From assembly GCA_002839435.1 (NCBI GenBank), contig PGYA01000007.1:14756-78755 (forward strand): a stretch of DNA of 64,000 nt, read 5' to 3'. The translations under genes and the position numbers were made by a program. Positions within the stretch are counted from its first letter, which is position 1. Every line of letters begins with the position of its first letter. The notes below the pieces were generated by a model, which searched no databases, was not told the DNA's origin, and worked only from the letters and a program-made list of their open reading frames with translations. Positions 1-64,000 of this stretch are shown here, one piece after another. The DNA comes from Candidatus Riflebacteria bacterium HGW-Riflebacteria-2 (GTDB lineage Bacteria; Muiribacteriota; Ozemobacteria; Ozemobacterales; Ozemobacteraceae).

Positions 1-1428
1 AAGGATACGGGTTCCCAGTTCTTTATTAAGAGTCTCAAGGCGGGAAGCCAGGTTAACCGTTGTACCCATGACAGTGAATTCCTGCCGGCGCGAAGAACCA
101 ATGTTGCCGGCAAGCACTTCACCGGTGGCGATACCAACCCTTATATTGAACCCCTGCAAGCCACGATTGGCCCAGTCTGAACTCAGGAGTTCGAGTTCTT
201 CCATCATGGCGCAGGCAGCTTCCACAGCATTCTTAGCGGGATACGGCAGATCGCTGAGAACGCCAAAACGGGCCATAATAGCGTCTCCGATGAACTTGTC
301 GATTTCGCCCTGGTAATCGAGAATCACCTCGGTCATGCGTGACAGGTATTCGTTCATCAGGATGACAACTTCTTTGGGGTTCATACGAGAACTGAAAGCA
401 GTAAAACCAACTATGTCGGTGAACATAATTGCCGCAGTCTTGTTTACCCCACCGAGATCAATTTTTTCCGGGTTGCGCAACAGGCTTTCGATAAGCTCTG
501 CCGAAGTATAGCGCGAAAAAATTTCCTGCAATCGGCGTTTTTCAGCTATTTCATGTTCGGTCACCTGCTTGGCCGAGGTAAGCTCTTCACGCGTCTGCAC
601 AAAAATGTCAGCATTGGCCAGCGCACCGCCAATAAAGGTCGGTAGAGTTGACAAAAATCTGATCTCGCTTTCATCTATTTCGGTGTGGCCATCAGCAAAA
701 GCGGCTATATGCACAACGCCAAAATTCTTTTCCTTACCGAACAGCGGAATAGCGACAAGCATATTGGAAAGAGGTTCGCGGTCGAGTAATTTGCGTAACT
801 CGATATCGCTTGTCGCAGCATCGCGATAAATAGTCTGTTTTCTCTTGAGAGCGTAGGTCAGTGCATGCGCATTTTCGACCGACATTGAAAATTTTTCCAC
901 GGCTGAGTCGCTATAGCCCTGCCAACGAAAGGGGTAAAGCTCATGCTTGACTGGATCGACGAGAAAAATAACATAGCGGCTGGCGCCAATATCGACTTCG
1001 ATCAGGTTGGATATCGCATTGAAAAGCTCTTTGTGATCAAGCGTATCAAGCAGGTTTTTTACCTTGATCATGACCATCGTGAAACGTTGGCGCACCTGCT
1101 CGATCTTTTTGTCGAGTAAGGCCTGTTTGGCCTGATACTCGTTTCTTATCTTTCTAGCGTAAGAATCCTCAACTGTCTTTTTTACAGTGGCCTTGATCTG
1201 TACTGACTTGCCGAGCGACTTGTTAACCATTCCGAGAAATACGCCCAGCAAAGCTATGATGACAACCACCAGCGCAACTACGACTGACCAGGCAAAAGGC
1301 GAAGGCGCAATGACGATTGCCGGCGGGGTGTCGGCATGAGCACATGCCGCCACGGCAGCAATCGCTGCAATGACCAGCAGAATTATGCGAAAAGGCCGGC
1401 TGGACCTCGAATTAAACAATTTAACCAT
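1..1428 (-). CDS. GAF-domain class III adenylate/guanylate cyclase (5' partial; C-terminus runs off window start)
   Basis: Minus-strand translation starts at ATG 1428 (MVKLFNSRSS...) with a TM segment and GAF-like region. The cyclase core motifs are present: FTDIVGFT, KFIGDAIMARFG, VGIATGEVLAGNIGS and GTTVNLASRLE. Confidence 0.8.
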   Translation of the reverse strand, partial: MVKLFNSRSSRPFRIILLVIAAIAAVAACAHADTPPAIVIAPSPFAWSVVVALVVVIIALLGVFLGMVNKSLGKSVQIKATVKKTVEDSYARKIRNEYQAKQALLDKKIEQVRQRFTMVMIKVKNLLDTLDHKELFNAISNLIEVDIGASRYVIFLVDPVKHELYPFRWQGYSDSAVEKFSMSVENAHALTYALKRKQTIYRDAATSDIELRKLLDREPLSNMLVAIPLFGKEKNFGVVHIAAFADGHTEIDESEIRFLSTLPTFIGGALANADIFVQTREELTSAKQVTEHEIAEKRRLQEIFSRYTSAELIESLLRNPEKIDLGGVNKTAAIMFTDIVGFTAFSSRMNPKEVVILMNEYLSRMTEVILDYQGEIDKFIGDAIMARFGVLSDLPYPAKNAVEAACAMMEELELLSSDWANRGLQGFNIRVGIATGEVLAGNIGSSRRQEFTVMGTTVNLASRLETLNKELGTRIL

Positions 1429-1431
1429 AGA

Positions 1432-2106
1432 TCAGTATGTCGGTGCTGAATCTGAGAACGGCGCCACATTAAGACGAAATTTATGACTCATCGGAACTTT
1501 TAAATCTCTGGCGATATAGCCATCAGGCGGAGCCAGTGTCAGTGAGATTTCCAACAACGTACCAATTGCATCAGCATTGATACCTGCTACGATTTCTTCG
1601 GCATTGTTCGCTGTTTTTATAACAGAAGAAACGATGAATTCGATTGCCACCACATCATCGAGCACCGGTGCGCGACCGCCGCCGCCGTTGATAACCAGCC
1701 TCCGATTCTGTCTGGCAATCGAATATATACTGTGTTCGCTGGTGTGATTTGAACTGGCCATATCGTAAATTGTCCTGCTCACGTTCCAGGCAAGTATGTT
1801 GCCATTTGGAGCGGAGCTCGGGTCAGGATGAATTTTGACAGGCCGGGGCGATTCTGTCAGAGTAGGATTAAGAATGTCAGTACTGAATTCCAGCCGATTG
1901 GTCGCCTCTTCAAGAGCCTTACGCGCCTGGGCCCAGAAAATATCGGACTGTGCCGCACGCTCCTGCTTCCAGGCGGTAATTCTAAATGAGTCGCTGCTGC
2001 GACTGTACAAATACATTACCGCCATAATAAAAACAGAAAATACCATTATCGAAACGACAATTTCGATAATGGTAAAAGCTTTTTTATTCTGCAATCTTAA
2101 TCTCAA
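1432..2106 (-). CDS. pseudopilin / type IV pilin-like protein (prepilin N-terminal cleavage/methylation motif)
   Basis: N-terminus KKAFTIIEIVVSIMVFSVFIMAV matches the G/A-F-T-[LI]-I-E prepilin consensus with Glu at +5 followed by a hydrophobic helix. Confidence 0.6.
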   Translation of the reverse strand: MRLRLQNKKAFTIIEIVVSIMVFSVFIMAVMYLYSRSSDSFRITAWKQERAAQSDIFWAQARKALEEATNRLEFSTDILNPTLTESPRPVKIHPDPSSAPNGNILAWNVSRTIYDMASSNHTSEHSIYSIARQNRRLVINGGGGRAPVLDDVVAIEFIVSSVIKTANNAEEIVAGINADAIGTLLEISLTLAPPDGYIARDLKVPMSHKFRLNVAPFSDSAPTY

Positions 2107-2635
2107 CCAGTTCCTCCAGCGTTTTGCGGGTACCGTTAAAACTACCCCAAACCCTGACTCTCAGATAATCCTGCGTATAAAGACCGGACAAATTATGTGA
2201 AACCAGGTCGAACTCATCGACGCCAAAATCAAATGTACCGACGAGAGCAGCATCGCCAGCACCAGCAGAGCCTGTCTCAAGAAACTGCTTGATTTTTGCA
2301 GCCGGTGTATCAGCATTTGCCGTCTGCAGATCATGCAACCACATCATTCTGGTCATATTGAACTCGGCTGGGTCGGCGCCATTTTTAACATCAAGTGAAA
2401 GCTGATGTATCCGGTAGTATTCAGAAGGCAGAACGCGGTATTTATAAATCGCCAGCTGTATTCCCGACCTTGCCGCCATCAGAGCACGCGTCTGTTCATA
2501 CTGCTTGCCGAAAGTACCACGCTGCTGTCTGGTATTCATCAGCAGAATGCCAATCAGGGCGAGTATGGCAGTGCAAAATACCAATACCACAGCGATAGCT
2601 ACACCGCGTTTTGTACTATACAATTTTACCATCAT
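2084..2635 (-). CDS. minor pilin-like protein (GspK/PilX-like N-terminal anchor, no Glu5)
   Basis: N-terminus RGVAIAVVLVFCTAILALIGILL is a single N-terminal TM anchor of the PilX/GspK type. The ORF overlaps the flanking pseudopilin genes, so it sits in an operon. Confidence 0.45.
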   Translation of the reverse strand: MMVKLYSTKRGVAIAVVLVFCTAILALIGILLMNTRQQRGTFGKQYEQTRALMAARSGIQLAIYKYRVLPSEYYRIHQLSLDVKNGADPAEFNMTRMMWLHDLQTANADTPAAKIKQFLETGSAGAGDAALVGTFDFGVDEFDLVSHNLSGLYTQDYLRVRVWGSFNGTRKTLEELVEIKIAE

Positions 2636-3231
2636 CTGCTCATATCTGCGCGAAATGTTTCGAGATCAACCGCCTCGCGCTGACCATAATCAACCCGGAC
2701 CTTTACACAAACCAGGTCGTCGAAGCAGGAATAAGTCGCCACCGGTGCTGGAGGCGCCGGTGGAACCGGTGGAGGGCCGGGAGGAGCCTCGAAGTCTCTG
2801 AAACCAAAAACAAGAGCATCATTGTGCGGCGTTTCTATGTTCTGAGCTCGAAAAACCGTATTCACCCAGACACTTACCGAATAAGAAGCCCGGCCAATTG
2901 CTACCGCAGTCGAGCTTGCCGTCATGCCCGAGAATTCGAGAGAACCCTTGAACTCGCCCGATGGCGTCTGTATATTGAGAGGAATTGTGTCCAGCGAGCC
3001 TTCCAGCAGTTTGTTGTAGTTAACCGTCAACAAAACGTTGATAACAGCCTCACCAAGCTTTAGTGCCGTTTCCTGTTCTATCTGACGGGTGGCGGTGCCG
3101 TATGAAGTCGAAAAAGCGCCGATGGCAGGCAATATTGCAAGAGCCATAATTACAAGTGCGACAAGTATTTCGACCAGCGAAACCCCGCAGCGGGTACTTA
3201 AGGCTGTTCCGTGTCTACCTGTTCTTTTCAT
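2632..3231 (-). CDS. pseudopilin (prepilin N-terminal motif) with Pro-rich segment
   Basis: N-terminus GVSLVEILVALVIMALAILP matches the prepilin motif. There is a PPGPPPVPPAPPAP stretch near the C-terminus. Confidence 0.6.
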   Translation of the reverse strand: MKRTGRHGTALSTRCGVSLVEILVALVIMALAILPAIGAFSTSYGTATRQIEQETALKLGEAVINVLLTVNYNKLLEGSLDTIPLNIQTPSGEFKGSLEFSGMTASSTAVAIGRASYSVSVWVNTVFRAQNIETPHNDALVFGFRDFEAPPGPPPVPPAPPAPVATYSCFDDLVCVKVRVDYGQREAVDLETFRADMSR

Positions 3232-5656
3232 GCTTACGATCGATTACTCTGATGTTCGGGTTCTCATTGGTAACCCTCAGATACAGTCTCATGCTGCGTT
3301 CAAGACCGGCGTAATCAGTTGCCCTGACGTCAATGAACGGAAATCGTTGATTGATAAGCTCACCTTCCTCTGCACCGATAACATCAGGCGGGGTGGGTTC
3401 ACGGAAAACGACGCGAAGCTTGCCGTTAACACTTTCCTGCGTATCGATCGGTACCCGGTAACTGGCGCGTGGATGCTGGTTCGGCACTTCCACCATTATC
3501 TCACCATTATTGATACCGGTAGGAATGGAAACGATATTGTCGAGTTTCGCGCCGGCGCTGTCAATAGTTGCCCACTTGATGTTGTCATCGGTCCAGACAT
3601 CGATCAGATACTCAACGTCTTCCTGTATCATCGCTTTATTTCCAGGCAGTTCCAGCAGCGCAACTACCCTGCGCCCATAACTGTTGCGTTTACCAAAGGT
3701 TTCAATATCAAAATCCTGAGTTGCATCAGCTTGACGCATGTCAGACTGATCGTAAGACTCGAGTCTGAAATGCTTACGTATAAATTCGGGATCCGGGCTT
3801 GTTTTGAAGCGATTCAGCAAAATGCTTCGCTCCGTCGCATGCATTACATCACTATAAAAAATATCAACAATTCGAAAGTACAGGTCCTGACTGCCGTCCT
3901 CGACTCTGCTGCTCAAAAAGGGTATCGAGGTCGTCGGACCAAGAAAATCAACGTAATCAGCAACGTTCATATCGGCCGGTGCCGCTGATGACTTGTATTT
4001 TGTCGAATGAACTATAGTGAAATCGGGATCACCCTGTGGAATGACCGGCGGGAAGAAAATACGGCTGCCATCCTTGACCGATTCAAGCCTGATAACGATA
4101 TTTGGCAGATCGTTGTCGCGGATATTGACATAACCCTGGCCGCGGCGAAAATCAGAATTCAACTTGGCTTCCAGATCGCCCAGATAAACGTCATCAAAGG
4201 CTTCGACCGGGCGAAAATCAACCTGTATCGGCCAACCACGCGCAGCAAGAGGGTGCGTCAGCAGATTAGTATCTATAAGTTCGCCAGCAAAATTAACGTT
4301 AACGCTGCCAACAACCGTTGGTCCGAGACCGTAACAATTGACGGGATCATCATCATAAATCTTTGGATCCCCCGGATTCAAGTTACCGGACTCATCCCAG
4401 GCGTAAACCGTATAACGCATGGCACCATGGCATGAATTAGGCATGATGATATGATCAGTTTCGGCGCCAGACTGGATCACGCTGGGCTTTTCCATGACCC
4501 ATCTCTCTTCGTCTGCCCAGGTGATGGCCGGAGCTGCATCAATCTTGCCAAGCAACAGTGCTGTTCCGATTTTTCCGCCGGAATTGTCTTTGATTCTCAA
4601 GCCTTCAACCCGATACCAGTCACCGCTCGTGGCCGGTCTATTGATGCCAAGTTCAGGGAACTCTCCATCTATGCATCCTTCAATCATCGGTGGAGTTCGA
4701 TCTTTGAAGGTCATTATGAATTCTATTCCACTCTGATTTTCTACTATGGCAGAACCATCTTTTGTGTGCTCACCAATAATTGAAGCCAGATTCTTATAAA
4801 TATTGGGTTCGGTTACGTTGTGCTGGTCTCCCGAAGGTGAAGGATCTGACGGATCGGAAGGGTCGGAAGGGTCTGACGGATCGGAAGGGTCAGAAGGATC
4901 TGGCGGATCGGAAGGATCAGAAGGGTCTGGCGGATCGGAAGGGTCGGAAGGATCAGGCGGATCAGAAGGATCGGAAGGATCAGACGGATCGGAAGGATCG
5001 GAAGGATCAGACGGATCGGAAGGATCGGAAGGATCGGAAGGATCGGAAGGATCTGAAGGCGTCGCTCTGACGCAGGGAGGATATTCACAGAAAGCTCTGT
5101 ATTCCTGGCATGAAATGGCATTGGGCTCGGCCGTAAAAGGTTCAATGTATTTGTAATCTGTGCCCAGACACATAAAATATCTGCGCCGATGCGGATTTTC
5201 TGTATTCTCATAATCTCTAAAACGGAGACCGGCCAGAGGACGAAGTTTTTGCGGACGCCAGAACTCCTCACCGGTATCTTCATCGCGCTGCATGTAGCCA
5301 GAGTCGAGATAAAAATTCAGCAACAGGAAATCAGCAAAATTGATCCGAGCTGTAGAAAAAATCAGACCACCATTGCTGTTGAGCAGACTAAAAAAATCGT
5401 CGGCAGTTCTCTTTCTGGCAAAACCACCAAAGGTACTGCTGATATAGCCCTGATTGACAACCGAATCTTCGCTCGCAACCGTCATCTTGATGCCGGTTAT
5501 CCGGTCAACATCTTCATAGGTATCGACAGGGTTACCAAAGTCACTCTCAATCTGTACCGACTGAAGTATCGACATGGTATAGGCATCCTGAGCCATAACT
5601 CTGCCAGTTATCAGCGTTACGAACAAGAACAGACAAACACAAAACAGTCTTTTCAT
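3215..5656 (-). CDS. large secreted protein (813 aa) with a ~35x Pro-Ser-Asp tandem-repeat linker; possible pilus-associated adhesin
   Basis: Signal peptide MKRLFCVCLFLFVTLITGRVMA. Long (PSD)n low-complexity segment. The start overlaps the stop of the downstream pseudopilin gene, so it is in the same operon. Confidence 0.6.
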   Translation of the reverse strand: MKRLFCVCLFLFVTLITGRVMAQDAYTMSILQSVQIESDFGNPVDTYEDVDRITGIKMTVASEDSVVNQGYISSTFGGFARKRTADDFFSLLNSNGGLIFSTARINFADFLLLNFYLDSGYMQRDEDTGEEFWRPQKLRPLAGLRFRDYENTENPHRRRYFMCLGTDYKYIEPFTAEPNAISCQEYRAFCEYPPCVRATPSDPSDPSDPSDPSDPSDPSDPSDPSDPSDPSDPPDPSDPSDPPDPSDPSDPPDPSDPSDPSDPSDPSDPSDPSPSGDQHNVTEPNIYKNLASIIGEHTKDGSAIVENQSGIEFIMTFKDRTPPMIEGCIDGEFPELGINRPATSGDWYRVEGLRIKDNSGGKIGTALLLGKIDAAPAITWADEERWVMEKPSVIQSGAETDHIIMPNSCHGAMRYTVYAWDESGNLNPGDPKIYDDDPVNCYGLGPTVVGSVNVNFAGELIDTNLLTHPLAARGWPIQVDFRPVEAFDDVYLGDLEAKLNSDFRRGQGYVNIRDNDLPNIVIRLESVKDGSRIFFPPVIPQGDPDFTIVHSTKYKSSAAPADMNVADYVDFLGPTTSIPFLSSRVEDGSQDLYFRIVDIFYSDVMHATERSILLNRFKTSPDPEFIRKHFRLESYDQSDMRQADATQDFDIETFGKRNSYGRRVVALLELPGNKAMIQEDVEYLIDVWTDDNIKWATIDSAGAKLDNIVSIPTGINNGEIMVEVPNQHPRASYRVPIDTQESVNGKLRVVFREPTPPDVIGAEEGELINQRFPFIDVRATDYAGLERSMRLYLRVTNENPNIRVIDRKHEKNR
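4838..5057. repeat. imperfect 9-bp tandem repeat (GGATCGGAA-like units) encoding the (PSD)n linker
   Basis: Direct reading of the sequence shows about 25 tandem 9-mers with point variants (G/A/C at wobble positions). Confidence 0.8.
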
Positions 5657-7152
5657 GCTCCACTCCCTGTCTGGTCATCAATTATGGCATAAGCCATGCC
5701 TTCAAAAGTTTCATTGTCTTTCACTTTACTATAACTCATAATAAGGTCGCGCTCAATACGTTTGACAAATTTCGGGTGCCAGCCAGTAATTTGCGTCGCC
5801 AGACCGCTCAAAACCGCCTCTTCAAAGTCACTTTCATAAGCAGCATATTTGAGCTGCTTACGGGCAAGAGCGACAAAGTAATATGCACGTGAACGTAGAG
5901 AACCACTCTCGAGGCTATAGGTGAGAAAACGCTGAGCGCCCTCGATCTGACCGACTTTAAACAGGCTTATGCCGACTAGATAATTCAACCATGGTACGTT
6001 AAGATCGCGGGCAATACTGACAAGTTCGCCGAGACAATCAACCGGAGATCTAAAAAAAATCACCGGCAGGCATTTAACAAAGGTCCAGGCGGAACCCAGC
6101 GAAAAACGCATCAGCAGATCTTCGCCAGCTTTCCAGGAATAGTAGACAGCCAGCGGAATGAGTGCAATAAAGAAAAGCAGAAGAAGATACGAAGCCATGA
6201 AAGCCATAAAATGGCACTCAAAGCGGAAGCCCAGTGTCTGATAAGTCTTACCGGACTTTTCATTGCGACTGAAACCCAGTGCCATAAGATAGTCTTTCTG
6301 GCCGTAATAACATTCTGAAAACAACGGAAAAAGAGTATCATCATCAGGATTGAGATGATGATATTTCCAGAAATCAACCAGAGCATCATCGTAATCTTTC
6401 AGTTTGAGATGAGCCTTACCACGTAAAAGCAGGTATTCGATACGATCAGGTGAATCGGCGATCAAAACCGTCAATGCGTTGATCGTTTCAAGCATGCGGC
6501 CTTCCAGAAATGCGGTCTCAGCTTTTTCGACAAAGGTCTCGATCTGGTTGATGTGATCGATTCTGGCCTTCAACGCAAGCGCCGGCTTGTAGTCAGGTTC
6601 GCGCTTGAGTATTACATCAAGCATTTCCATGGATCTGACACGGTCGCCCTGCGCAAAAAAACCTTGCGCCCGGTTCATGTAGGAGATCGTCGAATAACTA
6701 TCGAGATCATGCGCTCGACCACTTGAAACATCGACCTGGATTCCCTGTGATTGGTATTCTTCTATTTTTCGGTATATCACGGTTACCCGCTGCATATTTT
6801 CAAGAGCAAACTGGTTTTCTGGCGATAAAGCCAGCATTTCCTGCAGCAGCTTTTCGGCGTCGGGAACATTTTTTGCCGACAGATAAAACTCGATCTGCTG
6901 CTGAAGTTTATCTATTTTTTCATCCAGCGCCCTCTTGAGCTTGTCAGAGAATTCCTTTACTTTTTCGTCATTCGCATCGATTTTTTCGGCACGCTGTAAA
7001 AAATTGCGGGCCTGGACAAGATTACCGTTGTCAAAGGAAACTTCGGCACGGCGGAGATACTCGCGCGCCTGCCCGCTGTACGCCAAAATCGGGGTTGGCA
7101 CCCCAACCATAAGCAATACAAGTATGCATACTATTAAGTAAACTTTTGTCAT
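5653..7152 (-). CDS. TPR-repeat protein with N-terminal signal/anchor and an internal TM segment
   Basis: Signal-like N-terminus. Several TPR-like helical repeats (e.g. ALGFSRNEKSGKTYQTLGF... AKARIDHINQIETFVEKAETAFLEGR). Internal hydrophobic stretch MAFMASYLLLLFFIALIPLAVYY. Confidence 0.55.
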   Translation of the reverse strand: MTKVYLIVCILVLLMVGVPTPILAYSGQAREYLRRAEVSFDNGNLVQARNFLQRAEKIDANDEKVKEFSDKLKRALDEKIDKLQQQIEFYLSAKNVPDAEKLLQEMLALSPENQFALENMQRVTVIYRKIEEYQSQGIQVDVSSGRAHDLDSYSTISYMNRAQGFFAQGDRVRSMEMLDVILKREPDYKPALALKARIDHINQIETFVEKAETAFLEGRMLETINALTVLIADSPDRIEYLLLRGKAHLKLKDYDDALVDFWKYHHLNPDDDTLFPLFSECYYGQKDYLMALGFSRNEKSGKTYQTLGFRFECHFMAFMASYLLLLFFIALIPLAVYYSWKAGEDLLMRFSLGSAWTFVKCLPVIFFRSPVDCLGELVSIARDLNVPWLNYLVGISLFKVGQIEGAQRFLTYSLESGSLRSRAYYFVALARKQLKYAAYESDFEEAVLSGLATQITGWHPKFVKRIERDLIMSYSKVKDNETFEGMAYAIIDDQTGSGA

Positions 7153-7270
7153 TTCCCGCTATTCTAACAGTATACGGCCGGAACCGTACCCTGCTGTCAA
7201 TTCCTGTTACAGAGATAACGTTGAAATCAAGTCGAAAGTTTCATAAGACTTTACAATTATTCGGCAGCTT

Positions 7271-7299
7271 TTGACAATTTTGGCAGCAACTGATAAGAT
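7271..7299 (+). promoter_or_regulatory. sigma70-like promoter upstream of fba (TTGACA-17 bp-TAAGAT)
   Basis: TTGACA at 7271-7276, a 17-nt spacer, then TAAGAT at 7294-7299. The RBS CAGGAGG sits 13 nt before ATG 7359. Confidence 0.45.
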
Positions 7300-7307
7300 G
7301 CGACTGA

Positions 7308-8300
<993 letters not shown>

Positions 8301-8343
8301 TTCATTGCAACCAGACAAAACACAGTGACATAATCGTATGACC

Positions 8344-8371
8344 GTAGGGGTTCAGCCTGCTGAACCCCTAC
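8344..8371 (+). terminator. intrinsic terminator-like hairpin after fba
   Basis: Perfect 12-bp stem GTAGGGGTTCAG/CTGAACCCCTAC with a 4-nt loop, followed by ATTCATTTTGAC. It lies 43 nt after the fba stop codon. Confidence 0.5.
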
Positions 8372-8415
8372 ATTCATTTTGACACCGGGTTGAATTGCGT
8401 CTAGAATATGTATCT

Positions 8416-8922
8416 ATGAATAACCTGAAAACAATATTCTGCCTGTTAACGATCTTTTGTATGGTGCTGATTTTGGCCGGCTGCGGCGGTGGTGGCGGGG
8501 GCAGCAGTGATTACACGCTGTCACCCGAAGAGCTTGAGGTAGCCACAGCAGTCGAAGCATTTGCTGCTGCCGTTAAGACCGAGAACCTTGCTTCTGCCAT
8601 GTCTTACGTTTTTTCTAACCTCAAGTATTTCAATTCGATCAAGCCAGCCGATCACACAGAGTTTCAGAAACGCCTTGAAAATTTGTTCGAAAAAGCCACG
8701 GTTGTAGACTTTACTATTACCAATATCGGCGTCAACATGGGTGGAGAGGATTTTGCTTCGATTATCGGCCAGCTGACACTCGTTTACAGCGTCGATGGAT
8801 CAGTTGCCACACTTAGCGAAAGCATTGACATCAGTTTGGAAAGAGATAGCGGGAAATGGGGCTTTACGCAGATATCCGGCCGCAATGAACTCATGATCAC
8901 CGCTTTTCCACCGGCATTGTAA
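8416..8922 (+). CDS. lipoprotein of unknown function
   Basis: Signal peptide with lipobox LILAGC, then a Gly-rich linker GGGGGGSS. Confidence 0.5.
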   Translation: MNNLKTIFCLLTIFCMVLILAGCGGGGGGSSDYTLSPEELEVATAVEAFAAAVKTENLASAMSYVFSNLKYFNSIKPADHTEFQKRLENLFEKATVVDFTITNIGVNMGGEDFASIIGQLTLVYSVDGSVATLSESIDISLERDSGKWGFTQISGRNELMITAFPPAL

Positions 8923-8949
8923 CAAAATTAACGGGAGGAGCCTGCTCTG

Positions 8950-10368
8950 ATGACCTGCACAGTAGTGCCCGTCGAATCGAAGGATCTGCTGCGACTTGAT
9001 TTTTCGCTGACTCCAGCAGCCTGGAGTGAAGTTGCCGGCGACAATGTTTCGATAATGGCGATCGAGAACGGTCTGGCGATCTTTTCGTTTGCGACCGGAG
9101 CAATGCTTGACAGTGCACCTGCTGATTCCCGCCTGCTGGCAAAATTGCCGACAGCAACTGCTGTTGCGCTGAATCGGCACACCCAGGGAACCGCAGCAGA
9201 AGAAAACCTGCTGTTCAAGTTCGAGCGTTTCGACCTGACCGGGCAATTTGCCGCAGGAATCAGTTTGCAGGCGACCGGCGACACAGCCGGCGCGATAACC
9301 GCATACCAGAAGGTAATAGAGGCTGATGCCGGCGTTGGCAGAGTTTATAATCTGCTTGGTCTGTGTCAGCGCCTGAAAAACGAGACTGCCGCCGCTGAAG
9401 CTTCTTACTACAAGGCACTCGAAGTTTTTGCCGATGCTCCTGATGCCTGGTGCAACCTTGGCATTCTCTACCAGAAAACAGGCCACGACATGAGAGCCCA
9501 GGAGTTTTTCAGCAAAGCACTCAAACGTGATGAGTTTTATTTCAACGCTCTGCTACGACGGGCGGCCTGGTTTCTTGAAACCGGCCAGGTCGCAAATTCT
9601 GAGTTTACCACGCTGAACCTCAGGCTGCTCATGCACTACAGCGAACTGGCAACGGTGCAGCGGCATCTCATCAGCAGTGCCGAGCGTCTCGACATGTCTA
9701 TCGAAGATTACTGCGAACAGCTGCACAGTGACCATGGTATTCTCGCCAACAGCAAAATTCAGCAGTATTTCAGACAAATAGAAGCGTTTATCAACAATGG
9801 CGCCTTTGCTCAGGCAACTGGTTATATACAGATGCTGAGCGGCCTTATTCGACAAATGCATGGTGAACAGCAGATAACCGGGTGGCTGCAACCCAGACTC
9901 AAAAAGATCGGCAGACGGTTTCCGACCGAATCTTCTTATGAATTCGTAAAAGCAGTCAGACAGTTGTCAACACCAGATAACCAGCCGCAGGCATCAGATA
10001 AACCTGAACGCAAACCCTTGACCGGCCCGGAGTTCTTTTCGATGGTACTGCTCGAAATAATGCGTGATGGGCAGATAGAGCCGGCCGAGCAGGAATTGAT
10101 AAAGAAGCTGAAGGCAGCGCTCAATGTTCCTGACGAAATGTTCATGAAAATGTTCAACAACGTCAGGCGTCAGCTTGCCGGCGTAGAACTTTCCGGCGGG
10201 TTACGTGAACGTTTCAGTCATCAGCGCCTGTTCAAAAACCTTTGTCAGGCAGCTTTTCGTGATGGCGTTATCGAAGAATCCGAAAAAAAGATTCTGGGTT
10301 TTGCCTGCCGGGCATTTGGTATATCATCAGAAGAGTTCAAACGAATAATATCCGAGGTTGTCAGATGA
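8950..10368 (+). CDS. TPR-repeat protein with C-terminal TerB-like tandem motifs
   Basis: TPR-like repeats (AITAYQKVIEADAGVGRVYNLLGLCQ... AWCNLGILYQKTGHDMRAQEFFSKALKRD). The C-terminus carries two DG[QV]IE...E..L motifs (DGQIEPAEQELIKKLKAALNVPDEMF and DGVIEESEKKILGFACRAFGISSEEFKRI) typical of the TerB fold. Confidence 0.55.
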   Translation: MTCTVVPVESKDLLRLDFSLTPAAWSEVAGDNVSIMAIENGLAIFSFATGAMLDSAPADSRLLAKLPTATAVALNRHTQGTAAEENLLFKFERFDLTGQFAAGISLQATGDTAGAITAYQKVIEADAGVGRVYNLLGLCQRLKNETAAAEASYYKALEVFADAPDAWCNLGILYQKTGHDMRAQEFFSKALKRDEFYFNALLRRAAWFLETGQVANSEFTTLNLRLLMHYSELATVQRHLISSAERLDMSIEDYCEQLHSDHGILANSKIQQYFRQIEAFINNGAFAQATGYIQMLSGLIRQMHGEQQITGWLQPRLKKIGRRFPTESSYEFVKAVRQLSTPDNQPQASDKPERKPLTGPEFFSMVLLEIMRDGQIEPAEQELIKKLKAALNVPDEMFMKMFNNVRRQLAGVELSGGLRERFSHQRLFKNLCQAAFRDGVIEESEKKILGFACRAFGISSEEFKRIISEVVR

Positions 10369-10946
10369 ACACGGACAATGACCAGCTGGAATCAGAATTC
10401 TCACCACTCGCGATCATCGCCCAGATAAAGACCTACCTGGATGCCGCCGAAATCAGATATCACGACATCGCCGATGATGCGATCGAGCTTTACATGCAGG
10501 GCCACAACCTGACGATGCACGTGGTCGTCTATGTACACAACAATCATCTCATTCTGCGCATACCCGGCTTCATCAGGAACATTGAAATGTACCGATCAGA
10601 CATCATGCAGTTTCTGATGCAGGTAATGAATGATATTCTCGATATCAGGTTCGAAATCGGCAAAGACGGCAAAAGCCTCTCAGCCTGCTGCCAACACATT
10701 CTCGAAGACACCATGATCACCCGACGTCAGTTTGACCTTGCTTTCATGGTGCTGATTCACATTGTTGACGATACTTACCCGCACCTGATGAAACTGATTT
10801 ACCAGTCCGATAGCGCCAATAGTCCAGAAATAGCTGGCGATTTTGCGGAAGCACCAGAGCAAAACAGCCTTGAAGAGGAAGAAAGCGAAGAAACTGAAGA
10901 CTTTGCACCAATCGAAGACAGCGAGCAAACCCGCAAGATTAACTGA
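10365..10946 (+). CDS. YbjN-like (T3SS-chaperone-like) small acidic protein
   Basis: About 190 aa with an acidic C-terminal tail. The pattern of alternating beta/alpha segments resembles the YbjN family. The start overlaps the upstream stop (ATGA), so it is probably translationally coupled. The family assignment is tentative. Confidence 0.4.
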   Translation: MNTDNDQLESEFSPLAIIAQIKTYLDAAEIRYHDIADDAIELYMQGHNLTMHVVVYVHNNHLILRIPGFIRNIEMYRSDIMQFLMQVMNDILDIRFEIGKDGKSLSACCQHILEDTMITRRQFDLAFMVLIHIVDDTYPHLMKLIYQSDSANSPEIAGDFAEAPEQNSLEEEESEETEDFAPIEDSEQTRKIN

Positions 10947-10968
10947 GAAAGAAAAAGGAGCTGCAACA

Positions 10969-12081
10969 ATGACGGCACGCCATATCAGGTCGACAAAACA
11001 CCTTGTCACAATCATGTTTCTCCTCTGCAGCTGTTTTGTGCAGGCGGCCACATTGCAGGTTCCCGAATGGTTCAGCCTCACTGCCCGGCTGGAGCGTGCG
11101 CCGGAACTCAACCAGAGCATTGAACTGCAGGCCGAACTGCAGTCTGTTATAGGCACTCTGAATGATGTTCAGATAAGGCTCATTCTGCCAGAAAGCTGGC
11201 AGGCAGAACCGGAATCAGCCAGAATAAGCGTAATAGAAGCTGGCAGTCGGCACAAGGCCGTTTTCAAGGTAACCCCGGGCAGCTATCTGTCGCAGGGTTC
11301 GATTGTTGTCGAAGCTGCTTTTGTGGTTCCCAAAAGCGAACTGATCGCCCATTTTAACCGCGAAATACCTGAAGATGCCGGCGAACTGAGCGAAACCGTG
11401 CGCCGCTGGCCTGATACTACAAAGCGTTACGTCGACATATCATTCGCCCTGACACCCGAAGAAACATTCTACCCGCTGGCTGATGATATGTGGCTCAGTT
11501 ACGACGATAGAATAATCGTGCATGATGGCTTCCGTGGGCCATCTTATTACGAAGACCCCTTGATCAGCGCTCACCAGGCACAAACTGATGTCGAAATGTT
11601 CGGAAAACTTGAAGAATACATCAAGTCTGACCCCAACCTGCTCGAAACAATGCAGAAATCAGGCATAGACGTCAAGCGCAAGCGCTATGACAAACTAAAT
11701 GGCCTATATGTTCTGGCGGTCAAGGCTTATCAGGATAACAGCCTCGATATGGCAGGCAATTTTATCGAGCAGTTTGAGTCTGCCATAAAATCTGAACCGG
11801 CGACGGCATACGAAAACCTGAGAATTGCCGCCGGTAACATCAGGGGCCTTGTATTCTGGGGCAAAGGGCAGCGCCGGCTGGCCGAAGAAGCATTTAAGAA
11901 AACCTTTTACAGCAATCGCAAGCACCCACTGCAACGCTACATACTGCGCAACATCGGTCTGCTCATGCTGGCCGGCAAAGACGCCGCAACCGCCGGCGAA
12001 ATGTTAAGACTGGCACGTGGCTTCAAAAAAGGCTACACATTACTCGACAAGGAAAGCGAGCTGCTTGGCAAGAACAGATAA
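10969..12081 (+). CDS. secreted protein of unknown function
   Basis: RBS AAAGGAG 8 nt upstream of ATG 10969. Signal peptide MTARHIRSTKHLVTIMFLLCSCFVQAATLQ. Confidence 0.5.
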   Translation: MTARHIRSTKHLVTIMFLLCSCFVQAATLQVPEWFSLTARLERAPELNQSIELQAELQSVIGTLNDVQIRLILPESWQAEPESARISVIEAGSRHKAVFKVTPGSYLSQGSIVVEAAFVVPKSELIAHFNREIPEDAGELSETVRRWPDTTKRYVDISFALTPEETFYPLADDMWLSYDDRIIVHDGFRGPSYYEDPLISAHQAQTDVEMFGKLEEYIKSDPNLLETMQKSGIDVKRKRYDKLNGLYVLAVKAYQDNSLDMAGNFIEQFESAIKSEPATAYENLRIAAGNIRGLVFWGKGQRRLAEEAFKKTFYSNRKHPLQRYILRNIGLLMLAGKDAATAGEMLRLARGFKKGYTLLDKESELLGKNR

Positions 12082-14538
12082 ATGGACGCAGTAAATGAAC
12101 TGTTCAACGACCTGAAATCTCCTGATCCGGCGATCAGGTTTTCGGTTCTTTCGCGAATCGAAGACATGGCCTGGTCAGATGAGCATAAAGAGGCTTTTCG
12201 CAAGATTTTTGCCGGCGAAAAAGACCCTGGCATTCGTTTTCACATGCAGAAAGTTCTCGCCAGGCTCGATAGCGGCGACAAAAACCGCGGCAGCCTTGAG
12301 GCCATTGAAGAACAGCTGCAAAACCCGTTGCGTGACGAAATAAACCTGGCCCTGATGCTGGAATCGGTCAAGCGCAACGAAGCCGCCGCTGTGGCCGAAA
12401 GCCTGCGCCGTGCCGAATGGCCAAAATTCTCGCAGCAGCTGCTGCCCTCGGTGTTAAAGTTTCTCAAAAAATACGGGGCGGCAGAAGATACGCCGGCCAT
12501 CGAAAAACTGTGCCGTCACCATGATCCCCGCGTTCTCAGCGCTGCCATCGAAGCTCTTGAAAAGCACAACCCCGAGCGCCTCAAAGCCCTGATAGTTCCG
12601 CTGCTGATCAACAGCAATTTCGGTATCAGATCGCGGGCCGTGCGCCTGCTACATCGCTGGGACCCATCAGAAGCATTGCGTCACTTTGAGTCGATGCTGT
12701 TTTCGAATCTCGAAACAGAGAAACATGCGGCGCTTTATCAGGCGTTCTTTTTTCCTTTCAAACAGATAGAGACTCTCATGTTGCGCTATATAAGTGTCGA
12801 GAGCGAGCCTGAGATGATCAAAAAGGCCGGACTGATATTTATGACCAACCCGGAACGCCACATTCCGGCCCGGCTGCTCGAGGTTCGTCAGGCCTGCACA
12901 GGTATCAAGCAAAGACTGGTCGATGTGATACTCAAAGGCGTTCTGCAGTCACTCTTTCAGGCCAGAATAGTAAATGCCGCACCAGAACAGATGCTGCAGG
13001 TGCTCGAAACACATTTCAAGGAAAAGCGCATCAGGCTTTTCATAGATCACCATGGCAACGCGCTGAAGTCGCCAGAAGCAGCTGTGCGTCTGCAATCAGC
13101 CCTCAAGCTGAGCGAAATCGCAAGACGCGGTGCTGAAGAAGCCAGACAGGTGGTCGAAGCATACCTGCCGCACGAACGCGACCTTAACAATGTCAGAAAA
13201 GTCAGATATTTTCTTGAGACCGGTCAGCTTGAAATTCAAAAAACCGCTGAAACTGAGCCTCCAAAGCAGCCGTCACCGCCAAAGCCTGTGCCAACCGGAG
13301 CATCAGCCAAGCCCGCGGCTGAAAACAAAATTTCGCCGGACTCCGGGGCAGCCGTCGTCAAAACCGAAAAACCAGCCAGTAAGACTGTCGAGAAGCGGCT
13401 CTTACAGGAATATACCGCAAGAGAACGGCAAAACTTCATTTCTGCGATTTCTGCTGAAAACTACGAGCAGTACATGGCTATTATCAGACCATTTTTCCGG
13501 GAAATGGACGTAAATGAGCAGATAGCGGTGATCAAACGCATCGAAAGATTTGGCGGCCAGTCGGATTCAGAGCTTCTCATCGGCTGTCTTCATAGCGACG
13601 ATGAAAACATTCTTGAGTCAACCATTGAAGCTCTCAGCGTCATCAACCCGGAAGCGCTGCACCCCTATCTGCCACAGCTTATCAAGCATCGCTACGACGA
13701 AGTAAAGCTGGCGGCCATAAAGGTTTTTTCGCTGTTTGACAAAAAACAGGCCATCTCTCTCGTCGAAAACATGTTGCTGTCTATCAAGCCGGCACAGCGC
13801 CAGACTGCCTTATTCTGCCTCGGCAGTTTCGACTATCACTCGGTCAGCCAGATTCTTATCAATGCCTTCAAAAGTGAGAATGACAGCGAAAATCTGAAGC
13901 AGATAAGCTCCATTCTGCGCTCAAATGCCGACGAAGACACTTTTTTCCGACTGTATGTAGACTACCAGGCCTGCAAATCTTCAAAAAGGGACGAATATGA
14001 GAAACTGTGCCGGGAACTCGCCGCCACAATCGTCGAAGCTGAGCCAGGCCGACCGATAGAGGCACTTTTCTCTGCCGGCGAAGAGATGGTAGCCGAAGAA
14101 GAGCGCAAGAAAACTGAACGCGCCGCCTATAAACTCGAAAAAATTCAGAAAATACGCGAAAACGTCGACAAAACAGTGGTCATTGATGCTTCGCTGGCCA
14201 GATTTACGGTTATCTCTTATGGCGTTGGCGCAGTATTGACCGCGCTTATCTGGTTTCTCTTTCTGGCGCCACCACCACCGCTGCCGCCTGATGCTTCGCC
14301 CAGGGCAACAACTGCCCGCAAAGTTATGGAGACAATTACCATAAAAGGACGAGTTGTTATTTCAGATAAAGCTCAACGCATTGTCGCAATAGAAACTGAA
14401 CCGGGCAGATTATACAAAATGCAGCTGCCCGAAAACTTCGGCAGGATGCCTGAGCCCGGTTCCAATTTTCAGGCTCAGATCAGAGCTGAAAAAGACAGCA
14501 GCGGCGAAATAGCGGCCGAATTTCTGACCGCCTTCTGA
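12082..14538 (+). CDS. HEAT/PBS-lyase-like repeat protein with a C-terminal TM helix and a small extracytoplasmic domain
   Basis: Repeated DPxxR/IRxxA HEAT-like units (DPAIRFSVLSRI, DPGIRFHMQKVL, DPRVLSAAIEALEKH, DENILESTIEALSVI). TM segment FTVISYGVGAVLTALIWFLFLA is followed by PPPPLPP and a ~100-aa tail. Confidence 0.55.
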   Translation: MDAVNELFNDLKSPDPAIRFSVLSRIEDMAWSDEHKEAFRKIFAGEKDPGIRFHMQKVLARLDSGDKNRGSLEAIEEQLQNPLRDEINLALMLESVKRNEAAAVAESLRRAEWPKFSQQLLPSVLKFLKKYGAAEDTPAIEKLCRHHDPRVLSAAIEALEKHNPERLKALIVPLLINSNFGIRSRAVRLLHRWDPSEALRHFESMLFSNLETEKHAALYQAFFFPFKQIETLMLRYISVESEPEMIKKAGLIFMTNPERHIPARLLEVRQACTGIKQRLVDVILKGVLQSLFQARIVNAAPEQMLQVLETHFKEKRIRLFIDHHGNALKSPEAAVRLQSALKLSEIARRGAEEARQVVEAYLPHERDLNNVRKVRYFLETGQLEIQKTAETEPPKQPSPPKPVPTGASAKPAAENKISPDSGAAVVKTEKPASKTVEKRLLQEYTARERQNFISAISAENYEQYMAIIRPFFREMDVNEQIAVIKRIERFGGQSDSELLIGCLHSDDENILESTIEALSVINPEALHPYLPQLIKHRYDEVKLAAIKVFSLFDKKQAISLVENMLLSIKPAQRQTALFCLGSFDYHSVSQILINAFKSENDSENLKQISSILRSNADEDTFFRLYVDYQACKSSKRDEYEKLCRELAATIVEAEPGRPIEALFSAGEEMVAEEERKKTERAAYKLEKIQKIRENVDKTVVIDASLARFTVISYGVGAVLTALIWFLFLAPPPPLPPDASPRATTARKVMETITIKGRVVISDKAQRIVAIETEPGRLYKMQLPENFGRMPEPGSNFQAQIRAEKDSSGEIAAEFLTAF

Positions 14539-14594
14539 TTTGTCGCCAGCCCTTTTGCATTGACTTGCCGGCAAAAAGGCTATATATTTTTTCC

Positions 14595-14945
14595 ATGAGT
14601 AACTTTACCGTCAAAACAGAAAATAACAGCGACATTTTTATCGTGCGCTCGAGCGGTTACCTCGACGAAAGCGGCGGTGCTGCAGTCTTTGAGGCAGTAC
14701 AGAACACCCTGCCGGATGACTGTCACAAGGTCATTCTCAATCTTAAAGACTCACCGGTCATCAACTCACAGGGAATCGCCCAGCTCATCGAGCTCAGCGA
14801 AATAATCGTCGATGACAAGGGCGGGGAACTGGCTTTTGTCGGCCTCAGCGACCTGACTTATGGCGTATTTAAGATGGTAGGCCTGCTGCAGATGGGAAAC
14901 CCCTTTGAAAGCGAATCTGAAGCAATAGAAGCGATGCGCCAGTAA
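14595..14945 (+). CDS. STAS-domain anti-sigma-factor antagonist (SpoIIAA-like)
   Basis: About 115 aa. Contains the STAS pattern VILNLKDSPVINSQGIAQLIEL...ELAFVGLSDLTYGVFKMVGL. Confidence 0.65.
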   Translation: MSNFTVKTENNSDIFIVRSSGYLDESGGAAVFEAVQNTLPDDCHKVILNLKDSPVINSQGIAQLIELSEIIVDDKGGELAFVGLSDLTYGVFKMVGLLQMGNPFESESEAIEAMRQ

Positions 14946-15015
14946 AGGTAGACGAAAAGCTGTAAATCAGATATATTTAAGGTAAGGTACACAAAAAGAC
15001 AAGGAGGTCTTAACT

Positions 15016-15801
15016 GTGGTTATCAAGGCAACAAATTCCAACAGGCTGCACAGCAGCCTTATAAAAAGTGAAGAGGCCAGAAGCAAAACCCTCGACCGAC
15101 TGGCAACAGGCAAAAAAATAAACAGTGCCAGCGACGACCCGGCCGGTTTATCAATGGTGATGAGCCTCGAATCGCAGACACGAGGTCTGCTGATGGGCAT
15201 TAACAACCGCCAGGACGAAATTTCCCTGCTGCAGACTGCCGAAGGGGCTTTGAGCTCGACCGGCGACATGCTGCAACGGATGAATGAACTGGCAGTTCAG
15301 GCTGCCAACGGCACATTGACCAGCGAAGACCGCAGCAATATTCAGCTCGAAATAGATCAGCTGGCACAACAGGTCGATCAGACTGCCAGCAACACCGTTT
15401 ACAATGATAAAAAGCTGCTTGACGGCAGTTTCAGCATTGAACTGCAGGGCGGTGAAACCATGTCGCTGCCGGCCGCCAGTGCCGAAGCACTCGGAGTAAA
15501 TTCGCTGAATCTGACTGCCAATGCCGAACAGGCAATTGGCCAGGTCAGTCAGGCCATCAATAACGTTGCAACCCAACGTGGCACGATCGGTGCCACCATC
15601 AACGGCATAAGTTCTCAGATTGCCGGGCTGCAGAGTGAGCTTATCAACACAACTGCTTCACAGTCACGCATCGAAGACGCCGATATCGCGGCAGAACTGA
15701 TCAACATGAATATGCAGGCGCTACAGTCCAAAGCAGCCATACAGGCGTTCAAAATGCAGGACGAAAACCGCGCGACCGTTCTCAAACTCATCAACGGCTG
15801 A
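15016..15801 (+). CDS. fliC: flagellin (short, 261 aa)
   Basis: GTG start with RBS AAGGAGG. The N-terminal flagellin signature is RLATGKKINSASDDPAGLSM. The C-terminal signature is QSRIEDADIAAELINMNMQALQSKAAIQAFKMQ. Confidence 0.8.
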   Translation: MVIKATNSNRLHSSLIKSEEARSKTLDRLATGKKINSASDDPAGLSMVMSLESQTRGLLMGINNRQDEISLLQTAEGALSSTGDMLQRMNELAVQAANGTLTSEDRSNIQLEIDQLAQQVDQTASNTVYNDKKLLDGSFSIELQGGETMSLPAASAEALGVNSLNLTANAEQAIGQVSQAINNVATQRGTIGATINGISSQIAGLQSELINTTASQSRIEDADIAAELINMNMQALQSKAAIQAFKMQDENRATVLKLING

Positions 15802-16278
15802 TTACAGTGAGAGTGGTTTGAATTCCGGCTGAAACTTGAGCGGGCGACTCGCGATCGCAGCCTTTACCTGCTCAATGCTTTTGCCATGCCCCATCCCCGA
15901 GAAACTGCCGTCCGCTTCGACGGGCCAGCTGCCCTGAGGCGAGTTGAACACTTCATAATGATTATCGACAGCGCGCAAAAAAAGCAGGTAGCTTTTGCCT
16001 TCAACGAAATCGACGTTGTCTTCGATGCCGCGCCAGGTTCGGATTCTGATTTTTTCACCGGCGGCACTACCACCCTTGAGGCATTCTTTTATCTCAAACA
16101 GGCTCGCCACAACCTCTACCCCGTCAGTTTTCGTTTCGCCAGCCCGAACGCCGGCGATTCTGCCGCTCACTACCAGATCAGCACCCTGTGCGAGCTGCTC
16201 AAGACTCAAAGTTTCAATCATTGCATATCCTCCCATGCTCAACATCACCAGAAACAGTGTCAGGGCGAGATTTTTCAT
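15802..16278 (-). CDS. small secreted protein of unknown function
   Basis: RBS GGAGGAA before ATG 16278. Signal peptide MKNLALTLFLVMLSMGGYAM. Confidence 0.45.
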   Translation of the reverse strand: MKNLALTLFLVMLSMGGYAMIETLSLEQLAQGADLVVSGRIAGVRAGETKTDGVEVVASLFEIKECLKGGSAAGEKIRIRTWRGIEDNVDFVEGKSYLLFLRAVDNHYEVFNSPQGSWPVEADGSFSGMGHGKSIEQVKAAIASRPLKFQPEFKPLSL

Positions 16279-16382
16279 GCTTTCCTCCATCGGCGGGCGT
16301 CTGATCGACTCCAACATTGTAACAGTTTTTCGCGACGGGATAAAGCGTTGACAATAACGCCCGGGGTTGAGATTATTTAATT

Positions 16383-18494
16383 ATGCACTCAATGCTGTCT
16401 CGATCATCAAATTTAATAAAACGTAATGGCTTTGCCATAATGTTTGCCGTCGTCATCGGCACTGTCATGCTTATTCTGGCAGTGTCACTTTACACATTCG
16501 TCGGGCACCAGCACACTGGAATTCAAAGCATAGTCAACGGCGAAATCGCGCATTTTCTTGCTGAAGCAGGCATCAACAGCAGCATAGGCTCAGTACGTGA
16601 GGCCGTCGCCAAAGTTATGTCCGGCACTTCGGGCAACCAGCAGCTCAACGAAATACTGCTAAAACCCGGTGATCTCGATGATGTCTGTATCAATGACATG
16701 CTCGATGCCAACTGGAACCGCGACCTCGAAGAGTTTGCGCGCGAAATGGACAAAGATGCCTCGATCAAAGTCGAAGTCTGGCTGAGAGATTTCAGCAACT
16801 GCGAAACCGCGCCTGGCAGCTGGGCCGACCCGGTTGCCAAAGACGGTCATCTGGTAATTGAATCGACAGGCACCTTCAAGGGCAGCAGCCGGGTAATTCT
16901 GGTCAAGCGCAGAGTAAGAGTGGGAAATACCGTTCCCGCCTGGCTGAGCAAGTTCAGCCTGTTCGTCAACGATGCCGCCCGCGCCGGCGAAGGCGGCTTC
17001 AACCTTATCCGTAACGACTACCGCGGTATGATAACCGACGGCCCTAAGGCGCTGATTGTCTACAACCACGCCACCCCTGACGCGCCCTTCGAGGCCGGCA
17101 ACATGAGCGATATTCTGCGCGAAGAAGGCGATAAAGACATCTGGCAACGCCGCGGCTGGCTCTGGATGGGAGGCCGGCGCAGCCGGCTGAATCTCTGTTC
17201 CGGCGCCGGCGATCTCGGCGAAATATTCCATTTTTACGATGTCAGCAACCCGAATATCTTTTCGCCGGTCAAGTTCTCGACACCGGCAGAAGCTCTTCCC
17301 GAAGCTTTTTCTACGTCGCTGATGATTCCGTGGGACAAAAGCGACACCTCAGTCCGCCAGGTCAGTTACAGATTCGGGCACAGTTTCGTGCTCGATGGCT
17401 TTCACGACCGCAGCAACCGCAAAGAAAGCGACGCGATGTACGAAGGCAACATCCTTTCAACTGGTGAAAAAAACTCCTATTCATCTAAATCATCGATTCT
17501 GCACCTGTTCGGTGATGCGCGCAAGGGTTACCAGTCGCGCACCCGCGTGTTTGGCAACGTTCACATCGCTTTCCCGCGCTATGCCAGCCTTGAAGTAAAA
17601 GCTGACGAACCCGACGTCGAGGCACTCTTTACCGCGGTCAACCCGCCGCCGCTTTATCTGCTGCCTTCGGTTTCAGAGAGCGCCTGGCACAATTCGATCA
17701 TGATTCAAGACATCATGGGCCGCAAGTTTGGCGGGCCGTTACTGCAATCAGGCATGCTCTGCCGCAGTTACGCTGACTACGCGCAACTGATGAGCCGAAT
17801 CAGCGAACTGCCTTATGCTGAATCCTACAACAGCATGCAGGACGTCTACAGTAATAAGGCCGGCCGGGTGTTTCCATCAGATGCCAGCATTCTTGCCATG
17901 GACAACGGCCTCAACCTCGAAATTTCGCGCGACAGTCACGTTTTTTTCAAGGGCCGACCGACAGCACAGGGACTGCTTCAGGTTATAGACAACCGCACAC
18001 AAATCGAAGTCGATTCGATAAACGATTTCTGGAAACGTTTTCTCAATGAGCGCGATGAGCTTGAGCTCAATGCCATAGTCAGTATAAAGAATCCGCGTCA
18101 GCTCGACATGCAGATTCCAGCCGCCGGCAAACCACAACCGATGACAGTAAAAGGCGGCGGAATGATCATACTCCGGCAGGGCAACCTGGTATTGCGCGGC
18201 ATCAGCTGTGCATCACCCGACGAGGCACTGACCGTCGTTCTCGCCGGTAACGGTTCGGTAAGCTTTTCTTCGACGCAGCCCAATCATGTAAACATTGTTG
18301 CGCCCAACGCCGAGCTGGGTTATGGTTCTAAATTCGACATGTATGGCTCCATGTGCGTCGGCTCTATCTACGCCGACCATCGTTTTCAGGGCGGCACCCT
18401 GCGCTTTCGCCCCGGCCAGGATCCTGCCACTTCCGGTTACAACCGATATTACAAGGTATTTATCGATCCCAAGGATTCATTCTGGAATGAATAA
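16383..18494 (+). CDS. large (703 aa) PilX/GspK-like minor pilin / putative pilus-tip protein
   Basis: N-terminal anchor KRNGFAIMFAVVIGTVMLILAVSLYTF is PilX_N-like with no Glu5. It is followed by a large globular region and lies directly upstream of two canonical pseudopilin genes. Confidence 0.5.
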   Translation: MHSMLSRSSNLIKRNGFAIMFAVVIGTVMLILAVSLYTFVGHQHTGIQSIVNGEIAHFLAEAGINSSIGSVREAVAKVMSGTSGNQQLNEILLKPGDLDDVCINDMLDANWNRDLEEFAREMDKDASIKVEVWLRDFSNCETAPGSWADPVAKDGHLVIESTGTFKGSSRVILVKRRVRVGNTVPAWLSKFSLFVNDAARAGEGGFNLIRNDYRGMITDGPKALIVYNHATPDAPFEAGNMSDILREEGDKDIWQRRGWLWMGGRRSRLNLCSGAGDLGEIFHFYDVSNPNIFSPVKFSTPAEALPEAFSTSLMIPWDKSDTSVRQVSYRFGHSFVLDGFHDRSNRKESDAMYEGNILSTGEKNSYSSKSSILHLFGDARKGYQSRTRVFGNVHIAFPRYASLEVKADEPDVEALFTAVNPPPLYLLPSVSESAWHNSIMIQDIMGRKFGGPLLQSGMLCRSYADYAQLMSRISELPYAESYNSMQDVYSNKAGRVFPSDASILAMDNGLNLEISRDSHVFFKGRPTAQGLLQVIDNRTQIEVDSINDFWKRFLNERDELELNAIVSIKNPRQLDMQIPAAGKPQPMTVKGGGMIILRQGNLVLRGISCASPDEALTVVLAGNGSVSFSSTQPNHVNIVAPNAELGYGSKFDMYGSMCVGSIYADHRFQGGTLRFRPGQDPATSGYNRYYKVFIDPKDSFWNE

Positions 18495-18930
18495 GACACA
18501 GCGTAGCGGCTTATCAATGATTGAAATCGTCTTTTCGATCGGCATACTTGCCCTGATCATGCTGCCTGTGTTCATGACGTTTTCGAGTGGCAACCGCAAT
18601 ATACAGCTGACAGACTCAGAATTCAGGGCACACACAGCCGCGATCGAGCTGATGGAACAGATTGTTTCGCTGCCGTTCGGCCAGATAAAAAGCGGTGAAT
18701 ATGACAGTGACACGATTATCGACGGCGGGCAGTTTGCCGACGGCCCGGTTTTGTTCAAGCTTTCGCCAGTCGAAGATCTCAGGCACACATTGAAAATTGA
18801 GGATATCAAACGTGACGGCAAAACTCTGTTCAAGAAAGTCACGGTAACGATAAAGTTTGCCGCGGCGCCTGGTTCAGACCGTATCCGCGAATTTTTCATG
18901 AAAACGCTGGTGGCCAATGAAAACCTGTAA
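18487..18930 (+). CDS. pseudopilin (prepilin N-terminal motif)
   Basis: Start MNKTQRSGLSMIEIVFSIGILALIML contains the G-LSMIE motif with Glu5. ATG 18487 overlaps the stop of the upstream gene. Confidence 0.6.
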   Translation: MNKTQRSGLSMIEIVFSIGILALIMLPVFMTFSSGNRNIQLTDSEFRAHTAAIELMEQIVSLPFGQIKSGEYDSDTIIDGGQFADGPVLFKLSPVEDLRHTLKIEDIKRDGKTLFKKVTVTIKFAAAPGSDRIREFFMKTLVANENL

Positions 18931-19498
18931 AACCCGGGCATTTACACTGGTCGAAATTATTGTCGTCTGCGGCATAGTTACCGTTTTTCTCGGCACGGCC
19001 ATTATGCTTTTCACCAACTTCCGGCGAGGCTTCAGCCGCAGTGAAGGCACGGCGGTCCTGATGCAGGATGGCGCCCTCTTTCTGGCGCGCCTGCGCACCG
19101 ATCTTAACAACGCGGTTATAGCGCCCGACGCTTCCGGCGGCACCCCGGCCCAGATCAATACAACTCCCGATCAGCTGAGCTTTATGGTTTACAGCAGTCG
19201 TGAGGCGAAAGCCCTGCCGGTAATCTACCGCTATCTGGCCGCAGAGAACGGCGGCAGTATTTTTCGGCGCGAGGGCGGCGAGAAAGAGCGCGAACTGATA
19301 AAGGATCGCGTCGCATCTCTCACCTGGCAGACCGAACTGGAAAGGTTTGTAGAACCTGATAGTACTGGTTCCGGCACCATAAGGCTCAGCATTGGCCTCG
19401 ACATGAAACTTAAAATGAAAAGTGGCGACGAGAAACCTTTTTCGCTGAAAACCTCTATTTTCCCGGCCCGTCTCAATCGTCAGCTCAACTCGCCCTGA
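18917..19498 (+). CDS. pseudopilin (prepilin N-terminal motif)
   Basis: MKTCKTRAFTLVEIIVVCGIVTVFLGTAIML carries the classic A-FTLVEI motif. Confidence 0.65.
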   Translation: MKTCKTRAFTLVEIIVVCGIVTVFLGTAIMLFTNFRRGFSRSEGTAVLMQDGALFLARLRTDLNNAVIAPDASGGTPAQINTTPDQLSFMVYSSREAKALPVIYRYLAAENGGSIFRREGGEKERELIKDRVASLTWQTELERFVEPDSTGSGTIRLSIGLDMKLKMKSGDEKPFSLKTSIFPARLNRQLNSP

Positions 19499-19577
19499 CC
19501 TCTGTCACTTTTTTGCAACAAATAGAAGGAAAATTTCGTATAATTATACAGGCGAATGTACAGGGGGAGGTATTTAT

Positions 19578-20789
19578 ATGACACAGAAATGGCTGATCCT
19601 GGTGAGCATACTGCTTTTCACTGCTTTTGCTCCAGTTTATGGGCAGAGCGGCAGTTATCTCGACAGCATCTACAGCGCAGACGGCCAGGGCACCTCAGCC
19701 ATAGCTGACGAACCCGAAACCCGATATGTAGACGACAGCGATAATCCTCCCGAAGTCGTTGACGTCCCGGAACCAACTGGTGACCCGGCACAACAGAAAG
19801 CCCTCGAACGCCTGCAGAACATCATCAATCAGATCATGCGTATAATTGGCGGTAAAATGTGCGGCGCCAGAATTGTCGTGGTGGTAATTCCCTGCGAAAA
19901 AATAGTGCCAAAGCCCAAGCCCCCGGTAACCAGCACATCGACTTCTACTGCTACCTCGACCTCGACTGCGACCTCTACCGGCACGCAGACCTCTACCAGC
20001 ACAACCACTTCGACAAGCACGCAGACCTCGACGAGCACATCGACTTCGACCGCCACCTCTACTGGCACGCAAACCTCTACCAGCACAGCGACTTCGACCG
20101 GAACTTCAACGGCGACGGCGACGGCCACTTCCACCAGCACCGGCACCAGCACGGCAACAGGCAAAGAAGCAGTACGTGCCGCTATCCGGCAAAAATACGG
20201 CATAAATGCCGCCGATGGCCAGAATCAGACCTGGAGCGAAAATCAGCTGCGGGCAGCTGACGAAGCACTTGCTTCCTTACCATCGTTCTTCCGCAAGTGC
20301 ACCGATACAGTCTATCGTGACGGCCCGCCATACGACTCGAGAATACCACCCAGCGCCGCGGCCTATGTTATAGTGCCTCAGCACAAAGTTCATATGCTCG
20401 ATCTCAGCGCCCAGATGACACAGGGCGCCTACAATTCGCTGGTAGCGGCCTATGGACGCGCACCAACCACCGAAGAGCAGATGGCCTATCTCAAGCATAA
20501 TTTCAAACGCACTCTGGTGCATGAGATGACGCACTGTTTCCAGAATACCTACCCACAGGTCATGCAGAACTGGAGCAGACAATTCTGGCCGGGTGGCCGC
20601 CTCGTCGGACAGTGCCCAACCGGTTATGGTCGCACTCAGCCGGTTGAAGACATGTCAGAATCGGTAGCCACCTACTGGACCGGCGGCTCGATCAAAAATG
20701 GCGTATTCGTTTCAAGAAGCGGTGCCACCATGGATCTCGAACGCTACAACTTCATCAAGCAATACATCATGGATGGCAAGGAATACTGA
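19578..20789 (+). CDS. secreted HExxH zinc-metallopeptidase-like protein with a Thr/Ser-rich linker
   Basis: RBS GGGGGAGG. Signal peptide. A ~75-aa (T/S/A/G)n linker. The C-terminal domain has LVHEMTHCF (HExxH) and a downstream EDMSES motif with a candidate third Zn-ligand Glu. Confidence 0.55.
   Translation: MTQKWLILVSILLFTAFAPVYGQSGSYLDSIYSADGQGTSAIADEPETRYVDDSDNPPEVVDVPEPTGDPAQQKALERLQNIINQIMRIIGGKMCGARIVVVVIPCEKIVPKPKPPVTSTSTSTATSTSTATSTGTQTSTSTTTSTSTQTSTSTSTSTATSTGTQTSTSTATSTGTSTATATATSTSTGTSTATGKEAVRAAIRQKYGINAADGQNQTWSENQLRAADEALASLPSFFRKCTDTVYRDGPPYDSRIPPSAAAYVIVPQHKVHMLDLSAQMTQGAYNSLVAAYGRAPTTEEQMAYLKHNFKRTLVHEMTHCFQNTYPQVMQNWSRQFWPGGRLVGQCPTGYGRTQPVEDMSESVATYWTGGSIKNGVFVSRSGATMDLERYNFIKQYIMDGKEY
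19927..20160. repeat. degenerate tandem repeat of ACN/TCN codons encoding the Thr/Ser linker
   Basis: Repeated units such as acctcgac / acctctac / acttcgac are visible in the sequence. Confidence 0.7.
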
Positions 20790-20806
20790 GCTGAAAGGAT
20801 CAAGCA

Positions 20807-22162
20807 ATGAATAGACTGGCACTGGTTCTGACAATCCTTCTGGCCCTTTCAGCTCCTGCCTGGAGCCAATCAGGCAGCTACCTCGACGCCGTCTACCAGG
20901 TCTACGACAACGCCAGCGACACCGACCCGCTGGAAACCCTTAAAAACAGCATTCGCGATCAGTTCGAAATCGAGATTGCCGATGACCCAGATGTTCATCG
21001 CTGGTCAGAAGACTGGCTAAATGCCACGAAAACCGTGCTGACCGCGCTTCCAGCCAGTTTTCGCGCGGCGACCCGCATGATCTACCTCGAACCCAGCAAC
21101 CTTGATTTCGAAGTCAAATACAATGGCTACAACGATCAGCATGGCATAGTTCAGATGGGCCATGGTTCGATGTATCCATCATCGGTTTACGTCAGCAAGT
21201 TCAAGGCGACCTATAACCGCCTGCCTACAAGCGCCGAAAAAATAGCACGTTTCAAGTATATCCTGGCGAGAGGCATGGCCTACAGCTTCATTCAGGAAAA
21301 CCCCGACATTTTCAAGGCATACGGTCAGACGATTACCTACGGTGACTACCCGACCAAAGTCTACGGGCCGGGTGCCGAAGCCAACATGGTTGTACTTCCC
21401 GGCAAAACACCATTGATGATCGATCTGGCATTTGCCATCGGTGAATACTGTGCGGCGCCTTCCAGCCTGCAGAAGAAATCAAAAGATCGCTTTGATTTCG
21501 TAAAAGCCCACGTTATGGGCGGCACTGCCATCTCCGGCTGGGATTACAAGCCAATCGATGACTCAGCCTCGAACACCACCGACCCCGGCAACGACGATCC
21601 GGGCAATAATGTCGAAGTTCCTACTGCCAGCGGCGCTCCCGAGATTCCAGATGGCGACTACATGCCGATTGTCACCGAAGTCGATGTCGGCACCGCTGCC
21701 GCCAATCTGCCGACTGAATGGAAAACCGCACCCGATCTGCTCAAGAGCGCAATTGCCGAGCTTTTCGAAGTGTTGCCCAAGTTTTTCTCGACCTGCACTC
21801 AGGCTATTGCCTATATGCCGACAACCGATACCGAAACCGCTTTTTCCGCCGAAGGCTTCGTCTTTATCACCCAGAATTCATGGTTCATGTCATCATTTGT
21901 CGATCTCGACGATGCCGCGCGCGGCAAGCGTTTTAAAGAGATACTGATGCGTGAAATGGCACTGCGCTTTCTCTACTTCCACCCTGAAGTCACGCAGAAG
22001 TGGAAAGACACCTTCGACAAGACCCAGAGCAGTTACGACGCCTATATCGACATGCAGCAGGCAGTTGTCGGCTATTTCGCAGCCCCGGCCTGGCTCAAAC
22101 AGGTGAACCAGGCGCGCTACAACTTCATCAAAACCGAGTTCATGCAGGGCAAAGAATTCTAG
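20807..22162 (+). CDS. secreted paralog of the upstream metallopeptidase-like protein, with an internally duplicated domain and degenerate (His-less) active-site motifs
   Basis: It shares the N-terminus (signal peptide + QSGSYLDxVY) and the C-terminus (RYNFIKxxxMxGKE[YF]) with the 19578 gene. The motif positions read ILARGMAYSF and LMREMALRF instead of HEMTH. Confidence 0.5.
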   Translation: MNRLALVLTILLALSAPAWSQSGSYLDAVYQVYDNASDTDPLETLKNSIRDQFEIEIADDPDVHRWSEDWLNATKTVLTALPASFRAATRMIYLEPSNLDFEVKYNGYNDQHGIVQMGHGSMYPSSVYVSKFKATYNRLPTSAEKIARFKYILARGMAYSFIQENPDIFKAYGQTITYGDYPTKVYGPGAEANMVVLPGKTPLMIDLAFAIGEYCAAPSSLQKKSKDRFDFVKAHVMGGTAISGWDYKPIDDSASNTTDPGNDDPGNNVEVPTASGAPEIPDGDYMPIVTEVDVGTAAANLPTEWKTAPDLLKSAIAELFEVLPKFFSTCTQAIAYMPTTDTETAFSAEGFVFITQNSWFMSSFVDLDDAARGKRFKEILMREMALRFLYFHPEVTQKWKDTFDKTQSSYDAYIDMQQAVVGYFAAPAWLKQVNQARYNFIKTEFMQGKEF

Positions 22163-22192
22163 TCCTTTGTCACATAAGAGTTTGGTGTTATC

Positions 22193-22265
22193 TGTCATTG
22201 CGAGCAAAGCGAAGCAATCTCACAGACAGAAGGATTGCTTCGTCGCTACGCTCCTCGCAATGACA
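22193..22265. repeat. palindromic intergenic element (TGTCATTGCGAG...GAAGCAATC // GATTGCTTC...CTCGCAATGACA), full copy, between convergent genes
   Basis: Nested inverted repeats are readable directly. Related copies occur at 36945, 45765 and 59795. Confidence 0.75.
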
Positions 22266-22302
22266 GTTTTCAAACACACATTCAAATGTGACAGAGGACT
22301 CT

Positions 22303-24846
22303 TCAGGTGCTGGAGCGGCGGGCAATCTGTTTTTTGGTGCCGCGGCTGGCGACGGCGATGGTGGGATCATCGGGCCAGGGGTGTTTCGGGTAGCGGCCTT
22401 TGAGCTCTTTTATCACCTGCGGATACCCGGTCTGCCAGAAAGAGGCAAGATCGGCGGTTATCTGTACCGGTCGCCCGGCCGGTGAGAGCAGGTGCACCAG
22501 CAATCGGCACTGGCCATCACAGATGGCTGGCGTCTGTGCCATGCCAAAGAGTTCCTGAATTTTTACAGCGAGAATCGGCGCCGCCTCAGCCGCCTGATAT
22601 TGCAGGCACAGGGCGCTGCCAGAAGGCACTGTAAAGCGCTCAGGCACCAGTTTTTCGAATTTTTCGCGATTTTTCCAGCTTAAATTCTGCAGGTATAACT
22701 GTTCGAGCGACTGCCGCTGCATATCGGCAAAACCGCGACATGTCGATGCCAGCGCGCGTATCTGCATCGCCAGCCAGTCATCGTCGATCGCCGGAAAATC
22801 AGCGCCAGCCCGACAAGCTTTGAGTGTAGTAACCCGGTTGATAAAGTTGCGGTTGGCGTCAGCATCGAGCGCCAGTGCCTTGCCGGGGTCAGCCAGCGCA
22901 GCGGCAACCAGAATTTCGACGGCTGCGTCAGCCTCGTCAGGCCTCACTGCTGCCTCATTTTCGCGCAGCATCAGTTTGCCGTAGAAAACACGCTCGCGCG
23001 CCATAACACGCGCGTGGGACCTGCTGAAAAACAGCTCGCGCCGACGCTGATAGAGACGCTGTTCGGCCAGCAAAGATTCTTCGAGCGCACAGGCAAGAAA
23101 TATCCGGCCGTCACCGATTCTCTGAGTCTGATCCAGGCGTAACGCGAGAATCAGCGGTTCCCCTGGCAACAGCCCGTTTTCACTGATAACAAAACCCTGG
23201 CCACCACAGATAGTATAACTGCCCGAACGCCCGTCACTGCGCCTTTGACAGACACGATCAGGAAATGCCGCGAGCAAAGCCCGGTGCAGTTTGTCGCCAG
23301 AAATTGTGGGCACTTGTGCCGGCTTTCTGCGCATGAGTTCGAGCAGCTGCTTCTGTATGTTATAAATTCTTCTGACCGCGTTGCGGTCAATTTCGATGTC
23401 TGGCGGCAAACTGCCGAGATCGCCGGCGGCAAGAAGCTGGAGACGCCATTCGAGGTCGGCATCGACCCGGTTTCTGCCGGTTCTTAAAAAGTCTTTCTCA
23501 GAAATCACGGCGGCGGCTAAAGCCGCGGTTTCGCCAATGCCAAGCTGCGCGGCAACAATCAGCATGCGCGCCAGCCTGGGCTCAAGCGGCAGTTCTGACA
23601 TCTTGCGACCGGCAGTTGTGATCTTGCCGCTTTCATCTACTGCGCCAAGCATTTGCAGCAGTTCCAGCGAACGCGCAATTTTTTCGGGGCCCGGCGATTG
23701 CAGCCAGTTGAAGTGTAATGGATCGCGACAGCCCCAGGCAAAAAGCTCGAGAACAGCAGAAGTCGGATCGATTCTGAGTATCTCGGGCGGATCGTTTTCG
23801 GCCATCTGATGATGTTCTGGCTGGCTCCAGAGGCGGTAAGCGCGGCCCGGCTTCAGACGACCGGCGCGGCCGGCGCGCTGCGCCGCCGAAGACCGGCTGA
23901 TACGATGCAGACTGAGCTGTTCAAGGCCGCTTTGTGAATCTATTTCGAGCCAGCGTGCTTCGCCGGAGTCGATTACTACGGTGATTCCATCGATGGTCAG
24001 AGAAGTTTCGGCGATATTGGTGCTCAAAATAATGCGCGGCCGCGCGGCTGGTCGCAAAACCTTTTCCTGTTCGCTTACTGGCAACGAACCGTGCAGATGC
24101 ATGATTTGATGCCCGGAAAGACTGGCGGCCAGATGTTCAGATACCCGCATTATTTCGCCCATTCCAGGCAAAAAGACAAGAAATTCCTCGGCGCGGCCAG
24201 ACTCAGCAACTATCTGCGCAATCGCACCGGCCAATTCACCGATGCGGTCACGGCCAGACGAAAAAGGCCGGTATTGAATATCTACCGGGTAAAGAAAGCC
24301 TTTACCTTCTATCAGTTGCGGCCGGTCAAGAAAGCTTTGCGCCAGTTCAAGGTCTGCGGTCGCTGACATCAGCATCAGCCTGAGATCAGGCCGCACCTCA
24401 CGTTTTATTTCGCGGCACAGGGCAAGGCAAAGATCGGTGTGCACCGAGCGTTCGTGAAATTCATCGAAAATTACCAGTCCAACGTCTTCGAGCAGAGGAT
24501 CCTTCTGCAGGCGCCGGGTAAGAATACCCTCGGTAAGCACTTCTATACGTGTTGCCGACGTGATATTGCTGTCGAAGCGGACTCTATGGCCGATCACGGC
24601 ACCTGGCGGCGAAGCGTCGAGACTGGCCATGCGGCGCGCCAGCGCCACGGCAGCGATTCGGCGTGGTTGCAATATCACGATGCGTTTTCCGGCCAGCCAG
24701 GCTTCGTCTTTCAGCGCCAGCGGCACGATGGTAGACTTGCCGGCCCCGGGCGCCGCCGACAGAATCACATCGCGATTATCAGCAAGAGCAGCCTTGATCT
24801 GAGGCAGACTCTCTTCTACCGGAAACCCGCGCGATCTTTGATTCAT
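22303..24846 (-). CDS. hrpB: ATP-dependent DEAH-box helicase HrpB
   Basis: Motifs GAGKST, DEFHER and SATAD are present. The protein is 847 aa with the characteristic HrpB C-terminal domain. Confidence 0.9.
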   Translation of the reverse strand: MNQRSRGFPVEESLPQIKAALADNRDVILSAAPGAGKSTIVPLALKDEAWLAGKRIVILQPRRIAAVALARRMASLDASPPGAVIGHRVRFDSNITSATRIEVLTEGILTRRLQKDPLLEDVGLVIFDEFHERSVHTDLCLALCREIKREVRPDLRLMLMSATADLELAQSFLDRPQLIEGKGFLYPVDIQYRPFSSGRDRIGELAGAIAQIVAESGRAEEFLVFLPGMGEIMRVSEHLAASLSGHQIMHLHGSLPVSEQEKVLRPAARPRIILSTNIAETSLTIDGITVVIDSGEARWLEIDSQSGLEQLSLHRISRSSAAQRAGRAGRLKPGRAYRLWSQPEHHQMAENDPPEILRIDPTSAVLELFAWGCRDPLHFNWLQSPGPEKIARSLELLQMLGAVDESGKITTAGRKMSELPLEPRLARMLIVAAQLGIGETAALAAAVISEKDFLRTGRNRVDADLEWRLQLLAAGDLGSLPPDIEIDRNAVRRIYNIQKQLLELMRRKPAQVPTISGDKLHRALLAAFPDRVCQRRSDGRSGSYTICGGQGFVISENGLLPGEPLILALRLDQTQRIGDGRIFLACALEESLLAEQRLYQRRRELFFSRSHARVMARERVFYGKLMLRENEAAVRPDEADAAVEILVAAALADPGKALALDADANRNFINRVTTLKACRAGADFPAIDDDWLAMQIRALASTCRGFADMQRQSLEQLYLQNLSWKNREKFEKLVPERFTVPSGSALCLQYQAAEAAPILAVKIQELFGMAQTPAICDGQCRLLVHLLSPAGRPVQITADLASFWQTGYPQVIKELKGRYPKHPWPDDPTIAVASRGTKKQIARRSST

Positions 24847-25246
24847 TACTTATCAAAACCTGCTATAGAAATAATTAAACCTGTATATATTCTGCCTACC
24901 CGGGCTCTCGGCGGGATTAGGCCGATCTTACGACTTTAGTCGTTAGAGCGGCGGATCCCTTTAGGGGCCCAACGCTTCAACTCTCACCAGACGAAAACTG
25001 ATTTTAAAAAGCTATGGCTTTGCGTCAAAGGTGCCTGGCTCGGCCTAGCTGCTCTATCCTGCGCAGCTCGGCATAAGCACCTCCCTGTGCAAAAAGTTTA
25101 CGCTTATGGGATACCCACCTGCGCCCTCAATATACTTATTTTTGTATAGAAATGCTTACCAGCAGAGCATGTTGAAGGGATGAACAATATTAACTGCTAC
25201 TATAAAATCGGTTAAATCGGCGGAATCTGCGGATTATTTTCCGCGT

Positions 25247-25765
25247 TTACTTTTGCTGGCGCTTCAAAGTGCCGTCAGTGAACTCGAACACTGCGGTGTC
25301 TTCAACCTGAGGTTCGACGTCGGTGTCGGTATAGGCGATATAAACCCGCTTACGACCGCTGCCGTCGCGATCTTCGATCGAGGCTTCGCCGGCGGCATAA
25401 CCGGTTTCAAGCCAGACTGGCAGATAAACGCCTTCTTTGAAATGCAGCAGCTCAAACTCGCGATAACCGCCGGAACCACCGAGATCCATCTGAATAAGCA
25501 GCTCACCGATACCGTCACCATCGAGGTCTTCGTGAATGACCTGCTGAATGGCGCGCCCTTCCGATTCGAAAACCTCTATGGCTTCGTCGCCCTGCTCAAG
25601 CACAATACTGTCGTTAAAAGCCAGGCCGTCGGGTATGGCAGAGCGCTCTAACACAAGCTTGCCATGCGGCAGTTCAGCGATAATCGAACGCTCTGACGGC
25701 TGGGCGAAGCCTGGAGTTATTCCTGACAACAAAGCGATCAAGACCGAAAAGATGATTTTATTCAT
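25247..25765 (-). CDS. secreted protein of unknown function (DxDGDG motif)
   Basis: RBS AGGGAAA before ATG 25765. Signal peptide MNKIIFSVLIALLSGITPGFAQ. Contains DLDGDGIGE. Confidence 0.45.
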   Translation of the reverse strand: MNKIIFSVLIALLSGITPGFAQPSERSIIAELPHGKLVLERSAIPDGLAFNDSIVLEQGDEAIEVFESEGRAIQQVIHEDLDGDGIGELLIQMDLGGSGGYREFELLHFKEGVYLPVWLETGYAAGEASIEDRDGSGRKRVYIAYTDTDVEPQVEDTAVFEFTDGTLKRQQK

Positions 25766-26067
25766 ATTGTTTCCCTGTATGCCAATTCTATAGTTAATCG
25801 TAAAACTCGTCAGCTGATTCGTCAACGTCTGATAATACAAAAGTAATTATACTTCAAATGCAAGCACATCTTCACGGCGCCGGCGCAAAAGTTTTTAAAC
25901 GTTGTCAACTTTAGCTGTCCATAGTTTAACTGTTAATAATTGTAAAGACGGTTCATCGGCTTGTGCCGTCGTGATATCATTTATGCGTAAAAAAATCAGA
26001 GGCTGTTTTTACAAACGGCTTTTTGCCGCCAGAACACCGTAAACAGGCACATCAACAGGAGAAGATA

Positions 26068-27300
26068 ATGAAAAAATTCGCACTGACATTCATTCTTGGT
26101 CTTGCGATAGCCGGCGTTATAATTCACACAATACAGGGCGGATCAGGCACAAAAACGGGTGGCCCCGGACGACGCGGGCCAGGCGTTGCCAGGGTTGCGG
26201 TTGAAATCACTCCGATAAAAGTTGCCAGCCTGGTCGATGAGGGCCGTTTCGTCGGTTCTCTTGAATCGAAGTCAAAATTCATGGTGGCGCCCAAGATTTC
26301 GGGCCGTCTTAAAAAGCTGCTGGTCGATATAGGCGACAGCATCGATAATGGTGAAACCGTAGCATTTCTCGATGACGAAGAGCTGCTTCTCTCGGTTAAA
26401 CAAGCTGAAGCCGATATGGAAATAGCCCGCGCCAATTTCACCGAAAGCACCGAATTGCTCGAGATTTCGCAGCGCGAGCTCGACCGTGTCAAAACCATGC
26501 GCCAGCAGAAGGTTTCGTCAGAAGTTGATGTCGAAAACGCTCAGGCAGCGCATAAGACCCGCCAGGCCAGACACCAGGTCAACCGGGCGCTGCTCAGCCA
26601 GAAGGAAGCCGCTCTTGAAACCGCAAAAGTCAGGTTATCTTATGCCAGGGTAACCGCTTCCTGGAGCGACAGTAATGGCAGTCGCTTCATAGCCGAGCGC
26701 TTTCTCAACGAGGGCGCGATGATCTCGGCCAACACACCGATTGTTTCGGTCATCGACATAGCGACGATAACCGCAGTAATAGATGCGGTAGAGCAGGACT
26801 ATTTCAAATTAGAAACAGGACAAATGGCTGAGATCGAGCCATCGGCGACACCCGGCCGCACTTATCAGGCAAGAATTTCGCGCATAGCACCAATGCTCGA
26901 TGAGGCTTCCCGCCAGGCCCGTATTGAGCTTGAACTCAGCAACAGCGATTATCAGCTCAAACCCGGGATGTTCATCCGAGCCCGCATTATTTTCGCAAAG
27001 CATAACGACGCAACGGTGGTTCCGGCTTCGGCCATGGCCAGGCGCAACGAGCGTGAGGGCGTTTTTCTGATCGACCACGAAAGTGAGAAGGCCAACTTCA
27101 TACCAATCGAAAGAGGCTTTACCGAGGGTGAATTTGTCGAAATAGCATCTCCCAGCCTTTCCGGCGATGTTGTCACACTTGGACATCACCTGCTGGAAGA
27201 CGGTATGGCGATTATTCTTGCCGACAAGAATCGGCCAGCAGAGAAGAGCGAAAAGAAAGGCAAGGGCCCGGGCGCGACGAAAGGCGGTCGGCAGCCATGA
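26068..27300 (+). CDS. RND efflux membrane fusion protein (periplasmic adaptor, HlyD/AcrA family)
   Basis: RBS AGGAGA. N-terminal anchor, coiled-coil hairpin region, beta-barrel and MP domain motifs (VTASWSDSNGSRFIAERFLNEGAMI...). It overlaps the downstream permease gene. Confidence 0.8.
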   Translation: MKKFALTFILGLAIAGVIIHTIQGGSGTKTGGPGRRGPGVARVAVEITPIKVASLVDEGRFVGSLESKSKFMVAPKISGRLKKLLVDIGDSIDNGETVAFLDDEELLLSVKQAEADMEIARANFTESTELLEISQRELDRVKTMRQQKVSSEVDVENAQAAHKTRQARHQVNRALLSQKEAALETAKVRLSYARVTASWSDSNGSRFIAERFLNEGAMISANTPIVSVIDIATITAVIDAVEQDYFKLETGQMAEIEPSATPGRTYQARISRIAPMLDEASRQARIELELSNSDYQLKPGMFIRARIIFAKHNDATVVPASAMARRNEREGVFLIDHESEKANFIPIERGFTEGEFVEIASPSLSGDVVTLGHHLLEDGMAIILADKNRPAEKSEKKGKGPGATKGGRQP

Positions 27301-30300
27301 TTCTCGCTAACATCTCGGTTAAGCGCCCGATTGGCGTAACGATGATCATGTGCATCGTTATCATCTTCGGCGCTATTTCTCTGTATAAGTTACCGGTAGA
27401 TCTGATGCCCGACATCACCTATCCGACGATCACAGTTATGGCCAGCTATTCAGACGCCAGCCCGACCGAAGTCGAAACCCTTATTACCAGACCATTAGAG
27501 CAGGCGGTGGCCGCTATCCCCGGTGTCGAAGAAATCAACTCGACCTCGACCGAAGGCCGCAGTCGCGTGCGCATTTCGTTTGCCTGGGGCACCGATCTCG
27601 ATGCCGCCTCGAATGACCTGCGCGACCGTATCGACCGCATTCTTTCGCGATTTCCCGATGATGTCGACAGACCAACCATCCGCAAGTTCGACGCGGCCGC
27701 TTTTCCGGTGCTGATTATCGGTGCCGCCAGCGATCTCGATCCCGTGCAGATGCTCGATCTCATCGACGATCAGGTAAAGTATCGCATCGAGCGTATTCCC
27801 GGCGTGGCGGCAATTGACGTCATGGGCGGCAATCAGCGCGAGATACAGGTTAACATCGACATAAACAAGGTTAAGGCGCTAAAAATTGCTCCTGACCAGG
27901 TCATCAGCCGACTGCGGGCAGAAAACATCAACCTGCCGGCCGGGATGATCGAGTCAGGAAACTACGAACTGAGACTGCGCACACCCGGCGAATTCAAAGA
28001 CGTCAAGGAAATAGAACGACTTGTCATCGGCGAGACAGCCGGCAAACTGATCAGGCTGCGTGATGTCGCCGAAATACTCGACCTCTGGGAAAAACGCCGC
28101 AGCATAGTGCGTATTAACGGCAAACCCGGCGTGCGCATCATGGTCAACAAGCAATCGGGCAGCAATACCGTCGCAGTCGCCAAGGCCGTCAAGAGCGAAC
28201 TTGAAAAAATCAATGAAGAAATACCGCAGCTGCGACTGGCGCCGATTGTCGATAGTTCAAAATACATCGAGCGCTCGATCAATAACGTCAGCTCTTCGGC
28301 GCTTTATGGAGGGCTTCTGGCGATTCTTATCCTGCAGTTTTTTCTTGGCAATCTTGCCAGTACCGGCATTATCGCGACAGCAATACCGGTTTCGATCGTA
28401 GCGACCTTTGCACTGATGTATTACTTCGGCTTTACCCTCAATATCATGTCACTCGGCGGTGTCGCTCTCGGCATCGGCATGCTCGTCGATAACTCGATCG
28501 TCGTGCTCGAAAATATTTTCCGCTACCGCGAAAAGGGTATGGGCATGATGGAAGCAGCCATAAAGGGCAGTTCTGAAGTTGCCATGCCGGTTCTCGCCAG
28601 CACCCTGACCACAGTTGTCATCTTTCTGCCGCTGCTTTTCGTCGAAGGCATGACCGGTGTCATGTTCAAACAGCTGGCCTACATAGTGGCATTCTCGCTG
28701 CTGTGCTCGATGGTAATTTCATTAACCGTCGTGCCCATGCTGACGTCGCGCTATCTGCGCCTCGGCAACGGAAAACGCAGCATATTCCGACAATTATCCG
28801 AAGCCGCGATAAGAGTTATTCTGTCCGCGCACGGCGGCGCCCTCAACCTCATACTGTTGCACCGCAAAAAGGCTGTATTCGTTCTCGGCATACTGGCAGC
28901 GTCAGCTCTCGGCCTCGCCCGCAACATTGGCACCGAGCTGATGCCGACCGCCGACGAAGGCGAAGTTCGCGTTAACATCGAACTCGAGGAAGGCACTCGT
29001 TTGAGCCTGACCGAACGGATTTTCAGCGGCGTCGAAGCGATCGTCATTGCTGCCGTGCCGGAAGCCGAAACGGTATTCACCAACGTTGGCGGCGGCATGG
29101 GCGGCGGCGGCGGTTCTTTGAACAGCGGGTCGATACGAGTTCCTCTCAAAAGCAGCAAAGATCGCAAACGCAGCAGTGCCGAAGTTTCGGCCGAACTGCG
29201 CCGCCAACTTAGCGGTACTCCCGGCGCAGTAGTCAGAATCAGAGAAGGTCAGGGCTTGTTCATGATGCGCATGGGTTCTGGCTCAGGCGATGAACTTGAA
29301 GTACAGATACGCGGTTTCGACCTGAAGACCGCCGATCTTCTTGGCGAGTCGGTCAAGAAAGTGCTCGAAGGCATAGAAGGCGTAACCGACGTTCAGCTTT
29401 CACGCGAGAAGGGCGTGCCTGAGCGTCTCGTCGTCATCGATCGTGCCAAGGCCGCCGACCAGAAACTGACAGTATCGAAAATATCGTCATTTCTAGAAAC
29501 CATGATGTCAGGCAGCAGCGCCGGCAACCTGCGTGAAGGCGGCGATGAATACCGCATTCAGGTCAAGGCGAAAAATGCCGAATACCTCAAACTCGATGAA
29601 ATTCTCAACCTGACAATTACCAACTCAGCCGGGCGCCAGGTCATGCTGCGCAATGTCGCGCACATCGAGAGTCAGCAGGGCCCGACCCAGATTGAACGCC
29701 GTGACCAGGAGCGCGTGCTCAATGTCGAAGCCAATATCGAAGGGCGTGCCATCGGATTCGTCATCGCCGAAGCCCAGGAGAAGCTGCGAGGAATCCCGCT
29801 GCCGGCGAACTTCAGCATTGTCATGTCGGGCGATTACGAAGAGCAGCAGAAGTCGTTCCGCGAACTGCTGTTCAGCTTTTTCCTGGCACTAGTGCTGGTT
29901 TACATGGTCATGGCGGTGCAGTATGAATCGCTGTATGACCCGATCATCGTCATGTTTACCGTGCCGTTCTCATTGCTGGGCGTCATCCCGCTGCTGTACT
30001 TCACCGGCACCACTTTCAACGTGCAGTCATTCATTGGCTGCATCATGCTCGGCGGCATAGTGGTCAACAACTCGATCCTGCTGGTCGATCACATCAACGA
30101 CCTGCGCAGCAAAAGCGACCTCGACCTGATGAGCGTGATCAAGGAAGCCACCCGCGACCGCTGCCGGCCAATCATGATGACGGCACTCACTACCATGCTC
30201 GGCCTGCTGCCGCTGGCGATAGGAATCGGCGAAGGTGGCGAAGTCCAGGCACCGATGGCACGCGCTGTAATTGGCGGACTGCTCTGCTCGACCTTCATTT

Positions 30301-30383
30301 CACTGCTGTTCATCCCGATCGTTTATTACGAATTTGAAATGGCGTTCCGCAGCAAACCCGCCGAAAAAGAGGTTGATTCATGA
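27297..30383 (+). CDS. RND family efflux permease (AcrB/HAE1-like)
   Basis: 1028 aa with 12-TM RND topology and two large periplasmic loops. N-terminus MILANISVKRPIGVTMIM. Confidence 0.9.
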   Translation: MILANISVKRPIGVTMIMCIVIIFGAISLYKLPVDLMPDITYPTITVMASYSDASPTEVETLITRPLEQAVAAIPGVEEINSTSTEGRSRVRISFAWGTDLDAASNDLRDRIDRILSRFPDDVDRPTIRKFDAAAFPVLIIGAASDLDPVQMLDLIDDQVKYRIERIPGVAAIDVMGGNQREIQVNIDINKVKALKIAPDQVISRLRAENINLPAGMIESGNYELRLRTPGEFKDVKEIERLVIGETAGKLIRLRDVAEILDLWEKRRSIVRINGKPGVRIMVNKQSGSNTVAVAKAVKSELEKINEEIPQLRLAPIVDSSKYIERSINNVSSSALYGGLLAILILQFFLGNLASTGIIATAIPVSIVATFALMYYFGFTLNIMSLGGVALGIGMLVDNSIVVLENIFRYREKGMGMMEAAIKGSSEVAMPVLASTLTTVVIFLPLLFVEGMTGVMFKQLAYIVAFSLLCSMVISLTVVPMLTSRYLRLGNGKRSIFRQLSEAAIRVILSAHGGALNLILLHRKKAVFVLGILAASALGLARNIGTELMPTADEGEVRVNIELEEGTRLSLTERIFSGVEAIVIAAVPEAETVFTNVGGGMGGGGGSLNSGSIRVPLKSSKDRKRSSAEVSAELRRQLSGTPGAVVRIREGQGLFMMRMGSGSGDELEVQIRGFDLKTADLLGESVKKVLEGIEGVTDVQLSREKGVPERLVVIDRAKAADQKLTVSKISSFLETMMSGSSAGNLREGGDEYRIQVKAKNAEYLKLDEILNLTITNSAGRQVMLRNVAHIESQQGPTQIERRDQERVLNVEANIEGRAIGFVIAEAQEKLRGIPLPANFSIVMSGDYEEQQKSFRELLFSFFLALVLVYMVMAVQYESLYDPIIVMFTVPFSLLGVIPLLYFTGTTFNVQSFIGCIMLGGIVVNNSILLVDHINDLRSKSDLDLMSVIKEATRDRCRPIMMTALTTMLGLLPLAIGIGEGGEVQAPMARAVIGGLLCSTFISLLFIPIVYYEFEMAFRSKPAEKEVDS

Positions 30384-31912
30384 ACAAGCACTGTCTTACC
30401 GCAACACTTATATTGCTGACGACTCTGGCTCCACTGGCGGCTGAAGTCAGCGAACTGCCAAAATCAGGCTGCCGCGAATTCGGTGCCGTCAGTATCTTCG
30501 CCAGCGACTCTGCTGCCCTGTTGATCTCACTCGATGACGCCATCAACAGCGCCCTGCGTAACAACATCGCCCTCAGTGTCGAAAACTTCAAACCACAGAT
30601 CAGTGAAACCGGCGTCGAAAAGGAAAAGGCCCGCTTCGACCCGACCCTCAGTGCCGAACTGTCGAGCAGCGAGCGCGTCGGCAAATCTCTCTCGCAGCAA
30701 CGCAGGCTTAATGACTCGATCAACAACTCGACTGACGCCGAGGTGGCGGTCAACCAGTTGTCAACTTCAGGCACCAGAACGGCTCTGGCGCTCAGCCAGT
30801 CGCGCAGCCGCTCAGCTACAATCGACGACCTCTACAACACACGCTTTGGCCTCGAACTGCAGCACCCACTGCGCCGCGGTGCCGGGCGCAGTGTTAATCT
30901 GGTTTCTCTTCGCAAAGCTGAGCTCGAGCTCAACTGGTCGGAATACGAATTGCAGGGTTTCGTGCTGGCACTGACCGCACGCGTCGAGACGCTTTACTGG
31001 CAGTATTATCTGCGCCTGCGCCAGCTCGAAATCGTCAAAGAATCTCTGCAACTTGCAGAACAACAGCGCGAAGAAACCGGGCGGCGCATCGAAGCCGGCA
31101 GTATACCCGAATCAGAAGCGGCAGCGGCCGAAGCCGAAGTGGCACTGCGCTACGAAGAACAGATCAATGCCGAAAGCCAGGCGGTAACCGCTGCTGTCGC
31201 ACTTTTGCGGGCCATCAACCACGACAGCGAAAAATTCTGGTCGCTGCGCCCGGAGCTGACCGACGCACCACTGCTCAAGCAGATCGAACAGCTCGATCTC
31301 TGCAGTCACATTGCAACCGCCATGCAAAAACGGCCGGAACTCGCACAAGCACGCCTGCTGAGCGAGCAGGACGCACTCGATATAGTTGAGAGTGAAAACG
31401 GCCTGCTGCCACGTCTCGACTTCTTTGCGACCATCGGCACGACCGGTTACGCGACCAGTTCGGGCAAGTCTTTCAGCCGAATCGGCGACAGAGACACCTA
31501 TGATATCAGCGCCGGTTTTGTCTACGAAATCAGCCGTGGCCACCGCGCCGAGCAAGCCGAGCTGAAACGCGCCAGGGTCTCACACGCAATGCGTCGTGAA
31601 GCGATCAGAAATCTCGAACAGGTTATCCAGGAAGACGTCATCAATGCTTTCATCGAGGTTAAGCGCACGATTCAGCAGATGACCGCAACCGCCGCTACTT
31701 CCCAGAAACAGCTCGAAAAACTGCGCGTCGAAGAGGTACGCTTCAGCGTCGGTAAGACAACCTCGTTTCAGGTGGCTCAGGCACAGCGTGACCTTACTGC
31801 CGCCCGTATCGCCGAGGTCAAGGCGGCGGTTGAATACACCAACGCCATTATCGAACTGTTCAGAGCCGACGGCTCACTGCTCGAACGCAACCGCATTGCC
31901 CTGGAAAAATAG
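30380..31912 (+). CDS. outer membrane efflux protein (TolC-like OMF)
   Basis: Signal peptide and two OEP repeats (LSLDDAINSALRNNIALSV..., LDIVESENGLLPRLDFF...). It overlaps the RND permease stop codon. Confidence 0.8.
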   Translation: MNKHCLTATLILLTTLAPLAAEVSELPKSGCREFGAVSIFASDSAALLISLDDAINSALRNNIALSVENFKPQISETGVEKEKARFDPTLSAELSSSERVGKSLSQQRRLNDSINNSTDAEVAVNQLSTSGTRTALALSQSRSRSATIDDLYNTRFGLELQHPLRRGAGRSVNLVSLRKAELELNWSEYELQGFVLALTARVETLYWQYYLRLRQLEIVKESLQLAEQQREETGRRIEAGSIPESEAAAAEAEVALRYEEQINAESQAVTAAVALLRAINHDSEKFWSLRPELTDAPLLKQIEQLDLCSHIATAMQKRPELAQARLLSEQDALDIVESENGLLPRLDFFATIGTTGYATSSGKSFSRIGDRDTYDISAGFVYEISRGHRAEQAELKRARVSHAMRREAIRNLEQVIQEDVINAFIEVKRTIQQMTATAATSQKQLEKLRVEEVRFSVGKTTSFQVAQAQRDLTAARIAEVKAAVEYTNAIIELFRADGSLLERNRIALEK

Positions 31913-31926
31913 GAGGCTTCAACCAC

Positions 31927-32550
31927 ATGCGCATGAAAATATGGTCACTTTTACTTTTCTACATAGTGATAAACAGCACCTGCAGCGCCTATACAACTGA
32001 CTACAAGGCAATGATCGAAAAATATGGCCCGGTCCCTGAAGCCATACTTGAACCACCTTCCGAAGAAATGATTGCCCGCGAAAAAGGCTCATTGCTCGGC
32101 AACATTTTCGGCCATCGCGGAGCACGCTTCGATGCCCGAACAAAGGCCTGTTACGCCAATCAACGCATTACCCTCGGCGCCATCGAAATGTATAACATGG
32201 ACAACACCACCATGTATACGACTCTTGCCTACCCAGACGTCGCAGATGCCGGTGGTCTGCTGGTTACCGGCAAATACCTCAGAAGCCCTGTTTATCAACC
32301 AGAACCCTACTGCCATCTGCGCAGTTACGGTGATCTGAGCGACATTGCCATAATCTACTGCGATTACCATGGCTGCCTGGAAGAAGATCGCGATGGCCTG
32401 CGCGCTGCCAGTGGATACACGCCAAAGCACCGTGTCTCCAAAGATAGTTCCGACCATACCATAGTGTTCGTTGTAATTGTGCTCGGCGTGCTGTCAGTTG
32501 GCGTTATGATAGTTCTACACAACGTGCTGCCCAAAGCCCCAGGCGCCTGA
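31927..32550 (+). CDS. signal-peptide protein with C-terminal TM anchor, unknown function
   Basis: Signal peptide MRMKIWSLLLFYIVINSTCSA. C-terminal hydrophobic helix IVFVVIVLGVLSVGVMIVL. Confidence 0.45.
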   Translation: MRMKIWSLLLFYIVINSTCSAYTTDYKAMIEKYGPVPEAILEPPSEEMIAREKGSLLGNIFGHRGARFDARTKACYANQRITLGAIEMYNMDNTTMYTTLAYPDVADAGGLLVTGKYLRSPVYQPEPYCHLRSYGDLSDIAIIYCDYHGCLEEDRDGLRAASGYTPKHRVSKDSSDHTIVFVVIVLGVLSVGVMIVLHNVLPKAPGA

Positions 32551-32557
32551 ATTCAGG

Positions 32558-33169
32558 TCAGGTGCGGCTTTTGAGAGTAATCGTGACCCATCTGACGCCT
32601 TCGCGACCAAGACTGTCTGCTTCTTCGCTGCCGACATCGGCGTCAAAGCCGCTCGCGGCAAAAACCCGCGTCCATTCTTCGACCGGCATCAGATTGAAAA
32701 CCCGGCCATGCTCATCAAGTCCGGAAAGATCGACATCCGGGCGACCGACCGGCAGTGAAACAAGACCACCGTGGCGAACCACACGATGAATCTCGCTCAT
32801 CACAACATAAAGATCGTCTGATGGCAGATGCATCAGGCAGGCAACGCTGTAAAAGCCGGCAAAAGTCTTGTCGGCAAAGGGAAGTTGACATGGCAGCACC
32901 ATTTGAAAAAGTCTGCCATCAAGCTCAGGATGAAGTTTCTGTGCCTCTTTCAGCAGACGATGCGAAGCATCTATGGCCGCCACATCGAAACCACTGCTGA
33001 TGGCGCGGGCCGCATCACGTCCCGAACCACAGCCAATCTCGAGCAGGCAGCTTCCCGGCTCGAAACAGGTTTTCAGGGTCTGATGAAAAGAATCGAGGCT
33101 GACACTTTCGTAGCGTTCGCAAAGTTCAGCCGCATTTTGTTCGTAATAATCGATAGTCCTCTGTTTCAT
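32558..33169 (-). CDS. class I SAM-dependent methyltransferase
   Basis: Motif I LLEIGCGSGRD is present, followed by the post-I acidic residue (AAIDAS). Confidence 0.7.
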   Translation of the reverse strand: MKQRTIDYYEQNAAELCERYESVSLDSFHQTLKTCFEPGSCLLEIGCGSGRDAARAISSGFDVAAIDASHRLLKEAQKLHPELDGRLFQMVLPCQLPFADKTFAGFYSVACLMHLPSDDLYVVMSEIHRVVRHGGLVSLPVGRPDVDLSGLDEHGRVFNLMPVEEWTRVFAASGFDADVGSEEADSLGREGVRWVTITLKSRT

Positions 33170-33173
33170 CCTG

Positions 33174-34466
33174 TTACACAGGATCTGAACAACCAACCGC
33201 CTGTTCGATACCAACCACGATATCGCTCTGGCGCCGGCGGAATTCTGATTCCTTGCCAAACACCAGTTCGTAGACGTCGATAGCAATCTGCAGCTCCTCG
33301 TTTGTCGGCACCACAACCACTGTAACCGGCGAGTGAGCTTCAGATACTATTCCTTCGTTCGATCCTTTCTCCTTGTTTAATTTATAATTCATGCAGATTC
33401 CGAGATTTTCGAGACGGTGACAGATGCGCTCGCGCATGCGCCAGCCGTGCTGACCTATGCCACCAGTAAATACCAGCATATCAAGCTTGACCAGGTTGGC
33501 AGAGTAAGCACCAATATATTTGCGCACGCGGTAGGCGTAGCATTCTATCGCTTCCTTGGCGCGCCGGTTCCCCTCTGCGGCGGCTTTTTCGAGATCGCGC
33601 AGATCGTTGGAAATGCCGCTGAGACCGACCAGACCACTCTCTTTGTTGAGAATCTTCATGAGATCCTTGGCTGAATAGCCGCGATCCATAAGGTAGCCAA
33701 AAATCGCCGGGTCGATATCGCCGGAGCGCGTGCCCATCATGATGCCTTCGAGTGGAGTAAAGCCCATCGAGGTATCGATCGATTTGCCATGCGCGATAGC
33801 TGTAAGCGAAGCGCCATTGCCGAGGTGGCATGAAATCAGGTTGGTATTGATCGGGTGGCGGTGGCAGAGATGCATGGCGCGCGCTGACACATAGCGGTGA
33901 CTGGTGCCATGAAAGCCGTAACGGCGAATTTTAAGCTCGTCGTAAAACTTGCGCGGCAGGCCGTAAAGATAGGCGTGCGGCGGCATAGTCTGATGAAAGG
34001 CGGTATCAAAAACTGCAACCTGCTGCACTTTTGGCATAAGTTCGCGGGCAACACGAATGCCGGTGAGGTTGGGCGGATTATGCAACGGCGCCAGCTCGAT
34101 AAATTCTTCGACCGCGTCCACCACGCTCTGATCGATGACAACAGAAGAAGAATACTTGTCGCCGCCGTGTACGACACGGTGACCGATACCACAAATCTCA
34201 TCGACACTTTTGATAATGCCTTCGTCAGGGTCGGTAATAGCACGCATGACCAGTTCGAGCGCCTCTTTGTGATCCGGGATCTTCTGCTCGATAACCAGCT
34301 TTTTATCGCCACAACGCTGATCGAGCGAACCTTTTTCTTCGCCGATGCGTTCGACGATACCGCGACCCAGGCTCATGCGGTGTGGCATTCTGATCAGATC
34401 GTATTTGAGCGACGAGCTGCCGCAATTTAATACCAGAATTACTTTTGCATCATCTTCAGCGACCAT
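33174..34466 (-). CDS. ackA: acetate kinase
   Basis: ILVLNCGSSSLKY at the N-terminus, plus HGTSHRYV and VVPTNEELQIA acetate/propionate kinase signatures. Confidence 0.9.
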   Translation of the reverse strand: MVAEDDAKVILVLNCGSSSLKYDLIRMPHRMSLGRGIVERIGEEKGSLDQRCGDKKLVIEQKIPDHKEALELVMRAITDPDEGIIKSVDEICGIGHRVVHGGDKYSSSVVIDQSVVDAVEEFIELAPLHNPPNLTGIRVARELMPKVQQVAVFDTAFHQTMPPHAYLYGLPRKFYDELKIRRYGFHGTSHRYVSARAMHLCHRHPINTNLISCHLGNGASLTAIAHGKSIDTSMGFTPLEGIMMGTRSGDIDPAIFGYLMDRGYSAKDLMKILNKESGLVGLSGISNDLRDLEKAAAEGNRRAKEAIECYAYRVRKYIGAYSANLVKLDMLVFTGGIGQHGWRMRERICHRLENLGICMNYKLNKEKGSNEGIVSEAHSPVTVVVVPTNEELQIAIDVYELVFGKESEFRRRQSDIVVGIEQAVGCSDPV

Positions 34467-34624
34467 GGTGGCCTCCCTTTCATTCCCTTCGTACAGCTGA
34501 TGTTAGCGTTTTTGCTGCATTGTGTCAAGATTTTTATGCTGCGTCCGCACAATAACTTTCTGGTTCCGGCCCTTTATATCTGGTATTATATTTACCACAT
34601 TCTTAACCGGGAAAGCAAAAAATC

Positions 34625-35053
34625 ATGCAGACACAGATACATCCATTCAGCAACGCCGACCGGCAGTGGTTGGCACGCAGCCTTGAGCGCGGTCGCGCGA
34701 TATGTACACACTTCAAGCTTCTGGAAACCAGCCGCGATGCTGCGGCGCTCGATCAGGCCTTTCTGCTCTGGGCCAGGTCGCCAGCCGGTGCTGGCCAATT
34801 CAGCGCCGATGAAATTGCCGACGGGCTCGGAAGTCTTTTTGGCGAACTGCTGCAGCGTCAGTTTAACTTCAGCTGGTGCCAGATCGAAGACCAGCATGGA
34901 CGTGAAATCGCTCTGCTCGAAGAAACTACTGGCAGCATCGTCATGCCGGTCAACGCGGTGCACAAACGCATCGAACCGGAACTACAGAAACAGCCATTTT
35001 TCGCGCCGATGTGGCAGATGATCGCCGCCCATCTTGAGAAAAAAGAAAACTGA
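34625..35053 (+). CDS. hypothetical protein (142 aa)
   Basis: ORF with protein-like composition. It overlaps alternative-frame ORFs, so the call is weak. Confidence 0.3.
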   Translation: MQTQIHPFSNADRQWLARSLERGRAICTHFKLLETSRDAAALDQAFLLWARSPAGAGQFSADEIADGLGSLFGELLQRQFNFSWCQIEDQHGREIALLEETTGSIVMPVNAVHKRIEPELQKQPFFAPMWQMIAAHLEKKEN

Positions 35054-35296
35054 AGAGTATCGCACAAAGACGCAGAGACACGAAAAAAGCCTTAAGACAG
35101 AAGAGTCTCACGCAGAGACGCTGAGGCGCAGGCAAAAGACAAAACCGAAGAACCGCGCACTAAGGCACGGAAACCCAAAGAAGACTTCAGTATGAGAGCA
35201 GAAGGCCCTCACGCAGAGGCCTGAGACCCTGAGGCCAGAAATATTAGAAAACTAATCTTTATTGCAAAACTAATCTATTTTGGTTATATTAGTAAT

Positions 35297-35554
35297 ATGA
35301 AAACCCTTAATGTTAGACTTGATGATTGGACACATAAAAACCTCAAGGCTCTTGCAGCTTTGAAAGAAACAACCATTGCGGAATTACTGAAAATGCTGGT
35401 CGGCAAAGAAATCGAAGAAAACCCTCAAGAGTGCGAACTTTGCCGCAAATTTGGGCATGAACCGAACGAAACTACCAGAAAAGCAATGGCTGAAAAAGGT
35501 GGCAAATCATTCAAGTCGATAAAAGCGCTCATGGAAGACCTGCAGAGTGATTGA
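35297..35554 (+). CDS. type II antitoxin (ribbon-helix-helix, DinJ/RelB-like)
   Basis: N-terminus MKTLNVRLDDWTHKNLKALAA has an RHH beta-strand/helix pattern. It overlaps the downstream YafQ-like toxin gene. Confidence 0.55.
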   Translation: MKTLNVRLDDWTHKNLKALAALKETTIAELLKMLVGKEIEENPQECELCRKFGHEPNETTRKAMAEKGGKSFKSIKALMEDLQSD

Positions 35555-35819
35555 CAAAATCCTTCGTAAAACCCAGTTTAAGAAAGACTTCAAGCGCATC
35601 ATCAAGCAGGGGAAAAATCCCCAGGAAATTTCAAAATTACTGTCCATGCTCATTGAAGAAAAGCCAATCCCGGAAAAGTACAAAGACCATCCTCTTATTG
35701 GTGATTACAGCGGTTATCGGGAACTCCACATAGCACCAGACTGGCTTCTGGTTTACAAAATTGAAGATAATACGCTGACCCTTGCAAGAACAGGTTCTCA
35801 CTCAGAACTTTTTGGCTGA
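35547..35819 (+). CDS. yafQ: type II toxin, YafQ/RelE family mRNA interferase
   Basis: KDFKRIIKQGKNPQEISKLLSMLIE...DHPLIGDYSGYRELHIAPDWLLVYKIEDNTLTLARTGSHSELF matches the YafQ consensus. Confidence 0.8.
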   Translation: MIDKILRKTQFKKDFKRIIKQGKNPQEISKLLSMLIEEKPIPEKYKDHPLIGDYSGYRELHIAPDWLLVYKIEDNTLTLARTGSHSELFG

Positions 35820-36036
35820 TTTTAGAAGAGCCGCGCACAAAGACACGGAGACACAAAGAAAGCCTTTATTTTTTAGAGTTGCAGTCAAATAATTGCCGCC
35901 GGCTTTGTGACTTTGTGGCTCTGTGCGAGAAGAAAAGTCTCACGCTGAGCTGCTGAGGCGCAGGTTTTGCCTTTTTGTTGAAAAACGGGTATTATTATAC
36001 ATATAATCGTATTCGAAATTACAGGAGGCCAATCTT

Positions 36037-36264
36037 ATGGAACGACCAAGAGTTACTTTTACGATCGACAGGAACATCCTGCTCGAGCTCGACAGTATTG
36101 CCAAAGAATTGGGCCAGAAGAAGAGCCACATTGTAGAACAGGCGCTGGAACTTTACTTTGATACTGTTGATACGATGATCGCTGACCGTAGGCTTGACCG
36201 GCTGGCCAGCGGCAAAGATAAAACTATTCCGGCTGAAGACGTCTGGAAGGAACTCGACCTGTAA
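36037..36264 (+). CDS. relB: type II antitoxin (RHH, RelB/DinJ family)
   Basis: RBS CAGGAGG. RVTFTIDRNILLELDSIAKELGQKKSHIVEQALELYF is an RHH fold. Its stop codon overlaps the toxin start. Confidence 0.7.
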   Translation: MERPRVTFTIDRNILLELDSIAKELGQKKSHIVEQALELYFDTVDTMIADRRLDRLASGKDKTIPAEDVWKELDL

Positions 36265-36527
36265 TGTACCGACTGGAATTCCTGCCGGGTGCTGTTAAAG
36301 ATTTGAAAAAGCTGGATTTTGTCGTTCAAAAAATGATCAAAAACAAGCTTGAGATTCTTGCAGACAACCCTGGACAGCTGAAAAACGACATTAAAGCTCT
36401 CAAAGGAAACCATACCGGCAAATACAGATTGCGGGTCAGAGATTATCGCGTGATATTTCAGAGGCGAGATGATGTTCTGATAATTCTGATTGTCGGCATC
36501 GGGCATCGAAAAAGCGTGTACAAATGA
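36264..36527 (+). CDS. relE: type II toxin, RelE/ParE family
   Basis: YRLEFLPGAVKDLKKLD...KYRLRVRDYRVIFQRRDDVLIILIVGIGHRKSVYK matches the RelE consensus (RVGDYRIIY...IGHRKDVY). Confidence 0.8.
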   Translation: MYRLEFLPGAVKDLKKLDFVVQKMIKNKLEILADNPGQLKNDIKALKGNHTGKYRLRVRDYRVIFQRRDDVLIILIVGIGHRKSVYK

Positions 36528-36663
36528 CGATCATAACCATCATTCCGCACCCATAATGTTTTTTCGAGACAGAAGAGACTCGCACGAAGACACAGAGATA
36601 CTAAGAAGATTTTGAGCTGCTCAGCAGCAGCCCACACAAGACAAGCAATCATGACCTGAAATT

Positions 36664-36752
36664 AATCTGCGCCTATCTGTGTAATCACCCGGGCGCTTCC
36701 ATCCTGATGCGCCCAAGTATCACCCACATCCTGTGGGCGACGGCGGATACTG
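36664..36752. repeat. composite MITE-like repeat, copy A (AATCTGCG...ATCACCCGGGCGCTTCCATCCTGATGCGCCCAAGTATCACCCACATCCTGTGGGCGAC.GCGGAT)
   Basis: Near-identical to 47746-47830. Related copies lie at 39587 and 50054. Confidence 0.7.
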
Positions 36753-36785
36753 TCTTTCTCTTAAAAGTCGTATCGGGATCGAAAT

Positions 36786-36832
36786 CGAAAACCAAAACCA
36801 AAACCAAAACCAATACCAATACCGATACCAAT
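36786..36832. repeat. microsatellite (AAACC)4(AATACC)2-like
   Basis: Readable directly from the sequence. Confidence 0.7.
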
Positions 36833-36944
36833 TAGAAGATAAGACATAGGTCTGGATTAGTGGCGGGGATTTTATTGTAATTGCATGTAGACGGAAAAAC
36901 TTTTATCATCGAGATTCAGGAATACGGGCAACCGGTATTTTGCC

Positions 36945-37001
36945 TGTCATTGCGAGGAATTCTGCGTAGCGTTACGCGGAGCAGAATGACGAAGCAATCT
37001 C
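36945..37001. repeat. palindromic-element copy (TGTCATTGCGAGG...GACGAAGCAATCTC), half-site variant with inner hairpin
   Basis: Shares both terminal motifs with the 22193 element. Confidence 0.65.
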
Positions 37002-37073
37002 AAGAAGCTGGCCCTGAAATCCTGATATTGCATGAGTTTCTTATGCAGATGAACTGATGAAAGGGCTGCCATT

Positions 37074-39371
37074 TTGCTGGTTTTATACTCGGCGACGGTT
37101 TTTCTGTCGGCTTTTCTGATTTTTCTCGTGCAGCCGATGATCGGCAAGATGATTCTGCCGCTGGTCGGCGGCGCGCCGGCAGCCTGGAACAGCTGCCTGT
37201 TCTTCTTTCAGGCATTGATGCTGGCCGGTTATGCTTACGCACATTTTTCGCTGCGCCGGCTCGGACTGGCACGGCAGGCACTGACACATCTTGTGCTCAT
37301 GCTGGTTGCACTGGTTCTGCTGCCGATATCGTTTGACCGCAGTGTCGCAGTGCCGGAAGATCCGACCTTCTGGCTAATTATCAGACTTTTCAAAAGCGCT
37401 GGCCTGCCATTTTTCGTGTTGGCCGCACTGTCGCCCCTACTGCAGACCTGGTTCAGCCGCACCGGGCATGTCCGAGCTGAAAACCCCTACTTTCTCTTCT
37501 CCGCCAGCAACCTCGGCAGTTTTGCAGCCCTGCTGCTCTACCCGACACTGGTCGAGACCAGATTCGATCTTACTTTTCAAACAAAAATCTGGGCAGGCGG
37601 CTTCGCACTGCTGCTGATTCTGCTGGTGGCCTGCCGACTGTATGTTAAATCGGTAGAAACAGTCGCGGTTGCCGATGACACAGCCACCCCTGGTTCTGAC
37701 ACACCCGACAATAGAATTAAATGGCTGATAGCAGCAATGCTTCCTTCGGTGTTGCTGCTTGCTGTCACCCAGTTCATAACCGCTGATATCGCTCCGATCC
37801 CCTTACTATGGGTAATACCACTGGCAATCTATCTGATTACCTATGTAATGGCATTCAGCAATCGCAACCTGTCACCAGCCAAAATCGAAACGCTTTTCCT
37901 GCTGGCCATACTGCTGTTTCCGGTTGCTTATTTCAAGCTTAATCAAAGCCTTGCAGCTGCATTGCCGACTCATCTGTTCATTTTGTTCGCAATCTCACTC
38001 TATTGCCACAGCTACCTCGCCAGCAGTCGCCCGAACGCAAAAAATCTTACCGGTTACTACACGATTATGTCGCTTGGCAGCGTAATTGGCAGTCTTGGCG
38101 TAACTTTCATAGCGCCTTTGCTTTTTTCCAACGATGCCGAATACCCGCTGACCATAATATTCGCCTGCTCCATGATAAAGCGCTTCAGACAGTCTGACGG
38201 TGAAGCAACCGATAGCAGAGAAGAAAGCCTTTCATTGTCAATTGCCATAGGCATATACGCAGCTGCCGCGCTTGTTGCCATTGAAAACGTCAACTTCGGA
38301 CGTTATCTGCAACAGACAGCACACAGCCTGGGATTCGACCCCGGTAGCGGGAACCTTAACGCCATGATTCATTTTCTGGCGGCAAGGCAGCTTGTAACCA
38401 CCATGCTGTTTCTGTTTATCGCTGCCGCCCTGCCACTTCTCATCGTCAAAAAAATGCCGCGACTCAATCTGGCGCTTTTTTCATTAATCAGCATAGGCTT
38501 GCTGGCAATAAACCATGCTGGAACCATGCCCCTCAGACTGCACAGCTCACGCAACTTCTTCGGAATCAAGAAAGTCACGGTCGCAAGTGAAAAAAACACC
38601 ATAGCCATGATTCATGGTTCCACCATGCACGGCATGCAAAGCCTGCTGCTTGATAAAATGTTAGAACCGCTTGCCTACTTTCATAAAAATGGCCCAATCG
38701 GCAGCATTTTTGCGCAGGAATTCGCAAAAAAGTCCGATTTCAAGGCCGGAATTCTCGGGCTGGGTATAGGCTCGATGCTCGCTTACGCAAAGCCTGGTCA
38801 GGAATTCACTTTTTATGAGATAGATCCTGAAGTCATCAAAATAGCGCAGAACCCTGACTACTTCAGCTATCTTTCAGCATTCAAGGATCGCGCGCGAATA
38901 ATCTGCGGAGACGGGCGGCGCATGATCGAGCAGAGCCCGAGCAGGTATTTCGATGCAATTTTTGCTGATGCTTTTTCTTCTGACTCTATTCCTGTGCATC
39001 TCGCAACAGAGGAGGCACTGAATATCTACGCCGACAGGCTCCAACCCGATGGAATCATTGTTTTCAATATCAGCAATCGCTATATCGACCTTAAACCGGT
39101 ATTGGCCACACTGGCTCACAATGCGGACTTCATTGCCATGCACGTTCTTGACAACGTCTTTGCCAAAGACGACCCGGCCAATTTCGGCCGCCATGTCTCT
39201 GAGTATGTTGTATTTACCAAATCAGAGCAGATGGCAGAGAGCCTCATGACAAGCCCGATTCTTGCATGGCACAAATTGGCTGACCGTATTTCTTCTGACA
39301 AGACGACAGCAGCAGTTCGCTGGACAGATAACAGTTCAAGCCTTTTCCCGCTGTTCAAAATGTTCCGCTGA
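37074..39371 (+). CDS. fused MFS-like membrane domain / spermidine-synthase-like protein
   Basis: TTG start. About 11 TM helices at the N-terminus. The C-terminal PABS-like fold carries GILGLGIGSM...FYEIDPEVIKIA...FDAIFADAFSSDSIPVHLATEE. Confidence 0.65.
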   Translation: MLVLYSATVFLSAFLIFLVQPMIGKMILPLVGGAPAAWNSCLFFFQALMLAGYAYAHFSLRRLGLARQALTHLVLMLVALVLLPISFDRSVAVPEDPTFWLIIRLFKSAGLPFFVLAALSPLLQTWFSRTGHVRAENPYFLFSASNLGSFAALLLYPTLVETRFDLTFQTKIWAGGFALLLILLVACRLYVKSVETVAVADDTATPGSDTPDNRIKWLIAAMLPSVLLLAVTQFITADIAPIPLLWVIPLAIYLITYVMAFSNRNLSPAKIETLFLLAILLFPVAYFKLNQSLAAALPTHLFILFAISLYCHSYLASSRPNAKNLTGYYTIMSLGSVIGSLGVTFIAPLLFSNDAEYPLTIIFACSMIKRFRQSDGEATDSREESLSLSIAIGIYAAAALVAIENVNFGRYLQQTAHSLGFDPGSGNLNAMIHFLAARQLVTTMLFLFIAAALPLLIVKKMPRLNLALFSLISIGLLAINHAGTMPLRLHSSRNFFGIKKVTVASEKNTIAMIHGSTMHGMQSLLLDKMLEPLAYFHKNGPIGSIFAQEFAKKSDFKAGILGLGIGSMLAYAKPGQEFTFYEIDPEVIKIAQNPDYFSYLSAFKDRARIICGDGRRMIEQSPSRYFDAIFADAFSSDSIPVHLATEEALNIYADRLQPDGIIVFNISNRYIDLKPVLATLAHNADFIAMHVLDNVFAKDDPANFGRHVSEYVVFTKSEQMAESLMTSPILAWHKLADRISSDKTTAAVRWTDNSSSLFPLFKMFR

Positions 39372-39550
39372 TTGCAGTTCGATTGACAAAAGAAATAACC
39401 GAAGAACCTCTCACGAAGGCACAGAGACACCAAGAAAAGCTTTAGCATGAATAGCAGCAAATTTCACATTGAAGCGCTGAAAAGGCTTATCGTGCGTGTC
39501 GCAATCGACATCAGGCCTTCATCCTGCGCGCATAATGACAGAGAGAAACT

Positions 39551-39578
39551 GATTACGATTACGAGCACGAGCACGAAT
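39551..39578. repeat. short tandem repeat (GATTAC)2(GAGCAC)2
   Basis: Same module as at 61590-61676. Confidence 0.6.
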
Positions 39579-39586
39579 TAATATAC

Positions 39587-39681
39587 AAATCTGCGGCAAT
39601 CTGTGTAATCACCCGGGCGCTTCGCCCCTGGGAGCCCTGCGGATTCTCCTATGCTTCTGTGCCTTTGTGGCTTTGTGCGAG
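39587..39681. repeat. composite MITE-like repeat, copy B (shorter)
   Basis: AAATCTGCGGCAATC...ATCACCCGGGCGCTTCGCCCCTGGGAGCCCTGCGGATTCTCC...CTTTGTGGCTTTGTGCGAG. Confidence 0.65.
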
Positions 39682-39846
39682 ATTTGTTTGTCAAAAAATT
39701 TTGCTCTAGTGTAAAAAGTATTTTCGAGAATTAACTACAACCCATATCAGCTACAGTGTATAATATAAGAGAGACAGCGAAAACACAGCCGGATTCTGGC
39801 ATGGTTGTTGCGACATAAAAGCTGGTTGGGCGAGAAGGGGTTGCGT

Positions 39847-42800
39847 ATGTACCGGATATTTCTTTATCTGAGGCGCCGCGGTTTTACGCTGGCCGAAATT
39901 CTGGTGGCGACGGTAATCGCCGGATACTGCATCATGCCGATAGTTGGCAGCATGCAGGGCGGAATCAGACATACCGAAAACTTCAATCACCGCGAAAAAC
40001 TGCGCCTGCTCGCCCGGTCGCGCCTCAATAAAGAACTTGCAGCTGGCGCTTTCGACCATTCCGCAGTTAACTCAGCCCCGGCCTACCATTATGTTTTCAG
40101 GCACCCTGTCAGCGCAGACTATATTTCCTTTGACACTGGAATGACCACCGACAATGCCAGCTTCCCTGACCTGATCACCCCTTCGGGAATCGGAATCGAT
40201 GATCTGCTGTACTCATACAGAGTCAATGTTTCGGTCAGAGAAAATGTAACCATTGCGACAACATCTTCAAGTATTGATCCCAATATGCTAAAGGGTCCAC
40301 GCGGCCTCAAAGCAGTTGTAGTTAATGCCGAACTGCTCGACGGCCCCTATGTTATAGCTACTGATTCGATAAGCTACTTTTCACTGCTGACAGTGCCGAG
40401 TTTCGGCGACCAGTTCATCTGGATTTCCAACTCGAGCATGGTGCGAATTCTGGCCGTAGATGCCAGTACCCGCTCTATTGCTGAAACATTCCAGCTACCC
40501 TACGATACGAGCAAAGCCTTCGACAAAGCCGAACAGGACCCTTTTCGACCATGGAACATCGACCTGCACCCCAGTCGTCGATTAATTGGCGTTCAGTCAA
40601 GACAAAAGATAAGGCTGCTCAACATAGACAAATCGCACTCCTCCTATCAGCAAACTTCCGGATTTGTCGATGTTGCCAGCCATCTTGGTACCGACCCGGA
40701 TCCAGCCAAAAACATTTATGCCGACGCAAAAGCTGACGCAGCCAAAGCCGAAGAAGATCGCGGCATCGTTTTTCGACCAGACGGCAAGTATTTTTTCGTC
40801 AGCAGTCATAGTGACAAATCTTTATACGTCTACAAAATCGATGTTGCCACTTTCACCGATCCGGTCTGGTGGTCACAGGCAGCAGCGTCTGTTGCTCTGG
40901 CCAAACGTTTTGGCCTGAAAGCTGCTGAAGAAGGCGATTCTGATACAGAACACGATAAATTCACCGATATGATCGCCGGCAACGATGGCTATCTCTACCT
41001 CTCCATAAAAGACAAGAAAAACATCATCAGATTTCCCATGTATCCAAACTCTTTCGCCAGCGGCTGGACTTATGAATACGTACTTAAACCAACCGTCGAC
41101 AAAACGGTAAACTCGGTCTGGACTTCAAAAGATGGCAAATATGTGTATATACTCGATGATGAGTACAGGGTCGCCCAGTTCAAATCACACCCATTTGGCA
41201 AAATAGGATACGCCACATTATTCTCAGATGAAAAAATGCGTGATTTCAAGCTTTCTCAGGACTCAAGATATCTTATGGTAACAGATGTCAAAAGTGCGTC
41301 AAACAAGGGTGGTTTGTGGATCAAGAAAATCAATGAAATCAACTTTGCCAGCAATCCCACAATCGCCGCAGTGGATATGAGCAAAGTATATCCTGGTTAT
41401 GCGCTGAAATCTGACCTCTGCGTTCTTTCTCCGACTGGTTATGAAGTTCTATTTTCGCATAAAGACAAGCCTGAGCTGTATTTTGCCGGCATCGCCAGTG
41501 CAGCGAATAATGATTACACATCAAGTCTGCCCGCAGGCCAGATACTGGTTTACGACGGCACCGGCAAACCCTGCGCCGACATCGTGACGCGTGTGCCCGA
41601 GCACATGCTGGTAGGAACAAGTGACAGCAGAATCAAATTCTTCGACCTGCACACTTTCAAATTCGACGAAGACAGAGAGATAACTGGTCTGCGCGGAGTA
41701 CCGAGAACCATCGGGGTAAGCCCGCAGGGCACCAGATTCAAGGTCGGTTATGACGATGTCGTAAGCGGCCTCGATGCCTATAACATGATAGATTCCTCCA
41801 ACATTTCGGTTAATGAACTTACAGGAAACAGCAGGATAGTTTCTTATGCCGCCGACGATGAAACAGTGCGCCATGCCAGCGGTGTTGCAACATATTCAGA
41901 TAACTTTTATGCCACTCTGGAAGTAGATGGCTCAGCTACCCCTAACGGCTACTGGTTAAGAGACGCTCCCATCGGCAGTTTTGGCGACAACAACATCGAT
42001 GCAGCCTGGGTTCCACAGGACATGAAAGCCATGCCGAAAGGCGGCTTTCTCATGCTTTACAGAAAGAGCGATGGTTCCGCCATGCTCGACTGGGTCGGCA
42101 AAATCAAATGGGGCGCCAGCAAAGGCAAATACCAGCGCTTCGCCCGCTGGATAAGTCCATCCGCACCGTCCACCCTTCCCACATCACCAGAGCCAGGAAA
42201 CCCCGGAAATGTAGACACATCGGTTGGGTGTATTCAATTGCTCCAGGCAAGCAATTTCCCAGTTGGCACGACAATAACCCATGTCACTTACACTACGGGT
42301 CCCTTTGCCGGCACAAGATATTTTACTCCAGTGATAGTAGAAATAAATGGTGGAGTAAAAACAATAAAAGACTATGCAACATCGATTTCATCAACCCAGA
42401 ACCTTACTGATATTACGTCCGCAATCTCATGGCAGGTCAATGGAGGTCTGATTCAAACGTCCAATTATTATGTCGGCTTCTGGTTTGGACAGATCGGAGG
42501 CAGCGCTGGACAGGGCTTATTCGATCATGCCAATACAGGCGGTTCTTATGGATCAGACTACGTTAACGCTGGCCCAACAGCCATAACCTCGGCACAAATT
42601 GTTGGTGGCAACCATGTAATAACTTCTGGACCTAACGATACCAACAGGCAATACCCGGTTAAATTCACCGGGACTTTACCAGTAACCAGTTCTTTCCCGC
42701 CACGCTATGCACAGAATATCGCGATCAGCCAAGACGAAGGTTTCCTGGCCATTGAAGCTTCCGGAACTCCGCATGTGGTCTATCTTTATGACTTCGCCAC

Positions 42801-45711
42801 CAACAATTTCGGTCACGAAACGCAGCTGCCCGGTTTGATCATGGATAACCGGAATACCGGCACCGATTTTAATGTGGCGGTTCCAGCCGGCTCCCGCTTT
42901 ACCGGAGGTGGAATCAAATTGAGAGAAACGTTCACCGCCAACCACGCCTGGGCATATTTAAAAACTGAGCCGGTGAATTATAACAACGCCACCACTGACG
43001 CCAAACGTGTTTTTGGCTATTTTCAGCCAAAAGGTACGGTTGATAAGTTTTATCTGATCAGAGAGGATGTAGCCAGACTCTTTGTCGATAACTCACCGCC
43101 CAATGAATTGCTTAAAATCTGGTCTCTGGCTACCACACCATACGGGCCCGGTGCAAGACAGATTCTTGCCAGCACAAGCGTATTCATACAGGCTGATCAC
43201 GGTACTGACGGCGTGGGCAATGGAGGCATAGCCCCAATGTATACCACGAATGCTGCAGTATCAACAATAACTCAACCATCGGTGTCAGGAAGTAAATACG
43301 GCACAACGGCGAACTGGCAACACATAACAGCCTCTGAGACCAGACCGCTCAATTTTCAGCCGATTTTGCTGCGCTCTTATCCGTTAAGCGGGTGTAACAC
43401 GGTTCATGATACCGCGCTGGCATTTTCGCGCGATCTCGCCAACCCGATACTGTTTCAGCTCGACCCCGGCCAGGACGACATCTGGGCGTTAAAACCCGGT
43501 GCCTCATTCACCCGAATCGATATTGGCGGGACTTTCGAAGTGTCTGACAAACAGTTTGTTGTCAGTCCCGATGGACAGAAGCTGATTTTTGCCGAAGACA
43601 CAGGCTCTAACCGAATCTTTGTAACCAATATCGGCAATCCCGACAGCTTTGCTTTTGATGGTACCCCTGTGACGCAGTCTTCTATTTCTCCGGCAAGTTT
43701 TGGCAGCCTGATAACTGCAGTCGGCTGTAGTGCTCCGCCGAAAGCGCTCGGCGTCATGCCGTTCAATTCTTACAAATCAACCTCGCGTCTCGGTAAATAC
43801 GAGCAGGTGGCTACTCTGCCAAACCTTATTTATGGCAACAACAACGCGACTCTGGCAAATGGTGCCATCTACATAATGGGCGGCGCAATTAGCGAGGGGG
43901 CAGCGCCATTAAACAAAATATACAAATTTGAACCAATGGCAACGCCGGCAACCGTTTCAACGCAAATAGCAACTCTGACTCAGACAACCAAACTCAATTC
44001 AGTTGTTGCTTACGACAACAAAATATATAGCTTCAACGGCGCCAAAAACGCCGTTGTGGGCGATGTTACCAGCTGGGTTCAGCGCTTCGACCCCGCCACC
44101 GACCAGGTAATTTCTTCATTCGATCCAGTTGCCGGAACACCGACAGAAATTCAGGTCTCGTTTAATCAAGTTAGTTTGCCATCCCCTACCACGGTTACCG
44201 ATTCTGGCGACATAAGCGGATCTGCTGGTCCAGGTTCTCAAGCATTTGATGGCAGTATTGCAATTGGTAGTGCTTGGGCAACAAATTCCAACAGCCAGTA
44301 TCTTGAATATTATGCAGGAAATACAAGTTTGTCATTTGTAGTTAATAAAATATGGGTTAATAATTCTGTTACCGATACTGATGGAGGAACACATGACTAT
44401 TCCTTTTTTGGTTATGATGGTTTATCGTGGATTCCTCTCCTTACTCACACGATTCCAGAAGCTTCTACAAACTATAGCCAAAACTTCAGTAATTCTAGCG
44501 CTTACCAAGCATATCGGTTTCAAACGACTTCAAGATGTGGCAGCTTTGCAAGCTACTACGGTGTACGTGAAATCAAATTTTATTTATCTGGTGTAATTAA
44601 AATACCTGCTGTGGCATTGACTTCCAACTCCGGGCCATCGCCGTATACTGCTTATCAAAGTAGTACGAATAGTGGAAACGACGGTTACAAAGCTTTTGAT
44701 TCTGGAATAACAACTACTTGGTGGGAGGCTGGCAACAACTCAAATGAATGGGTCGGGATTTACACAGGAAATCTCAGTGGTGAAGTTGTAAAATATGTGA
44801 GAATTCTTTGCAACGAATCGGCTGGAAGACTTAATAATTTCTGGATAGAGGGAGCTTATAACAACACTTTTTCATCCTCAGTAATTATACCATTTTCAGA
44901 TGGAGCTGCTGTTGCAGCCCATCAAAACACCAATGCCAGCTATGTTTATACATTGAATAATATCATTCCATATACTTATTATAGACTATATTGTCAATCT
45001 ACTCATGATGGTAACAATCCAAGGATATACAATGTTGAGTTTTATACTGAATCTGGAGGATTAATTTCTGCTGGCGAACCCATCATGACCAAAACCATTA
45101 CCGACGCGCGTGGTTCTATCGCAGTATCGAGCAACGCAGCCTGCCAGACACCATACGGAATCGTCATCGCCGGCGGTTATACGGGTGCGGCAACGACCAC
45201 CGCCATAGTTTACTGGCCACATGCGCTCGATGAATATACCGATGCAACCAACCATTCATTTGGCATTTCGCGCTCTCTGCCACCTCTGCCAACCAGAATG
45301 ATGATGCATTCTCTGGTCTGGCACAAGGGAAAACTTTATCGCATAGGCGGAAGGCCAGACCCATCAAGCACCGCCACCAATATTCACATTTTTGACTTTG
45401 ACTCCAACAGCTGGTCAGCTGACATTCTCTTTACTAACACCGCATATTTTTCCACCAATGCAACTCTTGCTTTACAGAAGTATTCAGCCGCGGCCTGTTC
45501 TTTTGGCGATGAGATATTTGTGTTTGGTGGTTATAACAGCAGCGGCGACCTACAAAGCACTGCATTCGCATGGAACCCTGAAAGTACCGTGGTCAGGCAA
45601 CTTGGTGACATGCCGGTAGCAAAAGCCGGCCTGACCGCCGTTCCCTGTGGCTCATCGATCTACCTCATCGGCGGCACCAGCGACGCATCCGTTTACAAGT
45701 TCACCCCATGA
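39847..45711 (+). CDS. giant (~1955 aa) type IV pilin-like protein: prepilin N-terminus fused to beta-propeller, discoidin-like and Kelch-like domains
   Basis: RBS GAGAAGGGG then ATG 39847. N-terminus MYRIFLYLRRRGFTLAEILVATVIAGYCIMPIV is a textbook prepilin cleavage/methylation motif. Lactonase-type YVYK/YVTN repeats follow. Two F5/8-C-like segments sit around aa 1400-1650. C-terminal Kelch-like blades (KLYRIGG..., EIFVFGGYNS..., SIYLIGGTS). Confidence 0.7.
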   Translation: MYRIFLYLRRRGFTLAEILVATVIAGYCIMPIVGSMQGGIRHTENFNHREKLRLLARSRLNKELAAGAFDHSAVNSAPAYHYVFRHPVSADYISFDTGMTTDNASFPDLITPSGIGIDDLLYSYRVNVSVRENVTIATTSSSIDPNMLKGPRGLKAVVVNAELLDGPYVIATDSISYFSLLTVPSFGDQFIWISNSSMVRILAVDASTRSIAETFQLPYDTSKAFDKAEQDPFRPWNIDLHPSRRLIGVQSRQKIRLLNIDKSHSSYQQTSGFVDVASHLGTDPDPAKNIYADAKADAAKAEEDRGIVFRPDGKYFFVSSHSDKSLYVYKIDVATFTDPVWWSQAAASVALAKRFGLKAAEEGDSDTEHDKFTDMIAGNDGYLYLSIKDKKNIIRFPMYPNSFASGWTYEYVLKPTVDKTVNSVWTSKDGKYVYILDDEYRVAQFKSHPFGKIGYATLFSDEKMRDFKLSQDSRYLMVTDVKSASNKGGLWIKKINEINFASNPTIAAVDMSKVYPGYALKSDLCVLSPTGYEVLFSHKDKPELYFAGIASAANNDYTSSLPAGQILVYDGTGKPCADIVTRVPEHMLVGTSDSRIKFFDLHTFKFDEDREITGLRGVPRTIGVSPQGTRFKVGYDDVVSGLDAYNMIDSSNISVNELTGNSRIVSYAADDETVRHASGVATYSDNFYATLEVDGSATPNGYWLRDAPIGSFGDNNIDAAWVPQDMKAMPKGGFLMLYRKSDGSAMLDWVGKIKWGASKGKYQRFARWISPSAPSTLPTSPEPGNPGNVDTSVGCIQLLQASNFPVGTTITHVTYTTGPFAGTRYFTPVIVEINGGVKTIKDYATSISSTQNLTDITSAISWQVNGGLIQTSNYYVGFWFGQIGGSAGQGLFDHANTGGSYGSDYVNAGPTAITSAQIVGGNHVITSGPNDTNRQYPVKFTGTLPVTSSFPPRYAQNIAISQDEGFLAIEASGTPHVVYLYDFATNNFGHETQLPGLIMDNRNTGTDFNVAVPAGSRFTGGGIKLRETFTANHAWAYLKTEPVNYNNATTDAKRVFGYFQPKGTVDKFYLIREDVARLFVDNSPPNELLKIWSLATTPYGPGARQILASTSVFIQADHGTDGVGNGGIAPMYTTNAAVSTITQPSVSGSKYGTTANWQHITASETRPLNFQPILLRSYPLSGCNTVHDTALAFSRDLANPILFQLDPGQDDIWALKPGASFTRIDIGGTFEVSDKQFVVSPDGQKLIFAEDTGSNRIFVTNIGNPDSFAFDGTPVTQSSISPASFGSLITAVGCSAPPKALGVMPFNSYKSTSRLGKYEQVATLPNLIYGNNNATLANGAIYIMGGAISEGAAPLNKIYKFEPMATPATVSTQIATLTQTTKLNSVVAYDNKIYSFNGAKNAVVGDVTSWVQRFDPATDQVISSFDPVAGTPTEIQVSFNQVSLPSPTTVTDSGDISGSAGPGSQAFDGSIAIGSAWATNSNSQYLEYYAGNTSLSFVVNKIWVNNSVTDTDGGTHDYSFFGYDGLSWIPLLTHTIPEASTNYSQNFSNSSAYQAYRFQTTSRCGSFASYYGVREIKFYLSGVIKIPAVALTSNSGPSPYTAYQSSTNSGNDGYKAFDSGITTTWWEAGNNSNEWVGIYTGNLSGEVVKYVRILCNESAGRLNNFWIEGAYNNTFSSSVIIPFSDGAAVAAHQNTNASYVYTLNNIIPYTYYRLYCQSTHDGNNPRIYNVEFYTESGGLISAGEPIMTKTITDARGSIAVSSNAACQTPYGIVIAGGYTGAATTTAIVYWPHALDEYTDATNHSFGISRSLPPLPTRMMMHSLVWHKGKLYRIGGRPDPSSTATNIHIFDFDSNSWSADILFTNTAYFSTNATLALQKYSAAACSFGDEIFVFGGYNSSGDLQSTAFAWNPESTVVRQLGDMPVAKAGLTAVPCGSSIYLIGGTSDASVYKFTP

Positions 45712-45764
45712 TTCAGGAGAAGAGGCTCACGCGGAGGCGCAGAAAGGTTATTATGACTGAAAAC

Positions 45765-45850
45765 TGTCATTGCGAGGAGGGCATCAGCCCGACGCGGCAA
45801 TCTCCATGTCCAAAAAGATTGCTTCGTTGGCTTTGCCGACTCGCAATGAC
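45765..45850. repeat. palindromic-element copy (full hairpin) downstream of the giant gene
   Basis: TGTCATTGCGAGG...GGCAATCTC...GATTGCTTCG...CTCGCAATGAC. Confidence 0.7.
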
Positions 45851-45892
45851 GGCAGGAACCTGCTCTGCGGCTCTGCGTAAGAAAAATTCTTT

Positions 45893-46507
45893 ATGAAAAT
45901 TTTGTTTAAAAAAGGTTACACGCTGATGGAATTGCTGGCCGGGCTGGCGCTGATTTCGATAGTTTCCAGTATCGTATTGCCTGGTATTGCCAACTTCTAT
46001 TCAGGCCTGCAGGTCAAAACCGAAGGCGAAATTTTTGTGCAGAACGTCAGGCTGGCTCGTTACAAGGCAATAGGAGAGCAGGCCGTCTACCGCCTGATAT
46101 TCGACACCGACCCTGTGGTTACGCCGCCATTGGCCTATCGTGTACAAACCCACGCTGCTTATGACGACCCACCTATCGGCACATATGACTCAGGTTCCTA
46201 CGACGACGGCGACTATAACAGCACAAACTGGTTCGATGCGATCGAAGCCGAAGAAATCATTTTCGACACCGGCACCGAAATCAAAACCAACCTGCCGCAG
46301 GTGCTTTATTTCTGGCCAAATGGGCAGATATACACAGATCCAGATATAAATAGCCCGTTTGCAACACCGATTCCAGAATACTACATCGCTTTCAGCTACG
46401 GAAGTGCCGGGATCAAGGTTGTCGTTACCCCAATGGGTATTTTCAGTTCTGAATCTTATGCTGCCGATATTGTAGATGCCGAAGATGACAGCGAGGTTTT
46501 GTGGTGA
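45893..46507 (+). CDS. pseudopilin (GspH-like)
   Basis: MKILFKKGYTLMELLAGLALISIVSSIVLP is a prepilin motif with Glu5. Confidence 0.65.
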   Translation: MKILFKKGYTLMELLAGLALISIVSSIVLPGIANFYSGLQVKTEGEIFVQNVRLARYKAIGEQAVYRLIFDTDPVVTPPLAYRVQTHAAYDDPPIGTYDSGSYDDGDYNSTNWFDAIEAEEIIFDTGTEIKTNLPQVLYFWPNGQIYTDPDINSPFATPIPEYYIAFSYGSAGIKVVVTPMGIFSSESYAADIVDAEDDSEVLW

Positions 46508-47013
46508 ATAAAAAGGGGTTTTCGCTGGCTGAGATAATCGTTTCCACAATTGTCATGACCATGCTGATGGTGAGTGTCATTGGCTACATTCAGTACAGCG
46601 GCGAAATCTGGCAGGACGGTTACAGCAAAATTTCAGGTATTAACTACATGCGTATGACCACCGAAATACTGCGACAGGACCTGCTGCGGGCGGTAACCAT
46701 TGCATCGCCAAGCGCAGTTCTTGGAGGAAATGCCACTCCGACTGCCCAGCTTAACTACAGAATATCAGGGCTTCCCGGCAGTTTCACAATAAGAATCGCT
46801 ACAGACAGTGATTTGCTGCTGAGATTATCAGACGGAGTTGCCGCCATGAATAATCGTATAGCAAAAAATGTGGCATCGTTCAGCGTAATGCGCATCTCAA
46901 CCTGGACGCTGCAGATACATATTCAGATTCATAACGATATCACTGAAGAAGATGAGACCTACCGGATAATCGCCAGTGACACATTGTCTTTTATGGCACC
47001 AGGCGCGGGATGA
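46501..47013 (+). CDS. pseudopilin
   Basis: VNKKGFSLAEIIVSTIVMTMLMV is a prepilin motif. GTG start overlaps the upstream stop. Confidence 0.6.
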   Translation: MVNKKGFSLAEIIVSTIVMTMLMVSVIGYIQYSGEIWQDGYSKISGINYMRMTTEILRQDLLRAVTIASPSAVLGGNATPTAQLNYRISGLPGSFTIRIATDSDLLLRLSDGVAAMNNRIAKNVASFSVMRISTWTLQIHIQIHNDITEEDETYRIIASDTLSFMAPGAG

Positions 47014-47022
47014 GGAGCAACC

Positions 47023-47688
47023 ATGAACATTGAAAAGCCTCGTGGGATGGCCGGTACTATATTGGTAATTCTGATTTTCGGGCTGCTGGTTTCGATATCT
47101 ACTGCCTATATCAAAATGGTACAAACAGAGACTCAGGTTCAGGGTATGATCGACAACTCCGATCGCGCGCTCGACGCTGCATTTTCAGGTGTCAACATGG
47201 TAATTGCCATTTTACAGAGCCAGGAAGATAAAATTCCCTTCATAAACGACACGACCACAGCGAAATCAAGAATCTATTTCATCCGACCCGGCTATCTCTC
47301 TACCGACTGGCTTGGGATCAATATCAACCCTCTCACCTCAGCAAGTTTTCCAAACGCTACCAGCAGCGACTGGTTTTATCTGAACGAGAGTCTTGATCTT
47401 TTTGACTATGGCGACACTGGCAGCAGCACAAAACCATATCAATTCAGAACACACTCTTACCCCGGAACAACGGGCGCCGGTGTAATCATACCGGCAAGCT
47501 ATACGATCAAGTCACAGGGTCGCTTTCTTGTTTATGGTCCAGACCAGACAACGGTTCTTGCAACTTATACCTCGCAAATCATAGCGGACTGTTCTATAGA
47601 TTTCACCCGCAAAGTAATTCAGCTTAAACGCTGGCGTTATATGCCATACGAAGACAACGCCTCATTTGCCAAAGCAGTTTACTACTGA
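47023..47688 (+). CDS. PilX/GspK-like minor pilin
   Basis: RBS GAGGAG. N-terminus PRGMAGTILVILIFGLLVSISTAYI is a PilX_N-like anchor without Glu5. Confidence 0.5.
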   Translation: MNIEKPRGMAGTILVILIFGLLVSISTAYIKMVQTETQVQGMIDNSDRALDAAFSGVNMVIAILQSQEDKIPFINDTTTAKSRIYFIRPGYLSTDWLGININPLTSASFPNATSSDWFYLNESLDLFDYGDTGSSTKPYQFRTHSYPGTTGAGVIIPASYTIKSQGRFLVYGPDQTTVLATYTSQIIADCSIDFTRKVIQLKRWRYMPYEDNASFAKAVYY

Positions 47689-47745
47689 TTCAAGGTTGAA
47701 CCCCTGCAAAGATCGCTGCTTAAAGCATACCCCACCACCCTTAAA

Positions 47746-47913
47746 AAATCTGCGTTAATCGGCGGCATCACCCGGGCGCTTCCATCCTGATGCGCCCAAG
47801 TATCACCCACATCCTGTGGGCGACTGCGGATGTTCTCCTTCTTCTCCGGGTTTCTGCTCTTCTGCCCAAAGATTTCCGGCTGCCTTCTTTGCGGCTTTGT
47901 GTCTCTGTGCGAG
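47746..47913. repeat. composite MITE-like repeat, copy C (longest, ~170 bp)
   Basis: Contains all three modules in order: AATCTGCG..AATCGGCGGC, ATCACCCGGGCGCTTCCATCC...GCGGATGTTCTCC, and CTTTGCGGCTTTGTGTCTCTGTGCGAG. Confidence 0.7.
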
Positions 47914-47951
47914 GTATTGTATAATAGAGAAAATGCGGGGCGGAGGTTTTT

Positions 47952-48578
47952 ATGGCGGGATCGACAAAGAAAAAGCAGCAGCGGTATTCTTACGCAGATT
48001 ATCTGACCTGGGATGACGACAATCGTTACGAGATAATCGACGGTGAAGTATTCGATATGACTTCGCCGAGTTTGCTTCACCAGAGCATAAGTGGTGAATT
48101 GTTCAGACAAATGGCAAACTATTTTGAAGATAAGCCATGTAAAGTATTCGCAGCACCTCTAGACGTGCTGCTGGCAAAGAATGCCAGCAGATCGGACGAA
48201 GTATTTACCGTGGTGCAGCCTGATATCATGGTCGTCTGCGACCCGAAAAAACTCGAGGAACGCGGCATAGTCGGCGCGCCCGACCTGGTGGTAGAGATTA
48301 TCTCGCCGTCAACTTCATCGAAAGACAACATTATCAAGCGCCGGGTCTACGAGCAGGCCGGCGTCAGGGAATTCTGGCTGATAAGCCCGGTCGAGCGTCT
48401 GATCAGGGTGAACAAACTCGGCAAAGACGGCCGCTTCGAGCGCGAAGAAATTTATGACGACACGGCAGAGATCGAGATTGCGCAGTTTGCCGGTTTGAGC
48501 GTCGACTGCCGCCGGCTGTTTCCACCCCTGCCGAAAGTTAAACGGGTAAAATCGCCACCACCACCAAAGTATGGGTGA
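47952..48578 (+). CDS. Uma2-family (DUF820) putative endonuclease
   Basis: YSYADYLTWDDDNRYEIIDGEVFDMTSPSLLHQ...VVQPDIMVV...GAPDLVVEIISPST matches the Uma2 consensus. Confidence 0.8.
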   Translation: MAGSTKKKQQRYSYADYLTWDDDNRYEIIDGEVFDMTSPSLLHQSISGELFRQMANYFEDKPCKVFAAPLDVLLAKNASRSDEVFTVVQPDIMVVCDPKKLEERGIVGAPDLVVEIISPSTSSKDNIIKRRVYEQAGVREFWLISPVERLIRVNKLGKDGRFEREEIYDDTAEIEIAQFAGLSVDCRRLFPPLPKVKRVKSPPPPKYG

Positions 48579-48673
48579 GATTCTCTTGACGCGGTCTGTT
48601 GTACATGCGATATAATAAAGATTGAAAAACGCGATGCTGTTCTCGTTGAAACTTTGCAAGCGGAGATGTGTTT

Positions 48674-48970
48674 ATGAGCCCGGAAGTATCTGAGGTCATC
48701 AGGATTCTTTCAAGCCTGAAAGCCGAAATTAAAGCGCGATTCAAGGCTGATCTCAAAGGAGTTTTCGGTTCTTTCGCCCGCTCTGAAGCAACCCCGGACA
48801 GCGATATCGACATTCTCGTCGATTTTCTGCCATCTGCGAACCTTTTCGATATGGCCGAGCTTACACTTTATTTAGAAGACAAGCTGCATCGCAACATCGA
48901 CCTGGTGCCAGAAAGTGGCATCAGAACGGAATTACGGCAAACAATTCTGCAAGAGGCAATCATGCTGTGA
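48674..48970 (+). CDS. mntA: minimal nucleotidyltransferase (MntA-type antitoxin)
   Basis: [27 protein letters not shown] is the NTase GS-x9-DxD motif. Its stop overlaps the HepT start. Confidence 0.75.
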
Positions 48971-49308
48971 GAAATTTTGTTCTATACCTCGAGGACATTC
49001 TTGCAGCTATTCTTGCCATTGAAGAATTCGTTAAGAACATGGATCTGCAAGGGTTCAAACTTGACGACAAGACCTCGAGCGCGGTGATTCGCAAGTTCGA
49101 AATCATTGGCGAAGCAGCCAAAATGGTGCCCGTAGAAGTTCAGGAGAAATACCCAGAAGTTCCATGGCGAGCCATGGCCAGAATGTGCGACAAACTCATT
49201 CACTTTTACTTTGGGGTGCAACATGAGCTGGTCTGGCACACCATAGCTGATTCTCTGCCAGCCCTGAAGCCACATATCGAAAAGGCGATATCTGAACTGA
49301 AGAATTAA
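48967..49308 (+). CDS. hepT: HepT-like (DUF86) toxin
   Basis: About 113 aa with a DUF86-like helical pattern. It contains R-x4-HxY-like KLIHFYF. The pairing with the upstream NTase supports the call. Confidence 0.7.
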
Positions 49309-49430
49309 TATTATCAGATTGCGATTGCGCCGTTTGCTGGTTTGAGCATCGACTGCCGCCGGCTGTTTCCACCCCTGCCAAAGCCGAAAAAAGTAAAATC
49401 GCCGCCAGCGCCGAAGTATGGGTGATGGTA

Positions 49431-49754
49431 TCAGCTCATTGCCAGCTGGGTTCGAATAGCCTTTTCGACTTTGATCAGATCGTCTGATGAAATGTTGCTG
49501 AACAGGTTAGCGAGACGGGTTTTGCTGACTGTCGTTATCTGGTCGGCCATGGCCTTTACCTGGCGACCGCCCAGCGTCACATAAGCCTCGCTGGGGTAAA
49601 GTCGGTCGGTGCTGGTAGTCAGCGGTATGACCTGAACACGATTGAGAAAACGATTTGAAGAATCATTACTGACTATAATTGCCGGGCGGGTCTTTTTTAT
49701 TTCACCGCCAGCCGCCGAAGCAAAATCGACCCACCAGACTTCACCACGGTTCAT
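49431..49754 (-). CDS. mazF: MazF/PemK family toxin
   Basis: GEVWWVDFASAAGGEIKKTRPAIIVSND...VQVIPLTTS matches the PemK/MazF consensus. Confidence 0.8.
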   Translation of the reverse strand: MNRGEVWWVDFASAAGGEIKKTRPAIIVSNDSSNRFLNRVQVIPLTTSTDRLYPSEAYVTLGGRQVKAMADQITTVSKTRLANLFSNISSDDLIKVEKAIRTQLAMS

Positions 49755-49971
49755 CTATGGTTTCTCCAAGGGTTCCTTCGCACCATTCTTCGGCTTCACG
49801 TTCTCTTGCTTCGTCTTTTGCCATTTTTTTGTATTCAGAATCGAGAGAGTTGCCCAGAACATGTGGCCGCAGCAAATCTTCGATAAACTGGCTGATTTTG
49901 CCGCGGCCGATAACCCGGTGCAGCCTTTCGTATACCTGTTCGTCGAGCGTGATAGTCAATTTTTTATGCAT
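49741..49971 (-). CDS. antitoxin (RHH/MazE-like) partner of MazF
   Basis: 76 aa, MHKKLTITLDEQVYERLHRV, with an acidic C-terminus. It overlaps mazF by 14 nt. Confidence 0.6.
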   Translation of the reverse strand: MHKKLTITLDEQVYERLHRVIGRGKISQFIEDLLRPHVLGNSLDSEYKKMAKDEAREREAEEWCEGTLGETIDEPW

Positions 49972-50053
49972 TTACGGATCCCTCAATACGTATTATACAC
50001 GTATATATTGCAACTTGTCAAAACTGACAGCAGCAAATGCTGCCAGTTTCAAA

Positions 50054-50144
50054 AAATCGGCGGCAATCGGCGCAATCTGCGGTTTCTGCTCTTCTGGCCT
50101 AAGTTGGCGGCTGCATTCTTTGCGGCTTTGTGTCTTTGTGCGAG
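50054..50144. repeat. composite MITE-like repeat, copy D (internally deleted)
   Basis: AATCGGCGGCAATCGGCGCAATCTGCGG...CTTTGCGGCTTTGTGTCTTTGTGCGAG. Confidence 0.65.
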
Positions 50145-50169
50145 AAAATGACCGGCGATTAATGCAGCG

Positions 50170-50904
50170 TTACAGGCTGTTGAAGTCTTCGGCGGGCTGG
50201 AAGCCGGCGGCCATAAGAATATCGGCGCCGCGCTCGCGGTCGTCGGCAAGGTTGCCGGTACCAGCACTGTACTGATAAGTTGATGGCGCGGCTTTGGGCA
50301 TGTTCAGTGAGCGCAGCAGATCGTCGATTTCGCGGGGCGGCTCAAATTGAAGCAGATCGCCGGTTTTTTCGAGATAAGTGCGGTCGGCGATGATAAAAGC
50401 GCCAACACCATGATCTTCGGCGGTTTCGGGGCACCAGATGAAAACATAGTCGGCCGGGTCGCCGGCCGGCGAATAGACATAGCTTTCATTCATTATCTGC
50501 AGCTGATGATCAACGATTGAAACGTCGTAGTTATCGTCGGAATCGAGCGTAACCCGCAGTTTTACGCGCATTCTTTCGGGGCGGGGAGCGGCATATTTGA
50601 GGAAAATGCGGTTGATGGTTTCCTGGCGGTCAGGCGGGCATTGCAGAGCAAAGCTGATCTGGCTGGCATAAAGTTGCAGGTGCTCTAAGGCTTTCTGCTG
50701 GCCGGCATCGTTGCGATCGTAGTCGCCAAGCCGGGTAATTTCGCCAAAGATGTTGGAAACCTCAAATGCGTCAACAATATATGCTTTTTCATAACTTATC
50801 AGCCTGATATCGGCCCAGATTTCGAGCAGGTTCTGACTGGCGCTGGCAGAACCGGCCGCCATCGCAAAAAAGCACAGAGTTAAAATTGCCAGAAATCTTG
50901 TCAT
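50170..50904 (-). CDS. secreted protein of unknown function
   Basis: Signal peptide MTRFLAILTLCFFAMAAGSASA. Confidence 0.45.
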   Translation of the reverse strand: MTRFLAILTLCFFAMAAGSASASQNLLEIWADIRLISYEKAYIVDAFEVSNIFGEITRLGDYDRNDAGQQKALEHLQLYASQISFALQCPPDRQETINRIFLKYAAPRPERMRVKLRVTLDSDDNYDVSIVDHQLQIMNESYVYSPAGDPADYVFIWCPETAEDHGVGAFIIADRTYLEKTGDLLQFEPPREIDDLLRSLNMPKAAPSTYQYSAGTGNLADDRERGADILMAAGFQPAEDFNSL

Positions 50905-51173
50905 CGCAGAATCACAAACCTTAATTCACGTAGTAGAATTACAATTGTTTTGTACACAAGAGCATTTAAAAGCAAGTTTTATGCCAGTTGCAGACTGACC
51001 ACTGATAAGCGTTAGCGCTCATTCAGTCTGGAAATGCAGAATATCTGCCAGCTTTATGCCAAAATATCAGCTCCTGTGCTATCGCTATAATAGTCGGAAG
51101 GTGAGTTATGTCAGCTCTATACATGGAATGAAAGTATGGTATTCTGATGCAAATGTTTACAGGAGATTGACTT

Positions 51174-52022
51174 ATGAAGACGTATAAACCGGTGTTTATT
51201 CTGCTGGCCGTTCTGCTGTTTACGAGCAGCAGTGTTATGGCTGAAGTCGATGCTCCGGGCCAGAAACTGCAGCAGAAGGAAATCGACAAGGCAACAGCAC
51301 AATGCCGCGAAATAATCAGACCTTACAGTTCTGAATCAGGATTTCCGGAGATTCTGCCAGAAGGATTACGCGGCAAAGACTGGGAAACGATACGCCGAAA
51401 AGTTGCTGAAGACTGCTTTAAATGTTCGAAAATAATGCTTGATCTGCTTGAAAAAAACAGGCTGCCGATCAAGCTGCGGCTCGGCGCGAAGTATTTTCGC
51501 AAAAGATTCATTATGGGAACCGCTATTTACCCGCACAAAGATGAAAGCGACAAGATTCATGAATTTCAGTGCCGCAGTTTCGCAAGTGACTGTGAAGTCG
51601 GCCTCAACGAAATGCACTACTGGCAGAAAGCCGAACCTGAATCAACCGGTGACGCCCGGTGGTTGAAAACTGCCAGAGATGGTCTTGTCAGGGTTAAGCA
51701 GATGTTGCCGGTATTTCCTGATGAAATAGGCGGCGAAGAAGCCCGAGAATTCTGGCGACAGGCGGCCGAGAGAGCGACACAAGCCGGAAACGAGGCTGGC
51801 ATGACGGCAAGCCGCATCGGCGACTTCAATTCTCCGGCATGGCGCCTTAAATTTGCGATAAAGTATTGCAAGGCTGCTACCAGAGCTGCGGTTTCTGACA
51901 GTCTGCATGCGCGTGAATCTGACCCAGAATACTGGCGACTGGCTGTCATAAAGCTGCAGGAGTCTATCGAACCGCTTGGCAGCGAAATCGATGAACTGCT
52001 CAAATCTCTGTCCAAAAGATAG
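51174..52022 (+). CDS. secreted protein of unknown function
   Basis: RBS AGGAGA. Signal peptide MKTYKPVFILLAVLLFTSSSVMA. Confidence 0.45.
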   Translation: MKTYKPVFILLAVLLFTSSSVMAEVDAPGQKLQQKEIDKATAQCREIIRPYSSESGFPEILPEGLRGKDWETIRRKVAEDCFKCSKIMLDLLEKNRLPIKLRLGAKYFRKRFIMGTAIYPHKDESDKIHEFQCRSFASDCEVGLNEMHYWQKAEPESTGDARWLKTARDGLVRVKQMLPVFPDEIGGEEAREFWRQAAERATQAGNEAGMTASRIGDFNSPAWRLKFAIKYCKAATRAAVSDSLHARESDPEYWRLAVIKLQESIEPLGSEIDELLKSLSKR

Positions 52023-52307
52023 TCTCCAGCGCTGCCGGCCTTTTTGGCCTGCGCTTTGGGAGGTGCCACCAGCTTTACCGGGTCGCTGATAACCTTGAAG
52101 TCGAGATTTGCCAAGGCGCGAGCCGCTACGGCCAGAAACCTTTTCAAGTTGTTCAAAATGGCTATCATGCATAAGGAATGGTGCAAAGCAATCGAATTTT
52201 CAGATTTTTCGGCGAGATTTCACGGCATTACGTTTTTTCTGTCTCTGGTGTATGCTTATAAGATATACAAGTGACTTTGAGCATTAAGCAAATAATCGGA
52301 GGCTTTT

Positions 52308-53876
52308 ATGGCCAGGCATAAGGTTATCGGCGTAGTTTTTATTCTCGCAGTCTTTATGGCTTCGCTCATGCCGGTTAGAGCTGAGCAGTTGATGAATCGC
52401 ATCGACCGATTTTTTGTATTTGGCAGTAATCTGGCCTGGTTTAATAACAATTATGGCGCTGATATCGGCACCAATCATGCTGAAGGTGGCTGGTCACCGA
52501 CCTTTTCTCAGGAACACTGCGAAAAGGTGTTTGCCAATCTCGAAAAGATGGGGTGCCCGGTGATAAGAATCTGGGCGTTTGAAAGACAGGAAGGTCTTAC
52601 TTTTACGGCTGACCTGACTTCTGACCCGGCTTATCCTTATCATGAAGTTACCGGCCTCGACGACAAATTCATGGAGAATTGCCGCTTTTTGATGGATTGC
52701 GCGGACAGACACCATGTAAAAGTTTACTGGTCTCTGCTTAACCATCTGATTCGCGAAGAACAGGATGGCCGACACATGCGCATCATTACCGACAAAAAGG
52801 TGCGTAAAAGCTATATCAACCATGCGGCACTGCCATTTTTGCAGGAATTTGCGCGCCACCCGGCTTTTTTTGCCGTCGATATCATGAACGAAGCTGATGG
52901 CGCGATTGGCGGCATAGATTTTCTCAGCGGTGGCATGAATCCCAAACTTGGCTGCACCTGGAAACAGATGCGGGTATTTATCAAGGAATGTGCAAATGCT
53001 TTTCATCAGGCAATTCCCGGCATAAAAGTCACCTGCAGCAGTGGCTGGCATGAATATAAAAACGTTAAGGCCGGCCGTTTTTCAGGGCTTGGCCTGGATT
53101 TTTATGACTGGCATTCTTATAAAGACGAGCCTGATCTGCCGCATGCCCGCGAACTTAAGCTTGATAAGCCGGTTATCATTGGTGAATGCGGGCCAAAAAC
53201 TCAGGAACCGGACGAGCACTATTCTCTGCAGGGTAAAAACTGGAACGCCTATCTGGCGCAGGCCCGCAAAGGCTATGCTGGGCTGTTGACCTGGTCTTAT
53301 GGCAATCAGGGCGCTGCCAGTAACTTCACCATGGTTAACAAAGACCATAGCTGGCGCAGCGGAGCAAAATTCATTTATCGGGCAACGCGGGGCGAACTGA
53401 TTCCAGACGCTGGGCCGCTGTTGCTAACTGATGCGGAAGCAAAGGCTCTGAAAACCCTTAACAGCGCCCTGAAAATTGTAATCGACCTGAAAGACCATTC
53501 GAACCCGAGATCACTGAATACTGCACAGAAGCGGCTGGTATGGCTCGGCAACGAAACCGCAAAATATTATCCCTATGTAAATCCAAGATACGCTGTTTTC
53601 AGCTTTATCAGAGCCCTGAATGAGATTTCCAATGCCGGTGAATGGGAACTGCGCAACCGCTCAGAAGGCTTTGCCGAAAGAACTGCTGCGTTACAGAAAA
53701 TCGGCGCGGCTCTGCTCGATCAGGAGGGCACCATCAAGTCGACCAGGCTGGCGCAGGCAACCGCACGGCTGGCCGATTTCCTTAAAAGAGACCCGGCCGC
53801 AAAAAACACGGCAACCCCGTCGCCATTTGATGTAGATAGTGCAGGAAGCGGCGCCGCTGTGCCCGAGGTAGAATAA
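52308..53876 (+). CDS. secreted glycoside hydrolase family 5 (mannanase/cellulase-like)
   Basis: Signal peptide. VIRIWAF, DIMNE (candidate acid/base NE) and IIGECG (candidate nucleophile Glu) are in GH5 order. Confidence 0.65.
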   Translation: MARHKVIGVVFILAVFMASLMPVRAEQLMNRIDRFFVFGSNLAWFNNNYGADIGTNHAEGGWSPTFSQEHCEKVFANLEKMGCPVIRIWAFERQEGLTFTADLTSDPAYPYHEVTGLDDKFMENCRFLMDCADRHHVKVYWSLLNHLIREEQDGRHMRIITDKKVRKSYINHAALPFLQEFARHPAFFAVDIMNEADGAIGGIDFLSGGMNPKLGCTWKQMRVFIKECANAFHQAIPGIKVTCSSGWHEYKNVKAGRFSGLGLDFYDWHSYKDEPDLPHARELKLDKPVIIGECGPKTQEPDEHYSLQGKNWNAYLAQARKGYAGLLTWSYGNQGAASNFTMVNKDHSWRSGAKFIYRATRGELIPDAGPLLLTDAEAKALKTLNSALKIVIDLKDHSNPRSLNTAQKRLVWLGNETAKYYPYVNPRYAVFSFIRALNEISNAGEWELRNRSEGFAERTAALQKIGAALLDQEGTIKSTRLAQATARLADFLKRDPAAKNTATPSPFDVDSAGSGAAVPEVE

Positions 53877-53889
53877 GCCTGGCGCACAA

Positions 53890-56787
53890 TCAGTTCTGGC
53901 GCAGGGCAGTCAGCTCATAGAGCGGGTATTCGCGGCTTTTGCCCTTGATTTCGGTTCTTGCCAGAAAACTGACGCGGGCGCGGCCGCGCAGCAGGCGTAT
54001 GGTCGAAGGTGCCACAATGATGCCGGTCTGTGTTGTTCTATGCGCTTCGGCTTTGAGACGGGCAGCCAGATTAACCGCATCACCGATGACGGTAAAATCG
54101 AGTTTGCCGAGACGCGAGCCGATGCGGCCGGAAACCACGCTACCGCTGGCAATACCGCCGCGCAAATGAAAGCTGCGTTGGCGCATGGCTTCGACCAGAT
54201 CGAGAATGGCTGAGGCAGCGGCCAGGGCATGGTCGGGCAAATCTTGCGAGCTGCGAAATACCAGCATGAGAGTGTCTTCGATGAGCTTATCGACGACGCC
54301 GCCGCGCGGCATGACAGCACGATTGGCCTCGTCAATGAAAACACCGAGAGCTTTGAACACTTGATCGCCGGCCTGGTCGTGCAGATCATGCAGGCGCACA
54401 AAAGCGACACTGGCTTCGATACGAATACCACCCGGCGCCATACTGTCGTCGGCATCTTCTTCTACCGCACGCATGGCTTCGCTTGAGAGAAAATGAGAAA
54501 GGCGGCGGCGCTGTTCGAGGCCTTTGATCATCTCGTCAAACGCCGACTTGAGTTCACCAAACTCGTCGCTGCCGGTCAGAGCCACCCGCTGCTGGTAGTC
54601 GCCGGCCGCCACGCATTCGGTTACTCTGACAAATTCTGCGATTGGCCGCAGGTAGATGAGTTTGAAAACCAGCAGAATCAGAAACATCAGCGTCAGGCCA
54701 TATAAAGGCAGAAGCATCATATAGCCCGGTGTTATCAGTTGTCCGGCCGCAATCTCAGCCTGTGTCAGCATGAACAAAGGCATATCGGCCATCGAAAAAA
54801 TCTGAGCCAGATGGTTCTTTTCAGGCTCATAAAGATTGTGACCCGAAATCGATGCCAGCTTGAGATGCTCGAGCAATATCGGGTCAGCAACTTCGCTGTT
54901 GTCTGAAAGATCGTAAAAACGCGGAATGCCAAAATCTTCACGCTGAATGAAAAATTGATGCCGCAGATCAGAAACTCCTTTAAAGTGACGATTGGCAAAT
55001 TCACCCAGCAGAATATCACGGTCAAAAGATGCGGTCAGTATTGCCCTGATGCTGTTTTTACCAGGATAGTTGAAATAGATCGAAGAAAAGCGTCGATCAC
55101 TGCCAAATGCGGCAAACTGATAAATTCCGCCGCAACGGTTAACCACCTCGTTGATGAAAGTCGAATCCATCGCGGTAACACTTTCTTCCTCACCCGTAGA
55201 ACTAACGCCGGTAAGAATGCCCTGCTCGTTGAAACCATGCATTATCGTCGCGGCAAACAGTCGCATGCTGGATTCATCTATATTTGACCGATTGTTTGAG
55301 AAATGTGGCGAACTCATATACAAACCATCGAGAAACTTGCGATCGAGTCTCAATTCTGCCAGAGCAGGGCTCTCTTCAAAACAACCCGCGAAAATTGCGC
55401 TAATCTCGTCATCTTTGCCGGCTTCCAGCCGACCTTCGATTTTCAGCGCCAGATCATAGTTAGCGTGCTGCAGATCGAGCAGATAAGAAGCCAGACCCTC
55501 GGTAAAATCGGTAAAAAGCTGCTGTTGTCGAGATTCGAGCCGATAGCGACCAATCACCTGATTGAACTGGTTCCAGCTGACAAAGCCCGCAAACAACAAC
55601 AAGAATGGCAAAACCAGAAGGAATGCAGTGGCAACGATACTCTTGCTGGTAATACCTGCTTTGAACTCAAAGCCAAACAGATAAAGATTTACCAGAAGCA
55701 AGGTACCAGCCAGTATAAAAAGTCGGCCGGCAAAACTGATGTGAGATCGGTAAGCAAACAGAGGGTGCTGCAACTGCGACTCCGCAACCGATATTTCGAG
55801 AAGCGGCAGCCTGCTGGCAATTTCCTGCAGTCGGGCAGGCACGAAAGTGCCACCATGCACAAGGTCAACCATACTGCTACGCGACATTGTCGATTGCAGA
55901 TGATAGCCCTGGTCATCTTCGACAAAGCGAGTTATCGGCTTTTGCAAAGAATGTTTTTGTTCCCAGAGACTGTCAGAAAATCTGACAAAGCTACGTTGCA
56001 GGCCGGGGATAAAGCGCTTAACCGCAGCTCTGGCAACCTTCTGCCAGGCAATATCGCGACCGTTCACGACCAGCAGACAGCCCCCGGTAATACGGGAAAC
56101 GCCGGCCTGCGTCGCTTTGAAGGGGTGATAATAGAAATAGATGGAACCGCCAGGTTTTGCCGAAACAGATCGGCTGACACGAAATGGAACCACCGGCACT
56201 TCAGCGATAAGCGCAAACATGCGCCTGAAAAAAAGATCGGCATCTTTCTTCGCTTTGAGCGGGTTGCTGAAACGAAAAAGAGCCTGTATCGACTCTGCGG
56301 CAGCAGAGCTGTGAAAACCATACAGCTGCTGTTCGTTTACTGAAACGAACCAGCGTCTGGTAAGAGTTCGCGAAATATTCGACAGGCTCCTTCCGAGCTC
56401 CTCGTTGAACCAGTAATCAACACTCTGCGTATCAGCAGAATGAGTAATTACACCAGCAGCCGGCACCCCGGTCTTATCTCGCATGCTCTCAGCCAGTTTT
56501 GCCGGGTCATTGATATTCTGTGAAGCAGGATCGGCAAAAAAAACTTCGCAACTTCGTTGCAGAAAGCTTTCCATTTCGAGATCATTGCGGAAGCGATCCA
56601 TCTCGTTGGTCATTTTAGCGGTCATTGCGCGCAGATTAGCCTGTCTCGTCTGCTTGAACAGAAAATCCAGACTCAACTGTAGAATCAACACCGGTATAAC
56701 AAACACGGCCAGCCATATCGCCAGCAGGGTAAAAGTTCCGATTCGGCGTTCAATATTTATTGCAACTGATCCAGATCGTTCAGTCAT
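53890..56787 (-). CDS. membrane sensor class III adenylate/guanylate cyclase (periplasmic domain + HAMP + cyclase)
   Basis: The C-terminal cyclase block is VAFVRLHDLHD...IASGSVVSGRIGS...FTVIGDAVNLAARL. A HAMP-like segment lies before it. Two TM regions flank a ~300-aa extracytoplasmic domain. Confidence 0.75.
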   Translation of the reverse strand: MTERSGSVAINIERRIGTFTLLAIWLAVFVIPVLILQLSLDFLFKQTRQANLRAMTAKMTNEMDRFRNDLEMESFLQRSCEVFFADPASQNINDPAKLAESMRDKTGVPAAGVITHSADTQSVDYWFNEELGRSLSNISRTLTRRWFVSVNEQQLYGFHSSAAAESIQALFRFSNPLKAKKDADLFFRRMFALIAEVPVVPFRVSRSVSAKPGGSIYFYYHPFKATQAGVSRITGGCLLVVNGRDIAWQKVARAAVKRFIPGLQRSFVRFSDSLWEQKHSLQKPITRFVEDDQGYHLQSTMSRSSMVDLVHGGTFVPARLQEIASRLPLLEISVAESQLQHPLFAYRSHISFAGRLFILAGTLLLVNLYLFGFEFKAGITSKSIVATAFLLVLPFLLLFAGFVSWNQFNQVIGRYRLESRQQQLFTDFTEGLASYLLDLQHANYDLALKIEGRLEAGKDDEISAIFAGCFEESPALAELRLDRKFLDGLYMSSPHFSNNRSNIDESSMRLFAATIMHGFNEQGILTGVSSTGEEESVTAMDSTFINEVVNRCGGIYQFAAFGSDRRFSSIYFNYPGKNSIRAILTASFDRDILLGEFANRHFKGVSDLRHQFFIQREDFGIPRFYDLSDNSEVADPILLEHLKLASISGHNLYEPEKNHLAQIFSMADMPLFMLTQAEIAAGQLITPGYMMLLPLYGLTLMFLILLVFKLIYLRPIAEFVRVTECVAAGDYQQRVALTGSDEFGELKSAFDEMIKGLEQRRRLSHFLSSEAMRAVEEDADDSMAPGGIRIEASVAFVRLHDLHDQAGDQVFKALGVFIDEANRAVMPRGGVVDKLIEDTLMLVFRSSQDLPDHALAAASAILDLVEAMRQRSFHLRGGIASGSVVSGRIGSRLGKLDFTVIGDAVNLAARLKAEAHRTTQTGIIVAPSTIRLLRGRARVSFLARTEIKGKSREYPLYELTALRQN

Positions 56788-59722
56788 CAGACACCTCATC
56801 AGCAACCAGGCAAAAGGCCGGCAAACCACATAAATCAGTCACATCAGACATGGCCGCGGCATTTTTAACACCGGCAGCAGTCTGCTGACAAAGCAAGATC
56901 CGCGACCCGACATGCCGGCTCGCACTTTCGAGCTTTTCAGCAATATGAGTCACTTCACCAATTACTGAAAGCACCTGACGCCCATCAGGGCTGCCGGCGA
57001 TGCCGGACACAGCTTCGCCGGTGGCAATGCCAATTCCGTTATCGATAACAAAAAGTCCGGCAGCGGCGCGCCGGGCATTGAGAGCAACCAGTCGCCGGCG
57101 CATACACATGGCAGCCGTGAGCGCGCGTTCTTCTGGCCGATCAGCCTGATCATGGTAAAAAACTGCCACTACAGCATCGCCGACAAAACGCTCGATAAAG
57201 CCGCCAGATTCCTTGATAGCGGTTTCCATCTCGGTAAAATAGTCGTTGAGCAGGCTCACGATCTGTTGTGGCTCATGTTTTTCACTGAGTGAAGTGAACC
57301 CGCGAATATCACTGGCAAGCAAGGTTACCATACTGCTTTTCGTGCACTCGCTCGCGCTCAGCCCCAGCTGTTCAAAAAGATTATCAGAAACAAAGCGCCG
57401 CATTTTTTCGCGCTGCACTAGACCGGTCGCCATGCGATTGAAAGAACTGGCCAACAGTGAGAACTCGTCAGAATCGGGCATCTGTACGGCAACCTGGTAA
57501 TTGCCTGCCGTTATCTCAGCTGTTGCCTTCTGAAAACCGGAAACAGGGTGTATAAACATTGCTGAAAGCAGATCTGCAAAAAGCAGAAGGCAAAATAATG
57601 TCATTGCCAGCAGAACGAAGGGAAAAAGCTTGAGCAGCAGTTCAAGCCTGAGATCTTGCGAAGCCGTTGAAATACCGGCAAAGACAAGACTGTCACCGCT
57701 TATGTAACGACGATTGACAAATTTGTAATTGCCGTCAGCATTTTGCATGAGGTGTGAACCGCCACTGCGGCTGGCCGCGGCAATATCCAGCTGCTGTTTG
57801 AGCTCGGATGATGAATTGACATAAGCCGGCCACCAGCGCAATATCGTATCATCTACCCGACGCTGCCCGATAAGAAAATCATGTTGTCGCCACGGCATAC
57901 GCTGCGAATATATTTCTGGAACAAACAGTCCAGGGTTAATCAAGATATAATTGGGACTGCTCGTACTGGTATTGCCTATTGCGCGTAAGGGATTTCCGGG
58001 CAATCTGGTATCGGGCAGCAACATATATACCATGCGCGACAATTCGTCGGCCTTTTTCCAATCTCGCGTTTCGACGCATTCACGATGCATGGTCAGGTGT
58101 TCTGAATAAGACTGCTGCAAAGAATCGATAGCGAGAGAATAAAAATCCCCCTGGTCTATGTACTTGCTATTGGTCGGAACCCTGCGGTCGAGGATACCGA
58201 GATGATCGAGATACCTGGCTGCCAGATAACAATCGGCGCGCCGCGAAGAGATGCTTGCTGGATGCCGTGATCTGAAAGCTCTTGTCATACCGTCGTCGCG
58301 ATAAAAGAACAGTTCAAAAAAATTGTCTGGCAACACAATCTTGTGTGAGTGCATTTGTAAAAGCTCGCTTGAAGGTCTTGCCACATGTTCGATAATTCGC
58401 TGTTTGGTCTTGAGGATCTCGAGATTCAGCTGCAGTTTCTGGTCATAGTAATAGCTGATCAGGCGGTACATTGAACTCGTGGCGTCTGCCCTCAGTTCAT
58501 GGCCGGTCAGGTTGTGAAAACTGTCAAACAGGCTCAGGCAGAAGTAGCCAAGCATCGTCCACGGCAGGCAGATAGAAAGAGCTATTATGGTGAGCATGCG
58601 CAGACGCAGGCGAAATGCATCAGGAAACCCGAACAGCATAAAATATATGGCAACTGCCAGAGTGATGATTATGACAAAACGACAGACGAAAGCAATTGAT
58701 CCCAGATGAGCCGCGTGTTCTTTTCTCAAGCTTTTAATCGAAAGTTCGACGCCGATTCGTGTTGGCAGCTGGTTCTGATAACCGCTGATACGACTGTAAC
58801 CTGCCAGTTCAACTGGAAAAGGCTGATTCAACCTGAGTGTATCAGGATCAGTGCTGTTACCAGATGGCGGTGAAGTGTAAAACAGCCTTCTTGTTCCCGG
58901 CCGCGAACTCTTTGTTGCCAGTTCGAGAATTTGATCTACCCCGATATCTCTGCTGGCAAACATGACAAAATAGCCTCCATAAACTAGTTCACCGGCTTTA
59001 ACCGGCAGATTATAGACAAAAAAGCGCCGGCTGCCAAAACGGGTTGTTGCCATCTCGTAAACAGCACCATGATGCGGTGGGCGATAGGCAAGATCGCCAA
59101 CATAGTCGTAAAAGAATTGATGATAAGTGCGTTCACGCCTGCCTGTTTTTACAACCTCAAATAGAAAATTCTGCAATGATTCACCAGCTTTGTGATTATT
59201 GGCAATCACTGCGCTGAAAGTCGCAGTATCGGCAACAATAAACGGCACCACCGCTTCAAAACGCTTTCGATGCTGAATGGGAAAATCCCGCAATTCACCA
59301 TAACTTTGGTTGAACCAGCTCCAGATATCTGTGAAATCGGTGTTGAAGGTGACTATGGCCAGTGGCTGTATTCCTGCCTCTTTCTGATAAAATTCACAGA
59401 GTTGGCCGATTGTTGCTGCCGTAAAGATACCAGCTTCCTGGTTTTGCGGAAAAATTGGGTGATTCATTGTTGCCGAAACAAGGCCGAGCTGAATCTCAGC
59501 CCGTTTGATCAGATTTTCGACAAACTGACGTGGAATGAGGCTCTTGCGAAAATCTGCCAGCTCTTCCTTGAGGCTTTGTTGAGCAACTTCGAGTTGTTGC
59601 TGCCAAAGACGCCCGGAAATATGATTCAAGTCGCTGACAATAAAGAAAAGAGGCGCAAGAACGACAATGGCAAAGACCAGACTTATCGAAAGACGAAGAT
59701 GCAACTCTCTGTTTTTAACCAT
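56780..59722 (-). CDS. membrane sensor class III adenylate/guanylate cyclase (paralog of the downstream gene)
   Basis: Same architecture as the 53890 gene: a HAMP segment (IHPVSGFQKATAEITAGNYQVAV) followed by the cyclase domain (LLASDIRGFTSL...FVGDAVVAVF...IGIATGEAVSGIAG). Confidence 0.75.
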   Translation of the reverse strand: MVKNRELHLRLSISLVFAIVVLAPLFFIVSDLNHISGRLWQQQLEVAQQSLKEELADFRKSLIPRQFVENLIKRAEIQLGLVSATMNHPIFPQNQEAGIFTAATIGQLCEFYQKEAGIQPLAIVTFNTDFTDIWSWFNQSYGELRDFPIQHRKRFEAVVPFIVADTATFSAVIANNHKAGESLQNFLFEVVKTGRRERTYHQFFYDYVGDLAYRPPHHGAVYEMATTRFGSRRFFVYNLPVKAGELVYGGYFVMFASRDIGVDQILELATKSSRPGTRRLFYTSPPSGNSTDPDTLRLNQPFPVELAGYSRISGYQNQLPTRIGVELSIKSLRKEHAAHLGSIAFVCRFVIIITLAVAIYFMLFGFPDAFRLRLRMLTIIALSICLPWTMLGYFCLSLFDSFHNLTGHELRADATSSMYRLISYYYDQKLQLNLEILKTKQRIIEHVARPSSELLQMHSHKIVLPDNFFELFFYRDDGMTRAFRSRHPASISSRRADCYLAARYLDHLGILDRRVPTNSKYIDQGDFYSLAIDSLQQSYSEHLTMHRECVETRDWKKADELSRMVYMLLPDTRLPGNPLRAIGNTSTSSPNYILINPGLFVPEIYSQRMPWRQHDFLIGQRRVDDTILRWWPAYVNSSSELKQQLDIAAASRSGGSHLMQNADGNYKFVNRRYISGDSLVFAGISTASQDLRLELLLKLFPFVLLAMTLFCLLLFADLLSAMFIHPVSGFQKATAEITAGNYQVAVQMPDSDEFSLLASSFNRMATGLVQREKMRRFVSDNLFEQLGLSASECTKSSMVTLLASDIRGFTSLSEKHEPQQIVSLLNDYFTEMETAIKESGGFIERFVGDAVVAVFYHDQADRPEERALTAAMCMRRRLVALNARRAAAGLFVIDNGIGIATGEAVSGIAGSPDGRQVLSVIGEVTHIAEKLESASRHVGSRILLCQQTAAGVKNAAAMSDVTDLCGLPAFCLVADEVSDD

Positions 59723-59794
59723 TGCGCAGTCGCTTACCTGTTAAAAAGCCCTAAAAGCCTAAGGCTTTCAGGGCTGAAACATTTCAATACCGTT

Positions 59795-59833
59795 GAGATT
59801 GCTTCGTCGGACTTTCGCCCGCCTCGCAATAAC
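59795..59833. repeat. palindromic-element half copy (GAGATTGCTTCGTC...CCTCGCAATAAC)
   Basis: Matches the right half of the 22193 element. Confidence 0.55.
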
Positions 59834-59841
59834 TGTTCATC

Positions 59842-61203
59842 CTAGTTCTTCATGCTGTGGACGGGAGGCGGGATACGGCCGCCGCGGCGCACGAATACAG
59901 AAGGTGAGTGGCGGCCGACTTCCATTACCGGCCCTTTGCCGAGGAGGCCGCCGAAATCGACGATGTCGCCGGCTTTCATACCGGGAACCGGAATCAGACG
60001 GCAGGCGGTGGTCTTGTGGTTGATCATGCCGATAGCAGCTTCATCAGCGATTATACCGGCGATTACATCAACCGGAGTATCACCGGGAATTGCCACCATA
60101 TCGAGGCCGACCGAGCAGACACAGGTCATGGCTTCGAGTTTTTGAATGTTGAGAGCACCGTCTTCAATGGCGCGGCACATGCCGGCATCTTCGGTAACCG
60201 GAATAAAGGCACCGCTCAGGCCGCCGGCGTAGGTAGCCGCCATCATGCCGCCTTTTTTAACGGCATCGTTGAGCATGGCGAGAGCGGCGGTGGTGCCATG
60301 GCAACCGGTGCGTTCGAGGCCCATGAGCTCAAGAATATCAGAGATCGAATCGCCTTTAGCCGGTGTTGGAGCGAGCGAGAGATCGATAATACCAAAAGGA
60401 ATACCCATCATGCGTGAGGCTTCACGACCAACCAGTTCACCCGTGCGGGTGATCTTGAAGCTGACCTTCTTAATCAGCTCGGAAAGTTCGCCGAAGTTCA
60501 GGTTGTGAGAGCCTGCCAGTGCGGCCCGCACCACGCCGGGGCCGGAGAGACCAATGTTGAGTATGGCTTCGGCTTCACCTGGCCCAAGGAATGAGCCGGC
60601 AATAAAGGGGTTGTCTTCGACTGCGTTGCAGAATACGACCAGCTTGGCGCAGGCAAGGCCATTAGTAGCACTTGAGCGTTCAGCCGCTTCCTTAACAATT
60701 TCAGCCATACGGAAAACGCCATCCATGTTGATGCCTGACTGTGAACTACCGATATTAACGCTTGAGCACACGCGGTCGGTGCTGCACAAGGCATCTGGGA
60801 TCGAATTGAGAAGAATCTGGTCGCCACGGGTAAAACCCTTTTGAATAAGGGCACCAAAACCGGCGATGTAGTCGATGCCAAGTTCTTTAGCGGCATTATC
60901 AAGGGCAATCGCAATCGGTACCGCGGTGGGTTCGGTAAAGGCGTTGGCAAGTATTGACACTGGAGTTACCGAAATACGCTTGTTAACTATGGGTATGCCA
61001 TATTTTTTCTCGAGTATACGGGCAGTCGGCACGAGGTCACGTGCCACTTTGATTACCTTCTCGTAGACTTTTTCAGCGCATTTGTGAACGTCTGAATCAG
61101 CACAGCTCATGATGTTGACACCGCACGAAATCGTACGGATATCGAAAGTTTCAACACCTACTGCGCTGATGGTTTCGATGACTTCTTCAAGAGAAAAAAG
61201 CAT
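59842..61203 (-). CDS. UPF0210 (DUF711) family protein
   Basis: End-to-end similarity to the UPF0210 family: FDIRTISCGVN, KVCSSVNIGSSQSGINM, AKLVVFCNAVEDNPFIAGSF, GTTAALAMLNDAVKKGG, GGLSGAFIPVTED and PPVHSMKN. Confidence 0.85.
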   Translation of the reverse strand: MLFSLEEVIETISAVGVETFDIRTISCGVNIMSCADSDVHKCAEKVYEKVIKVARDLVPTARILEKKYGIPIVNKRISVTPVSILANAFTEPTAVPIAIALDNAAKELGIDYIAGFGALIQKGFTRGDQILLNSIPDALCSTDRVCSSVNIGSSQSGINMDGVFRMAEIVKEAAERSSATNGLACAKLVVFCNAVEDNPFIAGSFLGPGEAEAILNIGLSGPGVVRAALAGSHNLNFGELSELIKKVSFKITRTGELVGREASRMMGIPFGIIDLSLAPTPAKGDSISDILELMGLERTGCHGTTAALAMLNDAVKKGGMMAATYAGGLSGAFIPVTEDAGMCRAIEDGALNIQKLEAMTCVCSVGLDMVAIPGDTPVDVIAGIIADEAAIGMINHKTTACRLIPVPGMKAGDIVDFGGLLGKGPVMEVGRHSPSVFVRRGGRIPPPVHSMKN

Positions 61204-61222
61204 TTATGGCCTCCACCAGGTA

Positions 61223-61507
61223 TCAGAGACGATGTTGATATCTGAAAACATCTTCGTGCTGAATGAAAACTTTGACCTGAAGCTGATCGCCCATTGTCTG
61301 CATGCGATTCTGGAATTCCTCAAAGCTGCAGTTGGCTGCAGAAAAATCGGTCATCATCATAAGGGCAAAAAGATCCTGCATGATCTTCTGACTGACGTCT
61401 TCGACGTTGACGTTCGAGTCAGCGATAGTACGGGTAATACCGGCAAGAATACCGGGCTTATTGGCACCGAGTACGGTAATAACGACCTGTTCCTTGTTGT
61501 TGTTCAC
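61223..61507 (-). CDS. ACT-domain protein (UPF0237-like), usual partner of UPF0210
   Basis: Proposed GTG start 61507 with AGGGGG RBS. VVITVLGANKPGILAGITRTIADSNVNVEDVSQKIM is an ACT fold. The longer tool ORF (to 61672) is a translation of the tandem repeat. Confidence 0.6.
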   Translation of the reverse strand: MNNNKEQVVITVLGANKPGILAGITRTIADSNVNVEDVSQKIMQDLFALMMMTDFSAANCSFEEFQNRMQTMGDQLQVKVFIQHEDVFRYQHRL

Positions 61508-61589
61508 CGGGAAGCCCCCTGTTGTCACTATTCTACTGACGCAATATATCAGATAGTTTCGACAAGGTAAAGAATCTTTTCTGCCCAAA

Positions 61590-61676
61590 TCGTGCTCGTT
61601 CGCGTAATCGTAATCGGAAAACGAGAAATAGATTAATAGGACGAAGACGATTACGAGCACGATTACGAGCACGAAA
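61590..61676. repeat. short tandem repeats (CGATTACGAGCAC units in both orientations)
   Basis: gtaatcgtaatcg ... gattacgagcacgattacgagcac. Confidence 0.7.
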
Positions 61677-61680
61677 GAAG

Positions 61681-61712
61681 GGAAATAGAAAAGTCCCCGT
61701 TTGACCGGGGAC
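61681..61712 (-). terminator. rho-independent terminator (minus strand)
   Basis: Minus-strand RNA reads GUCCCCGG-UCAAAC-GGGGAC followed by UUUUCUAUUUC. The stem is 8 bp and GC-rich. Confidence 0.6.
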
Positions 61713-61719
61713 TTTATTG

Positions 61720-62750
61720 AACTAACAGATTAGAATCGGTTTTCCTTCTTGAAGACCTTTCAGTGGGTGGTTACCAGTCACGTCACCGCTTCTGGTTTCC
61801 CCTTCTTGTCGTTACATGTCATCTAGAGTATTAACGCAATTGCACTATGACGCACATTGGTTACGCCAAGCCTAAGGCGTTCATCGCCTTCGAGGCCTTC
61901 GATACAATCACCAGACTGGAGTTAACAAGTCTTTCTATCCTCTTTTCGACTTCTGCCGACTTCAAGGTTCAACACACACTTTCATTGGTTGGATAACACC
62001 AACGCCTTCCTAGGTTTCTTCCCTCTTAGCGCCATCACTACCGGACGTGACAGACAGGATTCCGGCCCTGTCGCATTCCGCTCCCAGGTTTTCTCAACCT
62101 CTCAGCAGAACTTGCGTCGTTAGTAGCTTGCGGGTTTATTCCGCCCCGCTGGCACTTGCAGGGTAATGATCTACAGAGTTTTCCCCTGAGCCGATCGACA
62201 ACTGTTTCCAGCTGTCCTGCTCCTTCGCTGTTACTGTCTCTACACGGTCTTCTTCCAGAAATCACTGGCAGTTCCCACTGCCTGACCGTCGAACTTACAT
62301 TCACCCGATCCTGGTTTTTCCTGGCCCCTTGCTGCAAGCAGCCGGTTTCCATCTTGAGATTCAGCCAACCTTGAAGCCTTGCTCCCGGTTCAGAGCGTCT
62401 CTTACGTTGCCAGGTTTCACCCCGACTCCGCGATTACAACTCTCCTGACCTTTTGTCCTTCGGGGTATCTGGCTATGACAGCCCTGGATAAATCCTTCCT
62501 CCTTCAGGGTTCGAAACCCTCCTGGAGTTTTTCTGCTGCCGTAGTTGGTTTCTCCGACGATGCGGAGCCCTCCCCCCATGGAATTTTTGCCTTTCGACCT
62601 ATACTTCTTCTTCAGTTTCACGTTACCCGAGGTTATTTGTTCCCTTCGGGACCTTAACACCTGTTACCAGATACCAGTATCCTTCTTGAGATAACTGCCT
62701 GAAACCTGCCGGAGCTCAGAAGTATTTGCCTTGCGGCCACCGATTCTATT
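61720..62750 (-). ncRNA. candidate large structured non-coding RNA (ORF-poor ~1 kb upstream of the minus-strand terminator); class unidentified
   Basis: No ORF longer than 104 aa occurs in any frame, and the available ORFs have non-protein-like composition. Many local hairpins are present (e.g. AGGGUUUCGAACCCU, GGUCCCGAAGGGAAC). The region ends at the intrinsic terminator. Confidence 0.25.
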
Positions 62751-63037
62751 GTCAATGATCTGTTCGTTCAACAATTACAGCTTACCGCAAACCGGCAACT
62801 AAAGTCAAACATTTTAAAAAAATATTTTTAAACAACCACAAACACCTATCAACAAAGAACTACAAACAAAACATGTCTTTGGTCGGGCATGGTATGGTCG
62901 AACAATTTTAACTCTACCAGGATACTTATAGTTGTAATAGTCTGGAAACACATTTAATGTTAACGATGTAAGAAGCTGGATGTGCTGCGTTGTTCTTGAT
63001 GCACAGGAAGTAACTTTCGGTTGCGTAATCTCCCTCT

Positions 63038-63086
63038 TGTTTATCTCCAGTATGTATCATATAATTATACTTATTGGAGATAAACA
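63038..63086 (+). promoter_or_regulatory. 12-bp perfect inverted repeat (TGTTTATCTCCA-25 nt AT-rich-TGGAGATAAACA) overlapping the abiEi start: candidate autoregulatory operator
   Basis: Readable directly. The right arm ends at the ATG. Confidence 0.5.
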
Positions 63087-63679
63087 TGTTTAAAGACCAT
63101 GCATTTTTGATGCAGGAACTCAAAGACTATGCCTCGCCTCGGGCAAAGCTTACCAGAATGATCAAGAGCGGCGAAATCATTCAGGTGCGCCGGGGTCTCT
63201 TTCTGGCGGCAAGCGAAAAGGGCTATTCGCTAAAAAGTCTGGCTGCAATCATCTATGGCCCTTCTTACATTTCTTTTGAGTCAGCAGCAAGCTATCATGG
63301 ATTGATTCCTGAACGCGTCAGTGCGATTACTTCAGCGACTTACAAAAAAAATAAAAATCGCAGTTTTCATACGCCGTTTGGCGATTTTTTCTACTATTAT
63401 CTGCCTGCGGCAGTTTACCCTCATTCTGTCAGTTGTGCACAGGAAAATGGCATGAACTTTCTGATTGCGTCACCGGAAAAGGCTCTCTGCGACATGATCT
63501 ACCGCACAGGTAAGGTGTGCAGGCGCGAGGCTATGCGCCAATTGCTGTTTGAAGACTGGCGCATTGAACCAGAAAAGCTCACTGAACTTGACTTTGAGGT
63601 TTTTCGCTTTATCGCGCCACTATATCGAAAAAGAGTGTTCAGCTGCCTGCTATCGCTTTTAGCAGAGGAGCGTTCGTGA
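63086..63679 (+). CDS. abiEi: AbiEi-family antitoxin (type IV TA system)
   Basis: MFKDHAFLMQELKDYASPRAKLTRMIKSGEIIQVRRGLF is an AbiEi_4-type N-terminal wHTH. Its stop overlaps the start of the downstream NTase-like toxin. Confidence 0.7.
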   Translation: MFKDHAFLMQELKDYASPRAKLTRMIKSGEIIQVRRGLFLAASEKGYSLKSLAAIIYGPSYISFESAASYHGLIPERVSAITSATYKKNKNRSFHTPFGDFFYYYLPAAVYPHSVSCAQENGMNFLIASPEKALCDMIYRTGKVCRREAMRQLLFEDWRIEPEKLTELDFEVFRFIAPLYRKRVFSCLLSLLAEERS

Positions 63680-64000
63680 ACAGCGCCATTAAAAGCATGC
63701 TTGATCGTTATTCCTGTTCAAGCGTTGATGATTACCGCAATGCACTCAAGGAGATTGTGCAGGAAATAGCGCTTCTGGGCCTGTATCGCGGCGGGTTTTT
63801 TAGTCATGCCGCATTTTACGGCGGCACGGCTTTGCGCATATTTTATGGCCTGGAGCGCTTTTCGGAAGATCTTGATTTCAGCTTGATCAAGCCTGATCGC
63901 TCATTTCAACTCGTGAATTTTATGCGGACGCTGCAGGATGAGCTAGGTTCATACGGGCTTGAAATGACTGTCGAAGAAAAGTTAAAAAGCAACCGGTCGG
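63676..64000 (+). CDS. abiEii: AbiEii/AbiGii-family nucleotidyltransferase toxin (3' truncated by window end)
   Basis: IALLGLYRGGFFSHAAFYGGTALRIFYGLERFSEDLDFSL is the DUF1814 NTase N-terminal signature. Confidence 0.7.
   Translation, partial: MNSAIKSMLDRYSCSSVDDYRNALKEIVQEIALLGLYRGGFFSHAAFYGGTALRIFYGLERFSEDLDFSLIKPDRSFQLVNFMRTLQDELGSYGLEMTVEEKLKSNRS

Follow-up and report, generated by a model that had tools for sequence, protein, structure and literature searches.

A conserved Riflebacteria gene block combining three pilin-like proteins, a large Sec-signal protein and a GAF/adenylate cyclase

Here we describe a block of six minus-strand genes in a 64-kb window (the whole stretch of HGW-Riflebacteria-2 DNA analysed) that encode, head to tail, a TPR membrane protein, an 813-aa Sec-signal protein, three pilin-like proteins (pilins A, B and C) and a membrane-bound adenylate cyclase. 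The same six genes are present in the same order in every one of about 25 sufficiently long Riflebacteria loci. Our preferred reading, to which we give about even weight, is that a type IV filament machine encoded elsewhere in the genome uses several interchangeable minor-pilin priming/tip modules, of which the block is one. Overall, the block looks like a variant of the known combination of minor pilins with a big tip protein, to which a signalling enzyme has been added.

Layout and conservation of the six-gene block

A first-pass annotation of this DNA had proposed that the six genes overlap or abut in the order given above, and the ORFs agree with this. Neighbouring genes overlap by 4-23 nt or, at one junction, are separated by a 3-nt gap (-23 to +3 nt overall), which argues for translational coupling of the genes. 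The start contexts were examined together with the packing, and both support a modular block. We infer that the six genes are co-transcribed as one operon. The cassette and a divergently transcribed aldolase gene are separated by 206 bp (7153..7358, no strand assigned), the sole place with room for the cassette promoter. On the minus strand this region contains a weak sigma-70-like match (7277..7248, 9/12). As PilR-like sigma-54 activators are encoded downstream of the cassette in many loci, a sigma-54 promoter was considered as well; it was ruled out because the 206-bp upstream region contains no sigma-54-like site and matches across the genome are no more frequent than expected by chance. 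Terminator-like sites are not enriched within the block. The strongest internal hairpin is a perfect 15-bp stem with a T-tail (2074..2041), which was rejected as an attenuator preceding pilin C and the cyclase since it does not show covariation (pairing in 70.5% of cells versus 69.5 ± 1.0 in shuffles).

The six genes stay together in three loci in which both flanks are replaced (L026, L008 and L009), their order being intact in L026 despite wholly different flanking genes. Whereas the genes 3' of the cassette vary, the sixth position is invariably occupied by the cyclase; two further prepilin genes follow 18 nt 3' of it in the source contig and in locus L002. In a divergent clade only the genes for the TPR protein, the large protein, pilin A and pilin B are found, pilin C and the cyclase both being missing. 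Orthologs of the TPR protein are encoded by the first gene of the cassette in every locus, including this reduced four-gene form.

These comparisons bear on the possibility that the lineage is narrow and rearranges slowly, so that the TPR and cyclase genes would only be syntenic with the pilin/large-protein pair and share no function with it. The divergently transcribed aldolase-to-flagellin block that adjoins the cassette in most loci is also conserved, indicating that long-range synteny is generally high; moreover, class III cyclases are abundant in the genome (three in 64 kb), and the sister clade has no cyclase at the corresponding place. However, the short overlaps and the 3-nt gap, the persistence of the six genes where both flanks have been exchanged, the leading position of the TPR gene even in the four-gene form and the resumption of pilin genes 3' of the cyclase in two genomes all speak against mere neighbourhood, which we regard as very improbable.

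The pilin-like proteins and the 813-aa protein

The three genes located between the gene for the 813-aa protein and the cyclase gene encode proteins with prepilin-type N-termini, as had been expected from the initial reading, and show a Glu5/no Glu5/Glu5 pattern for A, B and C. Pilin A (199 aa; 2632..3231, minus strand) carries the prepilin-type signal G|VSLVE with Glu5 present and matches PF07963 (N_methyl) with 22.1 bits (cutoff 21.2) and TIGR02532 with 19.1 bits (cutoff 16.3). Its N-terminus is GspI/PilV/ComGE-like, with weak NCBIfam matches to PilV, GspI and ComGE and also to XpsI, and the protein contains a Pro-rich insert and a Cys pair near the C-terminus. Pilin C (224 aa; 1432..2106, minus strand) has the signal A|FTIIE with Glu5 (G|FTIVE in several orthologs), scores 16.5 bits with TIGR02532 (cutoff 16.3) and 20.7 bits with PF07963, just under 21.2, and is ComGF/GspJ-like at its N-terminus, ComGF being the best family match (E 1.2e-5). 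Both A and C thus possess the class III signal peptide of type IV pilin-like proteins, and the motifs are kept in their orthologs. Pilin B (183 aa; 2084..2635, minus strand) has a class-III-like N-terminus (G|VAIAV) and a pilin fold with matches to GspK and minor pilins. It lacks Glu5, which is the signature of GspK/PilX-type tip subunits, position +5 being Val or Ile in six aligned orthologs; its comparison with the T2SSK (PF03934/PF21687) and PilX_N (PF14341) profiles gave no match. Judged from their sequences, pilins A, B and C probably form a priming/tip set of GspI/PilV-like, GspK/PilX-like and GspJ/ComGF-like proteins, respectively. In profile searches of all three against PDB sequences the matches end at the N-terminal helix. 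Neither the cassette nor the 64-kb window contains a gene for a major pilin, an ATPase, a platform protein or a prepilin peptidase, and no GspE/PilB Walker motif was found in any Riflebacteria locus examined.

The gene for the large protein (3215..5656, minus strand) is started by gene callers at Met21, giving 793 aa. We retained the longer start, as the signal peptide is kept in orthologs and an SD-like GGAG lies 5 nt 5' of the ATG of the 813-aa ORF. According to a confident AF2 model (pLDDT 82.5, residues 196-278 below 50), the signal peptide is followed by a novel alpha/beta N-domain (residues 24-195), which is the least conserved region, a disordered, acidic (PSD)n linker (196-280), a series of Ig/HYR-like beta-sandwich domains (281-800), the first of which has the HYR-like motif DRTPPxIxGC at its start, and a C-terminal tail (801-813) that is conserved and unstructured. 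Conserved cysteines are also present. The linker is encoded by an in-frame tandem repeat detected by TRF (4839..5059, minus strand; 9-nt unit, 27-nt super-unit, 24.6 copies). Among 29 aligned family members this expansion is unique to the HGW-Riflebacteria-2 protein (alignment occupancy 0.20 at the linker segment), the orthologs being 710-770 aa long. Its earlier description as secreted and repeat-bearing agrees with the Sec signal and the (PSD)n repeat.

Pfam and NCBIfam contain no match to the 813-aa protein, and an exact look-up returned no record. The protein has 28 close homologs, and an exhaustive profile search retrieved 63 relatives only, nearly all of them full-length and of the same architecture; the sole outlier is a protein with 15 HYR repeats whose match is confined to a 30-residue motif. 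The HYR link comes via P0200. Within the family, identity rises from 38% in the N-domain to 48-62% in the C-terminal domains and 69% in the tail.

The first-pass annotation had also suggested a comparison with the PilY1/PilC tip adhesins. Several traits of PilY1-type proteins are found in the 813-aa protein, namely a type I signal peptide, a variable N-terminal and a conserved C-terminal part and a location next to minor pilin genes in all loci, though these are working resemblances and not evidence of homology. Unlike PilY1, the protein has no beta-propeller and no vWA domain, its model consisting of Ig/HYR-like sandwiches instead. Since there is no profile match and fold searches yield generic sandwich matches only, homology to PilY1/PilC was ruled out. 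The initial interpretation is partly supported: the proposed gene block is real and conserved as a unit, whereas the likeness of its large protein to PilY1/PilC did not hold up. A tip or cargo role of the protein may be inferred; as modelled, it looks like an adhesin made of Ig/HYR-like modules.

A cargo role would be in line with a dedicated T2SS-like system, in which a short pseudopilus in the periplasm, tipped by the three pseudopilins, would act as a piston and drive the 813-aa protein through a secretin; the protein would then be released or left on the surface rather than borne at a pilus tip. The N-terminus of the protein is a Sec signal and not of the pilin type, Glu5-less GspK-type subunits have been proposed to touch T2SS substrates, and PilY1 itself has been described as a T2SS-substrate analogue (PMC7541494). 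The weak GspI/XpsI matches of pilin A fit as well, and the only GspD/PilQ-type secretin found near a cassette, in locus L006, scores slightly better as GspD (129 bits) than as PilQ (115 bits). On the other hand, no GspC/D/E/F/G/L/M genes lie beside the cassette, GspD, GspE, GspF and GspG being absent from the whole 64-kb window, and in contrast to the GspI-GspJ-GspK set pilin B lacks the large GspK alpha-domain, the gene order is I-K-J instead of I-J-K and the globular parts of the pilins do not match the T2SSK, T2SSJ or T2SSI profiles. Moreover, the 813-aa protein has adhesin-like modules and lacks the kind of enzymatic domain that T2SS cargo usually carries, and the conservation of its C-terminal tail and body points to lasting docking to a partner and not to brief recognition. 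Finally, there are several cassettes in the genome, some with giant pilin-fused proteins that are necessarily attached to a filament. We therefore consider a T2SS-like role unlikely.

Among other filament systems, the ComGD-GG proteins of competence pili share with the cassette a match of pilin C to ComGF and of pilin A to ComGE, but these matches are restricted to the N-terminal helix and far under the family cutoffs. Thermus ComZ and the beta-solenoid PilX of cyanobacteria are likewise bulky tip proteins that replace PilY1, whereas the bulky Riflebacteria protein is a separate Sec substrate and not a pilin fusion. The Verru_Chthon cassette (TIGR02596-02600, Verrucomicrobia/Chthoniobacter) is also multicopy and also combines lineage-specific prepilin-type proteins with a very large protein. 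Membership in it was ruled out, as TIGR02599 reaches 19.4 bits (cutoff 256.5) with the N-terminal helix of pilin C only. Going by the NCBIfam names, the Verru_Chthon cassette is not known to include a cyclase or TPR gene.

The TPR membrane protein and the adenylate cyclase

The first gene of the block (5653..7152, minus strand) encodes a 499-aa protein with Pfam TPR_14, TPR_2, TPR_19 and TPR_1 matches; in NCBIfam only sub-threshold TPR matches were obtained. Its hydrophobic segments indicate an N-terminal signal/anchor (residues 6-24) and a TM segment (318-336); the TPR repeats span about 290 aa and the C-terminal domain about 140 aa. The repeats are presumably periplasmic. The TPR pilotins PilF/PilW/Tgl are outer-membrane lipoproteins of about 250 aa with a lipobox, whereas the protein described here is 499 aa long with an internal TM segment and has neither a lipobox nor any Cys in the signal region. 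Together with a score of 15 bits for TIGR02521 (PilW; cutoff 154) this ruled out a TPR pilotin.

The last block gene (1..1428, minus strand) is cut by the end of the window, with 476 of its 557 codons inside; the source contig gives a protein of 557 aa. Its assignment as a GAF-adenylate cyclase was confirmed by Pfam (90 bits for PF00211) and by the motifs FxDIxGFT, KFIGD and FTVMGxxVNxASR, which are found in 20/20 orthologs. In the protein, a Sec-type signal is followed by a periplasmic peptide of some 17 conserved residues (N-terminal alignment) directly before a single TM segment, and then by a coiled coil, a GAF domain and the catalytic domain. Following the established class III alignment (Linder and Schultz classification), both metal Asp, the transition-state Asn and Arg, the substrate Lys and a Thr replacing Asp are present, which assigns the enzyme to subclass IIIb. 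As its catalytic residues are complete and the Lys/Thr pair is in place, the cyclase is predicted to make cAMP. Cyanobacterial CyaB1-type cyclases have in common with it the succession of GAF and class III catalytic domains, the substrate-defining Lys/Thr residues and the complete set of metal, Asn and Arg residues. The Riflebacteria enzyme differs from these in having only one GAF domain and, at its N-terminus, a cleavable signal, the short periplasmic peptide and one TM segment, and its gene sits within a predicted pilin operon.

Alternatively, the pilins may never be built into a filament. The cassette could be a static, envelope-spanning sensor with borrowed pilin folds, in which the pilins, the TPR protein and the large Ig-like protein would jointly act as a signal-transduction device with the cyclase as its output. 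The cyclase is invariant in the six-gene form and is gained or lost jointly with pilin C, its periplasmic peptide could be bound by the TPR domain or a pilin, and the cassette lacks a major pilin. However, class III signal peptides with Glu5 next to a Glu5-less partner are a hallmark of filament assembly (PMC7541494), the four-gene core occurs without the cyclase, and no precedent is known, so that we consider a static device improbable. A filament-based variant, in which a tip complex with an orphan Ig/HYR-type adhesin would signal to its own adenylate cyclase within the inner membrane, making the cassette a self-contained surface sensor, appears rather unlikely to us. Here pilin C and/or the cyclase periplasmic peptide held by the TPR protein would relay the signal, and filament engagement or retraction would be translated into cAMP in the absence of a Pil-Chp-type chemosensory relay. 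If true, this would be a new minimal, Riflebacteria-specific route of mechanotransduction from a pilus to a second messenger.

A possible minor-pilin priming and tip module

The tip-module reading preferred here takes its closest parallels from the T4aP clusters fimU-pilVWXY1E of P. aeruginosa and clusters 1-3 of Myxococcus xanthus. Common features are genes for low-abundance prepilin-type proteins with one Glu5-less subunit, an adjoining large Sec-exported non-pilin protein with a variable N-terminal and a conserved C-terminal part, several sets per genome, the lack of motor genes in the cluster, a possible accessory periplasmic factor, as exemplified by TfcP of a Myxococcus cluster (PMC8833165), and, in Pseudomonas, a link to cAMP signalling. 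A single machine can draw on more than one minor-pilin/PilY1 cluster, and Glu5 is absent from PilX and GspK (PMC7541494). The Riflebacteria block differs in having three pilins, not four or five, in the TPR membrane protein heading the predicted operon and in a cyclase encoded within the cluster rather than connected remotely via Pil-Chp/CyaB/Vfr as in Pseudomonas. Sequence-level membership in the T4aP clusters was not found for any globular domain.

If the block is a tip module, the machine served would be of the type IV pilus or type II secretion type. After processing by a prepilin peptidase, pilins A, B and C would form a GspI/J/K- or PilV/W/X-like cap in the inner membrane, with the Glu5-less pilin B at its top. 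The Sec-exported 813-aa protein would dock to this cap by its conserved C-terminal domains and tail and be carried to the filament tip, where the variable N-domain would be shown on the flexible acidic linker as an adhesin. The combination of a variable N-domain with a conserved C-terminus matches the design principle of PilY1 (PMC7541494), of which the protein would be a functional analogue, not a homologue. In the periplasm, the TPR membrane protein might help to assemble or hold the 813-aa protein or the cap. The single-pass cyclase in the same membrane could convert the state of the module, such as the pool or engagement of pilin C or of the cap, into cAMP; alternatively, it could gate use of the module in response to its GAF ligand.

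Minor-pilin/tip-protein modules set the adhesion target of a filament and the time at which it is built, and how pili communicate with cAMP signalling is under active study in Pseudomonas and cyanobacteria. For Pseudomonas, a connection of cAMP with minor pilins and PilY1 is established (PMC4324313), and one has been proposed for cyanobacterial PilX2 (bioRxiv 10.64898/2026.02.12.705559). In the Riflebacteria cassette the cyclase gene is itself part of the predicted minor-pilin operon, and the slot of the tip protein is occupied by an unrelated orphan Ig/HYR-like protein; in the literature searched on Riflebacteria pili, on pseudopilins with a GAF cyclase and on the Verru_Chthon cassette, no paper describing such an arrangement was found. 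If the parts work together, the cassette would represent a compact, genetically defined pilus-to-cAMP unit and a second, independent solution to the role of PilY1. Although Riflebacteria are uncultured, both ideas could be tested by heterologous expression.

The 64-kb window contains two pilin cassettes besides the one described here, and at least one more lies just outside. The many cassettes in Riflebacteria suggest a large set of exchangeable filament tips that has not been described before.

Architecture of the cassette and of its gene boundaries

The cassette consists of six open reading frames lying head to tail on the minus strand. The first encodes a 499-aa protein matching several TPR families of Pfam, with sub-threshold TPR matches in NCBIfam (7152..5653), followed by the gene of the large protein (5656..3215, 813 aa, without Pfam or NCBIfam match) and by three prepilin-type genes, namely pilin A (3231..2632, 199 aa, above the cutoff for N_methyl and TIGR02532), pilin B (2635..2084, 183 aa, without match in either collection) and pilin C (2106..1432, 224 aa, TTG start, above the cutoff for TIGR02532 and 0.5 bit below that for Pfam N_methyl). 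The last gene, starting with ATG at 1428 and continuing past the left window end, encodes a cyclase with GAF_2 and Guanylate_cyc (E 1.9e-25) domains (Pfam/NCBIfam). The first-pass annotation had described the frames, their order, strand and overlaps or abutments correctly; its range, 1432-7152, covers five of the genes and leaves the cyclase outside.

Successive junctions measure -4, -17, -4, -23 and +3 nt. Thus, the 206-bp region 7153..7358, common to the cassette and a divergent class II aldolase gene, is the sole non-coding room for a cassette promoter. A search of the window sequence upstream of the cassette yielded no sigma-54 promoter motif. Within the block, hexamers resembling promoters and hairpins resembling terminators are consensus noise, and 13 terminator-like sites were observed versus 9.0 ± 3.3 expected. 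Pilin C carries in its first 20 codons a perfect inverted repeat of 15 bp ending in a T-rich tail (2041..2074, minus strand), of which orthologs have weaker versions. Pair counting in 21 orthologs revealed no covariation in this hairpin (70.5% paired vs 69.5% in shuffles), so that the hairpin arises from the conserved TIIEI...SIMV peptide and the codons used for it, as a by-product.

In two of the compared contigs (L029 and L030), automatic gene calls place the start of the large protein at Met21, giving 793 aa, and that of the TPR protein at Met15, giving 485 aa. These starts would strip the Sec-type signal from the former and truncate that of the latter. The long start of the large protein has an SD-like GGAG upstream, and its signal is kept in orthologs. 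As a result of the shorter automatic starts, the exact 813-aa sequence is absent from the protein collection.

Conservation across Riflebacteria

A protein of Candidatus Riflebacteria bacterium HGW-Riflebacteria-2 matches pilin B with 100% identity, and the first 8 kb of the window recur unchanged in a 225.6-kb JGI contig (L030). Loci were collected by two routes, with the large protein and with a pilin B profile scan of the genome collection (20 species-level genomes), and all were annotated with HMMs made from the proteins of the cassette. All loci are labelled Riflebacteria, except several 'uncultured bacterium' records and two others (Erysipelotrichia, Methylomirabilis), the latter two probably representing mis-binned contigs. 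With these HMMs, the order TPR-large-pilinA-pilinB-pilinC-cyclase was found on the same strand in every sufficiently long locus. A divergent clade of three WILK20-1 metagenome contigs (L027, L031, L032; pilin B about 40% identical) has TPR-large-pilinA-pilinB only, and both pilin C and the cyclase are absent at the cassette site. The conserved unit is thus a four-gene core, which in mainstream Riflebacteria is extended by pilin C and the cyclase, two genes that occur or are missing jointly. In L032 the convergent neighbour of the reduced cassette is again a GAF signalling protein (642 aa, GAF plus HD-type, HD_5). Furthermore, the large-protein gene is tandemly duplicated within the cassette of one Rifleibacteriota genome (L001, 10001..14434; 730 and 725 aa), and the cassette cyclase of L021 is found in two ORFs (11189..12833; 325 and 194 aa), reflecting either a frameshift/pseudogene or an assembly error.

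That the cassette genes are merely syntenic appears very improbable to us. The divergent block beside the cassette (7359..15801, plus strand), comprising genes for the class II aldolase, a 175-aa secreted protein, a TPR/TerB protein, a YbjN-like protein, a 412-aa protein, an 818-aa HEAT-repeat protein with C-terminal TM, a STAS protein and flagellin, is likewise kept in most Riflebacteria loci, which calls for caution since synteny is generally high in this lineage. The flanks differ in L008, L009 and most strongly in L026, where pilin B is only 35% identical and heme biosynthesis and radical-SAM genes surround the cassette; the six genes are still together.

Downstream of the cyclase the loci vary, with a convergent polysaccharide deacetylase gene in some and a convergent secretin operon in L006. 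In L002 and on the contig from which the window comes, the cyclase is followed on its strand by two additional prepilin genes, the first 18 nt past the cyclase stop. Just left of the window (L030, 12900..18626) these encode 139-aa (G|FSFIE, GspI/ComGE-like; the bar marks the prepilin cleavage site) and 191-aa (G|VTFVE) proteins, followed by a convergent fourth cassette with a 132-aa pilin, a 734-aa pilin-like protein lacking the glutamate at mature position 5 (Glu5) and a 197-aa secreted protein; the layout in L002 is the same. Some 2-6 kb further on from the cyclase, L001, L004, L005, L007, L009 and L028 share genes for a histidine kinase with HAMP domain (~705 aa) and a sigma-54-dependent response regulator (464 aa), which recall PilS/PilR.

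A candidate tip module with a built-in cyclase

Pilin A (G|V(S/T)LVE) and pilin C (A|FTIIE, G|FTIVE in several orthologs) possess Glu5, which pilin B (G|VAIAV) lacks. GspK and PilX, which occupy the extreme tip, are marked by this lack of Glu5 (PMC7541494). NCBIfam gave weak N-terminal matches of pilin A to GspI/PilV/ComGE and of pilin C to ComGF, and the globular domains of all three pilins had no profile match. We therefore liken the trio to an I/J/K or V/W/X cap and do not assign it to those families. The cassette contains no major pilin, and the 64-kb window contains no ATPase, platform protein, peptidase or secretin gene. We consider it rather unlikely that the pilins work as a T2SS-like piston from which the large protein is released as cargo.

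Two structure predictions were made, both single-chain. The AF2 model of the 813-aa protein (pLDDT 82.5, pTM 0.68) comprises an alpha/beta N-domain (residues 24-195), a disordered linker (196-280), a chain of mostly beta-sandwich domains (281-800) and an unstructured C-terminal tail. The linker holds a PSD-repeat expansion seen in this genome alone, encoded by a 9-nt/27-nt tandem array (4839..5059, minus strand; 24.6 copies, 91% matches at period 27). This is a recent in-frame, microsatellite-like expansion of 9-nt units found in no ortholog, and its length could vary between strains without frameshift. An exhaustive profile search of 1.84 billion representatives returned only 63 proteins, essentially all full-length family members. 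The sole outlier, a 15x HYR-domain protein, matches over a motif of 30 residues with which the first sandwich opens, making this domain HYR-like. HYR domains are Ig-like modules linked with adhesion. Within the family, several cysteines are invariant, and identity is 38% over the N-domain, climbs to 48-62% over the C-terminal domains and reaches 69% over the final 13 residues. The comparison with PilY1/PilC tip adhesins suggested in the first-pass annotation thus fails as homology, the fold being unrelated, and stands as analogy alone: a variable head on a linker over a conserved base, the design principle of PilY1 (PMC7541494).

We give roughly even weight to the view that the cassette is the priming/tip module of a type IV filament, with the 813-aa protein as tip and the cyclase coupled to it; its anatomy is observed directly and its working steps are our inference. 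The block would be one of several alternative modules for a putative filament machine encoded elsewhere, for which there is precedent in multiple minor-pilin/PilY1 clusters serving one machine (PMC7541494). The cap would consist of pilins A, B and C with Glu5-less pilin B uppermost, and the exported 813-aa protein would dock via its conserved C-terminal part and be displayed as an adhesive tip, much as PilY1 is a Sec substrate that docks (PMC7541494). The TPR protein may hold or chaperone it in the periplasm; a precedent is an accessory periplasmic protein encoded within a minor-pilin/PilY1 cluster (PMC8833165). At its N-terminus the TPR protein carries a signal or anchor that lacks a lipobox, so that its ~290 residues of TPRs should be periplasmic; a TM at 318-336 and a C-terminal domain of ~140 residues follow. 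It matched no pilotin family.

The cyclase (557 aa, full length from the source contig) consists of a Sec-type signal, a ~17-residue conserved periplasmic peptide (xVIxPSPxxW), one TM, a highly conserved coiled coil, GAF and the catalytic domain. The two metal aspartates and the Asn/Arg pair are kept in 20 of 20 orthologs, as are the lysine of KFIGD, which contacts the substrate, and the threonine of FTVMG, which occupies the second substrate position. By established class III alignment, we take Lys plus Thr to mark class IIIb adenylate cyclases, and, judged by these residues, the name GAF-adenylate cyclase chosen in the first-pass annotation is justified. In the tip-module reading, the cyclase, sitting in the same membrane as the module, would convert the state of the module into cAMP or gate the module via a GAF ligand; both roles agree with its being gained or lost along with pilin C. 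A static sensor complex made of pilins, with the cyclase receiving its signal, seems distinctly improbable. PilY1/minor pilins are linked to cAMP in Pseudomonas (PMC4324313), and such a link was proposed for PilX2 in Synechocystis (bioRxiv 10.64898/2026.02.12.705559).

Prepilin-type proteins, class III cyclases, TPR proteins and the logic of minor pilins with a large tip protein are known. What is new is that an orphan Ig/HYR-type protein fills the slot of PilY1, that a TPR membrane protein heads the predicted operon and that the cyclase is an integral, phylum-wide member, absent at the site in the divergent three-contig clade. We found no description in the literature of a pseudopilin/minor-pilin operon with an embedded GAF cyclase, nor any treatment of riflebacterial pili. 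To pilus specialists, a cyclase built into the cassette and a tip candidate other than PilY1 should be noteworthy, with function wholly inferred and the hosts uncultured.

Further cyclases and pilin cassettes in the window

Two tandem overlapping genes of ~980 aa (53890..59722, minus strand) code for proteins that combine HAMP with a class III cyclase domain; counting that of the cassette, the 64 kb hold three cyclases, which suggests a cAMP-rich signalling repertoire. A second pilin cassette (16383..22162, plus strand) includes a protein of 703 aa without Pfam/NCBIfam match whose pilin-like N-terminus (G|FAIMF) lacks Glu5. Next come a ~140-aa pilin (G|LSMIE, with the site at 18508), another of 193 aa (A|FTLVE) and two paralogous Sec-signal proteins of 403 and 451 aa. 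The 403-aa protein contains a (TS)n repeat and a HEMTH (HExxH-like) motif, by which it may be a metalloprotease cargo. The third cassette (39805..47688, plus strand) has a giant protein of 1968 aa that joins a prepilin-type N-terminus (G|FTLAE) to Kelch repeats at the C-terminus (Pfam E 3.7e-21), by its sequence features a pilin-fused propeller protein. It is followed by pilin-like genes for 204 aa (G|YTLME, GspH/ComGD-like), 170 aa (G|FSLAE) and 221 aa (Glu5-less). Directly after this cassette lies a small cluster of mobile or defence-type genes (47952..49754) with a Uma2-family endonuclease (Pfam E 4.6e-33) and, by eye, a nucleotidyltransferase/HEPN-like pair and a PemK/MazF-like toxin.

Follow-up and report, generated by a model that had tools for sequence, protein, structure and literature searches.

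The question raised by this locus is whether a series of same-strand genes for poorly characterised proteins, lying next to a flagellin gene, works as one functional system and, if so, of what kind. The window, i.e., the whole stretch of 64,000 nucleotides that was analysed, comes from a contig of Candidatus Riflebacteria bacterium HGW-Riflebacteria-2, and our Pfam scan covered its open reading frames (ORFs) of at least 150 aa, many of which had no Pfam match. An earlier interpretation made from the letters alone (hereafter the sequence-only reading) had described a string of six co-directional genes between positions 8416 and 14945, followed by a flagellin, and this layout proved correct, all seven genes being on the plus strand and the flagellin having 261 aa. 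The tight packing that it described was also recovered: the genes for the TPR-TerB and YbjN-like proteins (genes 2 and 3) share an ATGA overlap (10365–10368), those for the secreted protein and the HEAT-repeat membrane (HEAT-TM) protein (genes 4 and 5) meet at a TAAATG junction (12079–12084), and all the gaps within the first five genes are short.

What found no support is the idea that these genes work together as one string with a solitary flagellin at its end. On its 5′ side, the locus is bounded by a terminator-like hairpin (8344–8371, plus strand; 12-bp stem with a T-rich tail behind), which closes the upstream aldolase unit and has GC-rich equivalents 3′ of the aldolase gene in many related loci. 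The best promoter match of the region (P1, TTGACA-N17-TAGAAT, 8379–8407, plus strand; 11/12) lies 8 nt upstream of the lipoprotein ATG and is kept in the closest genera; its transcript is predicted to be near-leaderless, and the five genes of the operon share this single promoter and the single terminator upstream of it. A second promoter (P2, TTGACT-N17-TATATT, 14560–14588, plus strand) stands 6 nt upstream of the ATG of the sixth gene, which encodes a STAS protein, and each of the 29 orthologous loci has a counterpart of it, TTGACA-N17-TAnnAT, placed 6–8 nt ahead of the start codon. The flagellin gene (fliC) is preceded by a third one (P3, TAGACG-N17-TATATT, 14949–14977, plus strand), the counterpart of which, TnGACn-N17-TATATTTA, was found in 32/32 loci. 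Because these conserved sigma-70-type promoters split the gene string, the interval reads as three separate predicted transcription units rather than one: a five-gene operon (8416–14538), a leaderless STAS gene and a flagellin gene that has a promoter and a 5′UTR to itself. No known RNA element was found between positions 7000 and 17000.

The comparison with relatives points the same way. The gene order is conserved, with HEAT, STAS and fliC adjacent, in 28 of the 32 Riflebacteria species loci in which the sequence reaches far enough downstream; the sequence-only reading had made itself dependent on conserved gene order and on its TerB and YbjN assignments surviving profile searches, and it stands on both counts. 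Yet the units do come apart: in L027, HEAT and STAS are separated by an inserted AraC-like gene, with STAS and fliC still adjacent; in L021, fliC has moved away and STAS stays beside HEAT; in L028, the genes of the operon have no fliC nearby; and in the deepest lineages (L034 and L064), the TPR-TerB, YbjN-like, gene 4 and HEAT-TM genes stand alone among unrelated genes, with neither STAS nor fliC in the vicinity. Together with the conserved internal promoters, the L027 insertion and the L021 relocation led us to reject a single operon through to the flagellin. Since genes 2 to 5 stand alone in L034 and L064, and since STAS and fliC are separable from them (L021, L027 and L028), this four-gene core appears to be the functional unit of the locus. 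Conserved order by itself says little about function here, because the class II aldolase, the HrpB helicase and a divergent TPR/pilin operon, i.e., unrelated housekeeping genes among them, also keep their positions across the phylum. Homologues of the core families that have a named source are nearly all from Riflebacteria, the few exceptions looking like mislabelled metagenome-assembled genomes, and the families appear to be restricted to this phylum; no enzyme domain was found in any of the four.

Gene 1 (8416–8922, plus strand) encodes a lipoprotein of 168 aa with a lipobox (LAGC), followed by a linker rich in Gly, and perhaps with an NTF2/SnoaL-like domain (SnoaL_3: 18.7 bits, under the cut-off of 22). 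Lipobox and Gly run are conserved in 34 orthologues. About 30 related loci have the gene next to the core, but it is absent from the two deep-lineage loci L034 and L064. Gene 2 (8950–10368, plus strand) encodes a cytoplasmic protein of 472 aa with TPRs at about residues 95–215 (TPR_1, 5e-13) and a C-terminal TerB-like domain, which scored 28.9 bits against PF05099 (gathering cut-off: 24.4) over 43 of the 118 profile positions (74–116). This domain contains two DGxxxxxE motifs (RDGxIExxE twice), conserved in 33 orthologues, and the TerB assignment is upheld by both the score and the duplicated acidic motif; the protein also yields a DjlA-like profile match. Compared with known TerB proteins (tellurite-resistance TerB and the N-terminus of DjlA), the C-terminal 100 aa of gene 2 are alike in score and in motif duplication, but they align only to the last third of the Pfam profile, are fused to TPRs and come without partners: neither the window nor the related loci showed TerC, TerD, TerZ or a DjlA-type J domain.

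Gene 3 (10365–10946, plus strand; 193 aa) matches the YbjN family marginally (PF10722: 22.2 bits for a gathering cut-off of 22.0), several of its orthologues carry a precomputed match to the same profile, and a fold test recovered the alpha/beta fold of class I chaperones, which sustains the second assignment. The YbjN fold is that of the class I chaperones of injectisomes, and members of the family have been linked to stress and regulatory phenotypes. Identity to CesT, SicP, ExsC, E. coli YbjN, Erwinia AmyR and Deinococcus DR_1245 is only 7–15%, and gene 3 departs from both type III secretion chaperones and YbjN by a disordered acidic tail with an invariant C-terminal (R/L)KIN, by the absence of an injectisome context and by its limitation to one candidate phylum; its profile matched 13 representatives among 1.84 billion proteins. 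Gene 4 (10969–12081, plus strand) encodes an exported or anchored protein of 370 aa, composed of an N-terminal hydrophobic helix, a beta-sandwich (Ig) at residues 35–161 and a TPR domain at residues 201–368 (pLDDT 89.7). Sequence searches of the PDB found no relatives of genes 3 and 4.

Gene 5 (12082–14538, plus strand) encodes a HEAT-repeat protein of 818 aa (HEAT_2, 2e-21) with two HEAT blocks, which would be cytoplasmic, and one transmembrane (TM) helix at about residues 708–730. The sequence-only reading had described it as anchored by one C-terminal TM helix followed by a PPPPLPP motif. There is indeed one helix, but it is not terminal, since a beta-rich domain, about 85 aa long and conserved, lies beyond it; the conservation of helix and domain extends to the paralogues. 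The 82 homologues of gene 5 are all from Riflebacteria. The PPPPLPP motif is present as well, but it is limited, like the Pro-rich linker, to the closest relatives and we discarded it as a functional feature.

The paralogues of the HEAT protein provide a clue to function. They form five independent groups, in each of which the HEAT gene is followed by a gene for a protein of about 720 aa and by two genes with a G|FTLxE motif, this pilin-like pair being located at +2.1 to 2.6 kb from the HEAT gene. Where gene ends were read (L051, L060 and L062), these genes overlap or abut, and the HEAT family is co-operonic with class III (prepilin) signal-peptide genes in five paralogue groups. A homologous set is found 3.9–4.6 kb downstream of the core, beyond STAS, fliC and the gene for a 162-aa secreted protein. 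In the window, it is preceded by a promoter (P4, TTGACA-N17-GATTAT, 16348–16376, plus strand; 10/12) and comprises a large protein (16383–18494, plus strand; 684–703 aa, no Pfam match) with a GspK-like N-terminal hydrophobic segment and two small pilin-like genes (18517–19498, plus strand; 137 and 193 aa), the second of which has AFTLVEII in our scan for class III signal-peptide motifs. The large protein is homologous to those following the HEAT paralogues (hhalign probability 98.4%, E 5e-15, 596 columns). The same method indicated no homology between the 684-aa family and another large protein of 813 aa encoded upstream (3215–5656). The link of the core to these sets runs through the HEAT family only: no YbjN-like or gene-4 paralogue was detected beside the HEAT paralogues at E ≤ 0.01. 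In the Ozemobacter sibiricus clade and in the deepest lineages, the core has no pseudopilin set in its neighbourhood. Pseudopilin-like sets are very frequent in the source genome (about one per 20 kb), a density that increases the adjacency to be expected by chance.

With these data in hand, we favour, with a probability of about 0.5, a reading in which the operon encodes an envelope-spanning scaffold, probably an accessory of type-IV-filament-like pseudopilin sets, while STAS and flagellin are ordinary proteins and the interval consists of three syntenic units. The HEAT protein would span the inner membrane and provide a cytoplasmic alpha-solenoid platform, onto which the TPR-TerB protein and the chaperone-fold adaptor would be recruited, possibly via the C-terminal RKIN of the latter, whereas its small periplasmic domain would touch the periplasmic TPR protein (gene 4) and the lipoprotein. 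The role of the operon would then be that of an assembly or regulatory platform for pseudopilin sets (GspK-like large protein and two pilin-like proteins), a proposal motivated by the co-operonic arrangement of the HEAT family with such sets elsewhere in these genomes. These sets resemble GspH-I-J-K and FimU-PilVWX in that two small G|FTLxE proteins with class III signal peptides accompany a large protein, whose GspK-like N-terminus has no Glu5. They differ in that the large protein matches neither T2SSK nor any other Pfam domain, in that no ATPase, platform protein or secretin is encoded nearby (neither an assembly ATPase, a platform protein, a prepilin peptidase nor a secretin was found in the window or in the annotated loci) and in that the paralogue sets are headed by a HEAT-TM protein. 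To our knowledge, such a head of a minor-pseudopilin set has no counterpart in described systems.

A bolder version, which we regard as doubtful, would make the core an undescribed envelope-spanning apparatus specific to Riflebacteria, in which the chaperone-fold protein and the alpha-solenoids deliver or license filament subunits (pseudopilins, possibly flagellin); if true, it would represent a new coupling of cytoplasmic chaperoning to filament assembly, without any ATPase encoded in the operon. The locus opens no long-standing question, and its flagellin and STAS protein are ordinary. Its interest lies in a four-gene core that is devoid of enzymes, made of interaction folds and found in a single phylum, and the membrane protein of which belongs to a family heading pilin-like operons. 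Riflebacteria have been singled out among phyla for their density of conserved unknown gene families, the highest of all (PMC10849945), and this locus is a concrete and well-delimited case. Should the pseudopilin link hold, it would suggest that machinery particular to the lineage underlies the unusually large pilin-like repertoire of this uncultivated phylum.

Among the alternatives, the one that survives best leaves the operon aside and pairs STAS with the flagellin. The STAS gene (14595–14945, plus strand) encodes a SpoIIAA/RsbV-like protein of 116 aa, and its assignment is secure at the domain level (PF01740: 41.3 bits, 1.4e-10), although it scores 35.5 bits against TIGR00377, under the cut-off of 53.45. 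The Ser in its SPVINSQG segment is invariant in 29 orthologues and, in an alignment with SpoIIAA, falls on the first Ser of DSSG, the known phospho-site. As in SpoIIAA, RsbV and HsbA, a single STAS domain thus comes with a conserved phosphorylatable Ser; unlike them, the protein falls under the TIGR00377 cut-off, is expressed from a predicted leaderless mRNA and has no cognate kinase or phosphatase nearby. The serine-kinase or anti-sigma partner that the sequence-only reading had suggested looking for did not turn up: the scanned window ORFs of at least 150 aa include no RsbW-like kinase, anti-sigma factor or PP2C phosphatase, and none of these was seen at distances up to 10 kb in the annotated related loci. 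In the reading that we favour, STAS is probably a partner-switching module, with the gene for its kinase or phosphatase at another site in the genome. In the pairing considered here, phosphorylation of its Ser would, through partner switching, control motility or the expression of flagellin, which could happen without the upstream operon, on the model of the HsbA-FlgM-FliA system of Pseudomonas aeruginosa, in which HsbA binds FlgM (PMC6482189). Besides this precedent and the invariant Ser, the adjacency of the two genes survives the L027 insertion that separates them from HEAT, and no terminator-like site was found between them. We nonetheless judge such a regulatory pair unlikely, for want of a partner in the inspected loci and given that, in L021, fliC moves while STAS remains by HEAT. 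Moreover, the search for a sigma-28 promoter at fliC was negative, the conserved element being sigma-70-like, so that the FlgM/FliA route is not indicated.

The flagellin itself (15016–15801, plus strand; GTG start preceded by AAGGAGG) is a minimal D0-D1 protein, with strong matches to Flagellin_N (115 bits, 4e-33) and Flagellin_C (43 bits, 7e-11). Its termini are conserved in 31 orthologues, its identity across the phylum is 45–89%, and the PDB entries that it matches best are those of filament flagellins, with E-values down to 7e-39; several of these have 265–286 aa. It shares the D0-D1-only architecture and the strong terminal matches with minimal filament flagellins (Bacillus Hag-type; solved ones 265–286 aa), but differs from them in falling under every NCBIfam equivalog cut-off and in its sigma-70-like promoter. 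The observation that the window holds no other flagellar genes was borne out among the scanned ORFs of at least 150 aa, and none was seen in roughly 60 related loci inspected. Biologically, however, the flagellin is probably not solitary: FlgV, which always lies inside flagellar superoperons, has been reported in ‘Ozemobacteria’ in one sentence of a published study (PMC11607428). The literature on Riflebacteria yielded no direct statement about flagella or motility, and it is from this single sentence that the literature indicates flagellated Riflebacteria. Together with the normal, conserved D0-D1 structure, these superoperons leave a flagellin co-opted in a non-flagellated lineage unsupported, and the protein probably builds the filament of a flagellum, the remaining genes of which would be located elsewhere.

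Could the core then serve this flagellum, with the TPR-TerB protein and the YbjN-fold protein acting in the cytoplasm as chaperones of flagellin or as adaptors for its export, and the HEAT-TM protein, gene 4 and the lipoprotein forming a lineage-specific motor or collar scaffold? The adjacency of HEAT, STAS and fliC in 28 of 32 species loci, the type III secretion chaperone fold of the YbjN-like protein and the weak LcrH/SycD-like matches of the TPR proteins would fit, and TPR proteins such as PflA/PflB and FlcA act as motor or collar scaffolds in other phyla. We consider this distinctly unlikely, as fliC has its own conserved promoter, the core occurs without a nearby fliC in L028, L034 and L064 and fliC relocates alone in L021. 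The flagellar export chaperones known to us (FliS, FlgN and FliT) are all-helical, not class I alpha/beta. Finally, apart from fliC, the roughly 60 loci inspected are devoid of flagellar genes, and the HEAT paralogues are accompanied by pilin-like genes, whereas the three paralogue loci that were annotated showed no flagellar gene.

It is even harder to see in the operon a sensor of membrane or metal stress, in which TerB would perceive an envelope or metal signal relayed by the other proteins, with no connection to pili or flagella. The TerB match above its Pfam cut-off with conserved acidic motifs, the DjlA-like match of gene 2, the description of the YbjN family in Pfam as putative sensory transduction regulators and its stress phenotypes do lend themselves to such a role, but TerC, TerD and other Ter partners and a DnaJ domain are missing, the operon has no output domain (kinase, cyclase or DNA-binding), and the link of the HEAT family to pilin-like genes would be left unexplained. 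That the genes have no common function and are neighbours only through a rarely rearranged chromosomal region, as the fixed positions of the aldolase, HrpB and the divergent TPR/pilin operon might suggest, is very improbable in view of the overlap of genes 2 and 3, the abutting genes 4 and 5, the five short gaps, the single promoter and upstream terminator serving five genes and the persistence of the four-gene core as a block although every neighbour has changed. Anti-phage defence was also rejected, the PADLOC models giving only weak generic HEAT and TerB-like matches at the locus.

The 162-aa secreted protein mentioned above (15802–16290, minus strand) matched no Pfam or NCBIfam family. Its gene is convergent with fliC, the two stop codons abutting, and relocates along with fliC in L021.

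The co-directional string described by the sequence-only reading is real and conserved. On the + strand, the ORF listing gives a lipoprotein (gene 1, 8416–8922), a 472-aa TPR-TerB protein (gene 2, 8950–10368), a 193-aa YbjN-like protein (gene 3, 10365–10946), a 370-aa exported or anchored protein with a beta-sandwich and TPRs (gene 4, 10969–12081), an 818-aa HEAT-TM protein (gene 5, 12082–14538), a 116-aa STAS protein (14595–14945) and a 261-aa flagellin (fliC, 15016–15801). The ATGA overlap of genes 2 and 3 (10365–10368) and the TAAATG junction of genes 4 and 5 (12079–12084) are readable in the sequence, as had been reported. Pfam matches (TPR + TerB, YbjN, HEAT_2, STAS, Flagellin_N + Flagellin_C) agree with the TerB, YbjN, STAS and flagellin assignments, YbjN only at the cut-off. 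Neither a flagellar gene nor an RsbW-type kinase was detected among the other window ORFs scanned. The 818-aa HEAT protein shows 100% identity to a protein of Candidatus Riflebacteria bacterium HGW-Riflebacteria-2. The locus is also present on ENA, JGI and Logan contigs (up to 225 kb); in the JGI copy (L002 16836–18715), the pilin-like 193-aa gene and the 403-aa gene are broken into shorter ORFs than in the ENA copy (L001 16836–18708), which, the contigs being otherwise identical, suggests either indels from assembly or genuine frameshifts.

When GTDB species genomes were scanned for degenerate patterns using the HEAT alignment, 56 loci were returned, all with Riflebacteria/Ozemobacteraceae-type content, a few of the MAGs being mislabelled. 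As the sequence-only reading required, the gene order is kept in relatives: tblastn with the window proteins recovered a block made of a TPR-membrane protein (- strand), aldolase, lipoprotein, TPR-TerB, YbjN-like, gene 4, HEAT, STAS and fliC in 28 of the 32 loci having enough downstream sequence, and this block persists at HEAT identities as low as 36–39%, Ca. Ozemobacter sibiricus (L047) included. Two complete Riflebacteria blocks (aldolase 88–90% identity) bear other labels, i.e., L013 (SABV01000004.1, Erysipelotrichia) and L019 (DYKG01000028.1, Ca. Methylomirabilis), and their MAGs are probably mislabelled or contaminated. Among the exceptions, L021 retains STAS and has fliC and a gene for a 162-aa secreted protein 6 kb off, in L027 HEAT and STAS are separated by an AraC/GyrI-like gene of opposite orientation, and neither STAS nor fliC was found within 10 kb in L028, L034 and L035/L064. 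In L034 and L064, genes 2 to 5 stand alone among unrelated neighbours (a two-component system and PTS genes at one locus; a cyclase, adenine deaminase and FtsQAZ at the other). These exceptions indicate that the unit held together by selection is the four-gene core. As for a functional tie between operon and flagellin, the conserved order is weak evidence, because the aldolase and HrpB hold their positions too. L034, a deep lineage, further shows a histidine kinase of NtrC type together with a sigma-54-type response regulator (2965–6646) immediately 5' of the core operon, and repeats of TTTGCAAA motifs in the intergenic region beside it.

Promoters were called by a consensus scan scored out of 12 positions, in which the strongest + strand matches stand immediately 5' of gene starts: 8379–8407 (11/12; 8 nt 5' of the lipoprotein ATG), 14560–14588 (10/12; 6 nt 5' of the STAS ATG), 14949–14977 (9/12; 5' of fliC) and 16348–16376 (10/12; 5' of the gene for a large 684/703-aa protein). 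The same scan placed a strong hairpin followed by T-rich sequence (8344–8371) directly 3' of the aldolase gene, where many related loci have a GC-rich hairpin. Across species, TTGACA-N17-TAnnAT lies 6–8 nt 5' of the ATG in 29/29 STAS orthologues, and TnGACn-N17-TATATTTA, which differs from the sigma-28 consensus, lies upstream of fliC in 32/32 fliC loci. Because of this conservation, the predicted promoters define three transcription units (lipoprotein to HEAT; STAS; fliC). A single string ending at the flagellin, which is how the genes had been understood, is thus not upheld, since STAS and fliC have separate promoters and both are separable from the core. No terminator-like site was found between the three units when scanning the region, so that read-through from unit to unit may occur. 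The conserved -10 element so close to the STAS ATG implies a leaderless mRNA. STAS and, nearly, the lipoprotein gene begin 6–8 nt past a consensus -10 without Shine-Dalgarno (14560–14597 and 8379–8418), implying leaderless or near-leaderless mRNAs for both, with the STAS arrangement found in 29/29 species examined.

Altogether, we favour, with a probability of about 0.5, a phylum-restricted scaffold operon, beside which the STAS and flagellin genes are ordinary. When the STAS protein is aligned with SpoIIAA, its Ser faces the first Ser of the DSSG motif, the phosphorylated Ser58, and the surrounding SPVINSQG is invariant in 29 orthologues; no STAS partner genes were found nearby. By analogy with the HsbA-FlgM system, a precedent for a STAS-type role in motility control (PMC6482189), such a role may apply here; to the operon, the STAS gene is an ordinary neighbour.

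The flagellin is of the minimal D0-D1 type, similar in sequence to filament flagellins with solved structures (several of 265–286 aa), and 45–89% identical across the phylum (tblastn). FlgV has been reported to lie in flagellar superoperons “without exceptions”, with “Ozemobacteria” among its carriers (PMC11607428). Since a protein confined to such superoperons occurs in Ozemobacteria, the phylum is most likely flagellated. A flagellin gene apart from other flagellar genes is therefore unremarkable. The fliC 5'UTR (14978–15015) contains a small hairpin, (T)AGAC-AAGGAG-GTCT(A), whose loop carries both the Shine-Dalgarno and a GGA motif (predicted fold -8.4 kcal/mol, z -1.9); it is conserved at equivalent positions in L004–L014, L018, L023 and L029, is missing from more distant clades among the fliC upstream regions compared, and may be likened to the CsrA-binding sites of flagellin mRNAs in other bacteria. 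At 15799–15804, the fliC stop codon abuts that of the convergent 162-aa gene (15802–16290, - strand), leaving no space for a terminator; the 162-aa protein has no family match, and the two genes were relocated as a pair in L021 (14234–15566).

The core proteins are narrowly distributed. The 77 homologues of gene 3 carry only Riflebacteria source names, save two probably mislabelled MAGs, and a profile from 23 of them retrieved 13 representatives only (E <= 0.001) among 1.84 billion; for the 91 homologues of gene 4, the only source names given are Riflebacteria/Ozemobacteraceae. In the AF2 model of gene 3, the core scores pLDDT > 90 and residues 151 onwards form a disordered tail, an acidic low-complexity stretch (10815–10946) with an invariant (R/L)KIN-COOH end, preceded in many orthologues by FAP; this end resembles a short linear motif, putatively one that docks onto a TPR or HEAT partner. 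In gene 2, TPR repeats are joined to a TerB-like C-terminus with both DGxxxxxE motifs conserved, whereas gene 5 carries a single TM helix between its HEAT repeats and a small, conserved domain at the C-terminus. This ~85-aa domain comes after the TM helix, which had been taken for a C-terminal anchor, and the PPPPLPP motif and Pro-rich linker are limited to the closest relatives. Domain and defence profile searches with genes 1–5 gave neither enzyme domains nor defence-system matches. Judging from architecture and gene neighbourhood, the products would form an envelope-spanning platform of HEAT-TM protein, cytoplasmic TPR-TerB protein and chaperone-fold adaptor, periplasmic TPR protein and lipoprotein.

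The operon's best lead, still a tentative one, is a pilus link through pseudopilin sets. The GTDB pattern scan revealed HEAT paralogues beside orthologues in the same genomes, each paralogue examined being directly followed by a ~720–770-aa protein and then by two small genes whose products bear class III signal peptides (G|FTLxE); in L051, L060 and L062, where gene ends were read, the genes of the set overlap or abut. By motif scan, the G|FTLxE pair lies 2.1–3.2 kb 3' of HEAT in five paralogue groups and 3.9–4.6 kb 3' of HEAT at the core locus, beyond STAS, fliC and the 162-aa gene. According to hhalign, the paralogue-linked large proteins are homologous to the window 684-aa gene (98.4% probability, E 5e-15, 596 columns) and not to the other large protein at 3215–5656. 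YbjN-like and gene-4 family paralogues are lacking at the HEAT paralogue loci, and pilin-like sets are frequent in the window genome. Repeated tight linkage of the HEAT family to one specific large-protein family is nonetheless unlikely to arise by chance, and is the sole recurrent functional association that these comparisons yield for any core component.

Sets of a large protein and two or three small prepilin-like proteins abound in the genome (1432–7152, - strand; 16383–19498; 39805–47688; L066 14137–18618). One is headed by the TPR membrane protein (5653–7152), another includes a 1968-aa protein whose N-terminus is pilin-like (GFTLAEILVA) and whose C-terminal part has Kelch repeats, and the upstream - strand set keeps its place throughout the phylum. 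Two adjoining genes (19578–22162; 403 and 451 aa), mutual paralogues with signal peptides and no family match, are both conserved 3' of the pilin-like pair.

Elsewhere in the window, two small-ORF pairs (35297–35819 and 36264–36527) resemble, by eye, toxin-antitoxin modules of RelE/ParE/YafQ type, and a Uma2-family nuclease gene lies at 47952–48578. Finally, two tandem HAMP-adenylate/guanylate cyclase genes (~980 aa; 53890–59722, - strand), together with a GAF-cyclase gene closing the upstream pilin-like operon (L066 11208–12881), suggest that cyclic-nucleotide signalling is heavily used.

What the first reader, a model, noticed from the sequence alone, without database searches (positions are those of the whole stretch)
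16383..19498. Second pilin-like cluster headed by a 703-aa PilX/GspK-like protein
A large protein with a PilX-type N-terminal anchor (no Glu5) is followed by two canonical pseudopilins with translational overlap. Together with the other two clusters, this window carries at least nine prepilin-type genes. No assembly ATPase, platform protein or secretin is present in the window. This argues for multiple pilin sets served by machinery encoded elsewhere, as seen in PVC-group bacteria.
Basis: partly seen in the sequence, partly recalled or inferred. Interest (0 to 1): 0.5.

Follow-up and report, generated by a model that had tools for sequence, protein, structure and literature searches.

The report
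Pilus-tip gene trio in Riflebacteria
Three overlapping genes in an uncultured Riflebacteria genome most likely encode the tip complex of a pilus-like filament, and its 703-residue cap subunit carries a large beta-solenoid of the kind already known from Thermus ComZ and cyanobacterial PilX, so this is a real but not unprecedented feature.

Summary
Three co-oriented genes lie at 16383-18494 (703 aa), 18487-18930 (147 aa) and 18917-19498 (193 aa). They overlap by 8 and 14 nt. Each has a prepilin-type N-terminus: RNG|FAIMF without Glu5, SG|LSMIE and RA|FTLVE.

The window comes from Candidatus Riflebacteria bacterium HGW-Riflebacteria-2, not from a PVC bacterium.

- The 147-aa protein weakly matches XpsI/GspI HMMs.

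The trio keeps its order and overlaps in 40 of 43 scorable Riflebacteria loci. The 703-aa family has no Pfam or NCBIfam model, and every named member is a Riflebacteria protein.

The window holds 10 pilin-like genes. The same contig holds at least 14, in five clusters. No ATPase, platform protein or secretin lies in the window. A related genome has a gspF-G-H-I-J-K-pilM-like operon about 2 kb upstream of the pilin-gene row that contains the trio.

Verdict: a new member of a known kind, of moderate interest. The ligand and the filament type are unresolved.

The parts
16348..16376 (+). Promoter-like site: TTGACA, 17-nt spacer, GATTAT, with TG before the second hexamer. It ends 7 nt before ATG 16383.
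   Evidence: Consensus scan, 10 of 12 positions matched. The region as a whole has 8 such sites against 5.4 +/- 1.9 in shuffles, so this is weak evidence. If real, it implies a leaderless or nearly leaderless mRNA.
16383..18494 (+). 703-aa GspK/PilX-class tip pilin with an ice-binding-protein-like beta-solenoid (ComZ-like architecture). The putative prepilin-peptidase site is G16|F17, and there is no Glu5.
18487..18930 (+). 147-aa GspI/PilV-class minor pseudopilin (SG|LSMIE). It overlaps the upstream gene by 8 nt.
   Evidence: NCBIfam XpsI matches residues 7-123 at E 2.9e-4, far below the trusted cutoff. Ten of 23 orthologues match XpsI, 3 match gspI and 10 match ComGE. N_methyl is matched by 20 of 23 orthologues. 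Glu5 is invariant. The 8-nt overlap recurs in most loci.
18917..19498 (+). 193-aa GspJ-class minor pseudopilin (RA|FTLVE). It overlaps the upstream gene by 14 nt.
19578..20789 (+). 403-aa Sec-signal protein with a Ser/Thr-rich linker and an HEMTH motif. It may be co-transcribed with the trio but is not part of the conserved core.
   Evidence: It starts 79 nt after the J-like stop, and no terminator-like site lies between them. Homologues occur in 29 loci that also carry the 703-aa gene, and sit just after the trio in those inspected, but none is present in the loci where cyclases follow the trio (L002-L004). There is no significant Pfam hit.
20807..22162 (+). 451-aa Sec-signal paralogue of the 403-aa protein. 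It has two degenerate copies of the same domain, both lacking HExxH.
   Evidence: BLASTP of the two proteins aligns the 403-aa C-terminal domain to residues 43-239 and 318-451 (E 5e-11 and 2e-8). Homologues occur in 31 loci.
1432..3231 (-). Associated cluster A: 199 aa (G|VSLVE), 183 aa (RG|VAIAV, no Glu5) and 224 aa (KA|FTIIE). It is followed at 1-1431 by the 5' part of a GAF/class III cyclase gene.
   Evidence: Motifs are. N_methyl or TIGR02532 scores are at or near the cutoff. Homologues of the 224-aa protein lie about 600-2,400 nt downstream of the trio's J gene, on the same strand, in L018, L019, L023 and L024. The cyclase is identified.
39847..47688 (+). Associated cluster C: a 1954-aa pilin-fused Kelch/beta-propeller protein (G|FTLAE), then 204 aa (G|YTLME), 170 aa (G|FSLAE) and 221 aa (RG|MAGTI, no Glu5).
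   Evidence: No homologues were found in the loci fetched around the trio.

Best explanation
The three genes encode a GspK-GspI-GspJ-type (PilX/PilV/PilW-type) initiation and tip complex of a type IV filament, meaning a type IV pilus or a T2SS-like pseudopilus.

**Inferred mechanism.**
1. All three proteins insert into the inner membrane through their class III signal peptides. A prepilin peptidase cuts after the conserved Gly or Ala.
2. The GspI-like (147 aa) and GspJ-like (193 aa) subunits pair with each other.
3. That pair docks the 703-aa GspK-class subunit. This subunit lacks Glu5 because it is the topmost subunit.
4. The trimer primes polymerisation of a major pilin by an ATPase and platform machine encoded elsewhere in the genome.
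5. The trimer ends up at the filament tip.

**Role of the cap.** The roughly 500-residue beta-rich body of the cap subunit includes an ice-binding-protein-like solenoid, as in Thermus ComZ and cyanobacterial PilX. It acts as the tip plug and as the ligand-binding or adhesive head.

**Stoichiometry and sets.** The overlapping stop and start codons couple translation, which suits a 1:1:1 complex. The genome carries several alternative sets, which probably equip the same machine with different tips.

**Shown versus inferred.** Shown here: the motifs, the predicted folds, the gene order and overlaps, the conservation and the paralogy. Inferred: cleavage, complex formation, tip location, ligand, and which machine is used.
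For: **Sequence motifs and coupling.**
- Prepilin-type N-termini occur in all three proteins. Glu5 is present only in the two small ones.
- Gly at -1 is invariant across 39 orthologues of the large protein, and +5 is never Glu.
- The genes overlap by 8 and 14 nt. The same order and overlaps recur in 40 of 43 loci and in a genome only 57% identical.

**Folds.**
- The 147-aa protein weakly matches XpsI, GspI, PilV and ComGE HMMs.

**Literature.**
- ComZ is described as a GspK-like pilin domain plus an ice-binding-protein-like solenoid. It binds its neighbouring pilin and is argued to sit at the tip (PMC6561018).
- Cyanobacterial PilX proteins have the same architecture and belong to two alternative priming sets (bioRxiv 10.64898/2026.02.12.705559).
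- The PilI-PilJ-PilK licensing model comes from PMC13533445.

**Context.**
- In L004 a row of six pilin-like genes that contains the trio starts about 2 kb downstream of a gspF-G-H-I-J-K-pilM-like operon.
- Distant paralogues of the 703-aa family are also flanked by N_methyl genes.
- A second paralogue with its own J-like partner lies on the same contig, just outside the window.
- The large protein is about as conserved as the neighbouring flagellin (57% against 60% to L001). That fits a structural priming role.
Against: - No sequence-level similarity to GspK, ComZ or any Pfam or NCBIfam family was found for the 703-aa protein. The classification rests on a predicted structure.
- Foldseek against the PDB gave nothing significant. 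Its best hit was ComZ at E = 0.19.
- The window's own small proteins score below the curated N_methyl cutoff.
- The GspI assignment is weak, about 21 bits against a trusted cutoff of 150.
- I could not inspect model coordinates. Whether the solenoid is inserted between the last two strands of the pilin sheet, as in ComZ, is therefore unverified.
- No prepilin peptidase, ATPase, platform protein or secretin was seen in this genome with the tools available.
- Only about 200 of the roughly 500 non-pilin residues are explained by the ice-binding-protein match.
Confidence: 0.7

Rival explanations
1. The trio is the tip of a type II secretion pseudopilus rather than of a surface pilus. It would act as a piston head that pushes exoproteins through a secretin, and the two Sec-signal proteins encoded just downstream (403 and 451 aa) would be its cargo.
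For: - The best structural matches of the J-like protein are T2SS GspJ/XcpW/EpsJ.
- The best HMM match of the I-like protein is XpsI.
- The related operon in L004 and L060 has the T2SS-like order F-G-H-I-J-K.
- Homologues of the secreted 403-aa and 451-aa proteins accompany the trio in 29-31 loci, with short gaps and no terminator in the window.
Against: - Minor pilins of bona fide type IV pili, such as those of Thermus, also resemble T2SS pseudopilins most closely (PMC6561018). The fold therefore cannot discriminate.
- The L004 and L060 operons already have their own H-I-J-K set and a PilM_2-like protein rather than a GspL hit.
- A bulky solenoid cap is known from pili (ComZ, PilX), not from T2SS GspK.
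- The 403-aa and 451-aa genes are absent next to the trio in the deeper-branching loci (L002-L004).
- No secretin was seen anywhere near the trio.
Confidence: 0.15
2. The trio is specifically a competence-pilus DNA receptor. The 703-aa protein would be a functional analogue of ComZ that binds extracellular DNA at the pilus tip. This is a narrower version of the main explanation.
For: - A partner pilin is encoded next door, as PilA2 is for ComZ.
- The protein is strongly conserved and most genomes have a single orthologue, which suits a housekeeping receptor.
Against: - There is no sequence similarity to ComZ.
- The predicted pI of the 703-aa protein is 6.1, with more acidic than basic residues.
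- No competence genes (comEA, comEC, dprA) are in the window or in the flanks inspected.
- In cyanobacteria the same solenoid architecture also serves motility and adhesion pili, so architecture does not imply DNA binding.
Confidence: 0.15
3. The proteins are not filament subunits. The N-termini would be ordinary signal anchors of membrane-tethered periplasmic or surface proteins, and the resemblance to pilins would be convergent.
For: - The window's copies fall below the curated N_methyl thresholds.
- The large protein has no HMM match.
- ComZ itself is not predicted to be a PilD substrate.
Against: - G/A at -1 and Glu5 are conserved across about 40 orthologous loci.
- 19-20 orthologues of each small protein match N_methyl.
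- The control census gave 12 matches in the window against 0-1 in controls.
Confidence: 0.04

Closest known systems
ComZ-PilA2 competence-pilus tip module of Thermus thermophilus (PDB 6QVI/6QVF; PMC6561018)
   Same: - Both are large pilin-like proteins built from a GspK-like pilin domain and a triangular, ice-binding-protein-like beta-solenoid.
- Neither has a canonical Glu5-type prepilin signature.
- Both are encoded next to small T2SS-pseudopilin-like minor pilins.
   Different: - There is no detectable sequence similarity.
- The protein here is longer than the ComZ chains in the PDB (498 and 518 residues), and about 300 of its residues are unexplained by either domain match.
- The gene order here is K-I-J with coupled translation, not the Thermus pilA-comZ locus layout.
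- DNA binding is untested and the protein is acidic (pI 6.1).
- The host is Riflebacteria, not Deinococcota.
Cyanobacterial PilX-family minor pilins (including HpsA-like PilX-EPS) and their two core priming sets (bioRxiv 10.64898/2026.02.12.705559)
   Same: - A PilX/GspK-class subunit with a bulky ice-binding-protein-like solenoid is proposed there as the tip plug in place of PilY1.
- Several alternative minor-pilin sets occur per genome and share one machine.
- There is a reported link to cAMP signalling. Here, class III cyclase genes repeatedly sit next to pilin clusters.
   Different: - The phylum is different and no sequence-level relationship was shown.
- The insertion point of the solenoid could not be verified here.
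- The cyclase adjacency here is only a genomic observation, in genomes rich in such cyclases.
GspK-GspI-GspJ pseudopilus tip complex of type II secretion systems (PDB 3CI0, 5VTM)
   Same: - Both comprise three subunits.
- The K subunit lacks Glu5 and is the largest, with an extra domain.
   Different: [quoted passage not shown] Here it is a beta-solenoid-containing body of about 500 residues.
- No T2SSK, T2SSJ or T2SSI Pfam hit was found.
- The gene order is K-I-J instead of I-J-K.
- The trio is not embedded in a gsp operon.
Multiple minor-pilin/PilY1 clusters of Myxococcus xanthus (PMC7541494)
   Same: Several alternative priming and tip sets are encoded away from the core machine genes and are served by one type IVa pilus machine.
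   Different: - Those sets comprise four minor pilins plus a separate PilY1 adhesin.
- Here no PilY1 homologue was seen, and the bulky module is fused to the K-class pilin itself.

Membership tests
Type IV pilin / pseudopilin superfamily (class III signal peptide; Pfam PF07963 N_methyl, TIGR02532) | Short basic leader ending in Gly (or Ala), followed by about 20 hydrophobic residues | tested here: met
   All three proteins have it. Gly is invariant in 39 of 39 orthologues of the large protein. G or A at -1 is present in all I-like and J-like orthologues.
Type IV pilin / pseudopilin superfamily (class III signal peptide; Pfam PF07963 N_methyl, TIGR02532) | Glu at position +5 of the mature protein (absent only in the GspK/PilX class) | tested here: met
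   Glu5 is invariant in the 147-aa and 193-aa families. It is absent in every member of the 703-aa family, as expected for the K class.
Type IV pilin / pseudopilin superfamily (class III signal peptide; Pfam PF07963 N_methyl, TIGR02532) | HMM score above the curated threshold | tested here: inconclusive
   The window copies score 16.0 and 18.5 bits against a cutoff of 21.2. Twenty of 23 and 19 of 22 orthologues match at E <= 0.01, with best E-values of 1e-6 and 2e-7. The 703-aa protein has no hit.
Type IV pilin / pseudopilin superfamily (class III signal peptide; Pfam PF07963 N_methyl, TIGR02532) | Long N-terminal alpha-helix packed on an antiparallel beta-sheet | tested here: met
Type IV pilin / pseudopilin superfamily (class III signal peptide; Pfam PF07963 N_methyl, TIGR02532) | Cleavage and N-methylation by a prepilin peptidase, and incorporation into a filament | not testable with these tools
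   This needs biochemistry. No prepilin peptidase gene was located in the sequence available.
GspK / PilX class (T2SSK) | Pilin fold lacking Glu5, the largest subunit of the K-I-J trimer, encoded with I and J | tested here: met
GspK / PilX class (T2SSK) | Sequence match to a T2SSK/GspK model, and an alpha-helical insertion domain | tested here: not met
   No Pfam or NCBIfam hit was found at E <= 0.1. The extra body is beta-rich and ice-binding-protein-like rather than alpha-helical. I therefore do not file it as a GspK orthologue, only as K-class.
ComZ / cyanobacterial PilX type beta-solenoid tip pilins | GspK-like pilin domain plus a triangular ice-binding-protein-like beta-solenoid in one polypeptide | tested here: met
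ComZ / cyanobacterial PilX type beta-solenoid tip pilins | Solenoid inserted between the penultimate and the C-terminal strand of the pilin sheet | tested here: inconclusive
   DSSP shows three strands before the body and a last short strand at 690-694. The C-terminus is conserved (Y690, D698, W701, E703).
ComZ / cyanobacterial PilX type beta-solenoid tip pilins | Detectable sequence homology to ComZ | tested here: not met
   A profile of 41 homologues searched against all PDB sequences gave no ComZ hit even at E <= 10.
ComZ / cyanobacterial PilX type beta-solenoid tip pilins | Binding to the neighbouring minor pilin; DNA or other ligand binding | not testable with these tools
   Only single-chain prediction was available. 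No multimer modelling or biochemistry was possible.
GspJ / PilW class | GspJ fold | tested here: met
GspJ / PilW class | Sequence match to a GspJ model | tested here: not met
   Only N-terminal matches were found (gspH model positions 2-83, E 3.2e-4). There is no GspJ family hit.
GspI / PilV class | Small (about 120-150 aa) minor pilin matching GspI/XpsI/PilV models | tested here: inconclusive
   XpsI matches at E 2.9e-4 and 20.9 bits against a cutoff of 150, but over nearly the full length. Ten of 23 orthologues match XpsI, 3 match gspI and 2 match PilV. No structure was predicted for it.
Verru_Chthon cassette (TIGR02596-02600) | Matches to cassette proteins A-D above threshold | tested here: not met
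   Only N-terminal matches far below the cutoffs were found. One is for the 193-aa protein of this cluster (cassette protein D, 14.6 bits against 70). The others are for proteins of the other two clusters (for example 12.4 bits against 332).

The most novel reading that the evidence does not exclude
Riflebacteria would run one type IV filament machine with at least five interchangeable tip sets. The strongly conserved 703-aa solenoid cap would not be merely an adhesin. It would be a tip sensor whose engagement is relayed to the HAMP or GAF class III nucleotide cyclases that repeatedly sit next to these pilin clusters. That would be a pilus-tip-to-cAMP surface-sensing circuit in a phylum with no cultured model. 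The 300 unexplained residues of the cap could hold a new ligand-binding or enzymatic module.
Probability: 0.12. Interest if true: 0.6.

Novelty: new member of a known kind. Interest (0 to 1): 0.36.

Why it matters
- **Annotation.** The result gives names to a set of conserved 'hypothetical proteins' found across the candidate phylum Riflebacteria. The 703-aa family has 421 cluster representatives at E <= 1e-3 and no Pfam or NCBIfam model.
- **Reach of the architecture.** The solenoid-capped K-class tip pilin, so far described in Thermus (ComZ) and cyanobacteria (PilX), now extends to a third, unrelated phylum. This supports the idea that fusing the tip 'plug' to the K-class pilin is a widespread alternative to PilY1.
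- **Gene calling.** In close relatives the gene is often called 19 codons short (684 aa). If that call starts at Met20, it removes the leader and the cleavage site.
- **Limits.** The finding does not reveal a new kind of system.

Tried and rejected
**Searches that gave nothing for the 703-aa protein**
- Pfam and NCBIfam scans: no hits.
- A profile of 41 homologues against all PDB sequences: only chance hits.

- The afdb50 fold library was not available.
I used a database search to rebuild an allowed alignment.

**Profiles against the PDB**
- Profiles of the I-like and J-like families matched only the N-terminal helices of pilins.

**Attempts to find the machinery in this genome**
- A search with a related GspF fragment returned only fragments and one other Riflebacteria operon.
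- Extending the view beyond both window edges found more pilin clusters and cyclases but no ATPase, platform protein or secretin.
- One edge look-up failed because I chose a start codon that differs from the called gene.

**Readings considered and dropped**
- Verru_Chthon cassette: only sub-threshold N-terminal matches.
- PVC origin: all named homologues are from Riflebacteria.

**Within the window**
- No second member of the 703-aa family is present.

**Literature**
- Searches found nothing on pili or secretion in Riflebacteria.
Full report
**1. What is in the sequence**

The window has three co-oriented ORFs at 16383-18494 (703 aa), 18487-18930 (147 aa) and 18917-19498 (193 aa).

Reading the junctions directly shows the overlaps. 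The second gene starts at the ATG inside ATGAATAA, 8 nt before the first gene's stop. The third starts 14 nt before the second gene's stop.

The N-termini are as follows:
- MLSRSSNLIKRNG|FAIMFAVVIGTVMLIL..., with Phe rather than Glu at +5.
- MNKTQRSG|LSMIEIVFSIGILAL...
- MKTCKTRA|FTLVEIIVVCGIV...

A regex census finds 12 such N-termini in the window. The reversed sequence gives 1, and 20 trinucleotide shuffles give 0. Ten of the 12 are real gene starts. The other two are internal sites in AcrB and in a cyclase.

The ten fall in three clusters:
- 1432-3231 on the minus strand (three genes).
- The cluster in question (three genes).
- 39847-47688 (four genes, including a 1954-aa pilin-fused Kelch/beta-propeller protein).

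No T2SSE, T2SSF or secretin domain was hit in the ORFs scanned with Pfam, which included all those of more than about 500 aa. No GspE-type Walker motif occurs in any frame.

**2. Where it comes from**

All named homologues of the 703-aa protein are from Candidatus Riflebacteria, Rifleibacteriota or Ozemobacteraceae MAGs. Among the genome loci fetched, three are titled as other genera.

The 193-aa protein is 100% identical to PKL50298.1 (CVV42_03320) of Candidatus Riflebacteria bacterium HGW-Riflebacteria-2, on a 180,886-bp contig. A fetched piece of that contig overlaps the window exactly. The closest species-level genome is Ca. Rifleibacterium amylolyticum, at 90% identity.

**3. Conservation**

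The 703-aa protein has 94 homologues at 40-91% identity. Most full-length ones are about 700 aa, and only one fragment has a recorded Pfam domain.

In 40 of 43 loci that could be scored, it is followed by a protein of about 150 aa and one of about 190 aa. Both carry G/A|xxxxE N-termini. In most loci the 8-nt K/I overlap is the same.

The arrangement holds in the closed 5.2-Mb Ozemobacteraceae chromosome, at 57% identity and with wider synteny. It also holds in loci at about 40% identity whose flanks are quite different.

Across 41 aligned sequences of the large protein, the leader varies in length. The Gly before the hydrophobic stretch is present in 39 of 39 sequences that cover it. Position +5 is F, I, L, A or M and never Glu. 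Glu5 is invariant in the two small families.

The window's own small proteins fall just below the Pfam N_methyl threshold. However, 20 of 23 and 19 of 22 orthologues match it.

The large protein is about as conserved as the neighbouring flagellin, and more conserved than its two partners.

**4. What the proteins are**

*The 147-aa protein.* It weakly matches XpsI over almost its full length (E 2.9e-4). Its orthologues match XpsI, gspI, PilV and ComGE models. It is probably GspI/PilV-class.

This is the same pair of resemblances reported for ComZ itself, namely GspK for the pilin domain and an ice-binding protein for the solenoid (PMC6561018). It is also the architecture reported for all cyanobacterial PilX homologues (bioRxiv 10.64898/2026.02.12.705559).

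The trio is therefore a K-I-J module whose K subunit is solenoid-capped.

There is no sequence-level link to ComZ or GspK. I could not check the insertion topology because model coordinates are not exposed.

**5. Wider family and other sets**

An exhaustive profile search finds 421 cluster representatives at E <= 1e-3. Scores drop sharply from the orthologues (460 bits or more) to distant full-length paralogues (193 bits or fewer).

All eight of the latter that carry a name are from Riflebacteria. One MAG has at least four paralogues. Two distant members that I looked up are also flanked by N_methyl genes.

On the same contig, 7.4 kb beyond the window's left edge, lie:
- a further pair of pilin-like genes;
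- a 734-aa distant paralogue of the 703-aa family (E 1.8e-22) with its own J-like partner (E 5e-11).

The contig therefore holds at least 14 pilin-like genes in five clusters over about 71 kb.

A homologue of cluster A's 224-aa pilin lies a short distance downstream of the trio, on the same strand, in four gut-derived genomes. This links the clusters.

**6. The machine**

No machine genes were found in the window, or in the 10 kb beyond its right edge and 7.4 kb beyond its left edge.

In a related MAG (L004, identical to L039), a row of six pilin-like genes contains the trio. That row starts about 2 kb downstream of an operon with these parts:
- T2SSF;
- a 171-aa major-pilin-like gene;
- three small pilins with Glu5;
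- one K-like pilin without Glu5;
- a PilM_2-like 575-aa protein, two small proteins, and a TPR protein.

A second MAG has the same operon. So Riflebacteria do have a type IV filament machine with its own H-I-J-K set, and the trio looks like an additional tip set. Whether that is true of this particular genome remains untested.

**7. Mechanism**

By analogy with GspK-I-J (3CI0), ComZ-PilA2 and the PilI-J-K licensing model (PMC13533445), I infer the following.
- The I-like and J-like subunits pair and recruit the K-class subunit.
- The K-class subunit needs no Glu5 because nothing sits above it.
- The trimer primes polymerisation of the major pilin and stays at the tip.
- The solenoid body plugs the tip and binds a ligand.
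- The overlapping genes favour equimolar synthesis.

I put 0.7 on this general mechanism.

The ligand is open. It could be a surface, a polysaccharide or DNA. The protein is acidic (pI 6.1) and no competence genes lie nearby, so I give the ComZ-like DNA-receptor reading about 0.15. A secretion-pseudopilus reading, with the downstream secreted 403-aa and 451-aa proteins as cargo, also gets about 0.15. A non-filament reading gets about 0.04.

**8. Novelty and score**

The kind is known: solenoid-capped K-class tip pilins, and multiple alternative minor-pilin sets served by one machine (Thermus, cyanobacteria, Myxococcus).

What is new is a phylum-restricted family that sequence methods cannot recognise, with no family model, all annotated as hypothetical. 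It extends the architecture to Riflebacteria.

I rate it a new member of a known kind, with interest about 0.36.

Noticed in passing
L063 13487-17904 (same contig; 7.4 kb beyond window position 1): Two more pilin clusters lie just outside the window. One is a 142-aa (G|FSFIE) and 191-aa (G|VTFVE) pair. The other, convergent to it, is a 734/745-aa distant paralogue of the 703-aa family (E 1.8e-22) with a 132-aa J-like pilin (E 5e-11).
   Followed up: partly
window 39847-45711 (+): A 1954-aa protein has a canonical prepilin N-terminus (RRRG|FTLAE) fused to about 1,900 residues that include Kelch/beta-propeller repeats. It heads a four-gene pilin cluster. NCBI annotates it as hypothetical (PKL50315.1).
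   Followed up: partly
window 1-1431 (-), 53890-59722 (-); L002-L004, L040, L044: Class III adenylate/guanylate cyclases with GAF or HAMP domains repeatedly sit next to pilin clusters. One follows cluster A in the window, and two or three follow the trio in several distant Riflebacteria genomes. These genomes are rich in such cyclases, so enrichment over chance was not tested.
   Followed up: partly
window 19578-22162 (+): Two Sec-signal paralogues lie downstream of the trio. The 403-aa protein has a long Ser/Thr-rich linker and an HEMTH (HExxH) motif. The 451-aa protein has two copies of the same domain, both without the motif. Neither has a Pfam family. Homologues occur in 29-31 loci that also carry the trio.
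   Followed up: partly
window 16383-16442: Several close relatives have this gene called as 684 aa, 19 residues shorter than here. A start at Met20 would give that length and would remove the conserved leader and the G|F site. A promoter-like TTGACA-17-GATTAT ends 7 nt before ATG 16383, which would make the mRNA leaderless.
   Followed up: no
window 14565-15801 (+): A STAS-domain protein and a short (261-aa) flagellin lie directly upstream of the trio, after an 818-aa HEAT-repeat protein. This block is syntenic with the trio in many Riflebacteria genomes.
   Followed up: no
window 3215-5656 (-): An 813-aa Sec-signal protein with a long (PSD)n repeat and no Pfam hit is encoded immediately upstream of cluster A, overlapping its first pilin gene. 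A 499-aa TPR membrane protein precedes it.
   Followed up: no
window 47952-48578 (+), 63074-63679 (+): A Uma2-family putative endonuclease sits right after cluster C. An AbiEi antitoxin-like gene lies near the right edge, with AbiEii and an integrase just beyond it in L061.
   Followed up: no
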